Shown in pieces: positions 1 through 64,000 of a stretch of 64,000 bases of DNA; position 1 is the stretch's first letter, and the number at the start of each line of letters is the position of its first letter. The position numbers were made by a program, and so were the translations under genes. Below the pieces are notes generated by a model that saw only the letters and a program-made list of their open reading frames with translations, searched no databases and was not told the origin of the DNA. Location: NCBI GenBank assembly GCA_043228905.1, contig JBHGNT010000012.1, positions 6,014,001-6,078,000 of the forward strand, written 5' to 3'. The stretch comes from Azolla caroliniana (taxonomy: Eukaryota > Plantae > Polypodiophyta).

Positions 1-1932
1 AGGTTAGAAACCATCCACTCATTTATTGTAACCTCTCAAAGCAGATCCAGCTCCAGGAAACAACCCCTATACGTGCTTCATTTGGCTAGACGACATTTGA
101 GAGGACCAGTCAGCTCCGTCCCTCTCATCATCATAGTCACTCAAAGCAGGATTGGCCTGGATAATCGACACAAAATTTGTGATCGACTTCGTGAAATCGG
201 CATCGGAATTGAATCAACAGATTCGATTGTCCAAATCGGGAAGCCGATTCGACTTGGGTTCGAATCCGGTAGTAGAACGATATCGGGTGAGCTAGTCGGT
301 TGCATCCCACCAGTGTGAACTACGAACAGAGTCTAACAAGTAGACACAGATGGCATCAACATCCGGCTCATCAGAGATGAGTCTAAGGAAGTTCGACGGA
401 TCGAACTTCAACTTCTGGAAGGAGCAGATGCAAGACTATCTAATAGTCAAGGGTCAGATAGATCCAATCGAGAACGAAAACCCTCTAGAAGGAATCAAGC
501 TGGATGAGTGGACGAAACTCGATAGAATTGTCTGAGCCACCATTTGGATGCACCTGTCAGAGTCACTGTACTTCACAGTGGAATTGTGTTCAACAGCCTT
601 TGAACTATGGAAGACATTGTCAGACACTTATGAGAAGAAGGTAGCCGTCACAAAGATATGTCTAAATCAATGCCTTTACAACCTTCGGATGAAAGAATCT
701 GACTCGGTCTAGACACACTTGAATGAGTATGAAAACTTAAGCTCCCAGATTTCGGCTCAGGGGACGACAATTGAAGATGAACTGAGAGCAATGTTGCTCA
801 TGAATAATGACCCCCCTTCGTGGGAAACTTTCGTGACAACTATGTGCGATGCTTCTATTGCCGTTGTGAAGTACTCTGAAGTTACGAGCGCAATACTGAC
901 TAAAGTAGCCCGGAGGAAATCATTTGCAAAAGACTCGACAGATGAAGCTTATATAGTACAAGGTTCAACCGACCGATCGAAAAGTCGAGGAAGAAGTTCT
1001 TCCTGACAGCCGAACAATCAGTGAAGTCGGAGCAAGTCCCAGGACAATTGAATCTGCAACTATTACAAGAAACCCAGGCACATCAAAGCCGATTGTTGTG
1101 CACTCAAAGCCAAGAAAGATAAGGCTCAACGAGCTGATCAAAAGAGTGGCTGGCATGAAGAGGTCAATTACGTCGGCTCTTCAACCGAAGTAGTGTCGAA
1201 TGACCCAAACATACTATCCATTTAAAACCTAGTTGAATCAGAAGTTCTACTTACGACAGAGGAATTGAGCACATGGCTCTTGGATTCGGGTGCATCCTAC
1301 CATGTGACTCCTCATAGATCCCAGTTTCGGCAATATTTGGCCTAACACTGTGACTCAGTATGAGTCAGAAATTCGCAACACTGCGCTATTATGGGAATCG
1401 GCATTGTAGAACTCAATCTCCCAGGTGGTTCTACATTAGTACTACACAATGTCTAACATGTACCTGATCTCTCAAGCCATTTGATCTCAGTCAAACAATT
1501 GGATAAAGATGACATCCATGCCTTCTTCTCATCAAGAGGGTAAACACTTCACAAGGGGAACCTCCTACTTGCTTGAGGACTGAAAGTACATTCTCTGTAC
1601 TCGTTGTACGTCACACTCAGAGAGGGTGACTTGTTCTTGGTTGATATCCCTTTCAGACGTAGTGTTCAATGAGTCAGTTATGCACAAGACGGCCGAAAGG
1701 CCTATTGAAGTCTGATGGGTAACTTTTTCATATGTGTCAACTCTTCACGAAGGCCCAACCCATAACATGAGGTCGGCTTCATGGGTGGCTGAATCCTCTA
1801 GCACCAACTTGGCAGTCCGACTCGGCACAACCGAACGATTCGGCTTTGGACCATCCGACTCTAACACCCGATGCCATCAGTCCAGTCATACCTCCAGGAT
1901 CCTAAAGATTGTCACAACCCCAGGAGAGGTAC
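1..1932 (+). mobile_element. Ty1/Copia retrotransposon A, left part (degenerate gag-protease-integrase), interrupted by element B
   Basis: Copia Gag N-terminus at 350 (KFDGSNFNFWKEQMQDYL), zinc-knuckle remnant ~1050-1100, protease WLLDSGASYH ~1274-1300; many stops and an internal deletion. Frame resumes after the TSD at 12876. Confidence 0.85.
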
Positions 1933-2224
1933 TGTAAAGAAGGAAAGACGTAGGTGGTGCTATGAAACGAAAGAGAATTGTGTGTGTGTGTGTGTGTGAG
2001 TACACGTAAGGCAAGAGAAAGAGAGAGAGAGAGAGCTTGAGCAAGAAGCTATATTAGTAAAAATAGAATTACATCCAACAATAACTAAGTTACAAAAGGT
2101 TGATTTAAATACCAATTGATCTAGGGCAAATGCCCTTTCTACTAATTACAAATCTAGCCTAGTATGATGTCCACTGGCTAGTGTGAACACCGTCTCTATG
2201 GGAAGTTGCGTTCAATTCTCAACA
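1933..2224 (-). repeat. 3' LTR of Copia B
   Basis: Direct repeat of 12571-12870; adjacent to PPT; numerous substitutions between the copies suggest an old insertion. Confidence 0.93.
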
Positions 2225-2701
2225 CGCCCCTTCAAACACAACTTAAAACTTCGATTCTACTGAATCAGCTTCGACTTTCGAGTTGTTTCGGTTGTTCGAC
2301 TTTCAACTGCTTGATTACTTCATGCTCCTTGTTCGGCTCTTGTCTCGCTTGTTATCGTACTTTGACTCCTTTGGTCGGCTTCGATAGACTGATCGGCTGC
2401 TGCTCAACATCGACGATTACTGTTGTTTTTCGGTACTCCCCCTCAAGCGTGCCTGGTTAATAATCGAGAGACTAAAGTTTGTCGCGAACTGTCGCAACTT
2501 GTCGATCCCCAGGGCTTTTGTGAAGATGTCGACTACCTCTAGATTCGTGTTGATGTGTTGTAAATCGACATCTCCAACCTGAACACGCTCTTAGATTAAA
2601 TGATAGTGCACTTTGATATGTTTAGTCCACATGTGGTGTTGGGAAACAGGTCCCTCCGGATGGGAAGGAAGAAGATCAGTGACGATGAACAAACCCGGTG
2701 A

Positions 2702-3079
2702 AGACCGGATGAGGAGTACCTGGCTACAAAGAGCCGGATGATACAGACCTGGTGTGAACCGGATGAGGAGTACCCGGCTACGGAGAGCTAGATGGTGCAG
2801 GCCCGGTATGAACCGGATGAGGAGTACCCGGCTACGAAGAGTCGGATGATACAGACCCGGTGTGAACCGGATGAGGAGTACCCGGCTACGGAGAGCCGGA
2901 TGGTGCAGGCCCGGTGTGAACCGGATGAGGAGTACCCGGCTACGCAGAGCCGGATGGTGCAGGCCCGGTATGAACCGGATGAGGAGTACCCGGCTACGGA
3001 GAGCCGGATGGTGCACGCTCGGTATGAACCGGATGAGGAGTACCCGGCTACGGAGAGCCGGATGGTGTAGGCCCGGTAT
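2702..3079 (+). repeat. 54-bp tandem array, 7 units, in U3 of Copia C 5' LTR
   Basis: Unit GAACCGGATGAGGAGTACCCGGCTACGGAGAGCCGGATGGTGCAGGCCCGGTAT with two unit variants. Confidence 0.95.
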
Positions 3080-3543
3080 GAACCGGAGGAAGAGACATAT
3101 TCGTAAATATGTTTCTGAGAGCCCATTGTGGCTATATTTGTAAATAGTCGAAAAGTCATATTAGTATAAATATGACTTAGGGCAAACTAATATTATGTTG
3201 TTGTCAATTTTCTGTATTACATGAGATTAGTGTGCGTAACGTTGTACAGAGAGAGAGAGAGAAAGAGGTTGTTGCCTCTGTTGTAACCGCCGCCTGTGGC
3301 GAAGAGCGTGAGTTCGAGCTCGTTGCCTCCGTGAACTCACTGTTTTGTACATTCATACATAGTGACAGTTTGCAGTCTGTGGGTTGCCGTGGTTTTTCCC
3401 CTAGTTTGGGGTTTTCCACATAAACCTCCTGTGTACCATTTCTCTTCTTTGTGTCGCGTTTCATTACCTGTTTTTTCTGTGTATGAAAAGAATCTCGGTT
3501 GTGGCCGAGTCTTGCGCATAAGGAACGTTGGGTTCCTGTCAAG

Positions 3544-3555
3544 TGGTATCAGAGC
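3544..3555 (+). promoter_or_regulatory. Primer-binding site (initiator Met tRNA) of Copia C
   Basis: TGGTATCAGAGC 2 nt after the LTR end. Confidence 0.95.
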
Positions 3556-3571
3556 GAAATCGACACAGAAA

Positions 3572-6500
3572 ATGGACGAATCGTTTGGCGGCATGTTCAG
3601 GCTCACCAGCTCCAACTATTCAGTGTGGAAGTCGAAGATGAGGGACATGCTCGTGGTTAAAGACCTCTGGCTGCCGGTTCAGTTCGGGGACAAGAGACCG
3701 GACAAAATCGACGCCGCGATATGGGAGGTGATGCACATGAAGACAACGGCATACGTACGGTGCTTCATCGACATGAGCCTATACAACAACTTCAATGAAG
3801 AGAGCAAGGCTCATGAGCTCTGGGAGAAGATCGGCATAATGTTCCAAAACAAAAATGTTGTTAACCAGGTTTCGGTATTCCGGAAGCTAGTAAGACTCCG
3901 GTACCAAGATGGCTCCAGCATGGCGGAGCACATGAATGCCTTCCAGGGGCAGATCCACCAGGAAACGTCATTGGAAGTACCTCTTGCCGACGAGGTACTA
4001 GCGCTACTCCTGCTCGGTTCCCTCCCGGATAGCTGGGAGACGTTGGTTGTCACTTTGGGCAACGCCGGGCCGGAAGGAAAGCGGTTATCCCTAGCAAGAG
4101 TAAAGTCGAGCTTGCTAGATGAGGAGGCGCGTCGGAAAGATAAAGATACGAGCTCCGACTCCAAAGCGCTCCTTACCGAATCGGAACGCGGAAGACATAG
4201 AAACCGTAGTCCCCAGAACCGGGAGAAGTCGGGGACACGGTCAAAGTCAAGGGGGAGACCTACTTGCTTCTATTGCGGCAAGCGGGACACTTCCAAAAGA
4301 ACTGTCGGCATTTCCGTAAAGACAAAGAAACCGACGGTACCGATTCGAAGTGAACCCCAGACCGGAACAGTAAAGACCGGAAGGGCACGGACCGGAAGGG
4401 AACGACGGCAATCGCGCCAAGTGAAGAAGAGTTGATGCTCATCACCGAGGAGTGTGAGATAAACCTTGCCGGCGACGAGATGACCTGGGTGATCACGGAC
4501 CGGAAATGCTTCTCATCCTACTCAGCCGGTGATCACGGCTGTGTCCGGATGGGGAACGAAGGTACATGCCGAATTGTCGGCATAGGAGACGTGTGGCTGA
4601 CAACACCAACCGGATGCAAGTTGCTACTGAAGGATGTCCGACACGTTCCGGAAGTTCATCTGAACCTGATATCAGCCGGTCGGCTAGATGATGAAGGCTA
4701 CACGGGTAGTATCCGGAATGGTGTCATGAAGTTCAGCAAAGGGAGCCTGATTGTGGCTCGGGCCCGGAAGGTAAACACATTGTACCTGATGAATGCCCGG
4801 TTATGTCCAGAAGAAGTGAACGTGGCATCCGACACTACCGGTGAGTTGTGGCACAAGAGGCTGTGTCATATGAGCGAGAAGGGGATGAAGAGGCTTGCAG
4901 ACGACAACCTCATTCCAGTGAAGAACGTGCACTTAGAGAAGTGCACTGATTGTCTGGCCGGTAAGCAGAACCGGACCTCTTTCCAACCAAGGCCACCGAT
5001 GAGACGTAATGCACCACTGGAGTTGGTACATACCGATGTGTGTCAAGTAGACACGAAGTCACATGCCGGAGCGCAGTACTTCATGACGTTCATAGATGAC
5101 CACACCCGGAAGCTGTGGGCCACACCGCTGAAGACGAAGGATCAGGTGTTATCTGTCTTCAAAGAGCTCCACGCGAGAGTGGAAAGAGAAACCGGCCGGA
5201 AGCTGAAGGAGGTTCGAGCAGACAACGGAGGAGAATACCGGGGGCAGTTCGAGGAGTACTGCCGCTCGAAGGGAATCCGGCTCGAATTTACCGTGCCGAA
5301 GACGCCGGAACTAAACGGGCTGGCCGAGAGGATGAACCAGACCATAATGGAGAGGGTCTGGAGTATGCTAGCGCATGCAAACCTACCCAAGAAGTTTTGG
5401 GCTGAGGCATTGTCGACGACGACATACGTGATAAACAGATCACCCTCAGTACCCTTGGACGGAGACACGCCACAGAGAGTGTGTACCGGTAAGGACGTGT
5501 CCTACCGGCATCTGAAGGTGTTCGGGTGTCTCGCTTACGTGCATGTAGCTAAGGACCGGAGAGGTAAGTTAGATCCGAAGACCCGGCCATGCATATTCCT
5601 CGGTTATGGTGACGATGAGTTCGGCTACCGAGTGTGGGACCCGGTCGACAAGAAGGTATTCCGGAGTCGAGATATTATCTTCATGGAGGACAAGACGCTC
5701 GCCGACTGGGAGTCGGAGAAGAAGATAATGAACTCTGAGTCGACCGGTAAGGATAGACTCTACGATGAGCAGACCCAACCGGCAAGAGACCGGTTAGCAC
5801 TCGAGGAACCAGCAGGTTACGGTGAGGATACCGAACCGGCAGAAGAAGAAGTAGAGGAAGCTGAGACCGGAACCGGCCAAGACCCCAAATCAGATTCGGA
5901 TGAAGAGCAAATGGAGGAGCCGGCTACCGAAGCCCGAAGACGTAGATATCCTCTCAGAGAGAGAAGGGCCCCCCGGAGATTTCCGGATGCAGAGCATGTT
6001 CTGCTGACCGATGAGGGGGAGCCGGAAAGCTTCGAAGAAGTGAAGGAAGACACCCACAGCCGAAAATGGTTAAGTGCCATGCAGGATGAGATGGATTCCC
6101 TGCATGAGAACCATACATACGAATTGGTGGAGTTGCCGAAAGGAAAGCGGGCACTCCGAAAACAAGTGGGTGTACAAGTTGAAACCGGGAGATGCCGGCA
6201 ACCCCCCGAGATACAAAGCCAGGATCGTGGTGAAGGGGTTCCAGCAGAAGAAGGGCGTGAACTTCAACGAGATATTTGCCCTGGTAGTAAAGATGACCTC
6301 CATCCGGACGGTGCTGAGTATAGCAGCAAGCATGAACCTCGAGGTAGAGCAACTGGACGTGAAGACGGCATTCCTTCACGGCGACCTCAAAGAGGAGATC
6401 TACATGCAGCAACCGGAAGGATTTGTGGAGAAAGGGAAGGAGCACGTGGTATGCCGGTTGAAGAAGAGCCTGTACGGACTGAAGCAAGCTCCCCGGCAAT

Positions 6501-7591
6501 GGTACCGGAAGTTCGACTTCTTCATGACCGATCAAGGGTACCACAAGACACAAGCCGATCACTGTGTGTTTGTGAAGAAGTTCGAAGGAGGTGACTTCTT
6601 AATACTCCTCCTATACGTGGATGACATGTTGATCGTCAGACGTGACCAAGTCAAAATACGGATGCTGAAGAAGGCTCTAAACCGGACCTTCTCAATGAAA
6701 GACTTGGGTCCGGCAAGACAGATGTTGGGGATGCACATCATTCGGGACCGGTTAAAGAAGCAACTATGGCTGTCACAGGAGAAGTATGTGACAAAGGTGC
6801 TTCACCGGTTCAACATGTCAGAAGCGAAACCGGTCGGATCGACACTTCCGGCAAACTGCAGGCTATCCGGTAAGCAAAGCCCGAAGACGAAAGCAGAGAA
6901 GGTGGATATGATGAAGATCCCATATGCCTCTGCCGTTGGGAGCTTGATGTACGCAATGGTTTGTACCCGACCAGACATTGGATACGCAGTCGGAGTGGTG
7001 AGCCGGTTTATGAGCAATCCAGGCAAGGAGCACTGGAACGCGGTCAAGTGGATACTCCGGTATTTGAAGGGCACTTCAAATATGTGTCTCCGATTCGGCT
7101 CCGGAAAACCTCAACTGGACGGTTTCACCGATTCGGACATGTCGTCTGATGTGGATACCAGCCAGTCTACATCCGGGTATGTGATGACATATGCAGGGGG
7201 AGTTGTTTCGTGGCAGTCGAGGCTGCAAAAGACGGTTGCATTGTCAACCACAGAGGCGGAGTACATGGCGGCTGTGGAAGCCGGCAAGGAAATATTATGG
7301 ATGAAGGACTTCATCGGAGAGCTCGGTATCCGGCAAGAGGAATACCGACTCTACTGCGACAGTCAAAGTGCCATCCACCTTGCTAAGAATGCGGCCTACC
7401 ATTCCCGGACGAAGCATATCCAGCGGAGGTATCACTGGATCCGGGAAAGAGTAGATGACCAGGAGTTCGCACTGACGAAGATCCACACGACCGAGAACGG
7501 GTCAGATATGCTGACCAAAGTGTTGACACCCGACAAGCTGAACGCATGCCGGAAGAAGATCGGGCTGGTAAGACACCCCATGCCGGAGTGA
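3572..7591 (+). pseudogene. Copia C gag-pol polyprotein, disrupted
   Basis: Gag, CCHC, IN (VHTDV, DNGGEY, NGLAER), RT (YVDDML), RNase H (TDSD) across ORFs 3362-4435, 4432-6594 and 6074-7591; frameshifts ~4285 and ~6160; protease DSG motif deleted ~4490. Confidence 0.93.
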
Positions 7592-7666
7592 AGGGGGAGT
7601 TTGTTGGGAAACAGGTCCCTCCGGATGGGAAGGAAGAAGATCAGTGACGATGAACAAACCCGGTGA

Positions 7667-7987
7667 AGACCGGATGAGGAGTACCTGGCTACGAAGAGCC
7701 GGATGATACAGACCCGGTGTGAACCGGATGAGGAGTACCCGGCTACGGAGAGCCGGATGGTGCAGGCCCGGTATGAACCGGATGAGGAGTACCTGGCTAC
7801 GAAGAGCAGGATGATACAGACCCGGTTTGAACTGGATGAGGAGTACCTGGCTACGGAGAGCCGGATGGTGCAGGCCCGGTATGAACCGAATGAGTACCCG
7901 GCTACGGAGAGCCGGATGGTACAGGCCCGGTATGAACCGGATGAGGAGTACCCGGCTACGGAGAGCCGGATGGTGCAGGCCCGGTAT
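7667..7987 (+). repeat. 54-bp tandem array, 6 units (one of 51 bp), in Copia C 3' LTR
   Basis: Same unit as the 5' array; one unit plus 3 bp fewer explains LTR lengths of 905 vs 848 bp. Confidence 0.95.
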
Positions 7988-10900
7988 GAACCGGAGGAAG
8001 AGACATATTCATAAATATGTTTCTGAGAGCCCATTGTGGCGATATTTGTAAATAGCCGAAAAGTCATATTAGTATAAATATGACTTAGGGCAAACTAATA
8101 TTATGTTGTTGTCAATTTTCTGTATTACATGAGATTAGTGTGCGTAACGTTGTACAGAGAGAGAGACAGAAAGAGGTCGCTGCCTCTGTTGTAACCGCCG
8201 CCTGTGGCGAAGAGCGTGAGTCCGAGGTCGTTGCCTCCGTGAACTCACTGTTTTGTACATTCATACATAGTGATAGTTTGCAGTCTGTGGGCTGCCGTGA
8301 TTTTTCCCCTAGTTTGGGGTTTTCCACGTAAACCTCCTATGTACCATTTCTCTTCTTTGTGTCGCGTTTCATTACATGTTTTTTCTGTGTATGAAAAGAA
8401 TCTCGGTTGTGGCCGAGTCTTGCGCATAAGGAACGTTGGGTTCCTGTCATGTGGAACATGAGGTTCCGAGCCAAGTAGATACTGCTCATGTTGTCGCAAT
8501 ATAGAAGAATTGGATCCTTGATGAGAACGCCTAGATCCTTCAATATGCGCTTCATCCAGACGGCCTCGCATGTGGCGATTGCTGCACACCTGTATTCCGC
8601 CTCTATGCTCGACAGTGCGACTGTTGGCTGCTTTTTGCTGCTCCAGGAGATCGCTCCGCTACCGAGGGGGAAGACGAATCTGGAAGTTGATCGTCTATCG
8701 ACCTTATAGCCGGCCCAATCTGTGCTCGTGTACTCTTCGAGCCGAATGATTGTATCCGACGTGTATATGATGCCGAAGTCCATCGTCCCACGGATGTACC
8801 TAAGTACCCTATTAGCGCAATCGAGATGAATATTTCAAGGAATCTGCATGAATTGGCTAAGTAGGCCGACCGAATAGCTGAAGTTGGGTCCTGTGATGGT
8901 TAGATAGATTAGGCTACCGATCAGTTGACGATACTGAGTTGGTTCTCACTCTTCTATTCCAGAATCAACATCGAGTTTGAGATTTCGATCGAGAAGGGTA
9001 GACACAGGTTTGCACTCTGTCATTCCGAACTTCTAGAGGAAGTTGAGAGATCAATATCCCGACTGTTGTCCGAATTACTTCAATATCGAGGAACTAATGG
9101 AGCTCGTGCATATCTTTCATTTTCGAATCTGCTGGATAGGAATGATTTGACCTTATTGATCTCAGCAAGATCCTTTCCTCCGATGACCAGATCATCCACG
9201 TACATGATGATGACAATAGGGTTGTGCAACTCGTTTCAGATGTATAGGTAGTTGTCTGATTTCGACATTCGGAAGCCGATTTGGTGTAGATACTGGGTGA
9301 TCTTCGAATGTCAAGTACGCGGTGCTTGCTTGAGGCCATATAAAGGCTTCCTGAGTCGGCAGACTGCTTTCGGGTGTTTACTCAATTCGAAACCTGGTGG
9401 TTGAATCATGAAGACTTCCTCTTCTAATTCGCCTTGTAGGAAGACGTTCTTCACATCCATTTGGTGGAGAGGCCACCCGTGTCCAACTGCAAGAGCGATG
9501 CTTGTTCGAACTTTTGTCTTCTTTGCCACTGGGGCAAAGGTCTCCTCATAATCGACTCTGTGCATTTGAGCGTATCCCTTAGCTATGAGTCGTGCCTTGT
9601 AGTGATTTACCGAGCTATCGCCATTGTATTTTACCTTATATATCCATCTACAACCGATCATTTTCTTGTGTGTAGAATGGGGAATGAGATCCCATGTCTT
9701 GTTTTTGCTTAAAGCATGCATTTCTTTATTCATGGCTTCGATCCATCACGGATCCTTAACTGCCTCGGAAAAGCTTTCCGGTTCTTGGACAGTCGCCAAC
9801 TTCATCATAAAGGCACAATGATATGCCATATACTCATCGTAGCTGAATCGGTTAACCAGGTTTTTCTCTCGAGTGGAGCGACGGAGCTTCTCGTTTGCAG
9901 AGTCTAAGGCTTTCTTTACTCCATTCATCTGGATGATTGGGATGTACAAGCCTTCGAACTCACTATCAAGGGAGTGAGTTGACTCATTATCGATTGGATC
10001 TTCGTATTCCGACATCTTGGCCTTCCCGTTGTTGACTTTCAGACTCGGCCGAGATGTGCTTTGGTCACTCGGGGGCTCATGTGGTCCACTAAGCCCTGTC
10101 GTAATCAGAATTTCTTCGAATATGTGTCCAAGTCAAATTTGTCTTCTATCCCTCATTCAGTTGATTCCAGGTCGACTTGAGTCGAAATTGGAGTTGTCTT
10201 TAGGTCGTACTAGGATGCCGACTCATCGAAAACTGCGTCTCGACTTACACAAACTTTTTGGGTAGAAGGATTGTAACATTTGTACCCCTGTTGTTCAAGT
10301 GAGTACCCTACGAGGATACATTTCTTTGACTTTGGGTCGAGCTTTTGTCGCTTCTCATCAAGAATATGCATGTATGCGATCAAGCCGAATATCCGGATAT
10401 GTGACAGATCTGACTTCTTTCCGAAGAACTTCTCATGAGGGGTTACGTCGTGTATCGTAGAGGTTGTACATCTATTCATGAGATAGACGGTTGTGTTAGC
10501 TACTTCTGCCCAATACGATTTCGGCGGGTTCTTCTCGTTCATCATGACCCTTGCCACCTCTACAATGTGCCGATTTTTTCGTTCGGCTACTCCGTTTTGC
10601 TGAGGTGTGTGTCGGCATGAGAATTCTCGTCGAATTCGTACATTTCGGAGGTACGCCATAACATCATCCAAGAAATACTCATTGCCTCCATCTGATCGAA
10701 GGCATCGAACATGCCGACATGTGGCCTTTTCGACTTCATTTTAAACCTTCGGAAGTGTCCGAACACTTCACTCTTCTACCGCATCGAATAGATCTAGACA
10801 TGCCTCGAGAAGTCTTCGATAAACATGACATAGTATCGGCATCCGCCAAATGTGGCTGTCTGTGACAGCCCCCATACATCTGAATGTACAACATCCACGA

Positions 10901-12570
10901 CCCTTGTGCTCACATTCCCTTCTTTTTGGAATGGTAGTTGGTGTTGTTTGCCGAATTGGCAGGCTTCACATACACCCGTAATCTCCTTCTCGGTAAATGT
11001 CGGAAGTCCGATTATGATTCCTTTCGACTACATCCTTTTAAGCTTTTGGAGATTAATGTGGATGATTTGCTTGTGCCACGGTTTCAAGTCGGTTTTGACT
11101 TTCATGCCGTTTGCGAACATGGCGGACTTCACCTCGCTCAACTCGAGGATGAACATTCGGCCTTCTCGACGACCGTGCACTATGATTTGATCGTCCTTTT
11201 AAATGAAGCACCCTTCATTATTGAACCACACTTGCATGCCTTGTTCTACTATCTGGCCGATTGAGACCAAATTTTTCGTGATGGTTGGGACATGCAAGAA
11301 AATTTTGAGGTAGGTTTGTTTCCCATCGTTAACGAATGAGACATTTCTAATGTGCTGAATCGATTGAGTTGTGTCATCTCTGATTTCGACATAGTCGGGC
11401 CGATTGGGCCTTTGTAATTCTTGGAATGAATCTTGATGGGATGACATATGATTGGATGGTCCCGAGTCGACAAAACATTCATTATCTGAAGGAGAGGTGC
11501 TTGTCTCACCTTGTGTCGACATTGAGTGCGCTTAGTGCCTCATCATGAACATTCCACCACAATCGTCGTAGTCGGAATTCGAAGCATTGTTAGTGCGTTG
11601 TCGGCTAGTTGAGGCCGATTCTCGTTGCTTCTTTCAGTACTCCTCTTCGTACTGGCTGAGTTTTCCACAGTACCCGCATTCGATCGGGTTATTGCGTTGG
11701 CTCGGTCCGGTAGGATGGCGCCCCCTTCTGCTGAACTCTCTAGGATTGCTCCTACCATTTTGCCATAGTGTTCTCGGGTCGGTTAACTCTGTCGCCCTCG
11801 ATTGAGTCAACCTCTTTTTCCTCCACTGAATCCTCTTATATCATCCGGCAAGGAGTAGAGCATATGACCATCGGGTGCATTCCTCCTTTGTCGGGCATGA
11901 TTTTCCTCTACCAATAGTATTGACTGAAAGTCGAAAAAGGAAGGTGGATTCTCCTTTGCCAGAATGGCCAATCTAATCATGTCGAATCGAGGTGCCCAAC
12001 CGCCGAGGCATTTTTACAACATCTCATCATCATCGATGATGACGTTGATCAATTCGAGGGCATCGCACAACTCCTTGATCTTCAAGGTATAGCTGGTGAT
12101 CGACATATCCCTCTGTTGCATGTTATTCAACTCCTATCGGATTTGGAGCTTTCGTGCAACCGTATTGGCCGCAAAAATCTTGTTGAGATTTCCCCAATCT
12201 TCTTTCGGTGTTTTCAACTCTCGATATAGCTGAGCATGTGATCATGTATCCATGATGCAAGGCAATACACCACACGGCTTGCGGCCTACTCCCACGTTGG
12301 GTAGTCGGTGTGTGTTGGGTTAGGTTGCATTTCGGGAGTTCCTTCGATATACCTCCATCAACCGTGTCCGACAAGGTATTGATGCATCTTGTATTCCCAA
12401 GATGCAAAGTTTGTCGTGTCGAGCTTTTCCGTAGGAAGAGCGCTTCCCATCTGAGTATTCATGATGTCGATTTCTTTCTCTGTTGCTTGAACCAATTCTG
12501 ACAATCGTCGGTGTTGTGATCACAACACAGTTGAGCGAGTTTGATCAGATAACCACATGCTTTGATAGCA

Positions 12571-12870
12571 TGTAAATAAGGCGAGACGTAGGTGGTGCTA
12601 TGCAACAGAAGCGAACTCTGTGTGTGTGTGTGAGTACATGTAAGGCAAGACAGAGAGAGGGAGAGGGAGAGGGAGAGAGAACTTGAGCAAGAAGCTATAT
12701 TAGTAAAAATAGAATTACATCCAACAGTAATTAAGTTACAAAATGTTGATTTAAATACCAACTAATCTACGGAAAATGCCCTTTCTACTAATTACAAATC
12801 TAGCCTAGTATGATGTCCATTGGCTAGTGTGAATATTATCTCTATGGGAAGTTGATTTCGATTCTCAACA
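12571..12870 (-). repeat. 5' LTR of Copia B
   Basis: Direct repeat of 1933-2224; PBS adjacent on the internal side, TSD GGTAC on the outer side. Confidence 0.93.
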
Positions 12871-12875
12871 GGTAC

Positions 12876-13158
12876 TCTCCTGGAATCTTCTTCACAAACG
12901 CTAGTGAACCCACGTCATATGAAGAAGCATTGGCATCAGCCGATTCGGCTACATTGCGTTTGGCGATGGAATCGAAAATGAACTCCATTCAGGCAAACAA
13001 AACTTGGGACTTGGTCAAACTACCAAAAAATCGACGTGCTCTTCCATGCAAGTGGGTCTACAGATTAAAAGAGACGTCTAATTCGGCCACCCCAAAATTC
13101 AAGTCCAGATCTTTCACGAAGGGTTTTCGACAGCAATATGGAATCGACTTCGGCGACG
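12876..13158 (+). mobile_element. Copia A right part (RT N-terminus), truncated
   Basis: EPTSYEEAL...TWDLVKLP...PCKWVY...KGFRQQYGIDF; continues the frame interrupted at 1932. Confidence 0.85.
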
Positions 13159-13159
13159 T

Positions 13160-14093
13160 GGCACCTCGATTCGACACAATTAGATCGGCCATTCTTGCAA
13201 GGGAGAATCCACCTTCCTTTTTCGACCTTATGTCGATACTATTGGTGGAAGAAAATCATGCCCAACAAAGAAGCAATGCACTCGATGGTCAGATGCTCTA
13301 CTCCTAGGCGGACGATATAAGAGGATTCTACGAAGGAAATAGAGGTCGACTCAGGCGAGGACGACAAAGTCAGGTGACCCGAGAACGCAACGCCTACCAA
13401 TGGCAAGATGGTAGGAGCAATCCTAGAGAGTTCGGCAGAAGGGGGAGCCATCCTGCCAAACCGAGCCATCTCAATAACCCGATCGAATGCAGGTACTGTG
13501 GAAAACTCGACCACTACGAAGAAGAGTGCTGAAAGACACAATGAATTATGCTAACTAGTTATGTCAAGGACACAACGAATTATTCCCATTCCCACGCTTT
13601 CACCCTATGACATCCCATGAAGATTGGTTCTGAGAATTACAAAAGCCTGATTGTACCTACTATCTCTAAACCGAAGATGACACAACTCACTCGATTTGGC
13701 ATATCGGAAATGTCCCATTCATTAACAATGGCAAACAAACCTACCTCAAAAACGTCTTGCATGTCCCAACCATCACAAAAAATCTGGTCTCAGTCAGCCA
13801 GATAGTAGAACAAGGCATGCAAGTGTGGTTCAATAATGAATGGTGCTTCATTGAAAAAGACGATCAAATCATAGCGCATGGTCATCGAGAAGGCCGAATG
13901 TTCATCCTAGAGTCGAGCGAGGTGAAGTCCGCCATGTTCGCAAATGGCATGAAATTGTGGCACAAGTGAATCGACCACATTAATCTCCAAAAGCATAAAA
14001 GGATGAAGTCGAAAGGAATCATAATCGGACTTCCGACATTTACCAAGAAGGAGATTACGGGTGTATGTGAAGCCTGCCAATTCAACAAACAAC
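13160..14093 (+). mobile_element. Fragment of a second B-family Copia (gag C-terminus to GAG-pre-integrase), inverted relative to B
   Basis: Aligns with the reverse complement of ~10940-11998 (APRFD.IR.AILA.ENPPSFFD; HVPTITKNLVS; CEACQF). Confidence 0.85.
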
Positions 14094-16014
14094 ATTTCAG
14101 CAAACAACAATATCGATTATGGAGGTTGCAGTTAACAATGTGGTTATACCACGTAAGGTCTGAATTGGTGCTTGTTCTGTATGTGCAAACTTTTAAAAAG
14201 CATGGCAAAGAGTGGGAGAATAGATGATGAAATAAAGAATTATAAGAATTTATTAAAAGAACATCGACAAAGTCAAGCGTTTGAACGATCTAAAGCTATG
14301 CATCACCGACAAAAACTGCTTCAATCACCGGAAAGGTACATGTGCTTGATTATAGATGGCATGGATCAGAAGAAGACTTGTTTGCCATATTTTCAAAGGT
14401 TGCCGAAGTATATTGGAGATGAATGCCTTATACAAATGCATTTAATAGGTTGTTTGTTGTATTGTTAGACAATAAGGCCTCAAGTGTTCCTAACTTATCC
14501 AAATATTCACAATGACCCTAATCTTATAGTCATAGTCATGCAAAGAGTTTTACAGTCTTGGCAAGGTATTCTCCCGCCAATACTATATGTCCAACTAGAC
14601 AACACAGCTAGAGAAAACAAAAACTCGATTGTGTTTGGTTATTTAAGCGCACTAGTAGAGAAGGGCATAAAAAAGATTAAGGTCAACTTCTTACTAGTTT
14701 GTCATACCCATGATCATATAGATCAAATGTTTACTAGGTTCTCAAAGAAATTAGCGAGATGTGATACTTTCACGCTTCCTACACTGGCAAAGTTGATCAT
14801 TGAAGCTTATACCCCAAACCCAGAAGTACCACATTTGGATGAAGTTTAAATGATTTTAAACGCTTTTGCGTGGATGGTGATGGGACTCAATGTAGGGTTC
14901 TTGCACCGCTTAATGATATAAGTTTTAACCACGTCTTCCTCATAAAAAGTGTTCAATGAGCCACAACCAGACGTTGTTGTATGCCAAACAATACTCATCT
15001 AGTTCATAATGGGAGCCACAAGAGGGTTGTAGGCTCTTATTGTGTTTTCCAAATGCGGTAATCCATGGTGCAGAACAAATGTCGTATGACGACCATAAAA
15101 GATTGGCTCCTGGTAGTTCAATTGAAGAGCAAAAGATATATTGGATGCGATGCCTTGAAGAGAAACAGAAAAAGATTGAGCGCACCAAGAAGTATGTTGG
15201 TGATTAGAATGTTGAATGGTGGGGTAACTTCTTTAACCATCAGCATATGATTTTGGATAACCACTTTGCCGGTTACTGGCCACTCCAAAATCAATTCACA
15301 TGGAATATTGGTGTGTAACCATCAATGATGAACATGACTCATTATCAATCACTAGATAATCCTGACCTGAATAATCTAGTCCGTCCATGACAGAGAGATG
15401 GTTGCATGGGACCAAGAATATTGTATGTTGTACAAGCAAGTTGACAAGGCAATTTGCATGAGCTATAAGTTGCAACATTAGTTGGGGGTGATGAGTTGGG
15501 TCATCCCTTTCGCATCGTTAAAATCACCGAAATTTTTAAGGATGAACAAGGCAATCAAGTTATGTCCATTGTGGTTCATTGGTATCATGCCTCTACCCTA
15601 GAGGCATTTACTGGGAAGTACTCTTTAGAGATGGTTAAGGATGTCAGAGGCACAAGCATAAAGCGGAGAAGAAAGAGTCTACCGAGCATGTCTACTCTAA
15701 AACTTGATAATGTAGACATACTAGTGTATGACTTCTCCTTGACTAAAACAAGCCATCTAAGACAGGTTGATAGGTATAGTGCTCAGCCACAACCGAGTCT
15801 CAGACACACGATGGAAGAAATAAACAAAAAATAGCAATGCACTTGACAAGATAAAAGAGACAACACCAGATTTTAACGTGGAAAACCCTAATCGGGAAAA
15901 ACCATGAGAGCCCACAGACTCCAACTATCACTATGAGAGAAGGGGTACAGCAGAATGAGACTCAAGGGCAATGACCTCGAGCTCTGTATCTTCGCCAATA
16001 GGCGGTTACAACAG

Positions 16015-16074
<60 letters not shown>

Positions 16075-16563
16075 AACTTCACTATATCAACAACACAAAA
16101 CAGTGTTGCCCTAGTTATATTTATACATATATAACTTTGGGGCTATTTACAAATATGACCTGAAACAGTCACATCGGAACATATACATAAACTAATGTCT
16201 AACTGGATACCAACCAGATCCATCCGATCCGGTTTCCGGATATCATCCAAATCCGTCCGGTCCGGTCCTTTCCTTCGGCTCATCCGGTTCTCACCCGTAT
16301 CCCATCCAGAGGGACCTGTTTCCCAACACAAACCACAATCAAGATAATAAAAGAGACGATCCCAAATGTGGCTCCCAACACGATAGAGAGACAAACAAGG
16401 AGTATGTCTCATAATCACAACAACATTGGATTGCAATTGGATGAAGACAATGCGTTGGTTGCTAGTGATGATGAGGATAAGACCTCACAAAGCTCTTCTA
16501 ATTCATCAGATGGGTCTGAAGGGGACGGCATAGCTTTGGGAAGTGATAGTTTTGATACATGAA
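14094..16563 (+). pseudogene. Sola-type (DUF7869-like) DDD transposase remnant, 5'-truncated, interrupted by a solo LTR
   Basis: Motifs CSVC, LIIDGMDQKK, YVQLDNTARENKN, FLLVCHTHDHIDQMF; acidic C-terminal tail at 16368-16562. Family assigned from recalled motifs. Confidence 0.65.
15768..16328 (-). mobile_element. Solo LTR, Copia C/F family
   Basis: Right end is the reverse complement of the C LTR start TGTTGGGAAACAGGTCCC; shares GTGGAAAACCC..GGGAAAAACC and GGCGGTTACAACAG blocks; (CT)n tract; TSD unclear (CAGGT vs CAAAC). Confidence 0.85.
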
Positions 16564-17989
16564 TTGTAAATATTGTATTTTACATCAAGATGTTGATTCA
16601 CGAATATATATAAATATAGGTGGTAATCCTTTTGTAATATTTGTACATTCTTTTGTAAGTTTCACGTGTCTATTATTTAAAGGCATTTTTTGAAAGCCCT
16701 AAAATTTTGGACATGCTAAAAATCAATATATTTTGGGTCATTTTTGAAAAACCTTTATGCATGCTACACCCCTTTTTGTGAAACGACCTATTTTATGCCT
16801 TTTTTTTACGGACAATTCTTAAAATGCGACATATTTCCTGTTTCAAATGACCTAGTGTTGTGGACCAACAACAAGCAATTGATTCTTTTGCATTGTTGAA
16901 GTGGAAGATAGTAAGCATCATTTCATATGATGTTTGATTCCTAGTTAGTTTTTTTGGTACATTGTTATTTGACATCAAGATAGTGGGTGTTTACACAAAC
17001 CACACAACTTGGTGTTCAGTATATCTATATAAGTTGAGGAAGAATTGATGTGGTAGTTTTGTTTATTGGAGCAACTCGAAATTCTTTCCTTGACACTAGA
17101 GTGTTTGTCTTGCCTATTGGTGATTCTTAATGTCCCATCACCCATGTAGTGTTGACACTACTCAATTGTGGTAACATTGTAGTGTTTTTCACACACATCT
17201 ATGAATATAATTGTGTGTTTTCAATGTGTGTGTGTGTGAGTGAGTGAGAGAGAGAGAGAGAGAGGGAGAGGGATCATGGTTCTTATAACAACTTAGAGAG
17301 AGGAAGAAATTTAGCGTAGACAAAGAGTACAATGAGACCAATGAGACCAAAACGATATACATCGTATAGCTTATAACATCTAGCTTGTTGACTTGTTTGT
17401 AAAATTAACACTAACAAAACTAAAATTAAGATAAAACGTAAAAGGAAGATAGGTCATGTTGACCCATAACAAACCCCATGAGACCTGTCATCTCTTGCTT
17501 GAGGTTTTCAAATCAAGGGTTTGACGCTTCCCAATTATGGCTCTTTTATGTCTTGAATGTCTCCTAAGCTTGAGTCCTCACCAAAGTTATCCTTTTAGAT
17601 GAACTCATTTACCTCTCATGTACCCTACTTGGGTATGTGGGTTGTGATTCAGGAACATGTGGAGGAAAGGATGGGGACGGCAAAAGTGATAGTTGAGATC
17701 CACTGTCTCCAAACACACTATGGTTGTGGGTTCATTACACTAATGTGGCATGTAATTTAGGAAAAGTTATATACAAAGATGCATAAAAATTGTGATTTTG
17801 AACCCCAGTCTTTGAGTTGACAATCTATTGTAGTACAAATAACAAGGGTTTTTCGTTTATGTTGCTTATATATACATACCAGACAAAGAGATAAAATTTA
17901 TTATGGTTTTTGAAGGTGAAATAAACATAACATGTGCTATTGAAAATGAAACATTTTTACATAGTGTTTGTAGAATTGAGAAATGACTC

Positions 17990-20130
17990 TCGATTTTCAA
18001 GGGGACTTGGAAAATCTAAAGAAGCTAGAAAGTGGATTAGCCATGTTTTGCAAGAGATCAAGTGCCATGATCAATTGGCACAAATCTTGTGCAATATGGC
18101 TTTCTCATGAAGCACATCCTCCATGGCACCCACATCCCACATTCAAGTGGATAAATCGGGGAGTGAGCACCAAATATTTGGGTTTCCAAATTGAATTCAA
18201 CATTCCTCCGAAGATGATGATTGCACTAATTATTCACTCCATTCAACAAAAGTTAATACATTAGAGCTCGAAAATACTCTCACTAGCAAGTTGCATCATA
18301 GTGGTAAACCAAGTCTTACTCGCAACAACATGGTAGAGTCTATCATGTTGGACAATCTCCAAGGAAAGTATATATCAGATTCAGAGACTGGTACGGAACT
18401 ACATGTGGTTTGGTAAGGAAAATCATGCAGCTCGAGCCAAGGTGGCATGGCCTATACTCACATAACCTAAGTCAAGAAGAGGATTGGGTTTGATTGATCC
18501 CCTCTCACAATCCAAAGCCCTACTCACCAAATTTGTGGTGTGAGGACGCCAACCAAGGGATGACTGTTGGAAAACGCTATTGCAGTTACAGTTTGCTTAC
18601 TTTAAGCCACGAAAAAGGCCAAATGGATCCCCCAAAAGGGATGGATTCTAAATATGGATCTAAAACCAAGTTTCTCACGGCAATTGGAGGATAGATTCAG
18701 TGCATCCATGTGGAAAGTGTGGTGTGACATAAGACAAGGGTTTAAGTGTGATCAACCTAATTCTGAACCTGCCTGGCTCAGTCAACTCATCCTATGGAAC
18801 CCATGTATTAGAGATGAATATGGGCAACTCATTGGATCAACTAAGGGGTTGTCATGGGGATGCATTGCAGAAGGTTCAAGAAAGAGTATAAAATGTTGGA
18901 GATGGTTTATGCCAATGCCATACAAGATCAAGCCAACATACTCCATGGAATCAGGGGTGAATGAACTATGAGATCTAAAATTATTAACGCTCTATTGCTT
19001 AGGGAAGCTCCTAATCAAAGGATGACAATGGAGAAGTGAATAGGCTACGAGGACGAGGGTTCTGTGATCACAAGCGGTAGGGAAACACCGAACAGGATCA
19101 AAGGCCACGAACTACGAGACAATGTGACACCAATATTGAATATGGCAATTCGAGTAGTCGCATATCATAGTCATAAATGGATTGTAGATCCTGATCCGAT
19201 CAAAGTACAACTAGAATGGCACATATGTAAGTCTCATGAAAACACAATGGTTACATAAGGTCAGTTGGCACCCTTTGCAATGGACGTGGCACGATCCTTA
19301 TGTGGGTCAAGGAAGCAAAGTCATCCCTTTCTTCCAATTCATGATTAGATTGGGTCGCCACATTCTAATTGCTCAAACTGCCCAAGAGCTGGTTGTTGCA
19401 AATGTATGGGACACATATCATGTTCCTCATACAACTATCACTTCTTTTTCGCAAAAACTCTAGAAACAACAACACTCTAGGCGAATTACCACATTCAAAT
19501 GGCTATTAATACATAAGTCATTACCGATTGGAGTGTGGCAATGTGGGAAGCTTAGCTCTCCTATTGTGTACCGTGCCCAAATGCAACAGAATCAATTCGA
19601 CACACCCTGTGGGACTGTCTAGAGAACCATCGATTATGGGAGGTGGTTGGACACCTATTGCAATTACGCCAAGTGTAAGGCATAATCAAGTGGGGAAATG
19701 TATGTTGGTCATCACGGCAAGCCCTAGTTGATAGGTACGAACATCATGAGGAGGGGAGGACTTTGGTGATAAAAGCACAATAGGTTCTTTTTCCCACTAT
19801 CGACGATATCTACTCAACTCCTATTAATGCCAAATCTCAAGTTGTGTTGGAAGTGGTCAACCCAATAACTCTTTGGACTCTATGGAAACAAAGATGTATA
19901 CGGGCCTTCTCTAACCAAACCATGCATCCAATAATGTTAATGCAATAGATATGAAGTGAAGTTGTAAGCACTCTAAAGAGCCAATACGATGGCCTCACGG
20001 GCAGATCCAATGGAGTTAAAGAAAACGACTAGCCTTCATCCAACAATGGTCGTCCTCTCCCTTTATTGAGTCAGTGGGCATCCACATAAGATGGAACTAT
20101 CGTGTCCCTATAAGGATTTGTATATAACAC
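17990..20130 (+). mobile_element. 5'-truncated L1-like LINE (RT C-terminus and C-terminal region), degenerate
   Basis: INWHKS...KYLGF...VVNQVLL...AKVAW...GLGLIDP; homologous to the minus-strand LINE at 27302-28426. Confidence 0.85.
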
Positions 20131-20199
20131 TCTCATCTGTAAAACAATTATAACTAATAGAAGAAGTTTTTTTTTGGGTCAAGAATTTTACTAATGAGC

Positions 20200-20248
<49 letters not shown>

Positions 20249-20651
20249 AATACAAACATACATTGCAAAAAAAGAGTGATTTTATTATCATTGGTGATTC
20301 AAAATAAGAGGAAGGAAGAGGACCCACTCCCAAAGAATAAATGAAGAACATCTAATGTTGTCCATCTCAGAACATCAATAAAAGAATTGTTGTCATCCAC
20401 TACGTCATTTGTGCATCATAGGCCAAGACATATGGAGTGAAATTTGTGAAAGATGATTTTATCCTAGTTTTGCTTTTTTAGAAAAATTATATGAATCTTC
20501 ACATCTCTATTTATGCAGTACAAGTTTAGCATTATTAAAAGTTATTCGTTGTGGCGTTGAGCATATTCAATCAGATTAAAAGTCCATGTTGTATAACAAA
20601 TTACTACACATGATGTTACAAGAAAACACAAAGGACTCTTCATTCCTAGTA

Positions 20652-20791
20652 GCCCAACTCTCTCTCTCTCTCTCTCTCTAGTGGTAAGGTGTTGTGCTAC
20701 TATCGCCTAATTGGCCTCTTTATGGACGATAAAAATTCTAATTCTAATTCTCATAAAATTGAAGAACCCAGGTTCAATCCCTGGCATGGGC
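20652..20791 (+). pseudogene. tRNA-like relic or SINE head disrupted by (CT)n and extra sequence
   Basis: A-box-like TAGTGGTAAG, perfect T-arm CCAGG-TTCAATC-CCTGG, partial acceptor pairing GCCCA/TGGGC. Confidence 0.4.
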
Positions 20792-20839
20792 TATGCCCCA
20801 TCTCATAGATCACAATTACATTCACACGGACTTTGAAAT

Positions 20840-20911
<72 letters not shown>

Positions 20912-21226
20912 AGATATCAAGCCCGAAATATGCTTCAATGGATGGGATACATGATGATAAGTTTAATCGTGAATTGCACTATGGTAGACTTTGATATTGG
21001 AGTACAAATTAGATCCAACCTTTTCTTATAGTGAGGGACATGAATAATTTGAATTATAGAATAATATTGGTTGATTCCCTTAAAGACAAAGTTATTTGGA
21101 TGTACATATAATGGAAACAAAGACAAATCAAAGAGGGATCATGGAGAAGACAAAAACGTCATGGCTCCATTGATCACCTTGTCGCTCTTTGAATTCAATG
21201 GAGGAAACTCATTTTAAAGATGAAGT

Positions 21227-21714
21227 TGAAGTTAAAATCGTTGTCGGCCACGACCGGTTTCTCGTTTGCGGAATAATAGTCAATCTAATGGAAAGGAAAA
21301 ACAGAATACAGAAACTGTGAATGACACAGATTTTAACGTGGAAACCCGAACTGGGAAAAACCACGTGGAGTCCACAAACTCCGAAACAGAACACTATGAG
21401 AGAAAGGAATACAATCAGAGATCTCAGGGGCAACGACCTCGAGATCCTGCTTCGCCAACAAGCGGCTATGGAGCTCACACTCGTTCATTCTCACAGTTAC
21501 AGAGGCAACAACCTCGTCAACAGTAACTTTACAATAACGCGCACATCTAACATGATTGCCCTAAGTGCTTATATACTAATGTAACCTTTCGACTATTTAC
21601 AAGTTTAGCCTTCCGGGTTGGCTATCTCCACGATTTCCGGTATCGGCCTCGGCCGAGTTGCTCATCAACACGGTTCTTCTCAACTTCCCATCTGGAGGGA
21701 CGTGTTTCCTAACA
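21227..21714 (-). mobile_element. Solo LTR, Copia C/F family (more diverged)
   Basis: Ends CCCATCTGGAGGGACGTGTTTCCTAACA, matching the family terminus; shares GTGGAAACCC..GGGAAAAACCAC; TSD with one mismatch (GAAGT/AAAGT); left edge 21221 or 21227. Confidence 0.8.
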
Positions 21715-22460
21715 AAAGTACTATATTGTTACTTTGTAAATTATCTAACGCTCCTAGAGGATCTTTGAAGATATATAGATGAAGTTCAAGTATCATGTGA
21801 ATATAGTATGTTTACAATTTCTCCCATCTTTTAAAAAAGATGATATTCTATATGTATATGTCAAATGAAATTTCAGAATTTTTTACTAGCACTATTGGTG
21901 TTGAGACACGGATGCCCAAAGTCACCAACTCTCTTTGGATTACACATCGATTGTTGGAACAAATGGGTAATAAAATTTTAAAACATATTGAAGATGTTAC
22001 TAGTTGGAATGAATTCAACATGTTTTTGTCACATACAAATGGCAATGTGGTGGCACTTTTACCGAATGCTTGCGTCGTGGAAAAGTTTTGTATGCATTTA
22101 GTAAGTTCAATTTCAATAGCTCTAGGGATTGTGTGCAATAAAGAGCCATACGAAAAGTAGAAAGCTTGAAAAGCCTTGGCTTTGAGGTTCCCTCATTCAT
22201 AAATAGAATCAACATGTTCCTCATTACTTAAATGTGGAAAAAGGGACCTACAATGGATTTGAGAAAATCTGCAATGTATGCAAAACAAAGTTTTGGCATC
22301 TTAAGAAATACTTGTTTAATACTTTGGTGAAGCTAATGCTTCTATATTGGGTGTGATGATACCATCTCTATATCAATTTTTGAAAGAGATTGAAAATTTC
22401 TTCAAGCATTTTCCTAAGAAGTTTCTTCAAGGAAAAATACATATATCATAGATGTTCCTA
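21715..22460 (+). mobile_element. Highly degraded non-LTR (LINE) RT remnant
   Basis: STIGV..GCP.SPTLFGL.ID-like motif at ~21888-21950 across a frameshift. Confidence 0.45.
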
Positions 22461-23368
22461 CTTGAGACCGACTCACTTTTTACCTAGATCATGGTACGAA
22501 GATACTTGTTAAATTTTGAGAAAAACCTCATTTTTTCCCATAATTATATTGAAACAAGAAACCAAGTTCCAAAGGTGGTACAAAAGCAAAATAACAAGTT
22601 CTAGATGACAAATTTGGATTTTGCGAAACTTCAATAGATTCTTGGTTGATTGAAGTTAAATTGCAAAAATAAAATTTGACAAATTGGGAGAGGTATGAAG
22701 TCTCACATTTCACAATAATAGTACATATGATGCACCAAACTACAAAAACATCTTCATCTTTGAATGAACAAAATTGAACTCATCCATATGTGATAGACCC
22801 CATGCCATTGTTCATCCATTGTTCACACCATTGCGTCCATATGATTTGGTTCAAATTCTCTTAAATATGGGACATACCCTTGTAGCATGGGTGAGGAGAC
22901 TTATTGATTATGCATCTCTTACCCAAGTCAAGTTCAAGAATTTGAATTCTACACACTCTCTACTCCAATGTTTCCCCTTCAGTCACATTAGAGCTTGCTT
23001 TCCCACATTTCCATCCTTGATCTATTCCTACACACATTGCTTGCTTTACCAAGACGAGTTCAAGAATCTGCACTTGCATATGCAATGCTCATTAATAAGA
23101 GTGCCATAAACAATGAGAATGTAGCAAAATTCTAGACAAACAATCCGAAACAACAATCAATGGAGCACCTTTGTTGATTTGAAAGAAGAAAAATGATCTA
23201 AAATAAACAAGAAAAAAATGTATTTTTGACCCCATGGTTTTGCAAAAATTTGTCTAAAGTTTTTTTCTTTTCCCACAACAATTTATTGTTTCTCTCTAAA
23301 TTACACTCTTTTCTTTTTTGAAAACTCTTTATTTTTCTTTACTCATTGACGAATGTTGCTCTGGGAAA

Positions 23369-26300
23369 CTTTCCTTTCGGCAACTCCACCAATTCGTATG
23401 TGTGGTTCTCATGCAGGGAATCCATCTCATCCTGCATGGCACTCAACCACTTGTGGTTGTGGGTGTCTCCCCTTGCTTCTTCAAAGCTTTCCGGCTCCCC
23501 CTCATCGGTTAGCAACACATGCTCTGCATCCGGAAATCTTTGAGGGGCTCTTCTCTCCTAGAGAGGATATCTTGTCCTTGGTTTCTGACTGCCGGTTCTT
23601 CCGTTTGTTCCGAATCCGAATCCGATTCAATATCTTGTCCGGTTCCGGTGTCTTCTTCTTCTTCGGTCGGTTTGGTTTCCTGTCCATATCCGGTCGGTTC
23701 GTCGAGTGCCATCCAGTTACCAGCTAACATCCGGTTTTCAACCGGGTATATCCTTTTGTCCTCAAGCCGGTTCTCAATGGATAATCCGGAGTTCGTTACC
23801 TTCTTCTCTGACTCCCAGTCGGCAATGGTCCTATCTTCCATGAAGACTATGTCCCAACTCTGGAACACCTTTTCTTCTTCTTCTTCTTCTTCTTCGGTCG
23901 GTTTGGTTTCCTATCCATATCCAGCCGGTTCGTCGAGTGCCATCCGGTTACCGGCTAACATCCGGTTTTCAACCGGGTATATCCTTTTGTCCTCAAGCCG
24001 GTTCTCAATGGATAATCCGGAGTTCGTTACCTTCTTCTCCGACTCCCAGTCGGCAATGGTCCTATCTTCCATGAAGACTATGTCCCAACTCCGGAACACC
24101 TTTTCTTCTTCTTCTTCTTCTTCTTCTTCTTCTTCTTCTTCTTCTTCTTCTTCGGTCGGTTTGGTTTCTTGTTCATATCCGGCCGGTTCGTCGAGTGCCA
24201 TCCGGTTACCGGCTAACATCCGGTTTTCAATCGAGTATATCCTTTTGTCCTCAAGCCGGTTCTCAATGGATAATCCGGAGTTCGTTACCTTCTTCTCCGA
24301 CTCCCAGTCGGCAATGGTCCTATCTTCCATGAAGACTATGTCCCAACTCCGGAACACCTTTTCTTCTTCTTCTTCTTCTTCTTCTTCTTCTTCTTCGGTC
24401 AATTTGGTTTCCTGTCCATATCCGGCCGGTTCGACGAGTGCCATCCGGTTACCGGCTAACATCCGGTTTTCAACCGGGTATATCCTTTTGTCCTCAAGCT
24501 GGTTCTCAATGGATAATCCGGAGTTCATTACCTTCTTCTCCGACTCCCAGTCGGCAATGGTCCTATCTTCCATGAAGACTATGTCCCAACTCTGGAACAC
24601 CTTTTCTGTCGACCATATCCCACACCCGGTACCCGAACTCATCATCGTTGTATCCAAGGAATATGCATGATCGGGACTTCGGATCCAACTTTGCTCTCTT
24701 GTCCTTTGCCACATGCACGTATGCGAGACACCCAAACACCTTCAGATGCTGGTAAGACACATCCTTACCAGTCCATACTTTCTGCGGTGAGTCTCTGTCC
24801 AAGGGTATTGAGGGTGATCTGTTTATCACATGGGTCACCGTCGTTAGCGCCTCAGCCCAAAACGTCTTGGGTAACTTGGCATGTGCGAGCATGCTCCAGA
24901 CTCTCTCCATTATGGTCCAGTTCATCCTTTCGGCTAACCCATTTAGTTCTGGCGTCTTCGGCACGGTGAATTCGAGCCAAATTCCCTTCGACCGGCAGTA
25001 CTCCTCGAACTACCCCCGGTATTCTCCTCCGTTATCTCCTCTAACCACTTTCAGCTTCCGGTCGGTGTCTCTTTCCACTCTCGCGTGGAGCTCCTTGAAG
25101 ACGGATAACACTTGATCCTTCGTCTTCAATGGTGAGACCCACAACTTCCGGCTGTGGTCATCTATGAACATCACGAAGTACTGCGATCCAGCATGTGACT
25201 TCGTGTCTACTTGACACACATCGGTATGCACCAACTCCAGTGGTGCATTCCGTCTCATCGGTGGTCTTGATTGGAAGGAGGTGCGGTTTTGCTTGCCGGC
25301 CAGGCAGTCGGTGCACTTCTCAAGTTGCACACCCTTCACCGCAATGAGGTTGTCTTCGGCAAGCCTATTCATCCCCTTCTAACTCATGTGACACAGTCTT
25401 TTGTGCCACAACTCACCGGTAGTGTCGGATGCTACGTTCACTTCTTCCCGGCATATCCGGTCATTCAACAAGTACAATGTGTTGACCTTCCGAGCTTGAG
25501 CCACTATTAAGCTCCCTTTGCAGAACTTCATGACACCGTTCCGGATGCTACCTGTGTAGCCTTCATCATCTAGCCATCTGGTTGATATTAGGTTCAGTCG
25601 AACCTCCGGAACGTGTCGGACATCCTTCAACAGCAACTTGCATCCGGTTGATGTCCTCAACAGCACATCTCCTATGCCGATAATTTGGCATGTCCCTTCA
25701 TTCCCCATCCGGACATAGCCGTGCTCACTGGCTGTGTAGGATTAGAAGCATTTCCGGTCCGGGGTAAGATGGAACGACGCTCCGGAATCGACAACCCACG
25801 TTGTCTCTTCGACGGCAAGGTTCAACTTACTCTCCTCGGTGATGAGCATTAGTTCTTCCTCACTTGCCGCGATCGCCGTTGTTCCCTTTCGGTCCGTGCC
25901 TCGCCGATCCGAACCGTTTCCGTCCGATGACTTCTTCAAATTGGTATTGTCGGTTCCCTTATCTTTCCGGAAATGCCAACAGTTCTTCTGGAAGTGCCCC
26001 GACTTGCCGCAATAGAAGCAAGTGGGCCTCCCCCTTGACTTTGACCGTGTCCCTGACTTTTCCCGGTTCTGGGGACTCCGATTCCTTTGTCTTCCACGTT
26101 CCAATTGGGTAAGGAGGGCTTTGGCGTAGAAGACACCTCCTTGTCTTTCCGACGCGCCTGCTCATCTAGCAAGCTCGACTTGACTCTTGCTAGGGATATA
26201 TGTTTTCCTTCCGGCCTAGTGTTGCCCAACGTGACACCTAATGTCTCCCAGCTATCTGGGAGGGAACTGAGTAGGAGTAGAGCAAGTACCTCATCGGCGA

Positions 26301-27301
26301 GAGGTACTTCCAAAGAGGTTGCTTGGTGTATCAACCCCTGGAAGACATTCATGTGCTCCGCCATACTAGAGCCGTCTTGGTACCGGAGCCTCACTAGCTT
26401 CCAAAATACTGAAACCCGATTAACGGCATTCTTGTTCTGGAACATGATGTCGATCTTCTCCCAGAGTTCATGGGCCTTGCTCAATCTCTTCATTGAAGTT
26501 GTTGTACAGGCTCATGTCGATGAAGCACCGGATGTATGTCGTCATCTTCATGTGCGTCACCTCCCACATCGTGGCATCAATCTTATCTGGTCTCTTATCC
26601 CCGAACTGAACCAACAACCAAAGATCTTTAACCACCAGCATGTCCCTCATCTTCGACTTCCACACTGAGGAGTTGGAGCCAGTGAGCTTGAACATGCCAC
26701 CGTAAGATTCTTCCATCTTCTGTGTTGTTCGCTCTTATACCAATTTGAAGAGAAATGTTCACTTCAATAAGAATTAAACACAAAAAATGGGAAGTGGAGA
26801 GTACACAAGAAAATGACACGGGATGTTTATGTGGAAAACCCTAATAGGGAAAAACCACGGGAGCCCACAGACTCCGAACTACATTATGAAGAGAAGGGGT
26901 ACAATCAGAGACTCGGAGGCAACGACGTCGAGCTCTGTTTCTTCGCACAGTGGCGGTTACAAACGGAGTATCACTCTGTATCTCCCTCTCTCACTCTCTG
27001 TACAATAGTTACAGCAATATGACAACAACACAATCACACTCACACACTAAAGTGATTGCCCTAAGTCATATTTATAGTTATATGAACTTAGGGATATTTA
27101 CAAATATAGCCTCAATGGGCTTATTCAAGACATATTTACAAATATGTCTTCCCTTCCGGTTCTCACCAGGTCCATCGATCCGGTTTCCGGATCTCTTCCG
27201 GTTCTCACCGAGTCTCCTCCGGTTTCTGAATCTCTTCCAGTTCTCACCGGGTTCTCTTTATTCATCACTGGATCCCATCCAGAGAGATCGATTTCCCAAC
27301 A
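23369..27301 (-). mobile_element. Ty1/Copia retrotransposon F (C family), 3'-truncated, inserted in the LINE
   Basis: 5' LTR 26746-27301, PBS TGGTATAAGAGC 26731-26742; gag, PR (DSGASFH) and IN closely similar to C; ends at the RT start (ELPKGK). Confidence 0.92.
23651..24605 (-). repeat. Four in-frame copies of a 207-bp integrase C-terminal segment plus (GAA)n
   Basis: Periods 231, 258 and 243 bp; GAA tracts of 12, 17, 8 and 4 codons in element order. Confidence 0.93.
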
Positions 27302-28668
27302 CATATGTGTCAATTGGGTTGTACTTTGATCGAATCAGGATCTACAATCCATTTATGACCAGTATACACGAGTACTCGAATTGCATTATTCTGTGTTGGT
27401 GTCTCATTGTCTCGCAATTCAAAGCCTTCGAGACTGTCTGGTGGTCCCCTACCTCTCGGGATCAGAGATCCCTCCTCCTCGTGGCCTATCCATTTCTCCA
27501 TTCTCGTCCTTTCAGTAGCAGTTTCCCTAATCAGTAGAGCGTTAATGATTTCCGATCTCATAGTCCATCCGCCCTGATTCCATGGAGTATGTTGGCTTGA
27601 TCTTGTAGTGCCAGTGACATAAACCGTCACCAACATTCTATACTTTTTCCTGGACCTTCTGCAATGTATCCCCATGACAACCCCTTACGTGATCCCAGTA
27701 GTTGATTAGATTCATCCTTGATACATGGGTTCCATAGAATACGTTGATTGAGCCAGGCAGATTCGGAACTCGGTTGATCACACTTGAACCCTCGTCTAAT
27801 GTCACACCATGCCTTCCACATGGATGCACTGAATCTATCCTCCAATTGGCGGGAGAAGCTAGGTTTGAGATCCATGTTTAGAATCCATCCCGTTTAGGGG
27901 GCCCAATTGACCCCTTTTTGTGGCCTAAAGTAAGCGAAACGTAACCGCAATATCATTATTCAATTGTCATTTCTTGGTTGGAGTCCTCGCACCACAAATT
28001 TGGCAAGTAAGGCTTTTGATTGTGAAAGGTGATCAATAAGACCCAATCCCCCTCTCGACTTACGCATTGTGAGTATAGGCCATGCCACCTTGATGCGAAT
28101 TACATGGTCTTCCTTACCAGACCAAATGTAGTTGCAGACCAGTCATTGAATCTGATGTATACTTTCCTTGGACATTCTCCAACATGATAGACTGTACCAT
28201 GATGTTGCGAGTAGTACCTAGTTTGCCACTATGATGCGACCCTCTAGCAACAGTTTTTTCCAGCTCCAATGTATCAATTTTTGATGAATAGTATGGATAA
28301 CAGGTGCAATCATAGTCTCCAGCGGTATGTTGAAACCAATTTGGAAACCCAAATATTTGGTGCTAGCTCCTTGATTGATCCATTTGAAAGCGGGATGTGG
28401 GTGCCACGCTGAATGTGTTTCATGAGTGTCGAGACTCGTGGGTAGGAGATAGAGCGAGAGCAAGAGCGAAAGAGAGAGGGTGTGTGTGTGTGTGCGTGAG
28501 AGAGTGAGAGAGTGAGAGAGAGTGAGAGAGATAAGACTTGAAATAGAAATAAGATTATATTATGATGAAACAAGATTACAATGAGTAGGCTAAGGGCTAA
28601 AGATTAGTGTTGAACTGAATGAATTGAAATGAATGTATGGACACTTATTTATAGATCCTTATGGAGTA

Positions 28669-28769
28669 TTCTAGAATGTTCTAGAATATTTTAGATTTTT
28701 ATGATAAGAAATATAATCATGAAATATTAAAGAATGTTCTAGAATATTCTAGAATGTTCTAGAATATTC
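28669..28769. promoter_or_regulatory. Heat-shock element arrays in D LTR (also ~39130-39230)
   Basis: 8 perfect alternating nGAAn/nTTCn units at 28732-28769 and 4 at 28669-28686, upstream of the minus-strand TATA box. Confidence 0.8.
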
Positions 28770-31700
28770 AAATATCTCGTAATAACTAAAAATATAATTA
28801 TTATAATCACACAACATATATGTTATTACAATGGTTAAGGTTTCAACACATAGACCAAGAAGTCGTGGGTTCGATTCTTGATAAGCCAAAATGTTGTTTT
28901 CATGACATTATCCCCCCTTTCGATGATGAGTTCCACGAGTCGGAAGACAAGAGTTCGGACTTGGTTTATGGGGATATTTGTCGTGAAATGCAACAACCAT
29001 GTTTGAGGCATTAGCAAGATGCTCGGCAAGCTCCCATGTTCGATCATTAGGTGTATAACCTAACCAATCAACCAAATAATATAGTTTGTTGCAGATGATC
29101 TTGGAGTCGAGAATGGCAGCAACCTCATATTCAAAGCCATTGGAAACTTCGATTGGAGGTGGGGGAGGCGTAAGACGACTTGGAATAGAGCTTGTTGTGT
29201 AGGGCTCCAAAAGTGAAACATGGAAGACCAGGCGAAGACACATTGGAAACTTCGATTGGAGGTGGGGGAGGCGTAAGACGACCCAGAATAGAGCTTGTTG
29301 TGTAGGGCTCCAAAACTGAAACATGGAAGACCGGGCGAAGACACATATACGAAATGTCACATCATTGATCTTACCAGAGATCACATATGGGCCGAAACGT
29401 TGATAATCCAATTTGTAGCAAGGTCAGGTGGTTTTAATGCTACCTTGTAAGAGCCATACACGATCTCCTACTTGAAACGTAGTCGATGAATCATGTCGAT
29501 GACGATTAGCAATCTTCTTTTGAGTGTTTTGGGCATCACATAAATGATGCAAAAGTATATCCCGAACTTCTTGGAGTCGAGTGAGCCAATCTTCAACAGC
29601 TGGGTTTTTCGGGAGTTCGGGATGTTCAATCATCGTCCAACGAGGATGGTACCCAATATTAGCAAAAAATGGGGAATATCTAGTAGAAGAATGTTCAGAG
29701 TTGTTGTAAGAAAATTCCTCCAAATGTAATAAATCCACCCAATCATCTTGTTGATAGTTGACAAAACAATGTAGATATTGTTCGACTGTTTGGTTGGTGC
29801 GCTCACTCTACCCATTAGTCTCTGGAAGGTAGCTAGAAGAGAGTTTACAAGAAGTATGTAAGAGTTTGAACATGTGCCGCCAAAATTTTGAGATGAATTG
29901 GGGACCCCGATCATTGATAATATCATCCAGAAGACCATGATGGCGAAACACCTCCCACATGAGTAAATCGGTTGTCTCTTGACTAGTAACGGTCTTCGTG
30001 CATGGAAGGAAATGCGCCATCTTCGTAAAACGATCAACTACCGTGAGAAATATAATCAAAATCTACTCCCAAATGGAATCAAGAAGCCTTGAATCTCCCG
30101 ATGTGTTGATAGTATGTATTGCCATTACTTGTAAATGATCAGGACCTAAGAGGATTTGCTTTTGACTTTCAAATGCGGCCTCTCCTGGTTGAAGTTCCAT
30201 ATACGAACGTCGAGATAAAGCATCTGCTTTTCCTTGTTGCATCCCAGGGCGATATAGAATTACAAAATCAAAACGAGTTAAGAACTACGCCCAACGAGCT
30301 TGTCGACGATTCAAGACTCGAGCACTTTGGAAGTATGTTAGATTTTTGTGATCATTGTAAACAATTTGGGAAGAACCCTCCAAAAAAGGACACCATTGTT
30401 GAAAAGAATCCACAATGGCAAGAAGCTCTTTGTTTGAATCTCATAGTTGATTTTTGTAGCTTCAAATTTCCGTGAGTGAAAAGCCACAGGGTGCAATTTG
30501 CCATCTTCGCCAATCTGGGATAGTACGCTTCCGAGTGCGAAATCAGATGCATCAACTTCAAGTATAAAACGCCTCATTGGATCGACATGCATTAAAATTG
30601 GTGCAAATGTAAACTCTTGCTTTAAACCCTCAAATGCAGAGTTCGCATCTATACCCCATACAAATGGTTGATTCTTACGCGTTAGTTGAGTGAGGGGCAA
30701 TACAATTTTTGAATAATCTTTGATGAACTTGCGATAAAAGTTTGCGAACCCCAAAAAACATTGTACATTTCACACAAACTATGGTGTTTGCCAATCCAAA
30801 ATTGTTTGAACCTTTAATGGATCCATAGAGATGCCATTTGAAGAGACTATGTACCCCAAAAATTCCACTTGACACTGGTCGAAACTACATTTCTCCAATT
30901 TTGCATAGAGACCATACTCTCGTAACTATTGCAAAACTTGACGAACATGTATCTCATGCTCCACTTCAGTTTTTCAGTAGATCAAGATATCATCCAGGTA
31001 AACTATGATGAAGATATTGCGGAAGTCTCGAAAAATGTCATTTGCCATATGTTGGAAAACTGTTGGTGCATTCGTGAGACCAAATGGCATCACTGTATAC
31101 TCAAAATGACCATAACAAGTGCGGAACGCGGTCTTCCATTCATCCCAGGGCGAATTCGAACAAGGTTGTAGGCACCTCGAAGATCTAACTTCATGAAATA
31201 CTTTGCTCCACTAAGGCGTTCTAGAAGGCTTGAGATCAATGGTAGAGCATATCGGTTTCTAATAGTCACTTTATTCAAGCCCCGATAATCCACGACCATA
31301 CGAAGCGTACCATCTTTCTTCTTAACAAAAGCTCTTTTCCTGGCTGCAAATCAATCGGGCAATCATATGGTCGATGCTCTGGTAATCTATTAGCCTTCAC
31401 CTTATCGAACACATCGGAGAATTCTATGTACTTCTTTGGTAATTGGACCCCCAATTCTTGTGAGTTAGATGAGGGAGTTGCTAAAACCGCAAATACCATC
31501 ATGTCTTCCTTCCTTCCATCCTCTCGTAACTGATGTATAGATATTGTTGAAATTGTGTGGAATCCTAGATCCTTTGTTGGAGTTTCAAGAGACTCAGACT
31601 GTATTATGATCTCTTCAATAGTTCTTTTTCTCCAATCAATAGTTGGGTTATGTAACTCAAACCAAGGAAGACCAAGAACTAGTGAGTGCTCTGGACTACT

Positions 31701-32404
31701 AATGATGTTGAATGAGATGATACTAGCCAAATTACCTAAGACTACACGAATTGGTTCAGACTCTTTGACTATATCACTTGATGTTATAGGGCGACCATCG
31801 ATGACTCCTACAGCTACTGGGTTCGGGAGCTTGTTCAAGGTGATGTTTTGGGTCAATGCAAACTCGCAATCCATGAAACAAGAATTGGCTCCATAATCTA
31901 GGAGGGCAGAGGCTAGGACTCAATGACCTATAGATGTGCTAAGCTCGACTTGTGCAGAAAAAACTCTGGTAACTTGATTTGATGAAATGGAACCACAACT
32001 AGGTACTGACTCTACATATCTAGGATGGTCCAACCAAATGGCTCCTATTTTGGCCGGACTTATTCGTTTAACACATCCTCTAATTGGCTCAAGACATCAA
32101 ATCTATTCTCATGGCATGGGTTATTAGGCTTAGTAGTTAAGTTATTAGAAGTGATAGTAGAACTCGAGGTAGGGTTGTCATGTGCACTTACTTGGTAAAC
32201 TTGACGTCTGGGTTTATGTAGAAAATTCACAGCAATATGTCTTGGACCACCACAATAGAGGCATAGGCGATGCGCCCGATGTCATGGCAAGACTCGAACC
32301 CATGACTTTATGCTACATGGGTCGAGCTCTTACCATTAGATTAGGAATTGTATTTGGTAGGATATTATTTTCATTTATACTTTATCATAGAAAATTGATG
32401 TATA

Positions 32405-32465
32405 TTCCAGATCTCTCTGGAACATTCTAGAAGCTTCAAGATTATTCCTAAAAACACTATAAAAG
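32405..32465 (+). promoter_or_regulatory. Heat-shock element array and TATA box in E LTR
   Basis: GAAcaTTCtaGAAgcTTC core (32420-32437) within ~9 phased units; TATAAAA at 32458. Confidence 0.75.
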
Positions 32466-32646
32466 GAGGCACAATAATATATAGCTGCTGTCATCATCTC
32501 TCTCATTCTCGCTATCTCTCTCTCTCTCTCTCTCCTCTTCTCACTTCCTCTCTCGGGAATCTTACGCAGTCTCGTCCTCTTAGTACTAATAGTACTGCTG
32601 TTCTTAGTACTAATTCCATCTCTGTTTTAGTACTATTCCTGACAGT

Positions 32647-32658
32647 TTGAACCAATTT
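32647..32658 (+). promoter_or_regulatory. Non-tRNA (self-priming) PBS of E
   Basis: TTGAACCAATTT is the exact reverse complement of AAATTGGTTCAA (37663-37674), 33 nt after the LTR TATA box. Confidence 0.8.
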
Positions 32659-32713
32659 TCCGCTCTAGCCTACTTGTCACTCTCCCTCATCCTCCTACCC
32701 TTTTCCCTATACT

Positions 32714-33871
32714 ATGGCTACTGTTAGCGCCCAAGAATACCAATCCGTTTTCTCCGAGCTACAGTGCCTAAAAGAAAAGTTTGTTGCCCTGGAACAAGAA
32801 AACCAACGGCTGATAGGGGATCTGCAACAAATCGCTCTAGAAAAACAACAAACGCAACAACAACATGGGGAGTTAGCGTTACGGGTACAACAACTCGAAG
32901 CAACGTTGCAACAACAAGGATCCAGTCCCCAAGGATTTCATAAAGAGCCCAAGATTGGACTTCCTGTGAAATTTGATGGAACGCGTTCGCAATTCCGGGG
33001 ATTCCTTAATCAGGTACGCTTAGTCATCCAGATGCATCCTTCCCGATATCCCACTGATGCATCTCGAGTCGGCCTAATAGGCACGCTACTTAGCGGCTCA
33101 GCCTTGGCATGGTTTGCTCCGCTTCTAGAAAAACAATCACCCTTACTTAATAACTTTGAAGATTTTATTGGTGAGTTTAAAGCCTGCTTTGGAGACACCG
33201 ACAGCATCAGGACGGCGATCAACAAGATCCGGCGATTGCGTCAAGGCGATCGTCCAGCCTCTGCCTACGCGGCGGATTTCCGCCTACTTGCTTCAGATAT
33301 ACCCTGGGATGATCAAGCACTAATGGAGCAGTTTCGCTATGGCTTGCGAAACGATGTCAAAGATCTACTTCTAACTTTCCCCGAAGAACCAAAGTCTCTT
33401 ACGGGGGCAATCAGTCGAGCAGTTCGATGTGACAACCGCCTTTTTGAACGGCGTTCAGAACGTCAATTACAGATACCACGCTCTAGGCCAGAGCCCACTT
33501 ACGCCGCAGTCGTGGCTAAACCGTTTGCACGAGACACACCTCAAGCAAATACTTCGACACCGATGGAGATCGATACCATGCGTCGACGCGGCCCGTTATC
33601 GGAAGAAGAAAAGCAACGACGACGTGCCAATCGATTATGTCTTTATTGCGGTGGACCAGGACATATCGCCATCAATTGTCCCCATAGGCCAAGAAGACAG
33701 GTAAATCAAATCGTCGCCTGTACTAAACCCGAGTCAATTCTTCCCTTTGGAGTGTCTGATAGTATTAATAGTACTAATAGAGTGTCAGATAGTATTCATA
33801 GTACTAATAGCCCAAGTATCTCAAATAAATTTGAAATCCTTAGTCAATTAGATGAAGAGTTAAACGATTGA
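32714..33871 (+). CDS. gag: Gag of chromovirus E (coiled coil, capsid, CCHC knuckle)
   Basis: Intact 385-aa ORF; KFDG, LRQG, CLYCGGPGHIAINC. Confidence 0.93.
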   Translation: MATVSAQEYQSVFSELQCLKEKFVALEQENQRLIGDLQQIALEKQQTQQQHGELALRVQQLEATLQQQGSSPQGFHKEPKIGLPVKFDGTRSQFRGFLNQVRLVIQMHPSRYPTDASRVGLIGTLLSGSALAWFAPLLEKQSPLLNNFEDFIGEFKACFGDTDSIRTAINKIRRLRQGDRPASAYAADFRLLASDIPWDDQALMEQFRYGLRNDVKDLLLTFPEEPKSLTGAISRAVRCDNRLFERRSERQLQIPRSRPEPTYAAVVAKPFARDTPQANTSTPMEIDTMRRRGPLSEEEKQRRRANRLCLYCGGPGHIAINCPHRPRRQVNQIVACTKPESILPFGVSDSINSTNRVSDSIHSTNSPSISNKFEILSQLDEELND

Positions 33872-36800
33872 GTCCAGCCAAAATAGGAGCCATTTGGTTG
33901 GACAGCAGCCCTAGATCTGTACAGCCCATTAGTGGTTCCATTCCTTCCAAGCAAGTTAGCAATGTGTTCCTAGCCCAAGTCATTGTTAGTACTAAAAGTA
34001 CTCCCCCAGTACCCGTCCTAGCACTTTTAGATTCCGGAGCTAATTCCTGTTTCATGGATCGAAATTTTGCCCAAGCTTCTCAGATATCCTTAAGAAAACT
34101 TCCTTGTCCCGCATCTGTAGTGGTCATTGATGGTCGTCCCATTGCTTCCGGGAATATTGTAGAAGAATCAGAACCCATTCAAGTTGTCCTAGGTAGTTTT
34201 GTGTGTATAATATCATTTAATATAATTAGTAGTCCAGAGCATCCCATTGTCCTAGGATTACCTTGGCTTGAATTACATAATCCAGCCATAGATTGGAGAA
34301 CAAGAGAAGTCCGATATCGACCACCCCAAGAATCAACTCACCGAGTTTCGACCATTTCACTCCATCAACTACGCGAAGAAGGACCCAAGGAGGCAATGTT
34401 CCTATTTGCCATATCAGTACATCCTTCTAGCACTATTAAGAAGGACTCCTCAATACAACTTCCGGCAAAATATCATCCTTATGCCGATGTATTTGACAAG
34501 GTAAAAGCCGGTACCCTTCCTCATCACCGTCCCTATGACTGTCCCATCGATTTACAACCAGGAACCGAGCCACCATGGGGACCAATTTACAACTTGTCAC
34601 CCACCGAGTTAGAAGTCCTTCGAGCCTACATAGAGGAGAACTTGGCAAGCGGGTTCATCCGTCATTCGAAATCTCCGACCGGTGCACCCATCTTCTTTGT
34701 CAAGAAGAAAGATGGCTCACTTCGTCTTGTCGTTGATTACCGCGGATTGAATAAAGTCACCATCCGGAATAGGTATGCACTTCCTCTTATATCAAGTCTT
34801 TTAGAGCGAGTTAATGGTGCCAAGTTTTTTACTAAAATCGACCTACGAGGAGCGTATAATCTCGTGCGGATCCGACCGGGAGATGAGTGGAAGACCGCTT
34901 TTCGCACGCGGTATGGGCATTTCGAGTATACTGTTATGCCGTTTGGCCTAACCAATGCACCCGCAGTCTTCCAACACATGGCAAATGATATATTCAGAGA
35001 CCTCTTGGATATCTGTTTGATCATTTATCTGGATGATCTGTTGATTTATTCGAAGACCCAGGAAGAGCACGATTCTCATGTACTATTAGTACTAAAGCGA
35101 CTCCGCGAGAATGGTCTTTATGCCAAGCTAGAGAAATGTAGCTTTGACTGCAAGCAAGTGGAATTTCTAGGCTACGTCATCTCCTCAAAGGGCATCGCCA
35201 TGGATCCAGCTAAAATCCAAACTGTACTAGAGTGGCAAATTCCACGGTCAGTACGAGATGTACAATGTTTTCTAGGCTTTGCTAACTTCTACCGTAAGTT
35301 TATACAGGATTACTCGAAGATTATTTTACCTCTCACACAACTTACGAAGAAGGGCCAAGCATTTCTTTGGTCCATCGAAGCAGATATGGCTTTTCGGCAT
35401 CTTAAGAAAGCCTTTACATCAGCACCGATTCTAGCTCATGTGGATACAAGCAAACCATTCATCATGGAGGCCAACGCATCAGATTTCGCCCTCGCTAGCA
35501 TCCTTTCTCAACAAGGCGATAAAGAAGAGTTGCATCCGGTGGCTTTCCATTCGCGCAAATTCAATGTCGCAGAAATCAACTACGAAATACATGACAAGGA
35601 GTTATTAGCCATCGTGGATTCATTTGTACAATGGCGGCATTTCTTAGAGGGCTCTCCACATCAGGTCATTGTCTTTAGCGATCATAAAAATCTTGCTTAT
35701 TTTCAGAACGCTCGCATACTAAATCGACGGCAAGCTCGGTGGGCGCAATTCCTCACGCGTTTCAACTTCGAAATCACATATCGACCGGGGAAGCAGCAAG
35801 GAAAAGCAGATGCACTATCACGGCGTTCATATCTTGCACCTCGTCCTGGTGACGCAACATTTGATAATCAAAAGCAAGTAATCTTGGGACCAACACGATT
35901 GCACACGACGCGGATTTTTCACACCCCGATGGATTCACGGATTACCGATGACATACGTGCAACCTTGAAGACGGATAGTTTTGCTCAAGACATCCTGGTG
36001 CACATTGATACTTCTCGGGCATCCTGTTCTCAGTCTCAACAACCAGGTATTGACTACCGACAATTCGAATATCATGATGGTTTGTTATTCTTTAAAAAGC
36101 GCGTATATGTCCCCGATTGCTCCTGTCGCCTTCAAATCGTCCAACATTGTCACAACACCCATACGGCGGGACATTTCGGTAGTACCAAGACGTTGGAGTT
36201 AGTGCAGCGATCTTTTTGGTGGCCCCACATGCGCCGTTTTGTCGACGACTACGTTCGGACCTGTGATGCTTGCTGCCGAGCAAAGATGCCACGACACCAT
36301 CCATATGGCTTGTTGGAACCTTTACCAATTCCAAGTAAGCCATGGCAGTCTATTTGTCTTGATTTTATTACAGATCTGCCGGTCTCGAAGGGGTTCGATG
36401 CTATCCTAACCGTCGTCGATCGATATACGAAGATGGCACATTTTGTGCCATGTACTAAAGCCATCACTAGCGAGGAAACCGCCGCTCTTGTTATGCGTGA
36501 GGTATTTCGGCATCATGGCCTACCAGACAGTATTATCAGTGACAGAGGCCCGCAATTTGTCTCCAAATTTTGGCAGCATCTCTTCAGGATGCTCAAGGTC
36601 TCCTGCAACCTCTCCTCCGGCTACCATCCTCAAACTGACGGATAGGCGGAACGAACAAACCAAACGTTGGAGCAATATCTCCGGTGTTTCCTGAGTTATC
36701 AACAGGACGATTGGGCCGAGATTCTCCACTTTGCGGAGTTTGCGTATAATAATGCTATTCACTCCTCGACTCGGGTCTCCCCATTTCTCGCTTATACCGG

Positions 36801-37440
36801 TTTCCATCCTCGCTGGTCGGTGATCGACACTCCGGAGCTACCTACCAACCCTCGTGCCGAGGACCATTTGGAGAGGCTACGCAAGATCCAGATGGATCTC
36901 TCTACTCACCTTCGTCATGCTCAACACACACAGAAGACTTATGCGGATCGTCATCGGATTCCCTCCTCTTTTGCCATCGGAGATCGAGTATGGCTCTTAC
37001 GTCGTCACATCAAGACTACTCGACCGTGCGACAAGTTGGATTATCGACGACTCGGTCCTTTCCGTATTACGGGGAAGATTAATGATGTCACCTTCCGCCT
37101 GGATCTCCCTCCGCAGCTTCAGATACATCCGGTTTTCCATTGTTCTCTTCTTGAACCTTATAAAGCAAACACCATTCCCGATCGTGTGACACCACCGCCG
37201 CCCCCGCTGGAGTTGGACGCCGGCCCGGAGTATGAAGTTGCTGCCATCCTCGATTCCAAACTTGTTCGCAACAAACTTTATTACTTGGTCGATTGGCTCG
37301 GTTATAGTCCGAGCGAACGTACTTGGGAACCCGTCGAGAATGTTGCCAATGCACAAGATCTTCTTGCTGATTTCCACCGAAAGTATCCGAACAAACCCGG
37401 TCCGCAGTTAGCGCCGACTCGTTCCACTCGTCGTCTTTAA
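33868..37440 (+). pseudogene. pol: Pol of chromovirus E (PR-RT-RH-IN-chromodomain), -1 frame to gag, one premature stop
   Basis: LLDSGA, YLDD, IN zinc-binding and DDE core, GPF module, chromodomain; TAG at 36643-36645 in place of Gln; RNase H EANASD where D has EVDASD. Confidence 0.93.
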
Positions 37441-39501
37441 GGGGGAGATAGTGTCATGGCAAGACTCGAACCCATGACTTTATGCTACATGGGTCGAGCT
37501 CTTACCATTAGATTAGGAATTGTATTTGGTAGGATATTATTTTCATTTATACTTTATCATAGAAAATTGATGTATATTCCAGATCTCTCTGGAACATTCT
37601 AGAAGCTTCAAGATTATTCCTAAAAACACTATAAAAGGAGGCACAAGGCATTGTTTTGAACCAAATTGGTTCAACGCCAGTCTTAAGCCTCTTAGCCGCT
37701 TGTACTTATCTTTTCACATAATATATAGCTGCTGTCATCATCTCTCTCATTCTCGCTATCTCTCTCTCTCTCTCTCTCTCCTCTTCTCACTTCCTCTCTC
37801 GGGAATCTTACGCAGTCTCGTCCTCTTAGTACTAATAGTACTGCTGTTCTTAGTACTAATTCCATCTCTGTTTTAGTACTATTCCTGACACCCGACGTCG
37901 TTGTTTCAGCATCTGATAAAGGCCCTCGACGTTGTGTTGACTCTATTTCCATCGGAGTGGGACCATCCCGTGTAACGGGTTTGGGAACTTGTGGCGGTGT
38001 TGCGACTATTGAAGCATATGTCTGTTCCAGTTGGCGGCGTAGCATTTGTTGACGTTCAGAACATCGCTCAAATAGGCGATTATCACATCGCATAGCTCAA
38101 CTAATGGCCTTTGTAAGAGACTTTGGATCTTCTTGGAAAGTAAGAAGAAGATCTTTGACATTGTTACACAAACCCTGACGGAATTGATCCATTAAGGTTG
38201 CCTCATCCCAAGGGATGACACATGCCAAGAGACGGAAATCTGCTACGTAGGCTGAAGCGGGACGATCTCTTTGTCGGAGTCTTCGAATCTTGTTTGTTGT
38301 CATTCTAGTGTTATCGGTGTCTCCAAAACTAGCTTGAAACTCTTTAACGAATGCCTCGAAATTCTCCAAAAATGGTGATTTCTTCTCTAGAAGTGGTGCA
38401 AACCATGCTAATGTTGTACCTCTTAGCAAGGTTCCTATTAATCCCACACGAGCAGCATCAATTGGGTACCGATTGGGATGTAACTGAATCACCAAACGGA
38501 CTTGATTCAGGAAACCTTGAAACAAAGATCGGGTACCATCAAACTTGGCAGGGAGGCTAAGCTTTGGTTCCCTTGGGGAGTTTTGAACCCCTATTGCTTG
38601 TTCTCGTAATGTTAATATAGTAGCCTCGAGTTGATGAACCCGTTGTGATAACTCCTCATATTGATGAGCTTTCTCGGTACTCACTTGTTGTAAATCGCTG
38701 AGTAGCCTATGATTTTCTTGCTCTAATGCTACAAACTTAGTCATGAGCATGTCAAGCTCAGAAAGGACACGCATATACTCTTGCTTGTTGACGGATTCCA
38801 TAACTGAGGGGAAAAAAGAAAGAAGGGAAAAGAAGAAATCTTGCTAGGGTTATTGGAAAAGGAAACAGAAATATGCGGTTCAAACTGTCGAGACTCGTGG
38901 GTAGGAGATAGAGTGAGAGTGAGCGCGATAGCGAAAGAGAGAGGGTGTGTGTGTGTGCGTGAGAGAGAGAGAGTGAGAGTGAGTGAGAGAGATAAGACTT
39001 GAAATAGAAATGAGATTATATTATGATGAAACAAGATTACAATGAGTAGGCTAAGGGCTAAAGATTGGTGTTGAACCAAATGAGTTGAAATGAATGTATG
39101 GACACTTATTTATAGATCCTTATGGAGTATTCTAGAATGTTCTAGAATATTTTAGATTTTTATGATAAGAAATATAATCATGAAATATTAAAGGATGTTC
39201 TAGAATAATCTAGAATGTTCTAGAATATTCTCTTATCTCGTAATAACTAAAAATATAATTATTATAATCACACAACATATATGTTATTACAATGGTTAAG
39301 GGTTCAACACATAAACCAAGAAGTCGTGGGTTCAATTCTTGATAAGCCAAAATGTTGTCTTCATGACAATGAGAACGCCATATTGCGCAAGATTTGTGCC
39401 AATTGATTATGGCATTGGATCTCTTGCAAAATACGGCTAGCCCACTTTCTAGCGTTTGGAGGTTTTCGAAGTCCCCTTGCAGGTAGACCATTGTATCATC
39501 T

Positions 39502-40063
39502 GCAAATTCTATATCCATGATGCTTTGGTGAGAATGAGGTATGAGAAGACCACGTAGTTTGAGATGTCGTGAGTTGAGAAAGCAAGAGAGTGCTTCGGCG
39601 TATAATAGAAATAAGGATGCAAATTCTATATCCATGATGCTTTGGTGAGAATGAGGTACAAGAAGACCACGTAGTTTGAGATGCCACGAGTTGAGAAAGC
39701 AAGAGAGTGCTTCGGCATATAATAGAAATAAGGATGGAGCTAGTGGGCATCCCTGTCGTACAAATTGGGATATTCGGAAAAAAGGGCCCCTTTCACCTGC
39801 CAATGAAACGCAACTGCTATCGTTCCTATAAAGTCCTACAATGCCTTTGATCCATGTCTCTTGAAAGCCGAGTTTCCCCATCACACTTTCTAGAAAGTTC
39901 CACCACGTAGTTTGAGATGTCGTGAGTTGAGAAAGCAAGAGAGTGCTTCAGCGTATAATAGAAATAAGGATGCAAATTCTATATCCATGATGCTTTGGTG
40001 AGAATGAGGTACAAGAAGACCACGTCGTTTGAGATGCCACGAGTTGAGAAAGCAAGAGAGTGC
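39502..40063. repeat. 117-bp tandem duplication plus a ~160-bp re-copy inside the LINE RT
   Basis: Units 39502-39618 and 39619-39735; 39902-40063 copies ~39549-39710. Confidence 0.9.
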
Positions 40064-42159
40064 CACGTCGTTCCATCCTCTCAGTTGAGGTTGTGCATCA
40101 CTGTTCTAGCCTGCCTCGGGCCTTTGGAGCGGAAGAATTCCATTGTGGTTTTGTCCCCTACTCGAATCCATCGCGCCATGCTTCCATGAAACTCCATGTC
40201 ATATATTTCCTTTTCCGCCATGTTGAGTTCATGTTTGACCGTGGCGACTTGTCCTGCGATCCAAATACATGATGGGTATCTCTGTCGGAGTCGGTGTAAG
40301 GCTAATAGTCCCCGTTTTGTCCTCTGTCGCTTCTCTTGAGCATCCTTGCTTCTGGTCTTAACAATCTCATGTAGGAGAGTTGAAGCTCTTGTTAATTTAG
40401 CTAGAAGTTTGTAAGATATTGATGCGTCATTGACGGGTAATGACCATTGGTTGGAGAGTTGTTCCTTCACCTCTATAAATGTGTAAATAGTGTGTGGGAT
40501 GCGAGTTTGGAATGGACCCCATTTTCGGTGCAATTGAAAATGACCAACTACCGGGTAATGGTTAGAGAAAGTCGTGCCTGGAGTTATGCGACACCACCCT
40601 CCCTTCGCTTCTAGAGCCTCGCCCAGATAAATGCGGTCAATTCGAGATAGGGTGGGTCCACTATTCCGCCCATCTAATCAGGAGAATAGGAGAGAATCCC
40701 TTTTTCGTTGGAAGTTGTCAGAATGACAGATGTCTCGCAGATTAAGATGTACACATAGCTTCTCCCATTGTTTACGTTCCCTTCCTTGTAGAACTATGGA
40801 GTTGTGGTTGGAGCTATCGTGAATGGATTCGATCATATTAAAATCCCCTCCAATGCACCACTCTTCCGCACCCGCTACTTGTAGGCAGATGCGGTCCCAG
40901 AATGTTGCCCCTTCTGTTCTGCTATTTGGAGCATAAACATTCATGAAGTTCCAACATTGCCCTTGGATGGCTAATGTGCAAAAATGTGCCCTACCAGGTC
41001 TAAGTGATTCCTAGTGTATTAAGCCTTGGGTTACATGTTCCCGAATCAAAGTGCAAATACCACCATGATTTCCATCCTCCCAAATTGTTGGCTCCCAAAT
41101 CATTCACCATGATCCTGGTAGAAGGTCTCCGACTTCCTTTAACTGCGTGCTATCGAGGTGGTGTTCATGCAACATGATGATGTCAGCAACACACCCTAAT
41201 AAATATTCTTCAAGATCCCTTCTCAATTTCCATCTGTTTTGCTGGTCTCGTCGACTTCTGAGCCCTTGTACATTCCATGTTACAATCTTCATACTCATGG
41301 AATGGGGTGGGAGATTGCTAGTTGTTCCTGGTGCTTTGCACAACAGGTCGTGAGTGGGGAGCACTCACCATTTAGACATCCAGTCATTTCCAGGGATGGA
41401 ATGTTGGTCCAAATCCAAGAGTAGAGTTTGTGGGTTATCCGGTGAGCTTCAATAATCCCTTCCTGCTTCTCATAGAAATAGAAGAAGCTTAGAATTAGAT
41501 GGGTGTCTATGATAATCCGCAGGTGGATGTGGTAGAGATGAGGTTCCTCTTCATCCATGGTGCACCAGAATTCTGTGTTATTCTAATGCTTCTTTAGTTC
41601 GTTCATGAGTGCTTCATCTCTTATTTTTGTGACAAAACAGGTTGCTTGACTGCATAGGGTAACTTTGATCTTGGACTTGGACCATTCCTCTTGTGCCGTC
41701 TTTGTCAAATGTTGATGAGTCATTGACAAGGATTCTCAATATGAGAAGTCATTTCGGTTTAACACCAGTCTTGAGCTTCTTAGTCAAGCTCGTTGTTGTA
41801 ATAATCTTTTTTACAGTTATTTTATTCATATCACCTTGAGAAACTCCCTAGTCTATTTCACATTTAGTGTATCTCCCTTTGTGCACTCTAACTTTGTTTT
41901 TGCATGCTCTAACAATTGGAACAAGAGTATATATATTATATATTATTCTCTACCCTTGTTTACTTCACCCCTTTGTAATTATGGCATTGAAACAAGAAAA
42001 TCAACATTTGCTTAAATATCTACATCAACACTATGAGAGACAAACACGAAGAATTGACACAATGTATACAATAATTGTAGCTCTAATAGCTTTGCACCAA
42101 GGAGTGGGAACACATGGTGTAATGAATGAATTCAATATTGGTCTTCCTAAAAAATCTCA

Positions 42160-43530
42160 ATTATGAGGAATTTTGAAACATTGGTTCTTTACATGAACTC
42201 TTACCAATGATGGTAGGGTAATAGACCTTAATCTTTATTGTGCGACGTGAAGTTTGACGACACCCCTCAGTTAATGATTTACTTTCGTACATTTGGCAAT
42301 TCAAATGCATCCAACCCGAATACCCATCTGATGCTTCTAGACTTGGATTAGTGGGTGGATTATTGAGGGGGACAAGATTAGCATGGTTTGTACCACTACT
42401 TGAAAAAGCATCTCTCAAGTAAATTATTTAGAAAAAGTAAATTGTCATGCCAAGTGAATTGACTATAATCTTTCAAAGGACCCTTAGAAGTTGAACAAAA
42501 AGCATGATCGGGAATGACATGATTCAAGTTATCTCGTGCGAATTCATCTGCATCAAGATCTCTCCTAATTTAATCAATAAGCATAGAATCTGGGGGCACC
42601 TTAGAGGCGTTAGTTGCCATCACTTCTAAATTATTGGAATCAAGGAGGACCTACTTTTGATGGTCAAAAAGCAGGTTCCCCAAACAAGGTACCATGTAGG
42701 AATGCTAGGATAGGGCATTTGCATTTCCTTGGTGTATTTTGGGACGATATATGATCAAGAAATTGAAGCACGTAAGAAATTGACCTACTTTTGGTGGTCA
42801 AAAAGTAGGTTCCCCAAACAAGGTACCATGTAGGAATGCTAGGATAGGGCATTTGCATTTCCTTGGTGTATTTTGGGGTGATATATGATCAAAAAATTGA
42901 AGCACGTAAGAAATTGTGCCCAACGAGCTTGTTGACGATTCAAGAATTGAACATTTTGGAAATATGTTAGGTTGTTGTGATAATTGTAGACAACAATTTG
43001 GTGGAGAGAACCTTCCACGAAATGGTGCCAATACTCAAAAGGTGTATGATAGCCAAAAGCTTGAATCTCATAATTAATTTTTGTTGTTTCAAATTTAGGT
43101 GAATGAAAGCAATTGAATGCAACTACTCGTTGTCTTCAGCTTATGAGAGGTCACTCTTGAGTGCAAATTTTGATGCATCAACTTTTAAAATAAAGAGCTT
43201 GGCTAAGTCAACATGGATCAATATATAGGCGAACATGAATGTACGTTTTAAGCTTTTAAATGCCTCAACTACATCTGAATTCCATACAAATGGGTTGGTC
43301 TATCTTTGTTAATTGTGTGTAGAACCATCGTTGATTAAATCTTGATGAATGTATGTTAAAAATTTGCAAATCCCAAGAAGCATTGGACATCATGCATAAA
43401 TCGTGGTGTCTGTCACTCTAAAATTGTTTGCTCCTTTGTTGGATCCATAGAGATTCCGTCCAAGTTGAGACTACACATATATCGAAGGATTTCTACTTTG
43501 TTGCGATTGAAACTACATTTGTCGAGTTGA
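42160..43530 (-). mobile_element. Old Gypsy pol remnant related to D/E, with a 134-bp tandem duplication (42648-42915)
   Basis: GISMDP, FLGFANF, VDASKFAL and LNRQQARWA-like fragments on the minus strand; a short plus-strand gag-like piece at ~41975-42160. Confidence 0.7.
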
Positions 43531-45834
43531 TTCCTTTCGATGTCTAGAGGCAAAGTAAATATGCATTAGTAGTTGAAGTACTAAGGCTAGGGGATTAATA
43601 CTAATAAGGTAAATAAGGTATCAGACTACAAATAACATTGTACTGATGCAAACACATATTAAGTATATATGGCATGCTAACACCCATTTAATAGTTGAAG
43701 TACTAATGGTACCAAACTAATATCGCTAAGGTGTAGTATTAGCAATAACATAGTTCTAATACAAATGCAAATCAAGTAGTTCTAACATAGTAACATAAAC
43801 CAAATTTACCATGCAATGAAGTAGAAGGATGGTGTTGCTTTAAATTGTGAGGCAATCTAGTTAAACCAAGTACAATGTTAATTAAAACTAGGACCTTGAG
43901 ACAATAACTCTTCATAATGAAGCTTAAAACATTGTTGAGCAAATGGTATAATCATGCTTCGTATCATCTCAAATGTACAAGATTGATTTCTTGTATAGAT
44001 TACCCTCTTCGGTCTAATACAAAACGTATGAATATGGTACATTGGTCATTGTACCAATGCATTGATTGTGGAACTACAGTTGAACCTTAAATATGTAGTT
44101 CTCAACAAAAAAAATGACAAACATAAAGACGTCATTTGGTAACTTATTGTTTATACATTCTTTGAATTCACATATTTGCTAATAACTCCTAAAGTTATAA
44201 ACCAAAGACTAGTAGTTATGGGCAAACTTTACATGTCCTTAAAATATATGCAACTCTATACCATTCACACAATTGTGTTCCGAATAAACACAAGACTCCA
44301 AACTCAAAAATAATGCATAGGTCACATTTCAAACATTACACCCATCCTCCCCATTTGATCTACATACAACACATGCAGAATCACACACATCCCCGTGCAT
44401 TCCCTTCAAATCACACCAAGCATTTAATAAGCCACTTTTAATGTAATACACACAACATGTGTTGCTCACTTTAAACCATGTAACAAAATACGGTTTTAAA
44501 CTATGGAACTTGTGAAATCCAAGCTTAACCTCTCTAAATGTTTCTCTTTGAAGTTCATGAAGCAGTTAGTTTACAAACAGAAATATATTTATAATCAACC
44601 TATAGAATTCAACATTCAATTAAATATATAGAAATCAAATAGAATTTGTTTTTCAAAATGCCTCTCTTATTTCCAATAAGCGACAAGGTTGAACTTTGAC
44701 TTCTCCTAATCTATTTGTTGCCTATATGTACATATCCTTTTTATTTGGTGAAACGTGGGTTGTTTATGTAAAAAGTGGAACTAGTTGCTTATCTAAAAAG
44801 CAATTACTTTCTCAATAATCTCTTTAGACAAAGAGTCACCTTATTTTCTACAACCAAACCCCACACCTTTAAAGTGTTTCGACAACATATTTCTTCGATG
44901 CTTTCTCATATTCTCCTTTGAATTCCAAGTGCAATTGCCACATTTGTATTGCTACATTTCTACTCTTAATCAAATCTATTCTTAACCTCAAGTATGTAAC
45001 GGATTATAGTAAGAACAATACACCGTTAGCTCCTTTTAGATATTGGTCACATAGTTCGGCCAACCAATGCAAAAGACACATCAATCACATTGATGAATAC
45101 CATTTTTTGTTACATTATCTTGACAAGTTGTGGCAACAAATTCAAGGATGAGAATTAAGCTAGTAAGGTTTTGAGTAAGACAATATTCAAGGGGACTTGC
45201 ATAAAGAAATCAACAAAAAACAATTGAATGAGGATAATATGATAGATTGAATACAAATGACAATATAATCATAATACAGATATAACACATTAACATGTTA
45301 CCACATAGGACATAAATTGATCAATCGCAAACTAATTACCAGTATATGCATGTCGATTAGATTAATTGCCAAGCCTAAAATCTATAGAATGGTGTTGAAT
45401 GTTCAATATATGTGACATCCCTAAACCTCAAACATACCAAGTATCATGCTTCCACAATAAACCCTCAACTTATCATTGCTTGAATACATAGATAAAAAGA
45501 AAGCATCTATAAAGAAATATATGTTTGATATACATAGATAAAACTAAAGATGGAATGTTTTATGAGAAGGAAATGTCTAGTGGTTCTAACATAATCTATA
45601 TGTTTATGGTTAGTATTATCTCCCAGTCTATTGTTGGCCTTTTGTGGAAGGCTATTCTAAAATAGGACACACTAAGTAAGCTCAAAGGCCAATTGATCAA
45701 GCTAGTGTTTATTTGGGCAAAACTATTGTGAACCTCTCAGCCTAAGTATATAATGAGTTAATTTAAGACTTGGAGGGATAAGTGTTGTGATGGTGCATGC
45801 CAATTTACTCCACACCAAGGGTTTAGCCCCTAGA

Positions 45835-46043
45835 TATTAATCTAGACCATTGTTATCAAGATTGTGTCCAAATATGTGATCATCCACAAATCAATGGGCC
45901 CTAATTATTAACCTAGACCATTGTTATTAAGATTGTGCCCAAATATGTGATCATCCACAAATTAATGGGCCTTAATTATTAATATGGACCATTGTTATCA
46001 AGATTGTGTCCAAATATGTGATCATCCACAAATTAATGGGCCC
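45835..46043. repeat. 71-bp tandem repeat, 3 copies
   Basis: GACCATTGTTATCAAGATTGTGTCCAAATATGTGATCATCCACAAAT..ATGGGCC at a 71-bp period. Confidence 0.9.
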
Positions 46044-46899
46044 TTTTGACTTCATAAGGTTGTGTATCTTCATAAGAAGAATCCTTGAAATTGGCATAAA
46101 GAGAAAGGTAGATTACATAAGAATAAATCTTAAGAAGATTGTTAGAACATTTTCTTTTTAGTATGCATTTGAATCAAAATATTTGGGGCATAAAACACAC
46201 GAGGACATCTTTAAATCAAATGGTGGTTCATAGCTTCAGTTTCTCGCATGATTCGACCATCAAAATCTACAATGACAATCCAAACATATCGAAATTTTAT
46301 CATCAAACTTTCATCGAGGCCTTCACGTTAAGCATTGAGGGAAAAAGAACCCTTACCTACACATAGGGGGCCAATGCATGGTCAATAGTTTGGATGTCAT
46401 AGTTAACAAGACGTTAGTCTACATATAAATGGGTTATTTTACAAGATATATGTTATATCTACAATATACACCCTGCATCACCTTGGGACTAAAGTCTCTA
46501 TCAAGATCTTATATCATCGCCAAGTTTTTATTATTTTTGTGCATCCCCATAAAAGATAATTCTCGTGCCTTATTGTCAAATTGATTTCACATGCCGCCAT
46601 CATCATTTTCGCATTAAGTGAGAAGTGGTTGAGAGCAAAGACTCATAAACCTTGATGGGGGTTATCCCGTATACCTATACAATTATTTGTAGTATCTGTA
46701 GGGTTTTACCAAAACTATAAATAAAGAGGTCATATGTGAACATCAGTGAAGATGCATTCACCACATGTACATTTTCTTTGTTATGATGTCATGATAGACT
46801 GTTAACTGATGGAGCTATATTTTAATCATGCACATGATACATGCTTAATTCATCCTCATAATTCCCAAGCTTTTAGCAATCAATGATCTATCATGTTGA

Positions 46900-48750
46900 T
46901 GGCAAGCAATCAACCATCCACTCAATGCAAGGGGCTTTTTCACCATCATAATATGAAGCATTAACCCTCACAAGTATCTTTCTCATGTTCAAGCTAATCA
47001 ATTCAAATGCGTAACAATAAAAGTTTGAGTATGTTAGATTTACATTTTTTTACCTTCAACTACCTTCATCTTCAGGAGTATACATTCTGACATTTTAACA
47101 CTACGAGAGGTATTAACACCCTCCATACTAAGGGGCTTATTTTTTCTTTGCATTACCTCTAGGAACTAAAAATGAGTAATAATAAGTGTATGTATTATTC
47201 ATTAAAAAGCTAAACTTACATGGCTTACCGAATCCAAATAACAAAGAAACATCACTTTCATTACTTGCGAGTATGACAAGATTTGAGGTGCGTCCAAAAA
47301 TAACTCAACGTTTTTAAACCCAAGATTATTTAATTATGCCGTATAGTACCCTCTTAAAACATAAAGATAAACATAAAGCATACGAAGAATGATTTCTTTG
47401 TCCCGCACTTCAAATTCCTTTGATATAGTTTGGTCACTTATCTACATCGTCAATCATCTACCATGCACTTTCAAATTTAACCTTTTGCTGACTTATCATG
47501 CTTAACATATTTTCAAGTGTCCATTGTCGATGCGAAGGTCAAGATCATAATGCTATCCATTGCATCTACCAACCCTCCATTGTCTTTACTTTGATTTCTT
47601 GGTCTTTACCATGCATCATGCACATATTTAGATATAATTTGATAGATATCCATAACTTTTTCAACATACTTCTGCTAGTGCCTGTACTTGTCCATTTCTT
47701 CACCAAATGGTTCTTGAATTGTGTTCTTTTTGTACGAGCACTAAGCATGATAGATGCAACCACAATCCTCGTAGATGTAATCAGACTATTATAGTATAAC
47801 GAAATGAGGTTCATGCATACCACAAAATACATACTCGTGTAAGAGGTTTAGCACTAATTGTGAAGGGTAAAAACTAGTACTACTATAAAGCCTCTAGTTC
47901 TTTATCATTAAGTATTGTTGGAGTAAAAGTATGTTAATAGCGTACAAATACTTGCCTATGCCCAAGAGAATGCATGAGTGTGACTAAACACATCTCCATA
48001 GCCATTATGTAGGTTTGAGTATCCTACAGAAACTAGCACATGGCACACCCATGAAGTTGCGAGATTGAGCAATCCAGTACACAACACAAAGAAAACCAAG
48101 GTTCAAGATCCAATATACAAGATTACTCTTTTTCATTATGATTCTTAAGACTACACAGTTAGATGCATGTGACATGGCTAGAGAGTGAAAACTCAATGGT
48201 CCCATCCACTAGATTTGAAAACAAAGAAGTTGCTTCCCTCATATCTAGGGTGAAGCCAATCATATGTTCCACATAATTGCTGGTCTTCGAACCCACTGTG
48301 GAGGGTTTAAATCTACTGACCAATGGAAAATCTTTATAAATGGAAGAAAAATCATTCTTTTAAAAAGAACTCATGGTCTTTTCCCAATTAATATGTGCAT
48401 TGAAAAGAAAAAACTCGAAACTCTATCGGATACAAGAAGTTTTTCCTGAACACTGACAATGTGATGATTTTCCAAACACTATAACTCAGAATATATTAGT
48501 GGCAATCACTAACCTTGATTGACATATTCTTGCTGGTTATTGATGGGCTTTTTATATGAATCATAATCTGCATCAATCATATACTTGGCTTTACTCTTAA
48601 ATATTCAGAAACTCTTTCCAAACACATCGTAAAATTGTTTTGCACCTCCTTCTTCACCACGCCTGGGTTGCATGACTTTGGAACATCAAGCACAATAATA
48701 ACATCCAAAAAATGTTGAATTAAGATTTGGTATGGATAGTGACTTCAAGA
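46900..48750 (-). pseudogene. Possible highly degraded DNA-transposase remnant (hAT-like)
   Basis: Short minus-strand ORFs; HSLAMSHASNCV and ILKPT.W loosely resemble hAT H.L.LA and TRW motifs. Weak. Confidence 0.25.
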
Positions 48751-51157
48751 TGTTGGGTTACGATTAAGAAACCCAAATCCCTAACCCTTTTTTCATACAT
48801 GCTCTACTTAATAATGTATGATTCTAATGTTTTTCCCCACATACCTTGTCTTTAATGTTGCTTGGCATGAGTTTAAACACCACCGTCTATGATAAATACT
48901 AGACCAATGCTCCTTCATTAAAACTCAAATGAAACCTCAATGATTCTATGTAGTAAAGAATGAGGAAATGGTTATCATAGGAAAATGATTGATTGATGTG
49001 AAACATTTTTAGCTATTGACCATAAATAACACAATCCATATCCAATAAATGGTCTTCAATAAACTCCCTACAATTACGAATATGGGCAATTTGAATAAAT
49101 TCTATTTGATTAATGAAATGTGTTTATATTATAATACAGAAAAGAAGGGTGTTCGTGACTGATACAACAGTTTCAAATAGATATCAATCTATATGATAAA
49201 TCGAGTTATACGTATGTTGCAGTTTAATACCATCAGCATCTTTGATGTTATAAGCAATGACAAAGATCAAAGTGGAGCAAACGATACTAAATAATCTATA
49301 TCCAAAATGGAAATTTAATTTACCTTTGACAAGGACCAAAGTGTTGTGAATCAGAAAATCCTTTATTTTATATAGGGAATGTGTAAACTAGAAATCTCAA
49401 GAAATTTCTGAAAGTGTTGCCTTCCGCAAAGTAAGTTTTAGTTCTTCCAACTGAAAAACAACGAGAAAGAGAGATTTGGTTACTGATCTTTGATAAGACT
49501 ATCATAGCTGCGAAAGAATTTGCTTTACCTCTTTGCACATTTGTTCATGACGCATTACTAGTTCATTATACTTCATCTCAAGATCAATCTTCTCTCTCTT
49601 TATCCTCTCAAATTCGGATGCTGTGGGCCCTCCCAAATGATGCTGTATAAACCTGGACAAAACTTATTGTAGGCAATGAAATGATCACAAACAATAGAAT
49701 TGAGTTGAATTCATTCTTTCTTTCCGTGCTAAATGCTCAGAAGTTGCAAATCTCTCAATCAACCAGCAAAACATTGCGCACATAAATAGGGAAATGGGGA
49801 AATTTTGTGCAAGGAGAACTTATGGGAGATTTCTTCAAGTTTAGAAATCTCTATTTCTCATATTTTTAAACAAAAAACTAGGAACCAATAGTAGAGATAT
49901 GCCTAGGAAACTAGGATCAATAGTAGGAATGTGCTTACATATATCAAAGAGACTACAATGGTATTAAACTGCAATGGATATCAATCTATATGATAAATCG
50001 AGTTATACATATGTCTAGGAAACTAGGATCAATCGTACGAATGTGCTTACTAAACACCCACCAGAAACTACAATGAACTAAACAAAGCTCCTAAGAATAT
50101 GTATAGCGAATGTAATCCTTAGTGAATACACACCTAGGATCAAACCCTACACCCTAAATGTAGATGGTTGTTATAAACAACCAAATTTTTTTGTCACACA
50201 CCCTAGGACCGAACCCTACAACCGAAATTCATATGATTCCATTATAAGCAGCCATTTTTTTTGGCATTTGCAAAGTATTAGTCAGCAAATTCTTCGTGAA
50301 CACAGAAGTTCCAGATTTTACAAGAAAGGAGAGCTTACTCTATCGCAGTTGTGGGTTTTTCATTTTCTTCATAGAGGCCCACAAGCACTGCTCAATGAAA
50401 AAACAGCACAAAATATGAGACTAAGAATCTTTGATTGTTTACTTTGAAGGTTTACTACTCAATAATTTGAGAGAATTCACAAATCTTCACAAACCCAAAA
50501 TACTGGTGCTTGCAATATATCACGGAGCAGACAAATCATTAGTATTTTAAGAAACAAAACTCCCTACAATTGGTGATAATTCCATTTTGAATGTAATCTA
50601 AGGTTTTAAAGGGCATTTCTTTTGCACAAAAAAACGGATATAATATAAAGTTCAATGAACTAAAGGTTCTAGAGGCAGAAAAAATATATCTTTAGCCAAT
50701 TACAGAACCCAATTACTACGGTTAATCATGCAAAGAATAAATTTTAAAAAAAACCATGGAACACCTCTAAAAACACCGACATTTTCTTTTGTGAAGAAGA
50801 AGAAGAAGAAGAAGTATATATTATCTAAGGTTAGAGCAATTAGGGTTAGAGATAAGAGGGGAAAGGAGGAGGAAACCTTTGGTAAGAGCATCGAGAACTC
50901 CACTTGATTCCAAATACTTCCTGAAAGCCTCTTTCTTAGACTCGCTTTCCTGAAGAACGCAAGAAAAAACTTATAAGAAGAAGAAATCATAAGATTTAGG
51001 GACGGAAATGATGATCAGATCGAGGTCCGAGAAGAGAGAATGATTTGTAGTAGTAGAGAGAGAGAGAGAATGGAAGAAAAGATCGACGCACCATGGCACC
51101 TGCAGCTGCTGTTGCTTCTGAACAAAAGAACCGAACAGAGAAAGACAGGAGGCAGAT

Positions 51158-51188
<31 letters not shown>

Positions 51189-51337
51189 AAAGGACTGAGG
51201 AGAGCGTTTTGGGTAATTCCAAAATCTACCCTTCCATCCCACAATCAGCAGCTAAACGAAAAAGAAAAAGAAAAAAACTACCCTTCCACTGTAAATATCA
51301 TAAATCACACACTTTCCTCTAACAATCGGCAACAATG

Positions 51338-52130
51338 GAACCGAACCACGGCTTAACGGTTTAAAAGGTTCGGCTCGAGTTCGGTTTTTTTTTTAAAAAC
51401 GGTTCGGTTCGGTTTCAACAGTTTAAACGGTTTTTGTTTTTTTTTTATTCAAAAAAATATATATTAAAATTTGTTTTTAAATAATCTTTTCATGCCTTAT
51501 TCACACATTTTGGGGAATTTTTAAAATTTTTAAACATTTAAATAATGATATTTTATTTTATTTTTTTAATTTAAAATTTGACCTAAGCTAAAAACCGAAA
51601 CCGAACCATGAAATCACGGTTTTACCAAAAAATTTAATGGTTCGGTTCGGATTAACAGTTTCATAGTTCGGTTCAGGTTTCAACATCTCTAAACGGCTCA
51701 ATTTCAAACCGACTCGGTTTGGACCCTCTCAAACTAAACCGAACCGAACTATTGCCGATTGTTACTTTCTTCTAGCAATCCCCCAACCGAACCGCGAAAC
51801 CATGGCTTGATAGTTTAACGGTTTAAACGGTTCGGGACAAGTTTTTTTGTAACCAGTTATGTTTCGATTCAAGCCGGTTTAACGGTTCGGGTCAACTTGA
51901 AAACCAAAACCAAACTGTGAAACTACAGCTTTAACGGTTTAAAGGTTTAGAGGTTTGAAAGTGTCTAAAACCGTTTAGTTTGATCTTGAATTTTTTTGTA
52001 ACGGTTCGATTAAAACGGTTTCGTGGTTCGATTCAGTTCGCTTTTAAGTTTCAATTTTTTTAAACAATTCGTTTTTAAATTGTTTGAGTTTGGCAATCTC
52101 GAACCGAACCATGCCCAATTGTTACTTTCC
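51338..52130. repeat. AACCG/CGGTT-rich subterminal-repeat region (hAT/MITE-like terminus), internally duplicated
   Basis: Many AACCGAACC/GGTTCGGTT motifs in both orientations; the end CGAACCGAAC..TGCC.ATTGTTACTTTC occurs twice (~51740, ~52100). Confidence 0.6.
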
Positions 52131-53095
52131 TCGTCTCGTTGGTAGCAACCATTACAAGCAAAGCAAGAAACCCAACTACAACTCTACACTTCCTCCACCT
52201 TCCACCACCTCATTGCATCCGAGCAAGGCAAGGTCAGGCCAGGGTTAGGGGCCAAGGACCAGGGGTCATTTGTATATATAGTTTGGGTCACTCTATTATG
52301 CACTCTCTTTTTTCTTTTTGTGGACCCTGAGTGTGCTCTATGTATATATAATTGAAAACAAGTGTCACTATATGTGTGTAATTTGTGATTTGTAAATTGT
52401 GTCATAAATTTAGACGATGAGATTTTCTCCCATTGGCCATAATTAACCCCCTCTTTCACTTCTTGATTTTTCCTCGATATCATCTTGGAGGTGAATATGT
52501 TTCATGTCATTGTCATTTGTGTCTATCAAGTTTCAACAATGAACAAGGAAAAGGATGGAGAAGGAAAGTGGAGACACAGGAAGTGGAACATAACTTTGTA
52601 TCAACATTAAACCGTAACATACCTATTATTTTCTCCCAACAAATATACAATTATTTAGAAAGGTAGGCAGAAACTCAAAATTTACTTACATACTTATCTA
52701 CAAAATTTTCTATGTCCAAATCTTAATATAACAAGATCTTGTAAGTCACAAGGTCTCATAGTATTCATAGTGACAAGCCCCTTATTAATTGTATAAAACG
52801 TGGCACTATTGATAATATTGTCTCTATAGTTCTAAATAGATTAAAAAATAACAAGAACACGCCACCGGTTTGACCCTTGCATTTATCAAAACCTCTTGTT
52901 TGTTAGTGACTCTTAGAACAACTCATTATATAGACAGATAACATATCTCATCATGACAAATCCGTCTCTTTATCACTCACTAGCTTATGCATAACTTTCT
53001 CTTCTTTGTGGCAGAGCTCCCTTGGAGAAAGTATCCTCTGTACGTAAAGACAATGTGGAGATCCCTCGAGGGATGACTCCTACACTACGTACTTG

Positions 53096-53100
<5 letters not shown>

Positions 53101-53181
<81 letters not shown>
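53101..53181. repeat. (CT)n microsatellite (others at ~16020, 20203, 20843; (TA)n ~60560)
   Basis: Direct inspection. Confidence 0.95.
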
Positions 53182-53184
<3 letters not shown>

Positions 53185-54298
53185 AAAAGTTCACAATTAT
53201 ATTAATTGTATGTAAAATGAACTTGTTACAACTTCTTAGTCTCCTCTACCTACCTATTGTCACGAACACACCTATCCTATGTGGGGAGAGGGACATCTCA
53301 TACAACCATTTTCCGAAAAACCTGTAAAGCCATTAAAAAAACTTCAATATGCACTTGAGTAAATAATCTCCACATGCTCTAACATTGAGAAATTCCACAT
53401 AAGAATGCTTTTCAATTTCTTCATATAAGCTTTCACCTCATGTGTAGTATCAAACATGGAAGCATTATGCATATTCCAATTGTGTTGCAATCCCCAATAT
53501 CATAAGACTAGGCTTCACATCATCATATCCTTTGTAGTGTAGGAGGAATGTATCCCACACTATATACACACTTCTTGGTTACATGACATATACACCTCTC
53601 TCTCTAGAGTAAGCTTCGCAACACCATATCCTTGTCGTATAGGAGTAATGCCTCGCACACTACATATACATCTCTTTCTTACACTTGGATTGTGCCTTTC
53701 ATGAATATGCTTTTGTGCTAAGCTATTGGAGATCACCTTGCAAACTAGCAAGCCTTTGGGTTCTATTTGTTCTATATCCTTTCCTCTTCCTTGCCCACTT
53801 TTATATAAGGTCTTCAATTGTGTCCCTTCTAGTGATAGATATGATGGCGATGAAACCCATGTCCACATGTGCCCTCTTCACTCAAATTTCGAGCCCTTGG
53901 GTATTGCATTGTCTAATGTGGATCATTCTCTAGGGTTTCACCCTTTTTAGTGGACTTTTGTGATTCTCATGGATCCTTATAATTCCTTCACCACACTTTG
54001 ACACTTACTTGTTCAACTGGGAAGAACCCATCATCTTGCCTTTACTACTAGAGCTTGTTCTTTTGGCTCCATGTATTCTGACACACGACATCTATGATTC
54101 TTATATACTTGCTTCAATAAACTCTAGTATTCTTGACCATGTGTTCTGGAGGTGCAGAAGACCTTATATAAAATCCATTATCATGTATTGGTCTTATTGG
54201 ATCGACTCTTGCATCAATCAATGTATGGAAACTTACAATATAGCTTGAACATTTCTTTATGTACATATAGACATTGACTTCGATCACCAATCATGAAG

Positions 54299-57079
54299 TC
54301 ATCTCGGGGCAGAGAGAACGGAATTGCTAAGATGGGTGGATGCACTAGCATCAGACTTGAATGATTTTGAGGTCAAGGTATTCGAGCTAGATGTAGAATT
54401 CATGGGCTTCATGGACGAACGAGTGCGCATCGCGAAATCAAGCAAAGATGGTGCATTTTCCACCTCACCATTTCCTTCTAACATCCTTACCACACCACTC
54501 ATGCATGGCCTTAGAACAGGGTCCTCTTGGATACACCACATTGCAACTTTGATGAGCCTCTCTACCTCTTTCACCACCTCACTACTCATAGTAGTAGGTT
54601 TAAGCCTCTCATCAACTATCTCCAACGTCCTGTTGTCTTCCACCATTATCACAGCCCATGCGGGGAAGTACCAGAAAGCATTCCTCGACAAGTCGAGGTT
54701 CCTTCGACCACTTATGAGCTCCAAGAGAACCATACCATAGCTATATACATCACTTTTACTTGTCACGCCGACTTGGAGTAGCCACTCCGGGGCGACATAT
54801 CCAGGTGTGCCTCTCACGTTGGTCACGATGTCGGTCTCCTCTCGGTTCATGAGTTTCGAGAGTCCGAAATCTGAAAGCTTGGCAATGAAACTGAGGTCCA
54901 ACAGGATGTTTTGAGGCTTGATGTCTAGATGGACAATGCACTCCCGGGACTCCTCGTGGAGGAAAGCTAGCCCTCTTGCGGTGTCGAGGGCAATGCTCCG
55001 GCGGATCGGCCAATCCAATACTTTTGAATCCGAGAAAAGCCATTGATCGAGAGAGCCATGGGCCATGTGATCATACACTAACAAGCATTGTGATCTTTGT
55101 GTACAAAAGCCTCGGAGCCGAACTAGGTTGACATGATTGATGCTACCAAGGGTAGCGATTTCGGCATGGAATTCCTTATGGCCTTGCTTTGCACTATCCA
55201 ACCTCTTGACAGCCACCATTGTGCCATCAGGGAGCTTGCCTTCGTACACGGCCCCGAACCCGCCCGATCCGATTTGTCTCCGGAAACCTCCGGTCGCCTT
55301 GTAGAGCTCCTTGAATGTGAACCTAGTTGGCAAACCTCGCAAGCTCACCAAGAAGGCATCATCATCATCTTCATGTCGGGGCCCCAACCTCCTTCGGATC
55401 TTCGCTGCGAGAAGCGTGAAGCTCGCTATGAGCACGCACATTAGGACGGACGAGACCACGATAAGGACAATGGTGATGCTCGAGAGCATCGGATTCGAGC
55501 GGGGGCTTGGACTAGAGATTCCTATGGTAGCGTTTCGACCCACCTTTATGAAGGCTCTGAAGCTCAGGTCCGACACATTCTGTATGCTCATTGCGTAGCC
55601 ATAGTTATAGCAATTCCCAGTGTTCTCTTGGTAAAAGGCTATGGTGCAATTACAACTAGAGGCACACATAAATTTGCATTGATCTAGGGAGGAGGTGGTA
55701 CCTTGGTGGACATAATGATTGGCAAAGTAGCTCGCCCCGATTAGCTCGATAAAGTAGTTGGCATCATCATCATTGGTTGTGGTGGTAGTGTTTCTTGGGC
55801 AAATTGGAGGCTGTGATAGGGTGCAACCTTGGGCCGGGTCGGAAGGGTTATTGGCATGGAAGAGCTGGCGGCCGGACACATCGTCTTCATCGGGTTGTGT
55901 CGTGTTTACGAGGGGGCAAGCGCAAGAGCCATGGGAGGTGCATACTCCATAGGTACCACACCTACTAGGGAGGTGACAATACAAGGTAGGAGAGAAGATC
56001 TCCTGGTCTATCTCCCATCCATACTTCAACCTATACGCGTATGTGCGCACATTCCCGTCGGGATCGAGGCGGAGGAATATGTCTTCGGTATTGTTGTCAC
56101 GATCCAAGGATGCGACCGGGATCTCGAAAGTGTTGTGGTTACATGCCATTCCGGCCCGAGACGGGGAGCCTTGCGTGAATTCAAGGACCCCACCTCCGCT
56201 AGTGTAGTGAACTGTAGTGCTCTTGCACGAGGATGGGTGCGCCACCGACTCGATCGTGTTGTTCTCATTCACGGCCGAGAACCCAACCACATGGTATGGC
56301 AACAACAATGGCGGCCCTGTGTCCGTGTCCGATGAGATCCTCACATACATGATGATGCCCGCCCGCTCCACGACCACGGAATATGGCCCACTAGAGGCCT
56401 TGCCATACGAGATGCTCGAGACGATGTGTGTCCCGGTCAAGATGACTTGTCCGGGCAAGATCGTGTCGGTCGGGTGGTCAAAGCTCTGCCACACAACCCC
56501 GTCCAGAGAAGACGAATTGGCCGCCGCCACCACGAGGTTCCCATGGTCGAGGAGAGAAAGTGTGAGCAAATCATCGTGGCGCGTGTTGGTGGATGATGAT
56601 GACGATGACCATACGTGAGATAGGTCGGAATCCGTGAGAAGTAATGTGCCCGTGGAGGAGAGGGTAAGTGTGGCTCCTCGGGACACGGGCCGGTCTCGAT
56701 TCGCGGCCCACACTTGTTGGGGTGCGAGATAGGGGAGGTAAATGATGGAGAGGAGGTACAATGTTGGGGTTGGGCCATTTGGAGCATTCATTTCGTTGTT
56801 GTTAGCATTGGTCGAAATGGGCACCCAACCGAATGCGAAACGAAGATCGGTGCTATTGAGGAGAGGGAGGAATGCTGATGGATCGCTCGTGTTGGGCGAT
56901 TGTGTGACCAATTGAGACGAGAATGGTCCAAACATGGAGTTACTCCTTGGATAAGAAGGAGGAGAAGGAGAAGAAGAATTGGCCATGTCTACACCTACTA
57001 AACTTGAAAGAAGAAGCAGAAGAAGAAAGGGAATCAGCTTGAATTGATGAAACAAGCTTCCATGATCTGATCTATCCAT
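54299..57079 (-). CDS. G-type (bulb) lectin S-domain receptor-like Ser/Thr kinase, SD2-like, non-RD, intronless
   Basis: 926 aa: signal peptide; B-lectin (VWAANRDRPV, GNLVV, WQSFDHPTDT); EGF-like Cys cluster; PAN/apple; transmembrane helix; kinase GSGGFG, VAVK, HLDIKPQN, DFG, GYVAPE. Confidence 0.96.
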   Translation of the reverse strand: MDRSDHGSLFHQFKLIPFLLLLLLSSLVGVDMANSSSPSPPSYPRSNSMFGPFSSQLVTQSPNTSDPSAFLPLLNSTDLRFAFGWVPISTNANNNEMNAPNGPTPTLYLLSIIYLPYLAPQQVWAANRDRPVSRGATLTLSSTGTLLLTDSDLSHVWSSSSSSTNTRHDDLLTLSLLDHGNLVVAAANSSSLDGVVWQSFDHPTDTILPGQVILTGTHIVSSISYGKASSGPYSVVVERAGIIMYVRISSDTDTGPPLLLPYHVVGFSAVNENNTIESVAHPSSCKSTTVHYTSGGGVLEFTQGSPSRAGMACNHNTFEIPVASLDRDNNTEDIFLRLDPDGNVRTYAYRLKYGWEIDQEIFSPTLYCHLPSRCGTYGVCTSHGSCACPLVNTTQPDEDDVSGRQLFHANNPSDPAQGCTLSQPPICPRNTTTTTNDDDANYFIELIGASYFANHYVHQGTTSSLDQCKFMCASSCNCTIAFYQENTGNCYNYGYAMSIQNVSDLSFRAFIKVGRNATIGISSPSPRSNPMLSSITIVLIVVSSVLMCVLIASFTLLAAKIRRRLGPRHEDDDDAFLVSLRGLPTRFTFKELYKATGGFRRQIGSGGFGAVYEGKLPDGTMVAVKRLDSAKQGHKEFHAEIATLGSINHVNLVRLRGFCTQRSQCLLVYDHMAHGSLDQWLFSDSKVLDWPIRRSIALDTARGLAFLHEESRECIVHLDIKPQNILLDLSFIAKLSDFGLSKLMNREETDIVTNVRGTPGYVAPEWLLQVGVTSKSDVYSYGMVLLELISGRRNLDLSRNAFWYFPAWAVIMVEDNRTLEIVDERLKPTTMSSEVVKEVERLIKVAMWCIQEDPVLRPCMSGVVRMLEGNGEVENAPSLLDFAMRTRSSMKPMNSTSSSNTLTSKSFKSDASASTHLSNSVLSAPR

Positions 57080-57834
57080 TGCATTCAGAACAGAGGAGCA
57101 AGAGATGGGACACTAGTAAGAGGGAGAGAGAGAGAGAATGAGTTGTACAAGGAACAAAACCAATCATTTGTGTGTTACAACTTACAGATTGTAATGTATG
57201 TTTGTATATACAAGTGTGAAAAAGGTATATAATAAAGTGAGTAGTGAGTGTCTAGTAGATTTGGCTATTTGTGTCTTTTATGTGTTGTGCATCTCTTTCA
57301 ATATATGGAAGGCTTTCTTCTTCATCTTCTTTGGATCCCCGATTCATAACCCAGCCATTAGCAACTCAAAGAAAGGTGATGCAATATCCATTCGTCGTAT
57401 TCGAGTACCCTTATGTTTGTTTGTACGTTCCAATGATCTCACTAGAAGAGAGAAAAGGTGTGCACATGCTAATCAAGTCCGGTGCCATCGTGGATAAGAG
57501 AGGACGTGAAAAAGCTTGACAAATCTAGGAGTGCATTATGGGGTTGTGTCAAAGTAAAATGGATTTTGTGCACGTATTGGCCATCGTGAACAAGAGGGGA
57601 AATAGAAAAAGGCTTGTATTGACCATCATGGATCAGCAAGGGGGTCCCCATGTGAAAGGATGAATAGTTGGTAGTGGAAGGGAGTAGGTTGGAAATTATT
57701 AACTAAAATTTGAGCATTGTATTAATGGCAACTATTTCTAGAATGAAGAAAACAATGTATCATAACCATCATTTGAGGTGATTTGATTGGCAACGACAAT
57801 TATGTGTTTAAGAGTTGGGCAATGATGAAGATAA

Positions 57835-57987
57835 TGTGAGCAACGATGGAGCTAAACACCTATACTTGTTAGGTTGGAGAAGAGAAGCTAGATTACCCTA
57901 ATTGATACACTGTGAATAACGATGGAGCTAAACACCAATACTCATTAGGTTGGAGAAAAGAAGGCTAGATTACCCTAATTGACACAC
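57835..57987. repeat. ~76-bp tandem duplication upstream of the kinase gene
   Basis: AACGATGGAGCTAAACACC...TTAGGTTGGAGAA...CTAGATTACCCTAATTGA twice. Confidence 0.85.
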
Positions 57988-60900
57988 ACACACACTCTCT
58001 CTCTCTCTCTCACTATACTACACACTCTCTCTCACTATACTACAACTTTCAAGGCCAAAGTATGACAAAAACACTTTGCTTAACATGATAGGTATTGCAC
58101 ATGGAAATGTCCTTGTTCGATGTTGCTTTGTTGGATATTACGCATTAACTTCCACATTAAAATGTGAATCCATAGAACTATTTCAAAATAGCATAGATAC
58201 AAAGCATTGAAGACCATTGTCCACAATAACTTAAATTGAAAAGAGAGAAGATCATTTGAGCAACTCATTTGAAAATGTGAAGAAACTAGATTATACCTTA
58301 ATTAAGATTAAGTAATGAACAAACTAATTCGAAGTGTTAACCATTAAACAAACACAATGGAAATATGGTCTCTCATTAGATATCACCTCATTATAGGATG
58401 GCCATATCATATATCATCTCATTTTCATTTACACTACATCTGACATAATTTAATCTAATACAATTGGAGGGCACACTCTCTAATCATTTTGTTCTAATGT
58501 CTTATATGAGAACACCTTCATAAACATTTATGCAATGTTTACGTTGATTTGGAAACGTGTGGAGCTTTTTCAAACTTGTTTTGGAAATGAATAATGATTG
58601 AGGTGAACTATGGTATCATATTCTTATATGCCAAATTCTTGTCCTTATTTATCATACATGTGCAAACTATCTTGAAGCCATCTTATGTTAAATTTATATC
58701 TACACATTCATGTAGTAAAATAGTGATCTTTTCTCCAATGGTGTTTCCAATAACAATTCTATGAAGGCATGTAAGAGGATAAACCCCAAATAGCTTTAAT
58801 TAAAAATAAAAACAAAGAAACCATAAAATGAAATGCTCATGTGAAAATCCCACCTTTGCAAGCTCACATGATGAAAATCCTTTTCATACAGTGCCATTTA
58901 TGTATTAAAGACACTTGCCAAAGCTCTCCATGTAAATCTATAAAATTTTCTTGTGCACACATTTCACTTCAAGTCGATGGTCCAACACAAATGATGCAAA
59001 TATGGAAGTATGGAGTTTAGATTATGATGTGCATTCATTTCATCAATTGTAACAGGCATGGTCTACTGTTAATGTTTAGCTAATTTAATGGGTTAATATT
59101 GATTGCATTTTCAAACAAAAATAGTTAGTGCAGGCTACACTAACTAGCAAAGGAGGATGTCAAGGTAATATAATTGACATTCAATTCTTGTGAAAATGAG
59201 ATATTTGGAGGAGTGGGGCTAGGCTTAGGTAGAGTAAAGGCTAGAGAAGAAGTTTAGGAGAAAGGGCTTTAAATATATGTTTGTTTCTCTTTCTCTAGTT
59301 GTTGGCTTGGTGTTTTTCATTGTAGCACTAAAAATCGTAACCCATGTTCAATCCTCGCCATGGGCTTGAGTCTCCCATAACATAAAACATATGTCGGTCC
59401 CTTGTGAACATTAAAAACATCTTGCAATATAATGGGGCATGCTATAGTTTTTTCGATATTTAAACGAATGATTAGGTGAATGTTACAAATCTCTCTCAAA
59501 CGAATTAAATCTAGGTGGGACATATTGTGAATTTGTGTGCCTCTCTTATTTTAATAGAGGAAGAAAAACTATTTGCAAAGGAACTTTGAGAAAGGAAAAC
59601 TTAAAAATCTTGGTTTTTTTTTTCTCGCTTTATAAAAGTAGTGTACATGTTAAAATAACATGGCAATGAAAAGAAACCTTGCTAATCCTACCACAATGAT
59701 GGGGATAATATGGCAAGATAAACCCTCCAAGGTGTTGTAAGATTAATTAACATAAAGGCAACTCCTGATAAGGTGCTCGTACAAACCACAAAGACTTTGA
59801 GGGGCTACATTTGGAGGACAGAGTTTGCACAAACTAGGACATAAGATATGGGATGGGAAGCGTTTGAACTAGTTTGTCAACAATCTATATGACCAAACCA
59901 AAATTTTAATAGCCCAATTGTGGTGATAGTTTCTAGGAGCTTGCTTAGTAGTAATAGTGATGGAAGACTCTATGACAAGGTTACTTACATCTACTATTGC
60001 CATCAATAACCTAGAGACAATAATGCCACGAGTATATCCCTATTTCTACCCCCTCAAGTTATTGAAAGGTTCAACAAGCTATGTGACATTATAAAATAGT
60101 CACTACCCAACATGCCATGGGCACACCATCATACATGGCATAAGTGTCTCATCTCGACCACATTCTTCTTACATCGCCCAAACAATTGTTGGGGTAGTTT
60201 GGTCAAGACACAATATTAGTGTTAAGATTAAGTTAGTATTGGTCCTACGCCCATTGATTCCCACCTTTCTCTTACACCGGAAGCATTCACCCCAACTATT
60301 CCACTCAATACATGGTACAATCAAGAGGTTGCACTCATTAGCTCAACTCGGGGGATGGGGGGTAATGTAAGCTTAGGCCGGTGTCATGAACAACATGTCA
60401 CACATGTGTGGTCTCAATCCATAAGCAATGATAGAGTAGCCAAAAGATATTTCATGAAAATTGTTTTTGTCGATTAAGTCTCAAACTCACAAACGTCGAG
60501 ATAGATTAAATCATTTCAACCAATAAACCATAACATATCCTTAAATAAAATTTTGCAATATATATATATATATATATATAGATAATAGATTATAGAACTA
60601 TTAAATTATGACTTGATAATCTACATAAAACATAGGCAAATGGAAATAAAATGTGGTTGTATTAATTGTATGGTATGAACCTTACACCTCAAAATTCAAT
60701 GATCATTTAAAGAAATTTTGAGTGATGTTGCACTTTTATTCTCCTTGACACATATATATTGTTTTTTTCCCTATCCTCATTTCTCTCCCTTTTTACATAG
60801 ATGAGAACACCTTTACATTAAGCGCTCGCATGCATTAAGGGCTAAGAGCATGTCGTCACTTAGCGCTCATGCTTTAGCTAATATACAATAATTATATTGA

Positions 60901-61659
60901 CTACATCTTTAAGAATATATTTATTTAATGTATGAAATAAATCTTAGTGATAATTACATTCTTTGAAGGAGGAAGGGTGTTGAGTTCCAAAATCCAAACT
61001 AGCTCTTTGTGTTCATTTTAAAAGAGATAAATTACTCGCTTTGGAGGTGGTGGCCCATTGTGTGCCATTCGTAACACAACACTGGTCTCATATGCAAGGC
61101 TACATATAGAAGGATTTAAATTGATCAAACTTATTGTAAAGGAGGTATGAAAGAGAAACAACAAATGTTTTATCTTTTCTTCTTCATTTTCATTGTATTA
61201 ACTTGAGTTTTCATTCTCTCCATTCCTTAATCACTTGCACAAAGCCTAATCTCTTTCTTATACCTCCCTCCTATGGATGTTAAAAAGATACCTATCTATC
61301 CCTCGTAAACAATCTGATTGTTGGAACTTGGTACCATTATCCTTGGTGCTTTTATTGTATTTTCCTTTCTTGTTTTGACAAATTTCCTTAAAATGTGTCT
61401 TAACAATTTGAAGGTCTTTGTTAAAGTTGAGCATTTGTGAGATTGAGAAAGGGTTTGTTAGTCAGAGAGATAAAAAATAACACATGAATGCTCAAAGGGG
61501 ATTGACATCCACAATTTCTAATGTTGCCTACAATAAGGAGTGTGCTTACGACACCTTGGCAATGAAATGTTATTGTGATGGTGGTGGGTCCAAAGGTAGA
61601 AATAGGGAAAAAGGGGCAACCACATGAATGCATATATACGTTTGACAATATAAAAACAA

Positions 61660-61987
61660 AAAGGTACCACATCCCAATTTCATGTGGATCAATCAAGGAG
61701 ACAACATTAAATATTTGGGTTTGCAAATTGGCTTCAACATTTCTTTGGAGACAATGGTTGCACTATTTATTCACTCCATTCGACAAAACCTGATACATTG
61801 GAGCTTGAAAAAACTCACTAGCATGCCGCATCATAGTGGCAAAAAATAAGGTATTACTCGCCACGACGTGGTACAACGTATCATGTTGGACATTCACCAA
61901 GGAAAGTATACATCAAATTCAATGATTGTTACAACAACTGCATTTGGGTTTGGTAAGGAAGATCATGCAGCTTGGGCCAAGGTAATG
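61660..61987 (+). mobile_element. L1-like LINE fragment, same family as 17990-20130
   Basis: PHPNFMWINQG..KYLG.QIGFNI...KESIHQIQ...AAWAKV; cut by the LTR at 61990. Confidence 0.75.
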
Positions 61988-61989
61988 TG

Positions 61990-64000
61990 TGTTGGTTAAT
62001 GTCGACAGTTATGCGGAAGTGTGGGTTCGGATCTTATGGCTATGAACAACAAACAACATACACACAGAAGATAGAGAAGGCAGATATAGACTTACACAGT
62101 TGCAAGCTTTAATGGAAAGCTTCTTATTTCTGTACAACACGTTTTCTCTCTCTCAGAGATTACAATCGTCTCCTCGTCATCGTCATCATCATCGTCGTCT
62201 CATTACAATGTTAGGTATTCGCTTATATACTAAGCCCTAACTTATTAACGAGTTCACACTCGGACGTATACAACTTGGAAGGAGTCGGCCTTTTATGCCA
62301 ACAAACTCCCGTAAAAGGACTACTCTTTCTTGCATGTACAAGTGCTTGGGGTTATCTCTCCCGTAAACCTAGATTACAAATTTAACTAGATCTTATGTTA
62401 CAAGTCTGTCGGCAAGTAGCCGACTCGGCAGAGGTATAATATGAGTGTCGGTCAGCTCTTACCTTCTGCTCCTCGTTCGGCTTTCTTCTGCTCGGTCGCT
62501 TGTCACAGCCCCATCTTTGTCCTTAGTGTTCCAAAGCGTTGATCTGGGAGTAGTTTCGTCAGGCAATCGGCGATGTTCACCTTGGTGTCGATCTTCCATG
62601 TTACGGGCATGACCATATAATATCCTGTGGTGAGAATTTACCGTAGTATTCTCACCACGGGATATTATATGGTCATGCCTGTAACATTCCAGACTTCGAG
62701 TTTCTTCTCAGTCACGAGCTCTCGAATATGATGATACCGCACCTCAATGTGCTTTGTCTTCTCATGGTAGACGAGATTGTTGATGAGGTGTATTGCGCTT
62801 TGTGAGTCACAATAGATGGTCGGCACTGGTCGGTCTATTCGGTTTGTAGTTCCGAAATCGGCAGACAGTCGGTGCAGCCAGATCGCTTCCTTCGCTGCTT
62901 CCGATGCTGCTATGTACTCGACTTTTGTGGTAGATAGAGCCGTGCACTCCTGAAGTTTCGACCTCCATGATATTGCACCGCCACCATAGGTGAAGATGTA
63001 GCTTGATGTCGATTTCCAATTATTTGTGTTTCTAGCGTAGTCGGAATCGGTGTAGCCTTCGACTTCGGTTGATGTTGTCGAACCGAATGTCAGTTGTGCA
63101 TCCGTGGTTCCTTTCAAATACCTAAGGATGTGCTTGACGACCTCCCAATGCTTCTTTCTTGGGTTTGACATGTACCGACTGGCCACCCCTATGACATAGG
63201 CTAGGTCGGGTCGGGTCGCCACCATTGCGTACATGATACTTCCTACTGCCGATGCGTAGGGTATCTTTCCATTAAGCTCTCTCTCCTTGTCGTTTGCAGG
63301 ATCTTTGCTTGATTGCTCCCTGCAATCAACATGTCGTCAACATAAAGGATCAGATAGATCCTGAACTCGTCGGCCAGTTGCCGAACATACATGCATGGGT
63401 CGGAGTTTGATATGTTGTATCCAAGCTGCCTTATGTGGGAGTGGAACTTCTGGTACCACATTCTCAGCACTTGTTTTAGGCCATATAGACTTTTCTTTAG
63501 TCGACATACGAGGTGACAATCCTCCCCCGTCGCTGTGAAGCCTACCAATTGAGACATGTATATGTCTTCTTCCAGATCTTCGTGTAGGAATGTTGTCTTT
63601 ACGTCCATCTGCTCGAGCTCTAGATCTTTTGTCGCCACGACTCCTAGTAGGAGTCGGAGGGTGGTAATCTTGACTACTGGTCCGAATATCTCGTTGTAGT
63701 TGACCCCGTATTCCTGTTTGAATCCTTTCGCAACAAGCCGAGCTTTGTACTTGGGTTTCTCTGAGTCAGATACACACTTGTATCAGAACACCCATTTGCA
63801 TGGTAGTGGTTTTCTTCCTATTGGTAGTTCGACCAACTCCCATGTCTGATTCTGATGAATCGAGTCCATTTCGGATTTCATGGCTTGCAACCATGTTTCG
63901 TCGTCCGGTGTGGCCATAGCTTCGTCATACGTGCTTGGTTCGTCTACATCCGTGTAGTTGACATAGTCGAGGCCCGGTTGATAAAACTCTGTTTGCCTTC
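61990..64000 (-). mobile_element. Ty1/Copia retrotransposon H, 3' part (RT-RNase H, putative 3' LTR 61990-62303), runs off the window
   Basis: CKWVF, YKARLVAKGF, YVDDML, TRPDL, YTDSD, KHIEVRYH; internal RT deletion ~63290; TGTTGG...CCAACA LTR candidate. Confidence 0.88.
62599..62686. mobile_element. 88-bp foldback (MITE-like) insertion with TG...CA ends
   Basis: 39-bp inverted arms (2 G-T mismatches), 10-nt centre, TSD TTCCA; removing it restores the Copia frame LEVWKIDTK. Confidence 0.88.

Follow-up and report, generated by a model that had tools for sequence, protein, structure and literature searches.

Pol III-type internal promoters within LTRs have been described from small non-autonomous retroelements. 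Both LTRs of Helenus (TRIMp3) carry a tRNA-like sequence with conserved A and B boxes, although the tRNA is mostly non-functional; according to the available part of the report (Kojima 2024, PMC10886601), Helenus is confined to one plant family (Selaginella), and its proposed origin is the insertion of a SINE into an LTR. The same text describes Cassandra and Ajax as TRIMs that retain a Pol III internal promoter in their LTRs but not the RNA structure, reasons that LTRs of this kind are not to be expected in autonomous partners, which must rely on Pol II, and mentions, without analysis, "not a few" Repbase LTRs resembling part of a tRNA. Because of this mention, unpublished library entries of this kind may exist. 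Among autonomous elements, Tf1-type self-priming has been reported for Tcn1 chromoviruses (available text of PMC6317226). In the literature covered, from which subscription papers, Repbase entries and bioRxiv supplements were excluded, no tRNA-type promoter in antisense orientation is described for the LTRs of Tcn1 or of other autonomous plant elements as far as the available texts extend, and the accessible portion of the fern genome paper (PMC6786969) and nine supplement files contain nothing on tRNA-like LTRs.

In the 64,000-nt stretch of DNA analysed here (the window), two nested protein-coding chromoviruses, E and D, bear an antisense A-box/B-box pair in all four of their LTRs (Table 1). 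We searched the window with a generic A+B model of 17 scored positions, allowing an A-to-B spacing of 40-49 nt, with general A and B box patterns. These patterns agree with the box cores given in the available part of PMC10886601 and with the Rfam tRNA consensus line. The four cassettes are the window's sole sites at 16/17, where 20 block shuffles gave an expectation of 0.05 sites per window. The letters of the original prediction proved exact, both for the E minus strand (an 18-nt A-box stretch, 22 nt, then ATG and the B box, at 32343-32291 and 37515-37463) and for the D plus strand (a cassette with a 24-nt spacer, at 28829-28877 and 39290-39338). Its geometry needs correction, in that the cassettes were said to reach the LTR edge and to point outward: the B box ends 11 nt (E) or 30 nt (D) before the edge, and the antisense orientation applies to all LTRs but the outward direction to the 5′ LTRs only, since the 3′ LTR copies face the polypurine tract and the integrase end. 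From the LTR edge inward, the order is TG end, B box, A box, AT-rich stretch, nGAAn array, TATA box and R start.

Table 1. Positions in the window of elements E and D, their coding and priming features, and the antisense cassettes in their LTRs.
Feature	Positions	Strand	Remarks
Element E	32280..37890	+	Ty3/gypsy chromovirus; TSD CCCGA; nested in D
E 5′ LTR	32280..32644	+	lacks 71 nt equivalent to 37647-37717 (R start and self-primer)
B box, E 5′ LTR	32291..32300	-	tRNA positions 52-61
Variable-loop 5-mer, E 5′ LTR	32304..32308	-	tRNA positions 44-48; 4/5 match in this copy
A box, E 5′ LTR	32333..32343	-	tRNA positions 8-19; cassette directed out of element
nGAAn array, E 5′ LTR	32420..32437		U3
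PBS of E	32645..32658	+	12 nt complementary to R start (self-priming), not to a tRNA 3′ end
gag of E	32714..33871	+	capsid, zinc knuckle
pol of E	33856..37440	+	PR, RT, RH, INT, SH3, chromodomain with Y/W/Y cage residues
Polypurine tract of E	37439..37449	+
E 3′ LTR	37452..37890	+	complete
A/B cassette, E 3′ LTR	37463..37515	-	A 37515-37505, B 37472-37463; directed into polypurine tract and integrase
nGAAn-type array, E 3′ LTR	37592..37609	+	U3, between cassette and TATA box
TATA box and self-primer, E 3′ LTR	37630..37674	+	TATA box 37630; self-primer at R start 37663-37674
Element D	28427..39368	-	older chromovirus; LTRs 94% identical; TSD ATGAG
D 3′ LTR	28427..28907	-
nGAAn array, D 3′ LTR	28669..28770		U3
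A/B cassette, D 3′ LTR	28824..28877	+	antisense to D, directed into element; T4 run 19 nt past B box
D 5′ LTR	38886..39368	-
nGAAn array, D 5′ LTR	39130..39230		U3
A/B cassette, D 5′ LTR	39285..39338	+	antisense to D, directed out of element

The E LTRs have two parts in common, with identities of 100% and 98.8%; outside these nearly identical parts, the 5′ LTR has its 71-nt gap at window position 32474. Because this gap covers the R start and because a stop codon at 36643-36645 interrupts the integrase, E is not intact. Its gag and pol overlap in different frames at 33856-33871, which suggests a frameshift site. E shows the domain order gag-PR-RT-RH-INT-chromodomain with the three aromatic cage residues, and neither E nor D has a tRNA PBS; in 7 of 7 elements tested, the PBS pairs instead with the element's own R start over 7-12 nt (12 nt in E and in the relatives at loci L011, L012 and L014, 9 nt in L025, 7 nt in D and L003), with compensating PBS/R changes between families, including those with the 12-nt match. 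Judged by domain order, cage residues and the self-priming PBS, E-type elements appear to be Tcn1-like. Elsewhere in the window lie Copia-type elements (3335-6594 and 23400-27170), which carry tandemly repeated units of 54 nt (near 2583-3145 and 7548-7948) and of about 250 nt (23641-24630). An ORF of 937 aa with B-lectin, PAN and kinase domains (54299-57112, minus strand), of the S-domain receptor kinase type, adjoins the retroelement nest. This ORF and the type of the elements suggest that the window, which is rich in repeats, comes from a non-seed land plant.

To follow the cassette beyond the window, relatives were gathered by integrase similarity and not by motif: an alignment of 36 integrase-chromodomain proteins yielded 103 loci, 99 of which were analysed (L092 and L103-L105 were left out). 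A 3′ LTR start followed by at least 85 nt was available at 73 of these loci, giving 75 LTR starts with E and D; the other 26 had no LTR start or fewer than 85 nt after it, among them the incomplete close relatives L009, L015 and L020. At the threshold of at least 14/17, the cassette was found in 18 of the 75 LTR starts (14-17/17), antisense in every case and with an A-to-B spacing of 43 or 44 nt throughout, while the distance from the B box to the LTR edge ranged between 11 and 49 nt. The remaining 57 LTR starts scored no higher than 13/17. In a smaller earlier set of 37 LTRs, all 13 positives outscored all 60 dinucleotide shuffles. The 18 cassette elements form one clade (FastTree support 0.948; FastTree bootstrap 59/100, or 86/100 without the basal L025), and, as the contigs of all 16 positive loci are named in one series, the known range of the cassette looks like one host group; because all positives form one clade from apparently one host group, they represent a single evolutionary event. 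The 57 relatives without a cassette include other chromodomain elements, so that the cassette is not required for this lifestyle. Several of these chromoviruses (within L027-L067) have a U3 made of short tandem repeats right after the TG end. Loci L085-L105 are eukaryotic chromovirus contigs in 21 loci of prokaryotic genome bins, most likely through binning contamination. A pattern scan of viral contigs returned only 2 loci, on one 182-kb tRNA-bearing contig and not in LTRs; a single-protein scan gave no matches, and a sequence look-up gave no look-alike of the cassette.

The surroundings of the cassette also differ between LTRs with and without boxes. AT content just upstream of the A box is 84%, against 56% at the equivalent place in non-box LTRs, and nGAAn arrays, which we take to be heat-shock-element-like, occur in 6 of 12 long box LTRs against 2 of 50 others. 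With such arrays in the U3 of D and E, the clade may be heat-inducible.

Conservation was measured in nine family representatives (36 pairs), whose integrases are 0.39 identical at 4-fold sites, which are saturated, and 0.57 identical in amino acids. Against this background, identity reached 0.94 at the A-box core positions (0.69 over all scored A positions), 0.81 in the B box and 0.91 at variable-loop positions 44-48, which lie outside the scoring model, compared with 0.37 in the anticodon arm, 0.31 in the acceptor 5′ strand, 0.34 on the 3′ side and 0.42 upstream. Eleven positions are invariant in all nine families at the tRNA register (T8, G18, G19, A22, A44, G46, T47, G53, T54, T55 and A58), and the Rfam tRNA consensus line shares the variable-loop and T-loop letters of the cassette. 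Anchoring bias does not explain these values, because 30 non-box LTRs anchored on their best hits in the same way gave 0.39-0.41 at scored and 0.24-0.26 at unscored positions; a MAFFT alignment without anchoring recovered the same conserved blocks. The human Alu element also has this 5-mer, equally far from its own B box. If this likeness holds, the variable-loop 5-mer would be part of an extended TFIIIC site.

Variation within the E family, taken from thousands of assembly contigs covering the E LTR in four runs, provides figures that are supportive only: no difference of at least 8% is listed in the B box or at positions 14-19, four such sites fall in A-box positions 8-11 (one of them, in one run, at the invariant T8), and six fall in the 13 nt beyond the A box. 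One of the four sites in positions 8-11 has, over most of the depth, the canonical G where E itself has A10. A variant at 37479 appears in one E-family listing (the best 40 of 154) and is absent from the other. B boxes score higher in high-coverage contigs (9 loci) than in low-coverage ones (7 loci; p 0.008), a difference that selection on replicating lineages would be expected to produce.

As a tRNA, the cassette is poorly preserved. Rfam RF00005 matched neither E, D nor L003, its best match being a weak one to L014 (15.8 bits, E-value 0.44, below the gathering threshold of 29), and ARAGORN called no tRNA in E, D or L003. Pairing in the acceptor stem (26/63) and the anticodon stem (21/45) falls within slid controls. 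The D stem (23/36; slid 12-20) and the T stem (31/45; slid 16-30) lie at or just above the top of the controls, and their pairing arises largely from box letters; pair 11:24 is standard in 9 of 9 families, with three pair types. The missing Rfam matches of E and D and the control-level acceptor and anticodon stems rule out a tRNA gene. The view that the stems have decayed while the boxes persist is thus borne out, the stems largely so, and because the boxes are far more conserved than the adjoining U3, the original prediction stands despite the missing or weak covariance-model similarity. Fixed spacing, tRNA-invariant positions and a variable loop kept against saturated silent sites uphold its central proposal of a tRNA-derived, antisense, selected Pol III-type cassette in protein-coding elements. 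We consider it very probable, on these sequence comparisons, that the cassette is a selected Pol III-type platform.

The cassette is not the primer of reverse transcription: the elements prime themselves, with a PBS that changes in step with the R start and, past a 9-nt core, has no match to cassette positions 49-51. The self-primer of E (37663-37677) itself reads as a second B box, on the sense strand and inside a small hairpin, with the PBS as its complement. Of 12 long LTRs of the box clade, 9 (E, L003, L010, L011, L012, L014, L016, L025 and L056) have this B-box-like 8-mer as their self-primer, against 0 of 57 others; the likeness may be a coincidence arising from one ancestral change. A search of the window and of 500 kb of loci for a free-standing SINE donor gave none. 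Two look-alikes at 20765-20792 and 59339-59366, 86% identical over 28 nt, contain a B-box-like core (20771 and 59346) with no A box at tRNA spacing, and are possibly a decayed SINE family.

Several other readings of the cassette can be weighed against these data. The cassette could be the neutral remnant of a tRNA or SINE that inserted long ago and has since travelled with the LTR, and the decayed boxes of low-coverage copies would agree with this. Yet silent sites are saturated (0.39), while box and variable-loop positions keep 0.69-0.94 identity where the intervening arms keep 0.31-0.37, and the spacing of the boxes is constant although both flanks take indels. For this clade, these figures largely refute a relic, which we regard as highly improbable. 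The tRNA-box likeness might also be convergent, the motifs being a Pol II enhancer module that can be read from both strands; the lack of a significant tRNA covariance-model match, the position of the most conserved block (44-48) outside the classical boxes and the adjoining nGAAn arrays all point that way. The invariance of the tRNA-register positions from T8 to A58, together with the letters shared with the Rfam consensus line, makes such convergence very unlikely. The boxes might instead serve integration or nuclear positioning, with TFIIIC next to the U3 end anchoring the cDNA, or the copy once inserted, at sites of Pol III or condensin and the LTR perhaps becoming, as a by-product, a landing pad for elements that target Pol III. 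The B box always lies close to the U3 attachment end, and the second B-box-like 8-mer at the self-primer would suit this role, although the distance to the end varies fourfold, all 12 sufficiently long box LTRs reach the R start within 216-338 nt, leaving no large insertion upstream of the A box, and E sits in the coding region of D and not at D's cassette. We find tethering quite unlikely.

A working antisense Pol III promoter deserves more attention but is still, in our assessment, unlikely. The RNA, or the act of transcription, would regulate the element through a short transcript complementary to U3 (from the 3′ LTR, to the polypurine tract and integrase end), which would supply siRNA control or bring Pol III into head-on collision with Pol II. 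The exact tRNA spacing of the two boxes, the uniform antisense orientation, the leftover D and T stem pairing, a T4 terminator inside the LTR in 8 of 18 cases and the precedent of foamy viruses, which produce Pol III RNAs from U3 (available text of PMC3993851), are what such a promoter would predict. The terminator is, however, unconserved: the first T4 run lies from 1 to more than 400 nt past the B box, only 1 nt past it in 3 of 18, and 5 of 18 3′ LTR copies lack one over the 400 nt past the edge or over the DNA available. The anticodon arm and the acceptor are at background identity, and an RNA from this site would be complementary to U3 whatever its sequence, so that a fixed position at the edge is not needed. 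Because terminator and RNA structure are unconserved, a DNA platform is favoured over an RNA product; selection would then act on the DNA positions that TFIIIC would read. The residual D and T stem pairing and the pair 11:24 may leave room for an RNA role.

The best explanation, to which we give about even chances, is that the selected TFIIIC/Pol III platform would serve the LTR promoter as a chromatin barrier. A tRNA gene, or the head of a tRNA-derived SINE, would have been captured once by an ancestor in reverse orientation and then copied into both LTRs by reverse transcription; the source may have been the SINE head rather than a tRNA gene. Bound to the A and B boxes, TFIIIC would recruit TFIIIB to the AT-rich stretch, which lies some 10-45 nt inside the A box and separates the cassette from the Pol II enhancer. 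The resulting stable complex, lying between flanking DNA and the enhancer and TATA box of the 5′ LTR, would block the spreading of heterochromatin and keep the LTR's own Pol II promoter open, and the reverse orientation would stop Pol III from reading through the TATA box and start site. Such a barrier would matter because the caged chromodomain is predicted to aim the element at H3K9-methylated chromatin; MAGGY-type caged chromodomains bind H3K9me2/3 (PMC3350952, available text). The position of the cassette, its lost RNA features and the predicted targets of the element all fit a barrier for the 5′ LTR promoter. Conservation alone, on the other hand, does not separate a barrier from an activator or an antisense regulator; the inward-facing copy in the 3′ LTR is unable to shield the 3′ flank, and the cassette reflects a single evolutionary event, with many related chromoviruses lacking it. 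The failure of the Rfam tRNA model on E, D and L003 and the variation of A-box positions 8-11 in the E family also count against this reading. No report of a tDNA barrier in plants was found in the literature covered, to the extent of the texts available.

The barrier reading addresses the open question of how heterochromatin-targeting retrotransposons remain transcribable once in silent chromatin, and the cassette offers a precise mutable handle on it and on tDNA barriers in plants, since its B box is 10 nt long and the LTR is present in high copy number. Were they bound, the LTRs could provide many TFIIIC sites in the host genome. More tentatively, and with somewhat less confidence than in the barrier itself, the chromovirus clade may have domesticated a tRNA gene, turning it into a Pol III barrier that travels with the element: the chromodomain would bring the element into heterochromatin, and the reversed tDNA at the LTR edge would insulate a stress-inducible promoter there. 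Wherever a copy or a solo LTR lies in the host genome, a TFIIIC/Pol III boundary would then arise.

Among known systems, the S. pombe cen1 tDNA barrier is close in proposed function. It likewise combines an A box, a B box and an upstream AT-rich/TATA site, requires the A box, the upstream TATA, TFIIIC and Pol III, and acts independently of orientation and with different tRNAs; it is, however, a fixed host tRNA gene with a real product, whereas the cassette is a mobile, structure-less relic known from sequence (PMC2040200, as far as its text was available). Foamy viruses also place Pol III units within the U3 of a protein-coding retroelement, but their miRNA cassettes conserve a stem-loop RNA and a terminator, neither of which is kept here (available part of PMC3993851). 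With Tcn1 chromoviruses, of the Tf1/Sushi group, the elements share the domain order, the caged chromodomain, self-priming and the non-seed-plant type, while the LTRs of that group are described, in the available texts, with TATA and CAAT boxes and no Pol III element (PMC6317226, PMC2864245, PMC3350952). The parallel with Cassandra that had been drawn at the outset is valid for a Pol III promoter within an LTR but not for its use: Cassandra and Ajax are 5S-derived and non-autonomous, and the Cassandra promoter, in sense orientation, makes the transposition RNA (PMC10886601, available text), whereas the present unit is antisense in protein-coding elements. Helenus elements are, in the same text, non-coding TRIMs of 311-1263 bp with a tRNA PBS, and their tRNA is in sense orientation in the three LTRs examined; here the element is about 5.6 kb long, encodes gag-pol and primes itself, and the unit is antisense in 18 of 18 cases beside a Pol II TATA box. 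The cassette would work like a tDNA or TRIMp3 promoter, but three features that define Helenus (non-coding, sense unit, tRNA PBS) are absent here, and coding capacity together with the antisense unit rules out an identity with Helenus or Cassandra. Pol III promoters in LTRs would thereby no longer be limited to tiny non-autonomous TRIMs but would occur in protein-coding elements as well, where their orientation excludes Pol III from making the transposition RNA.
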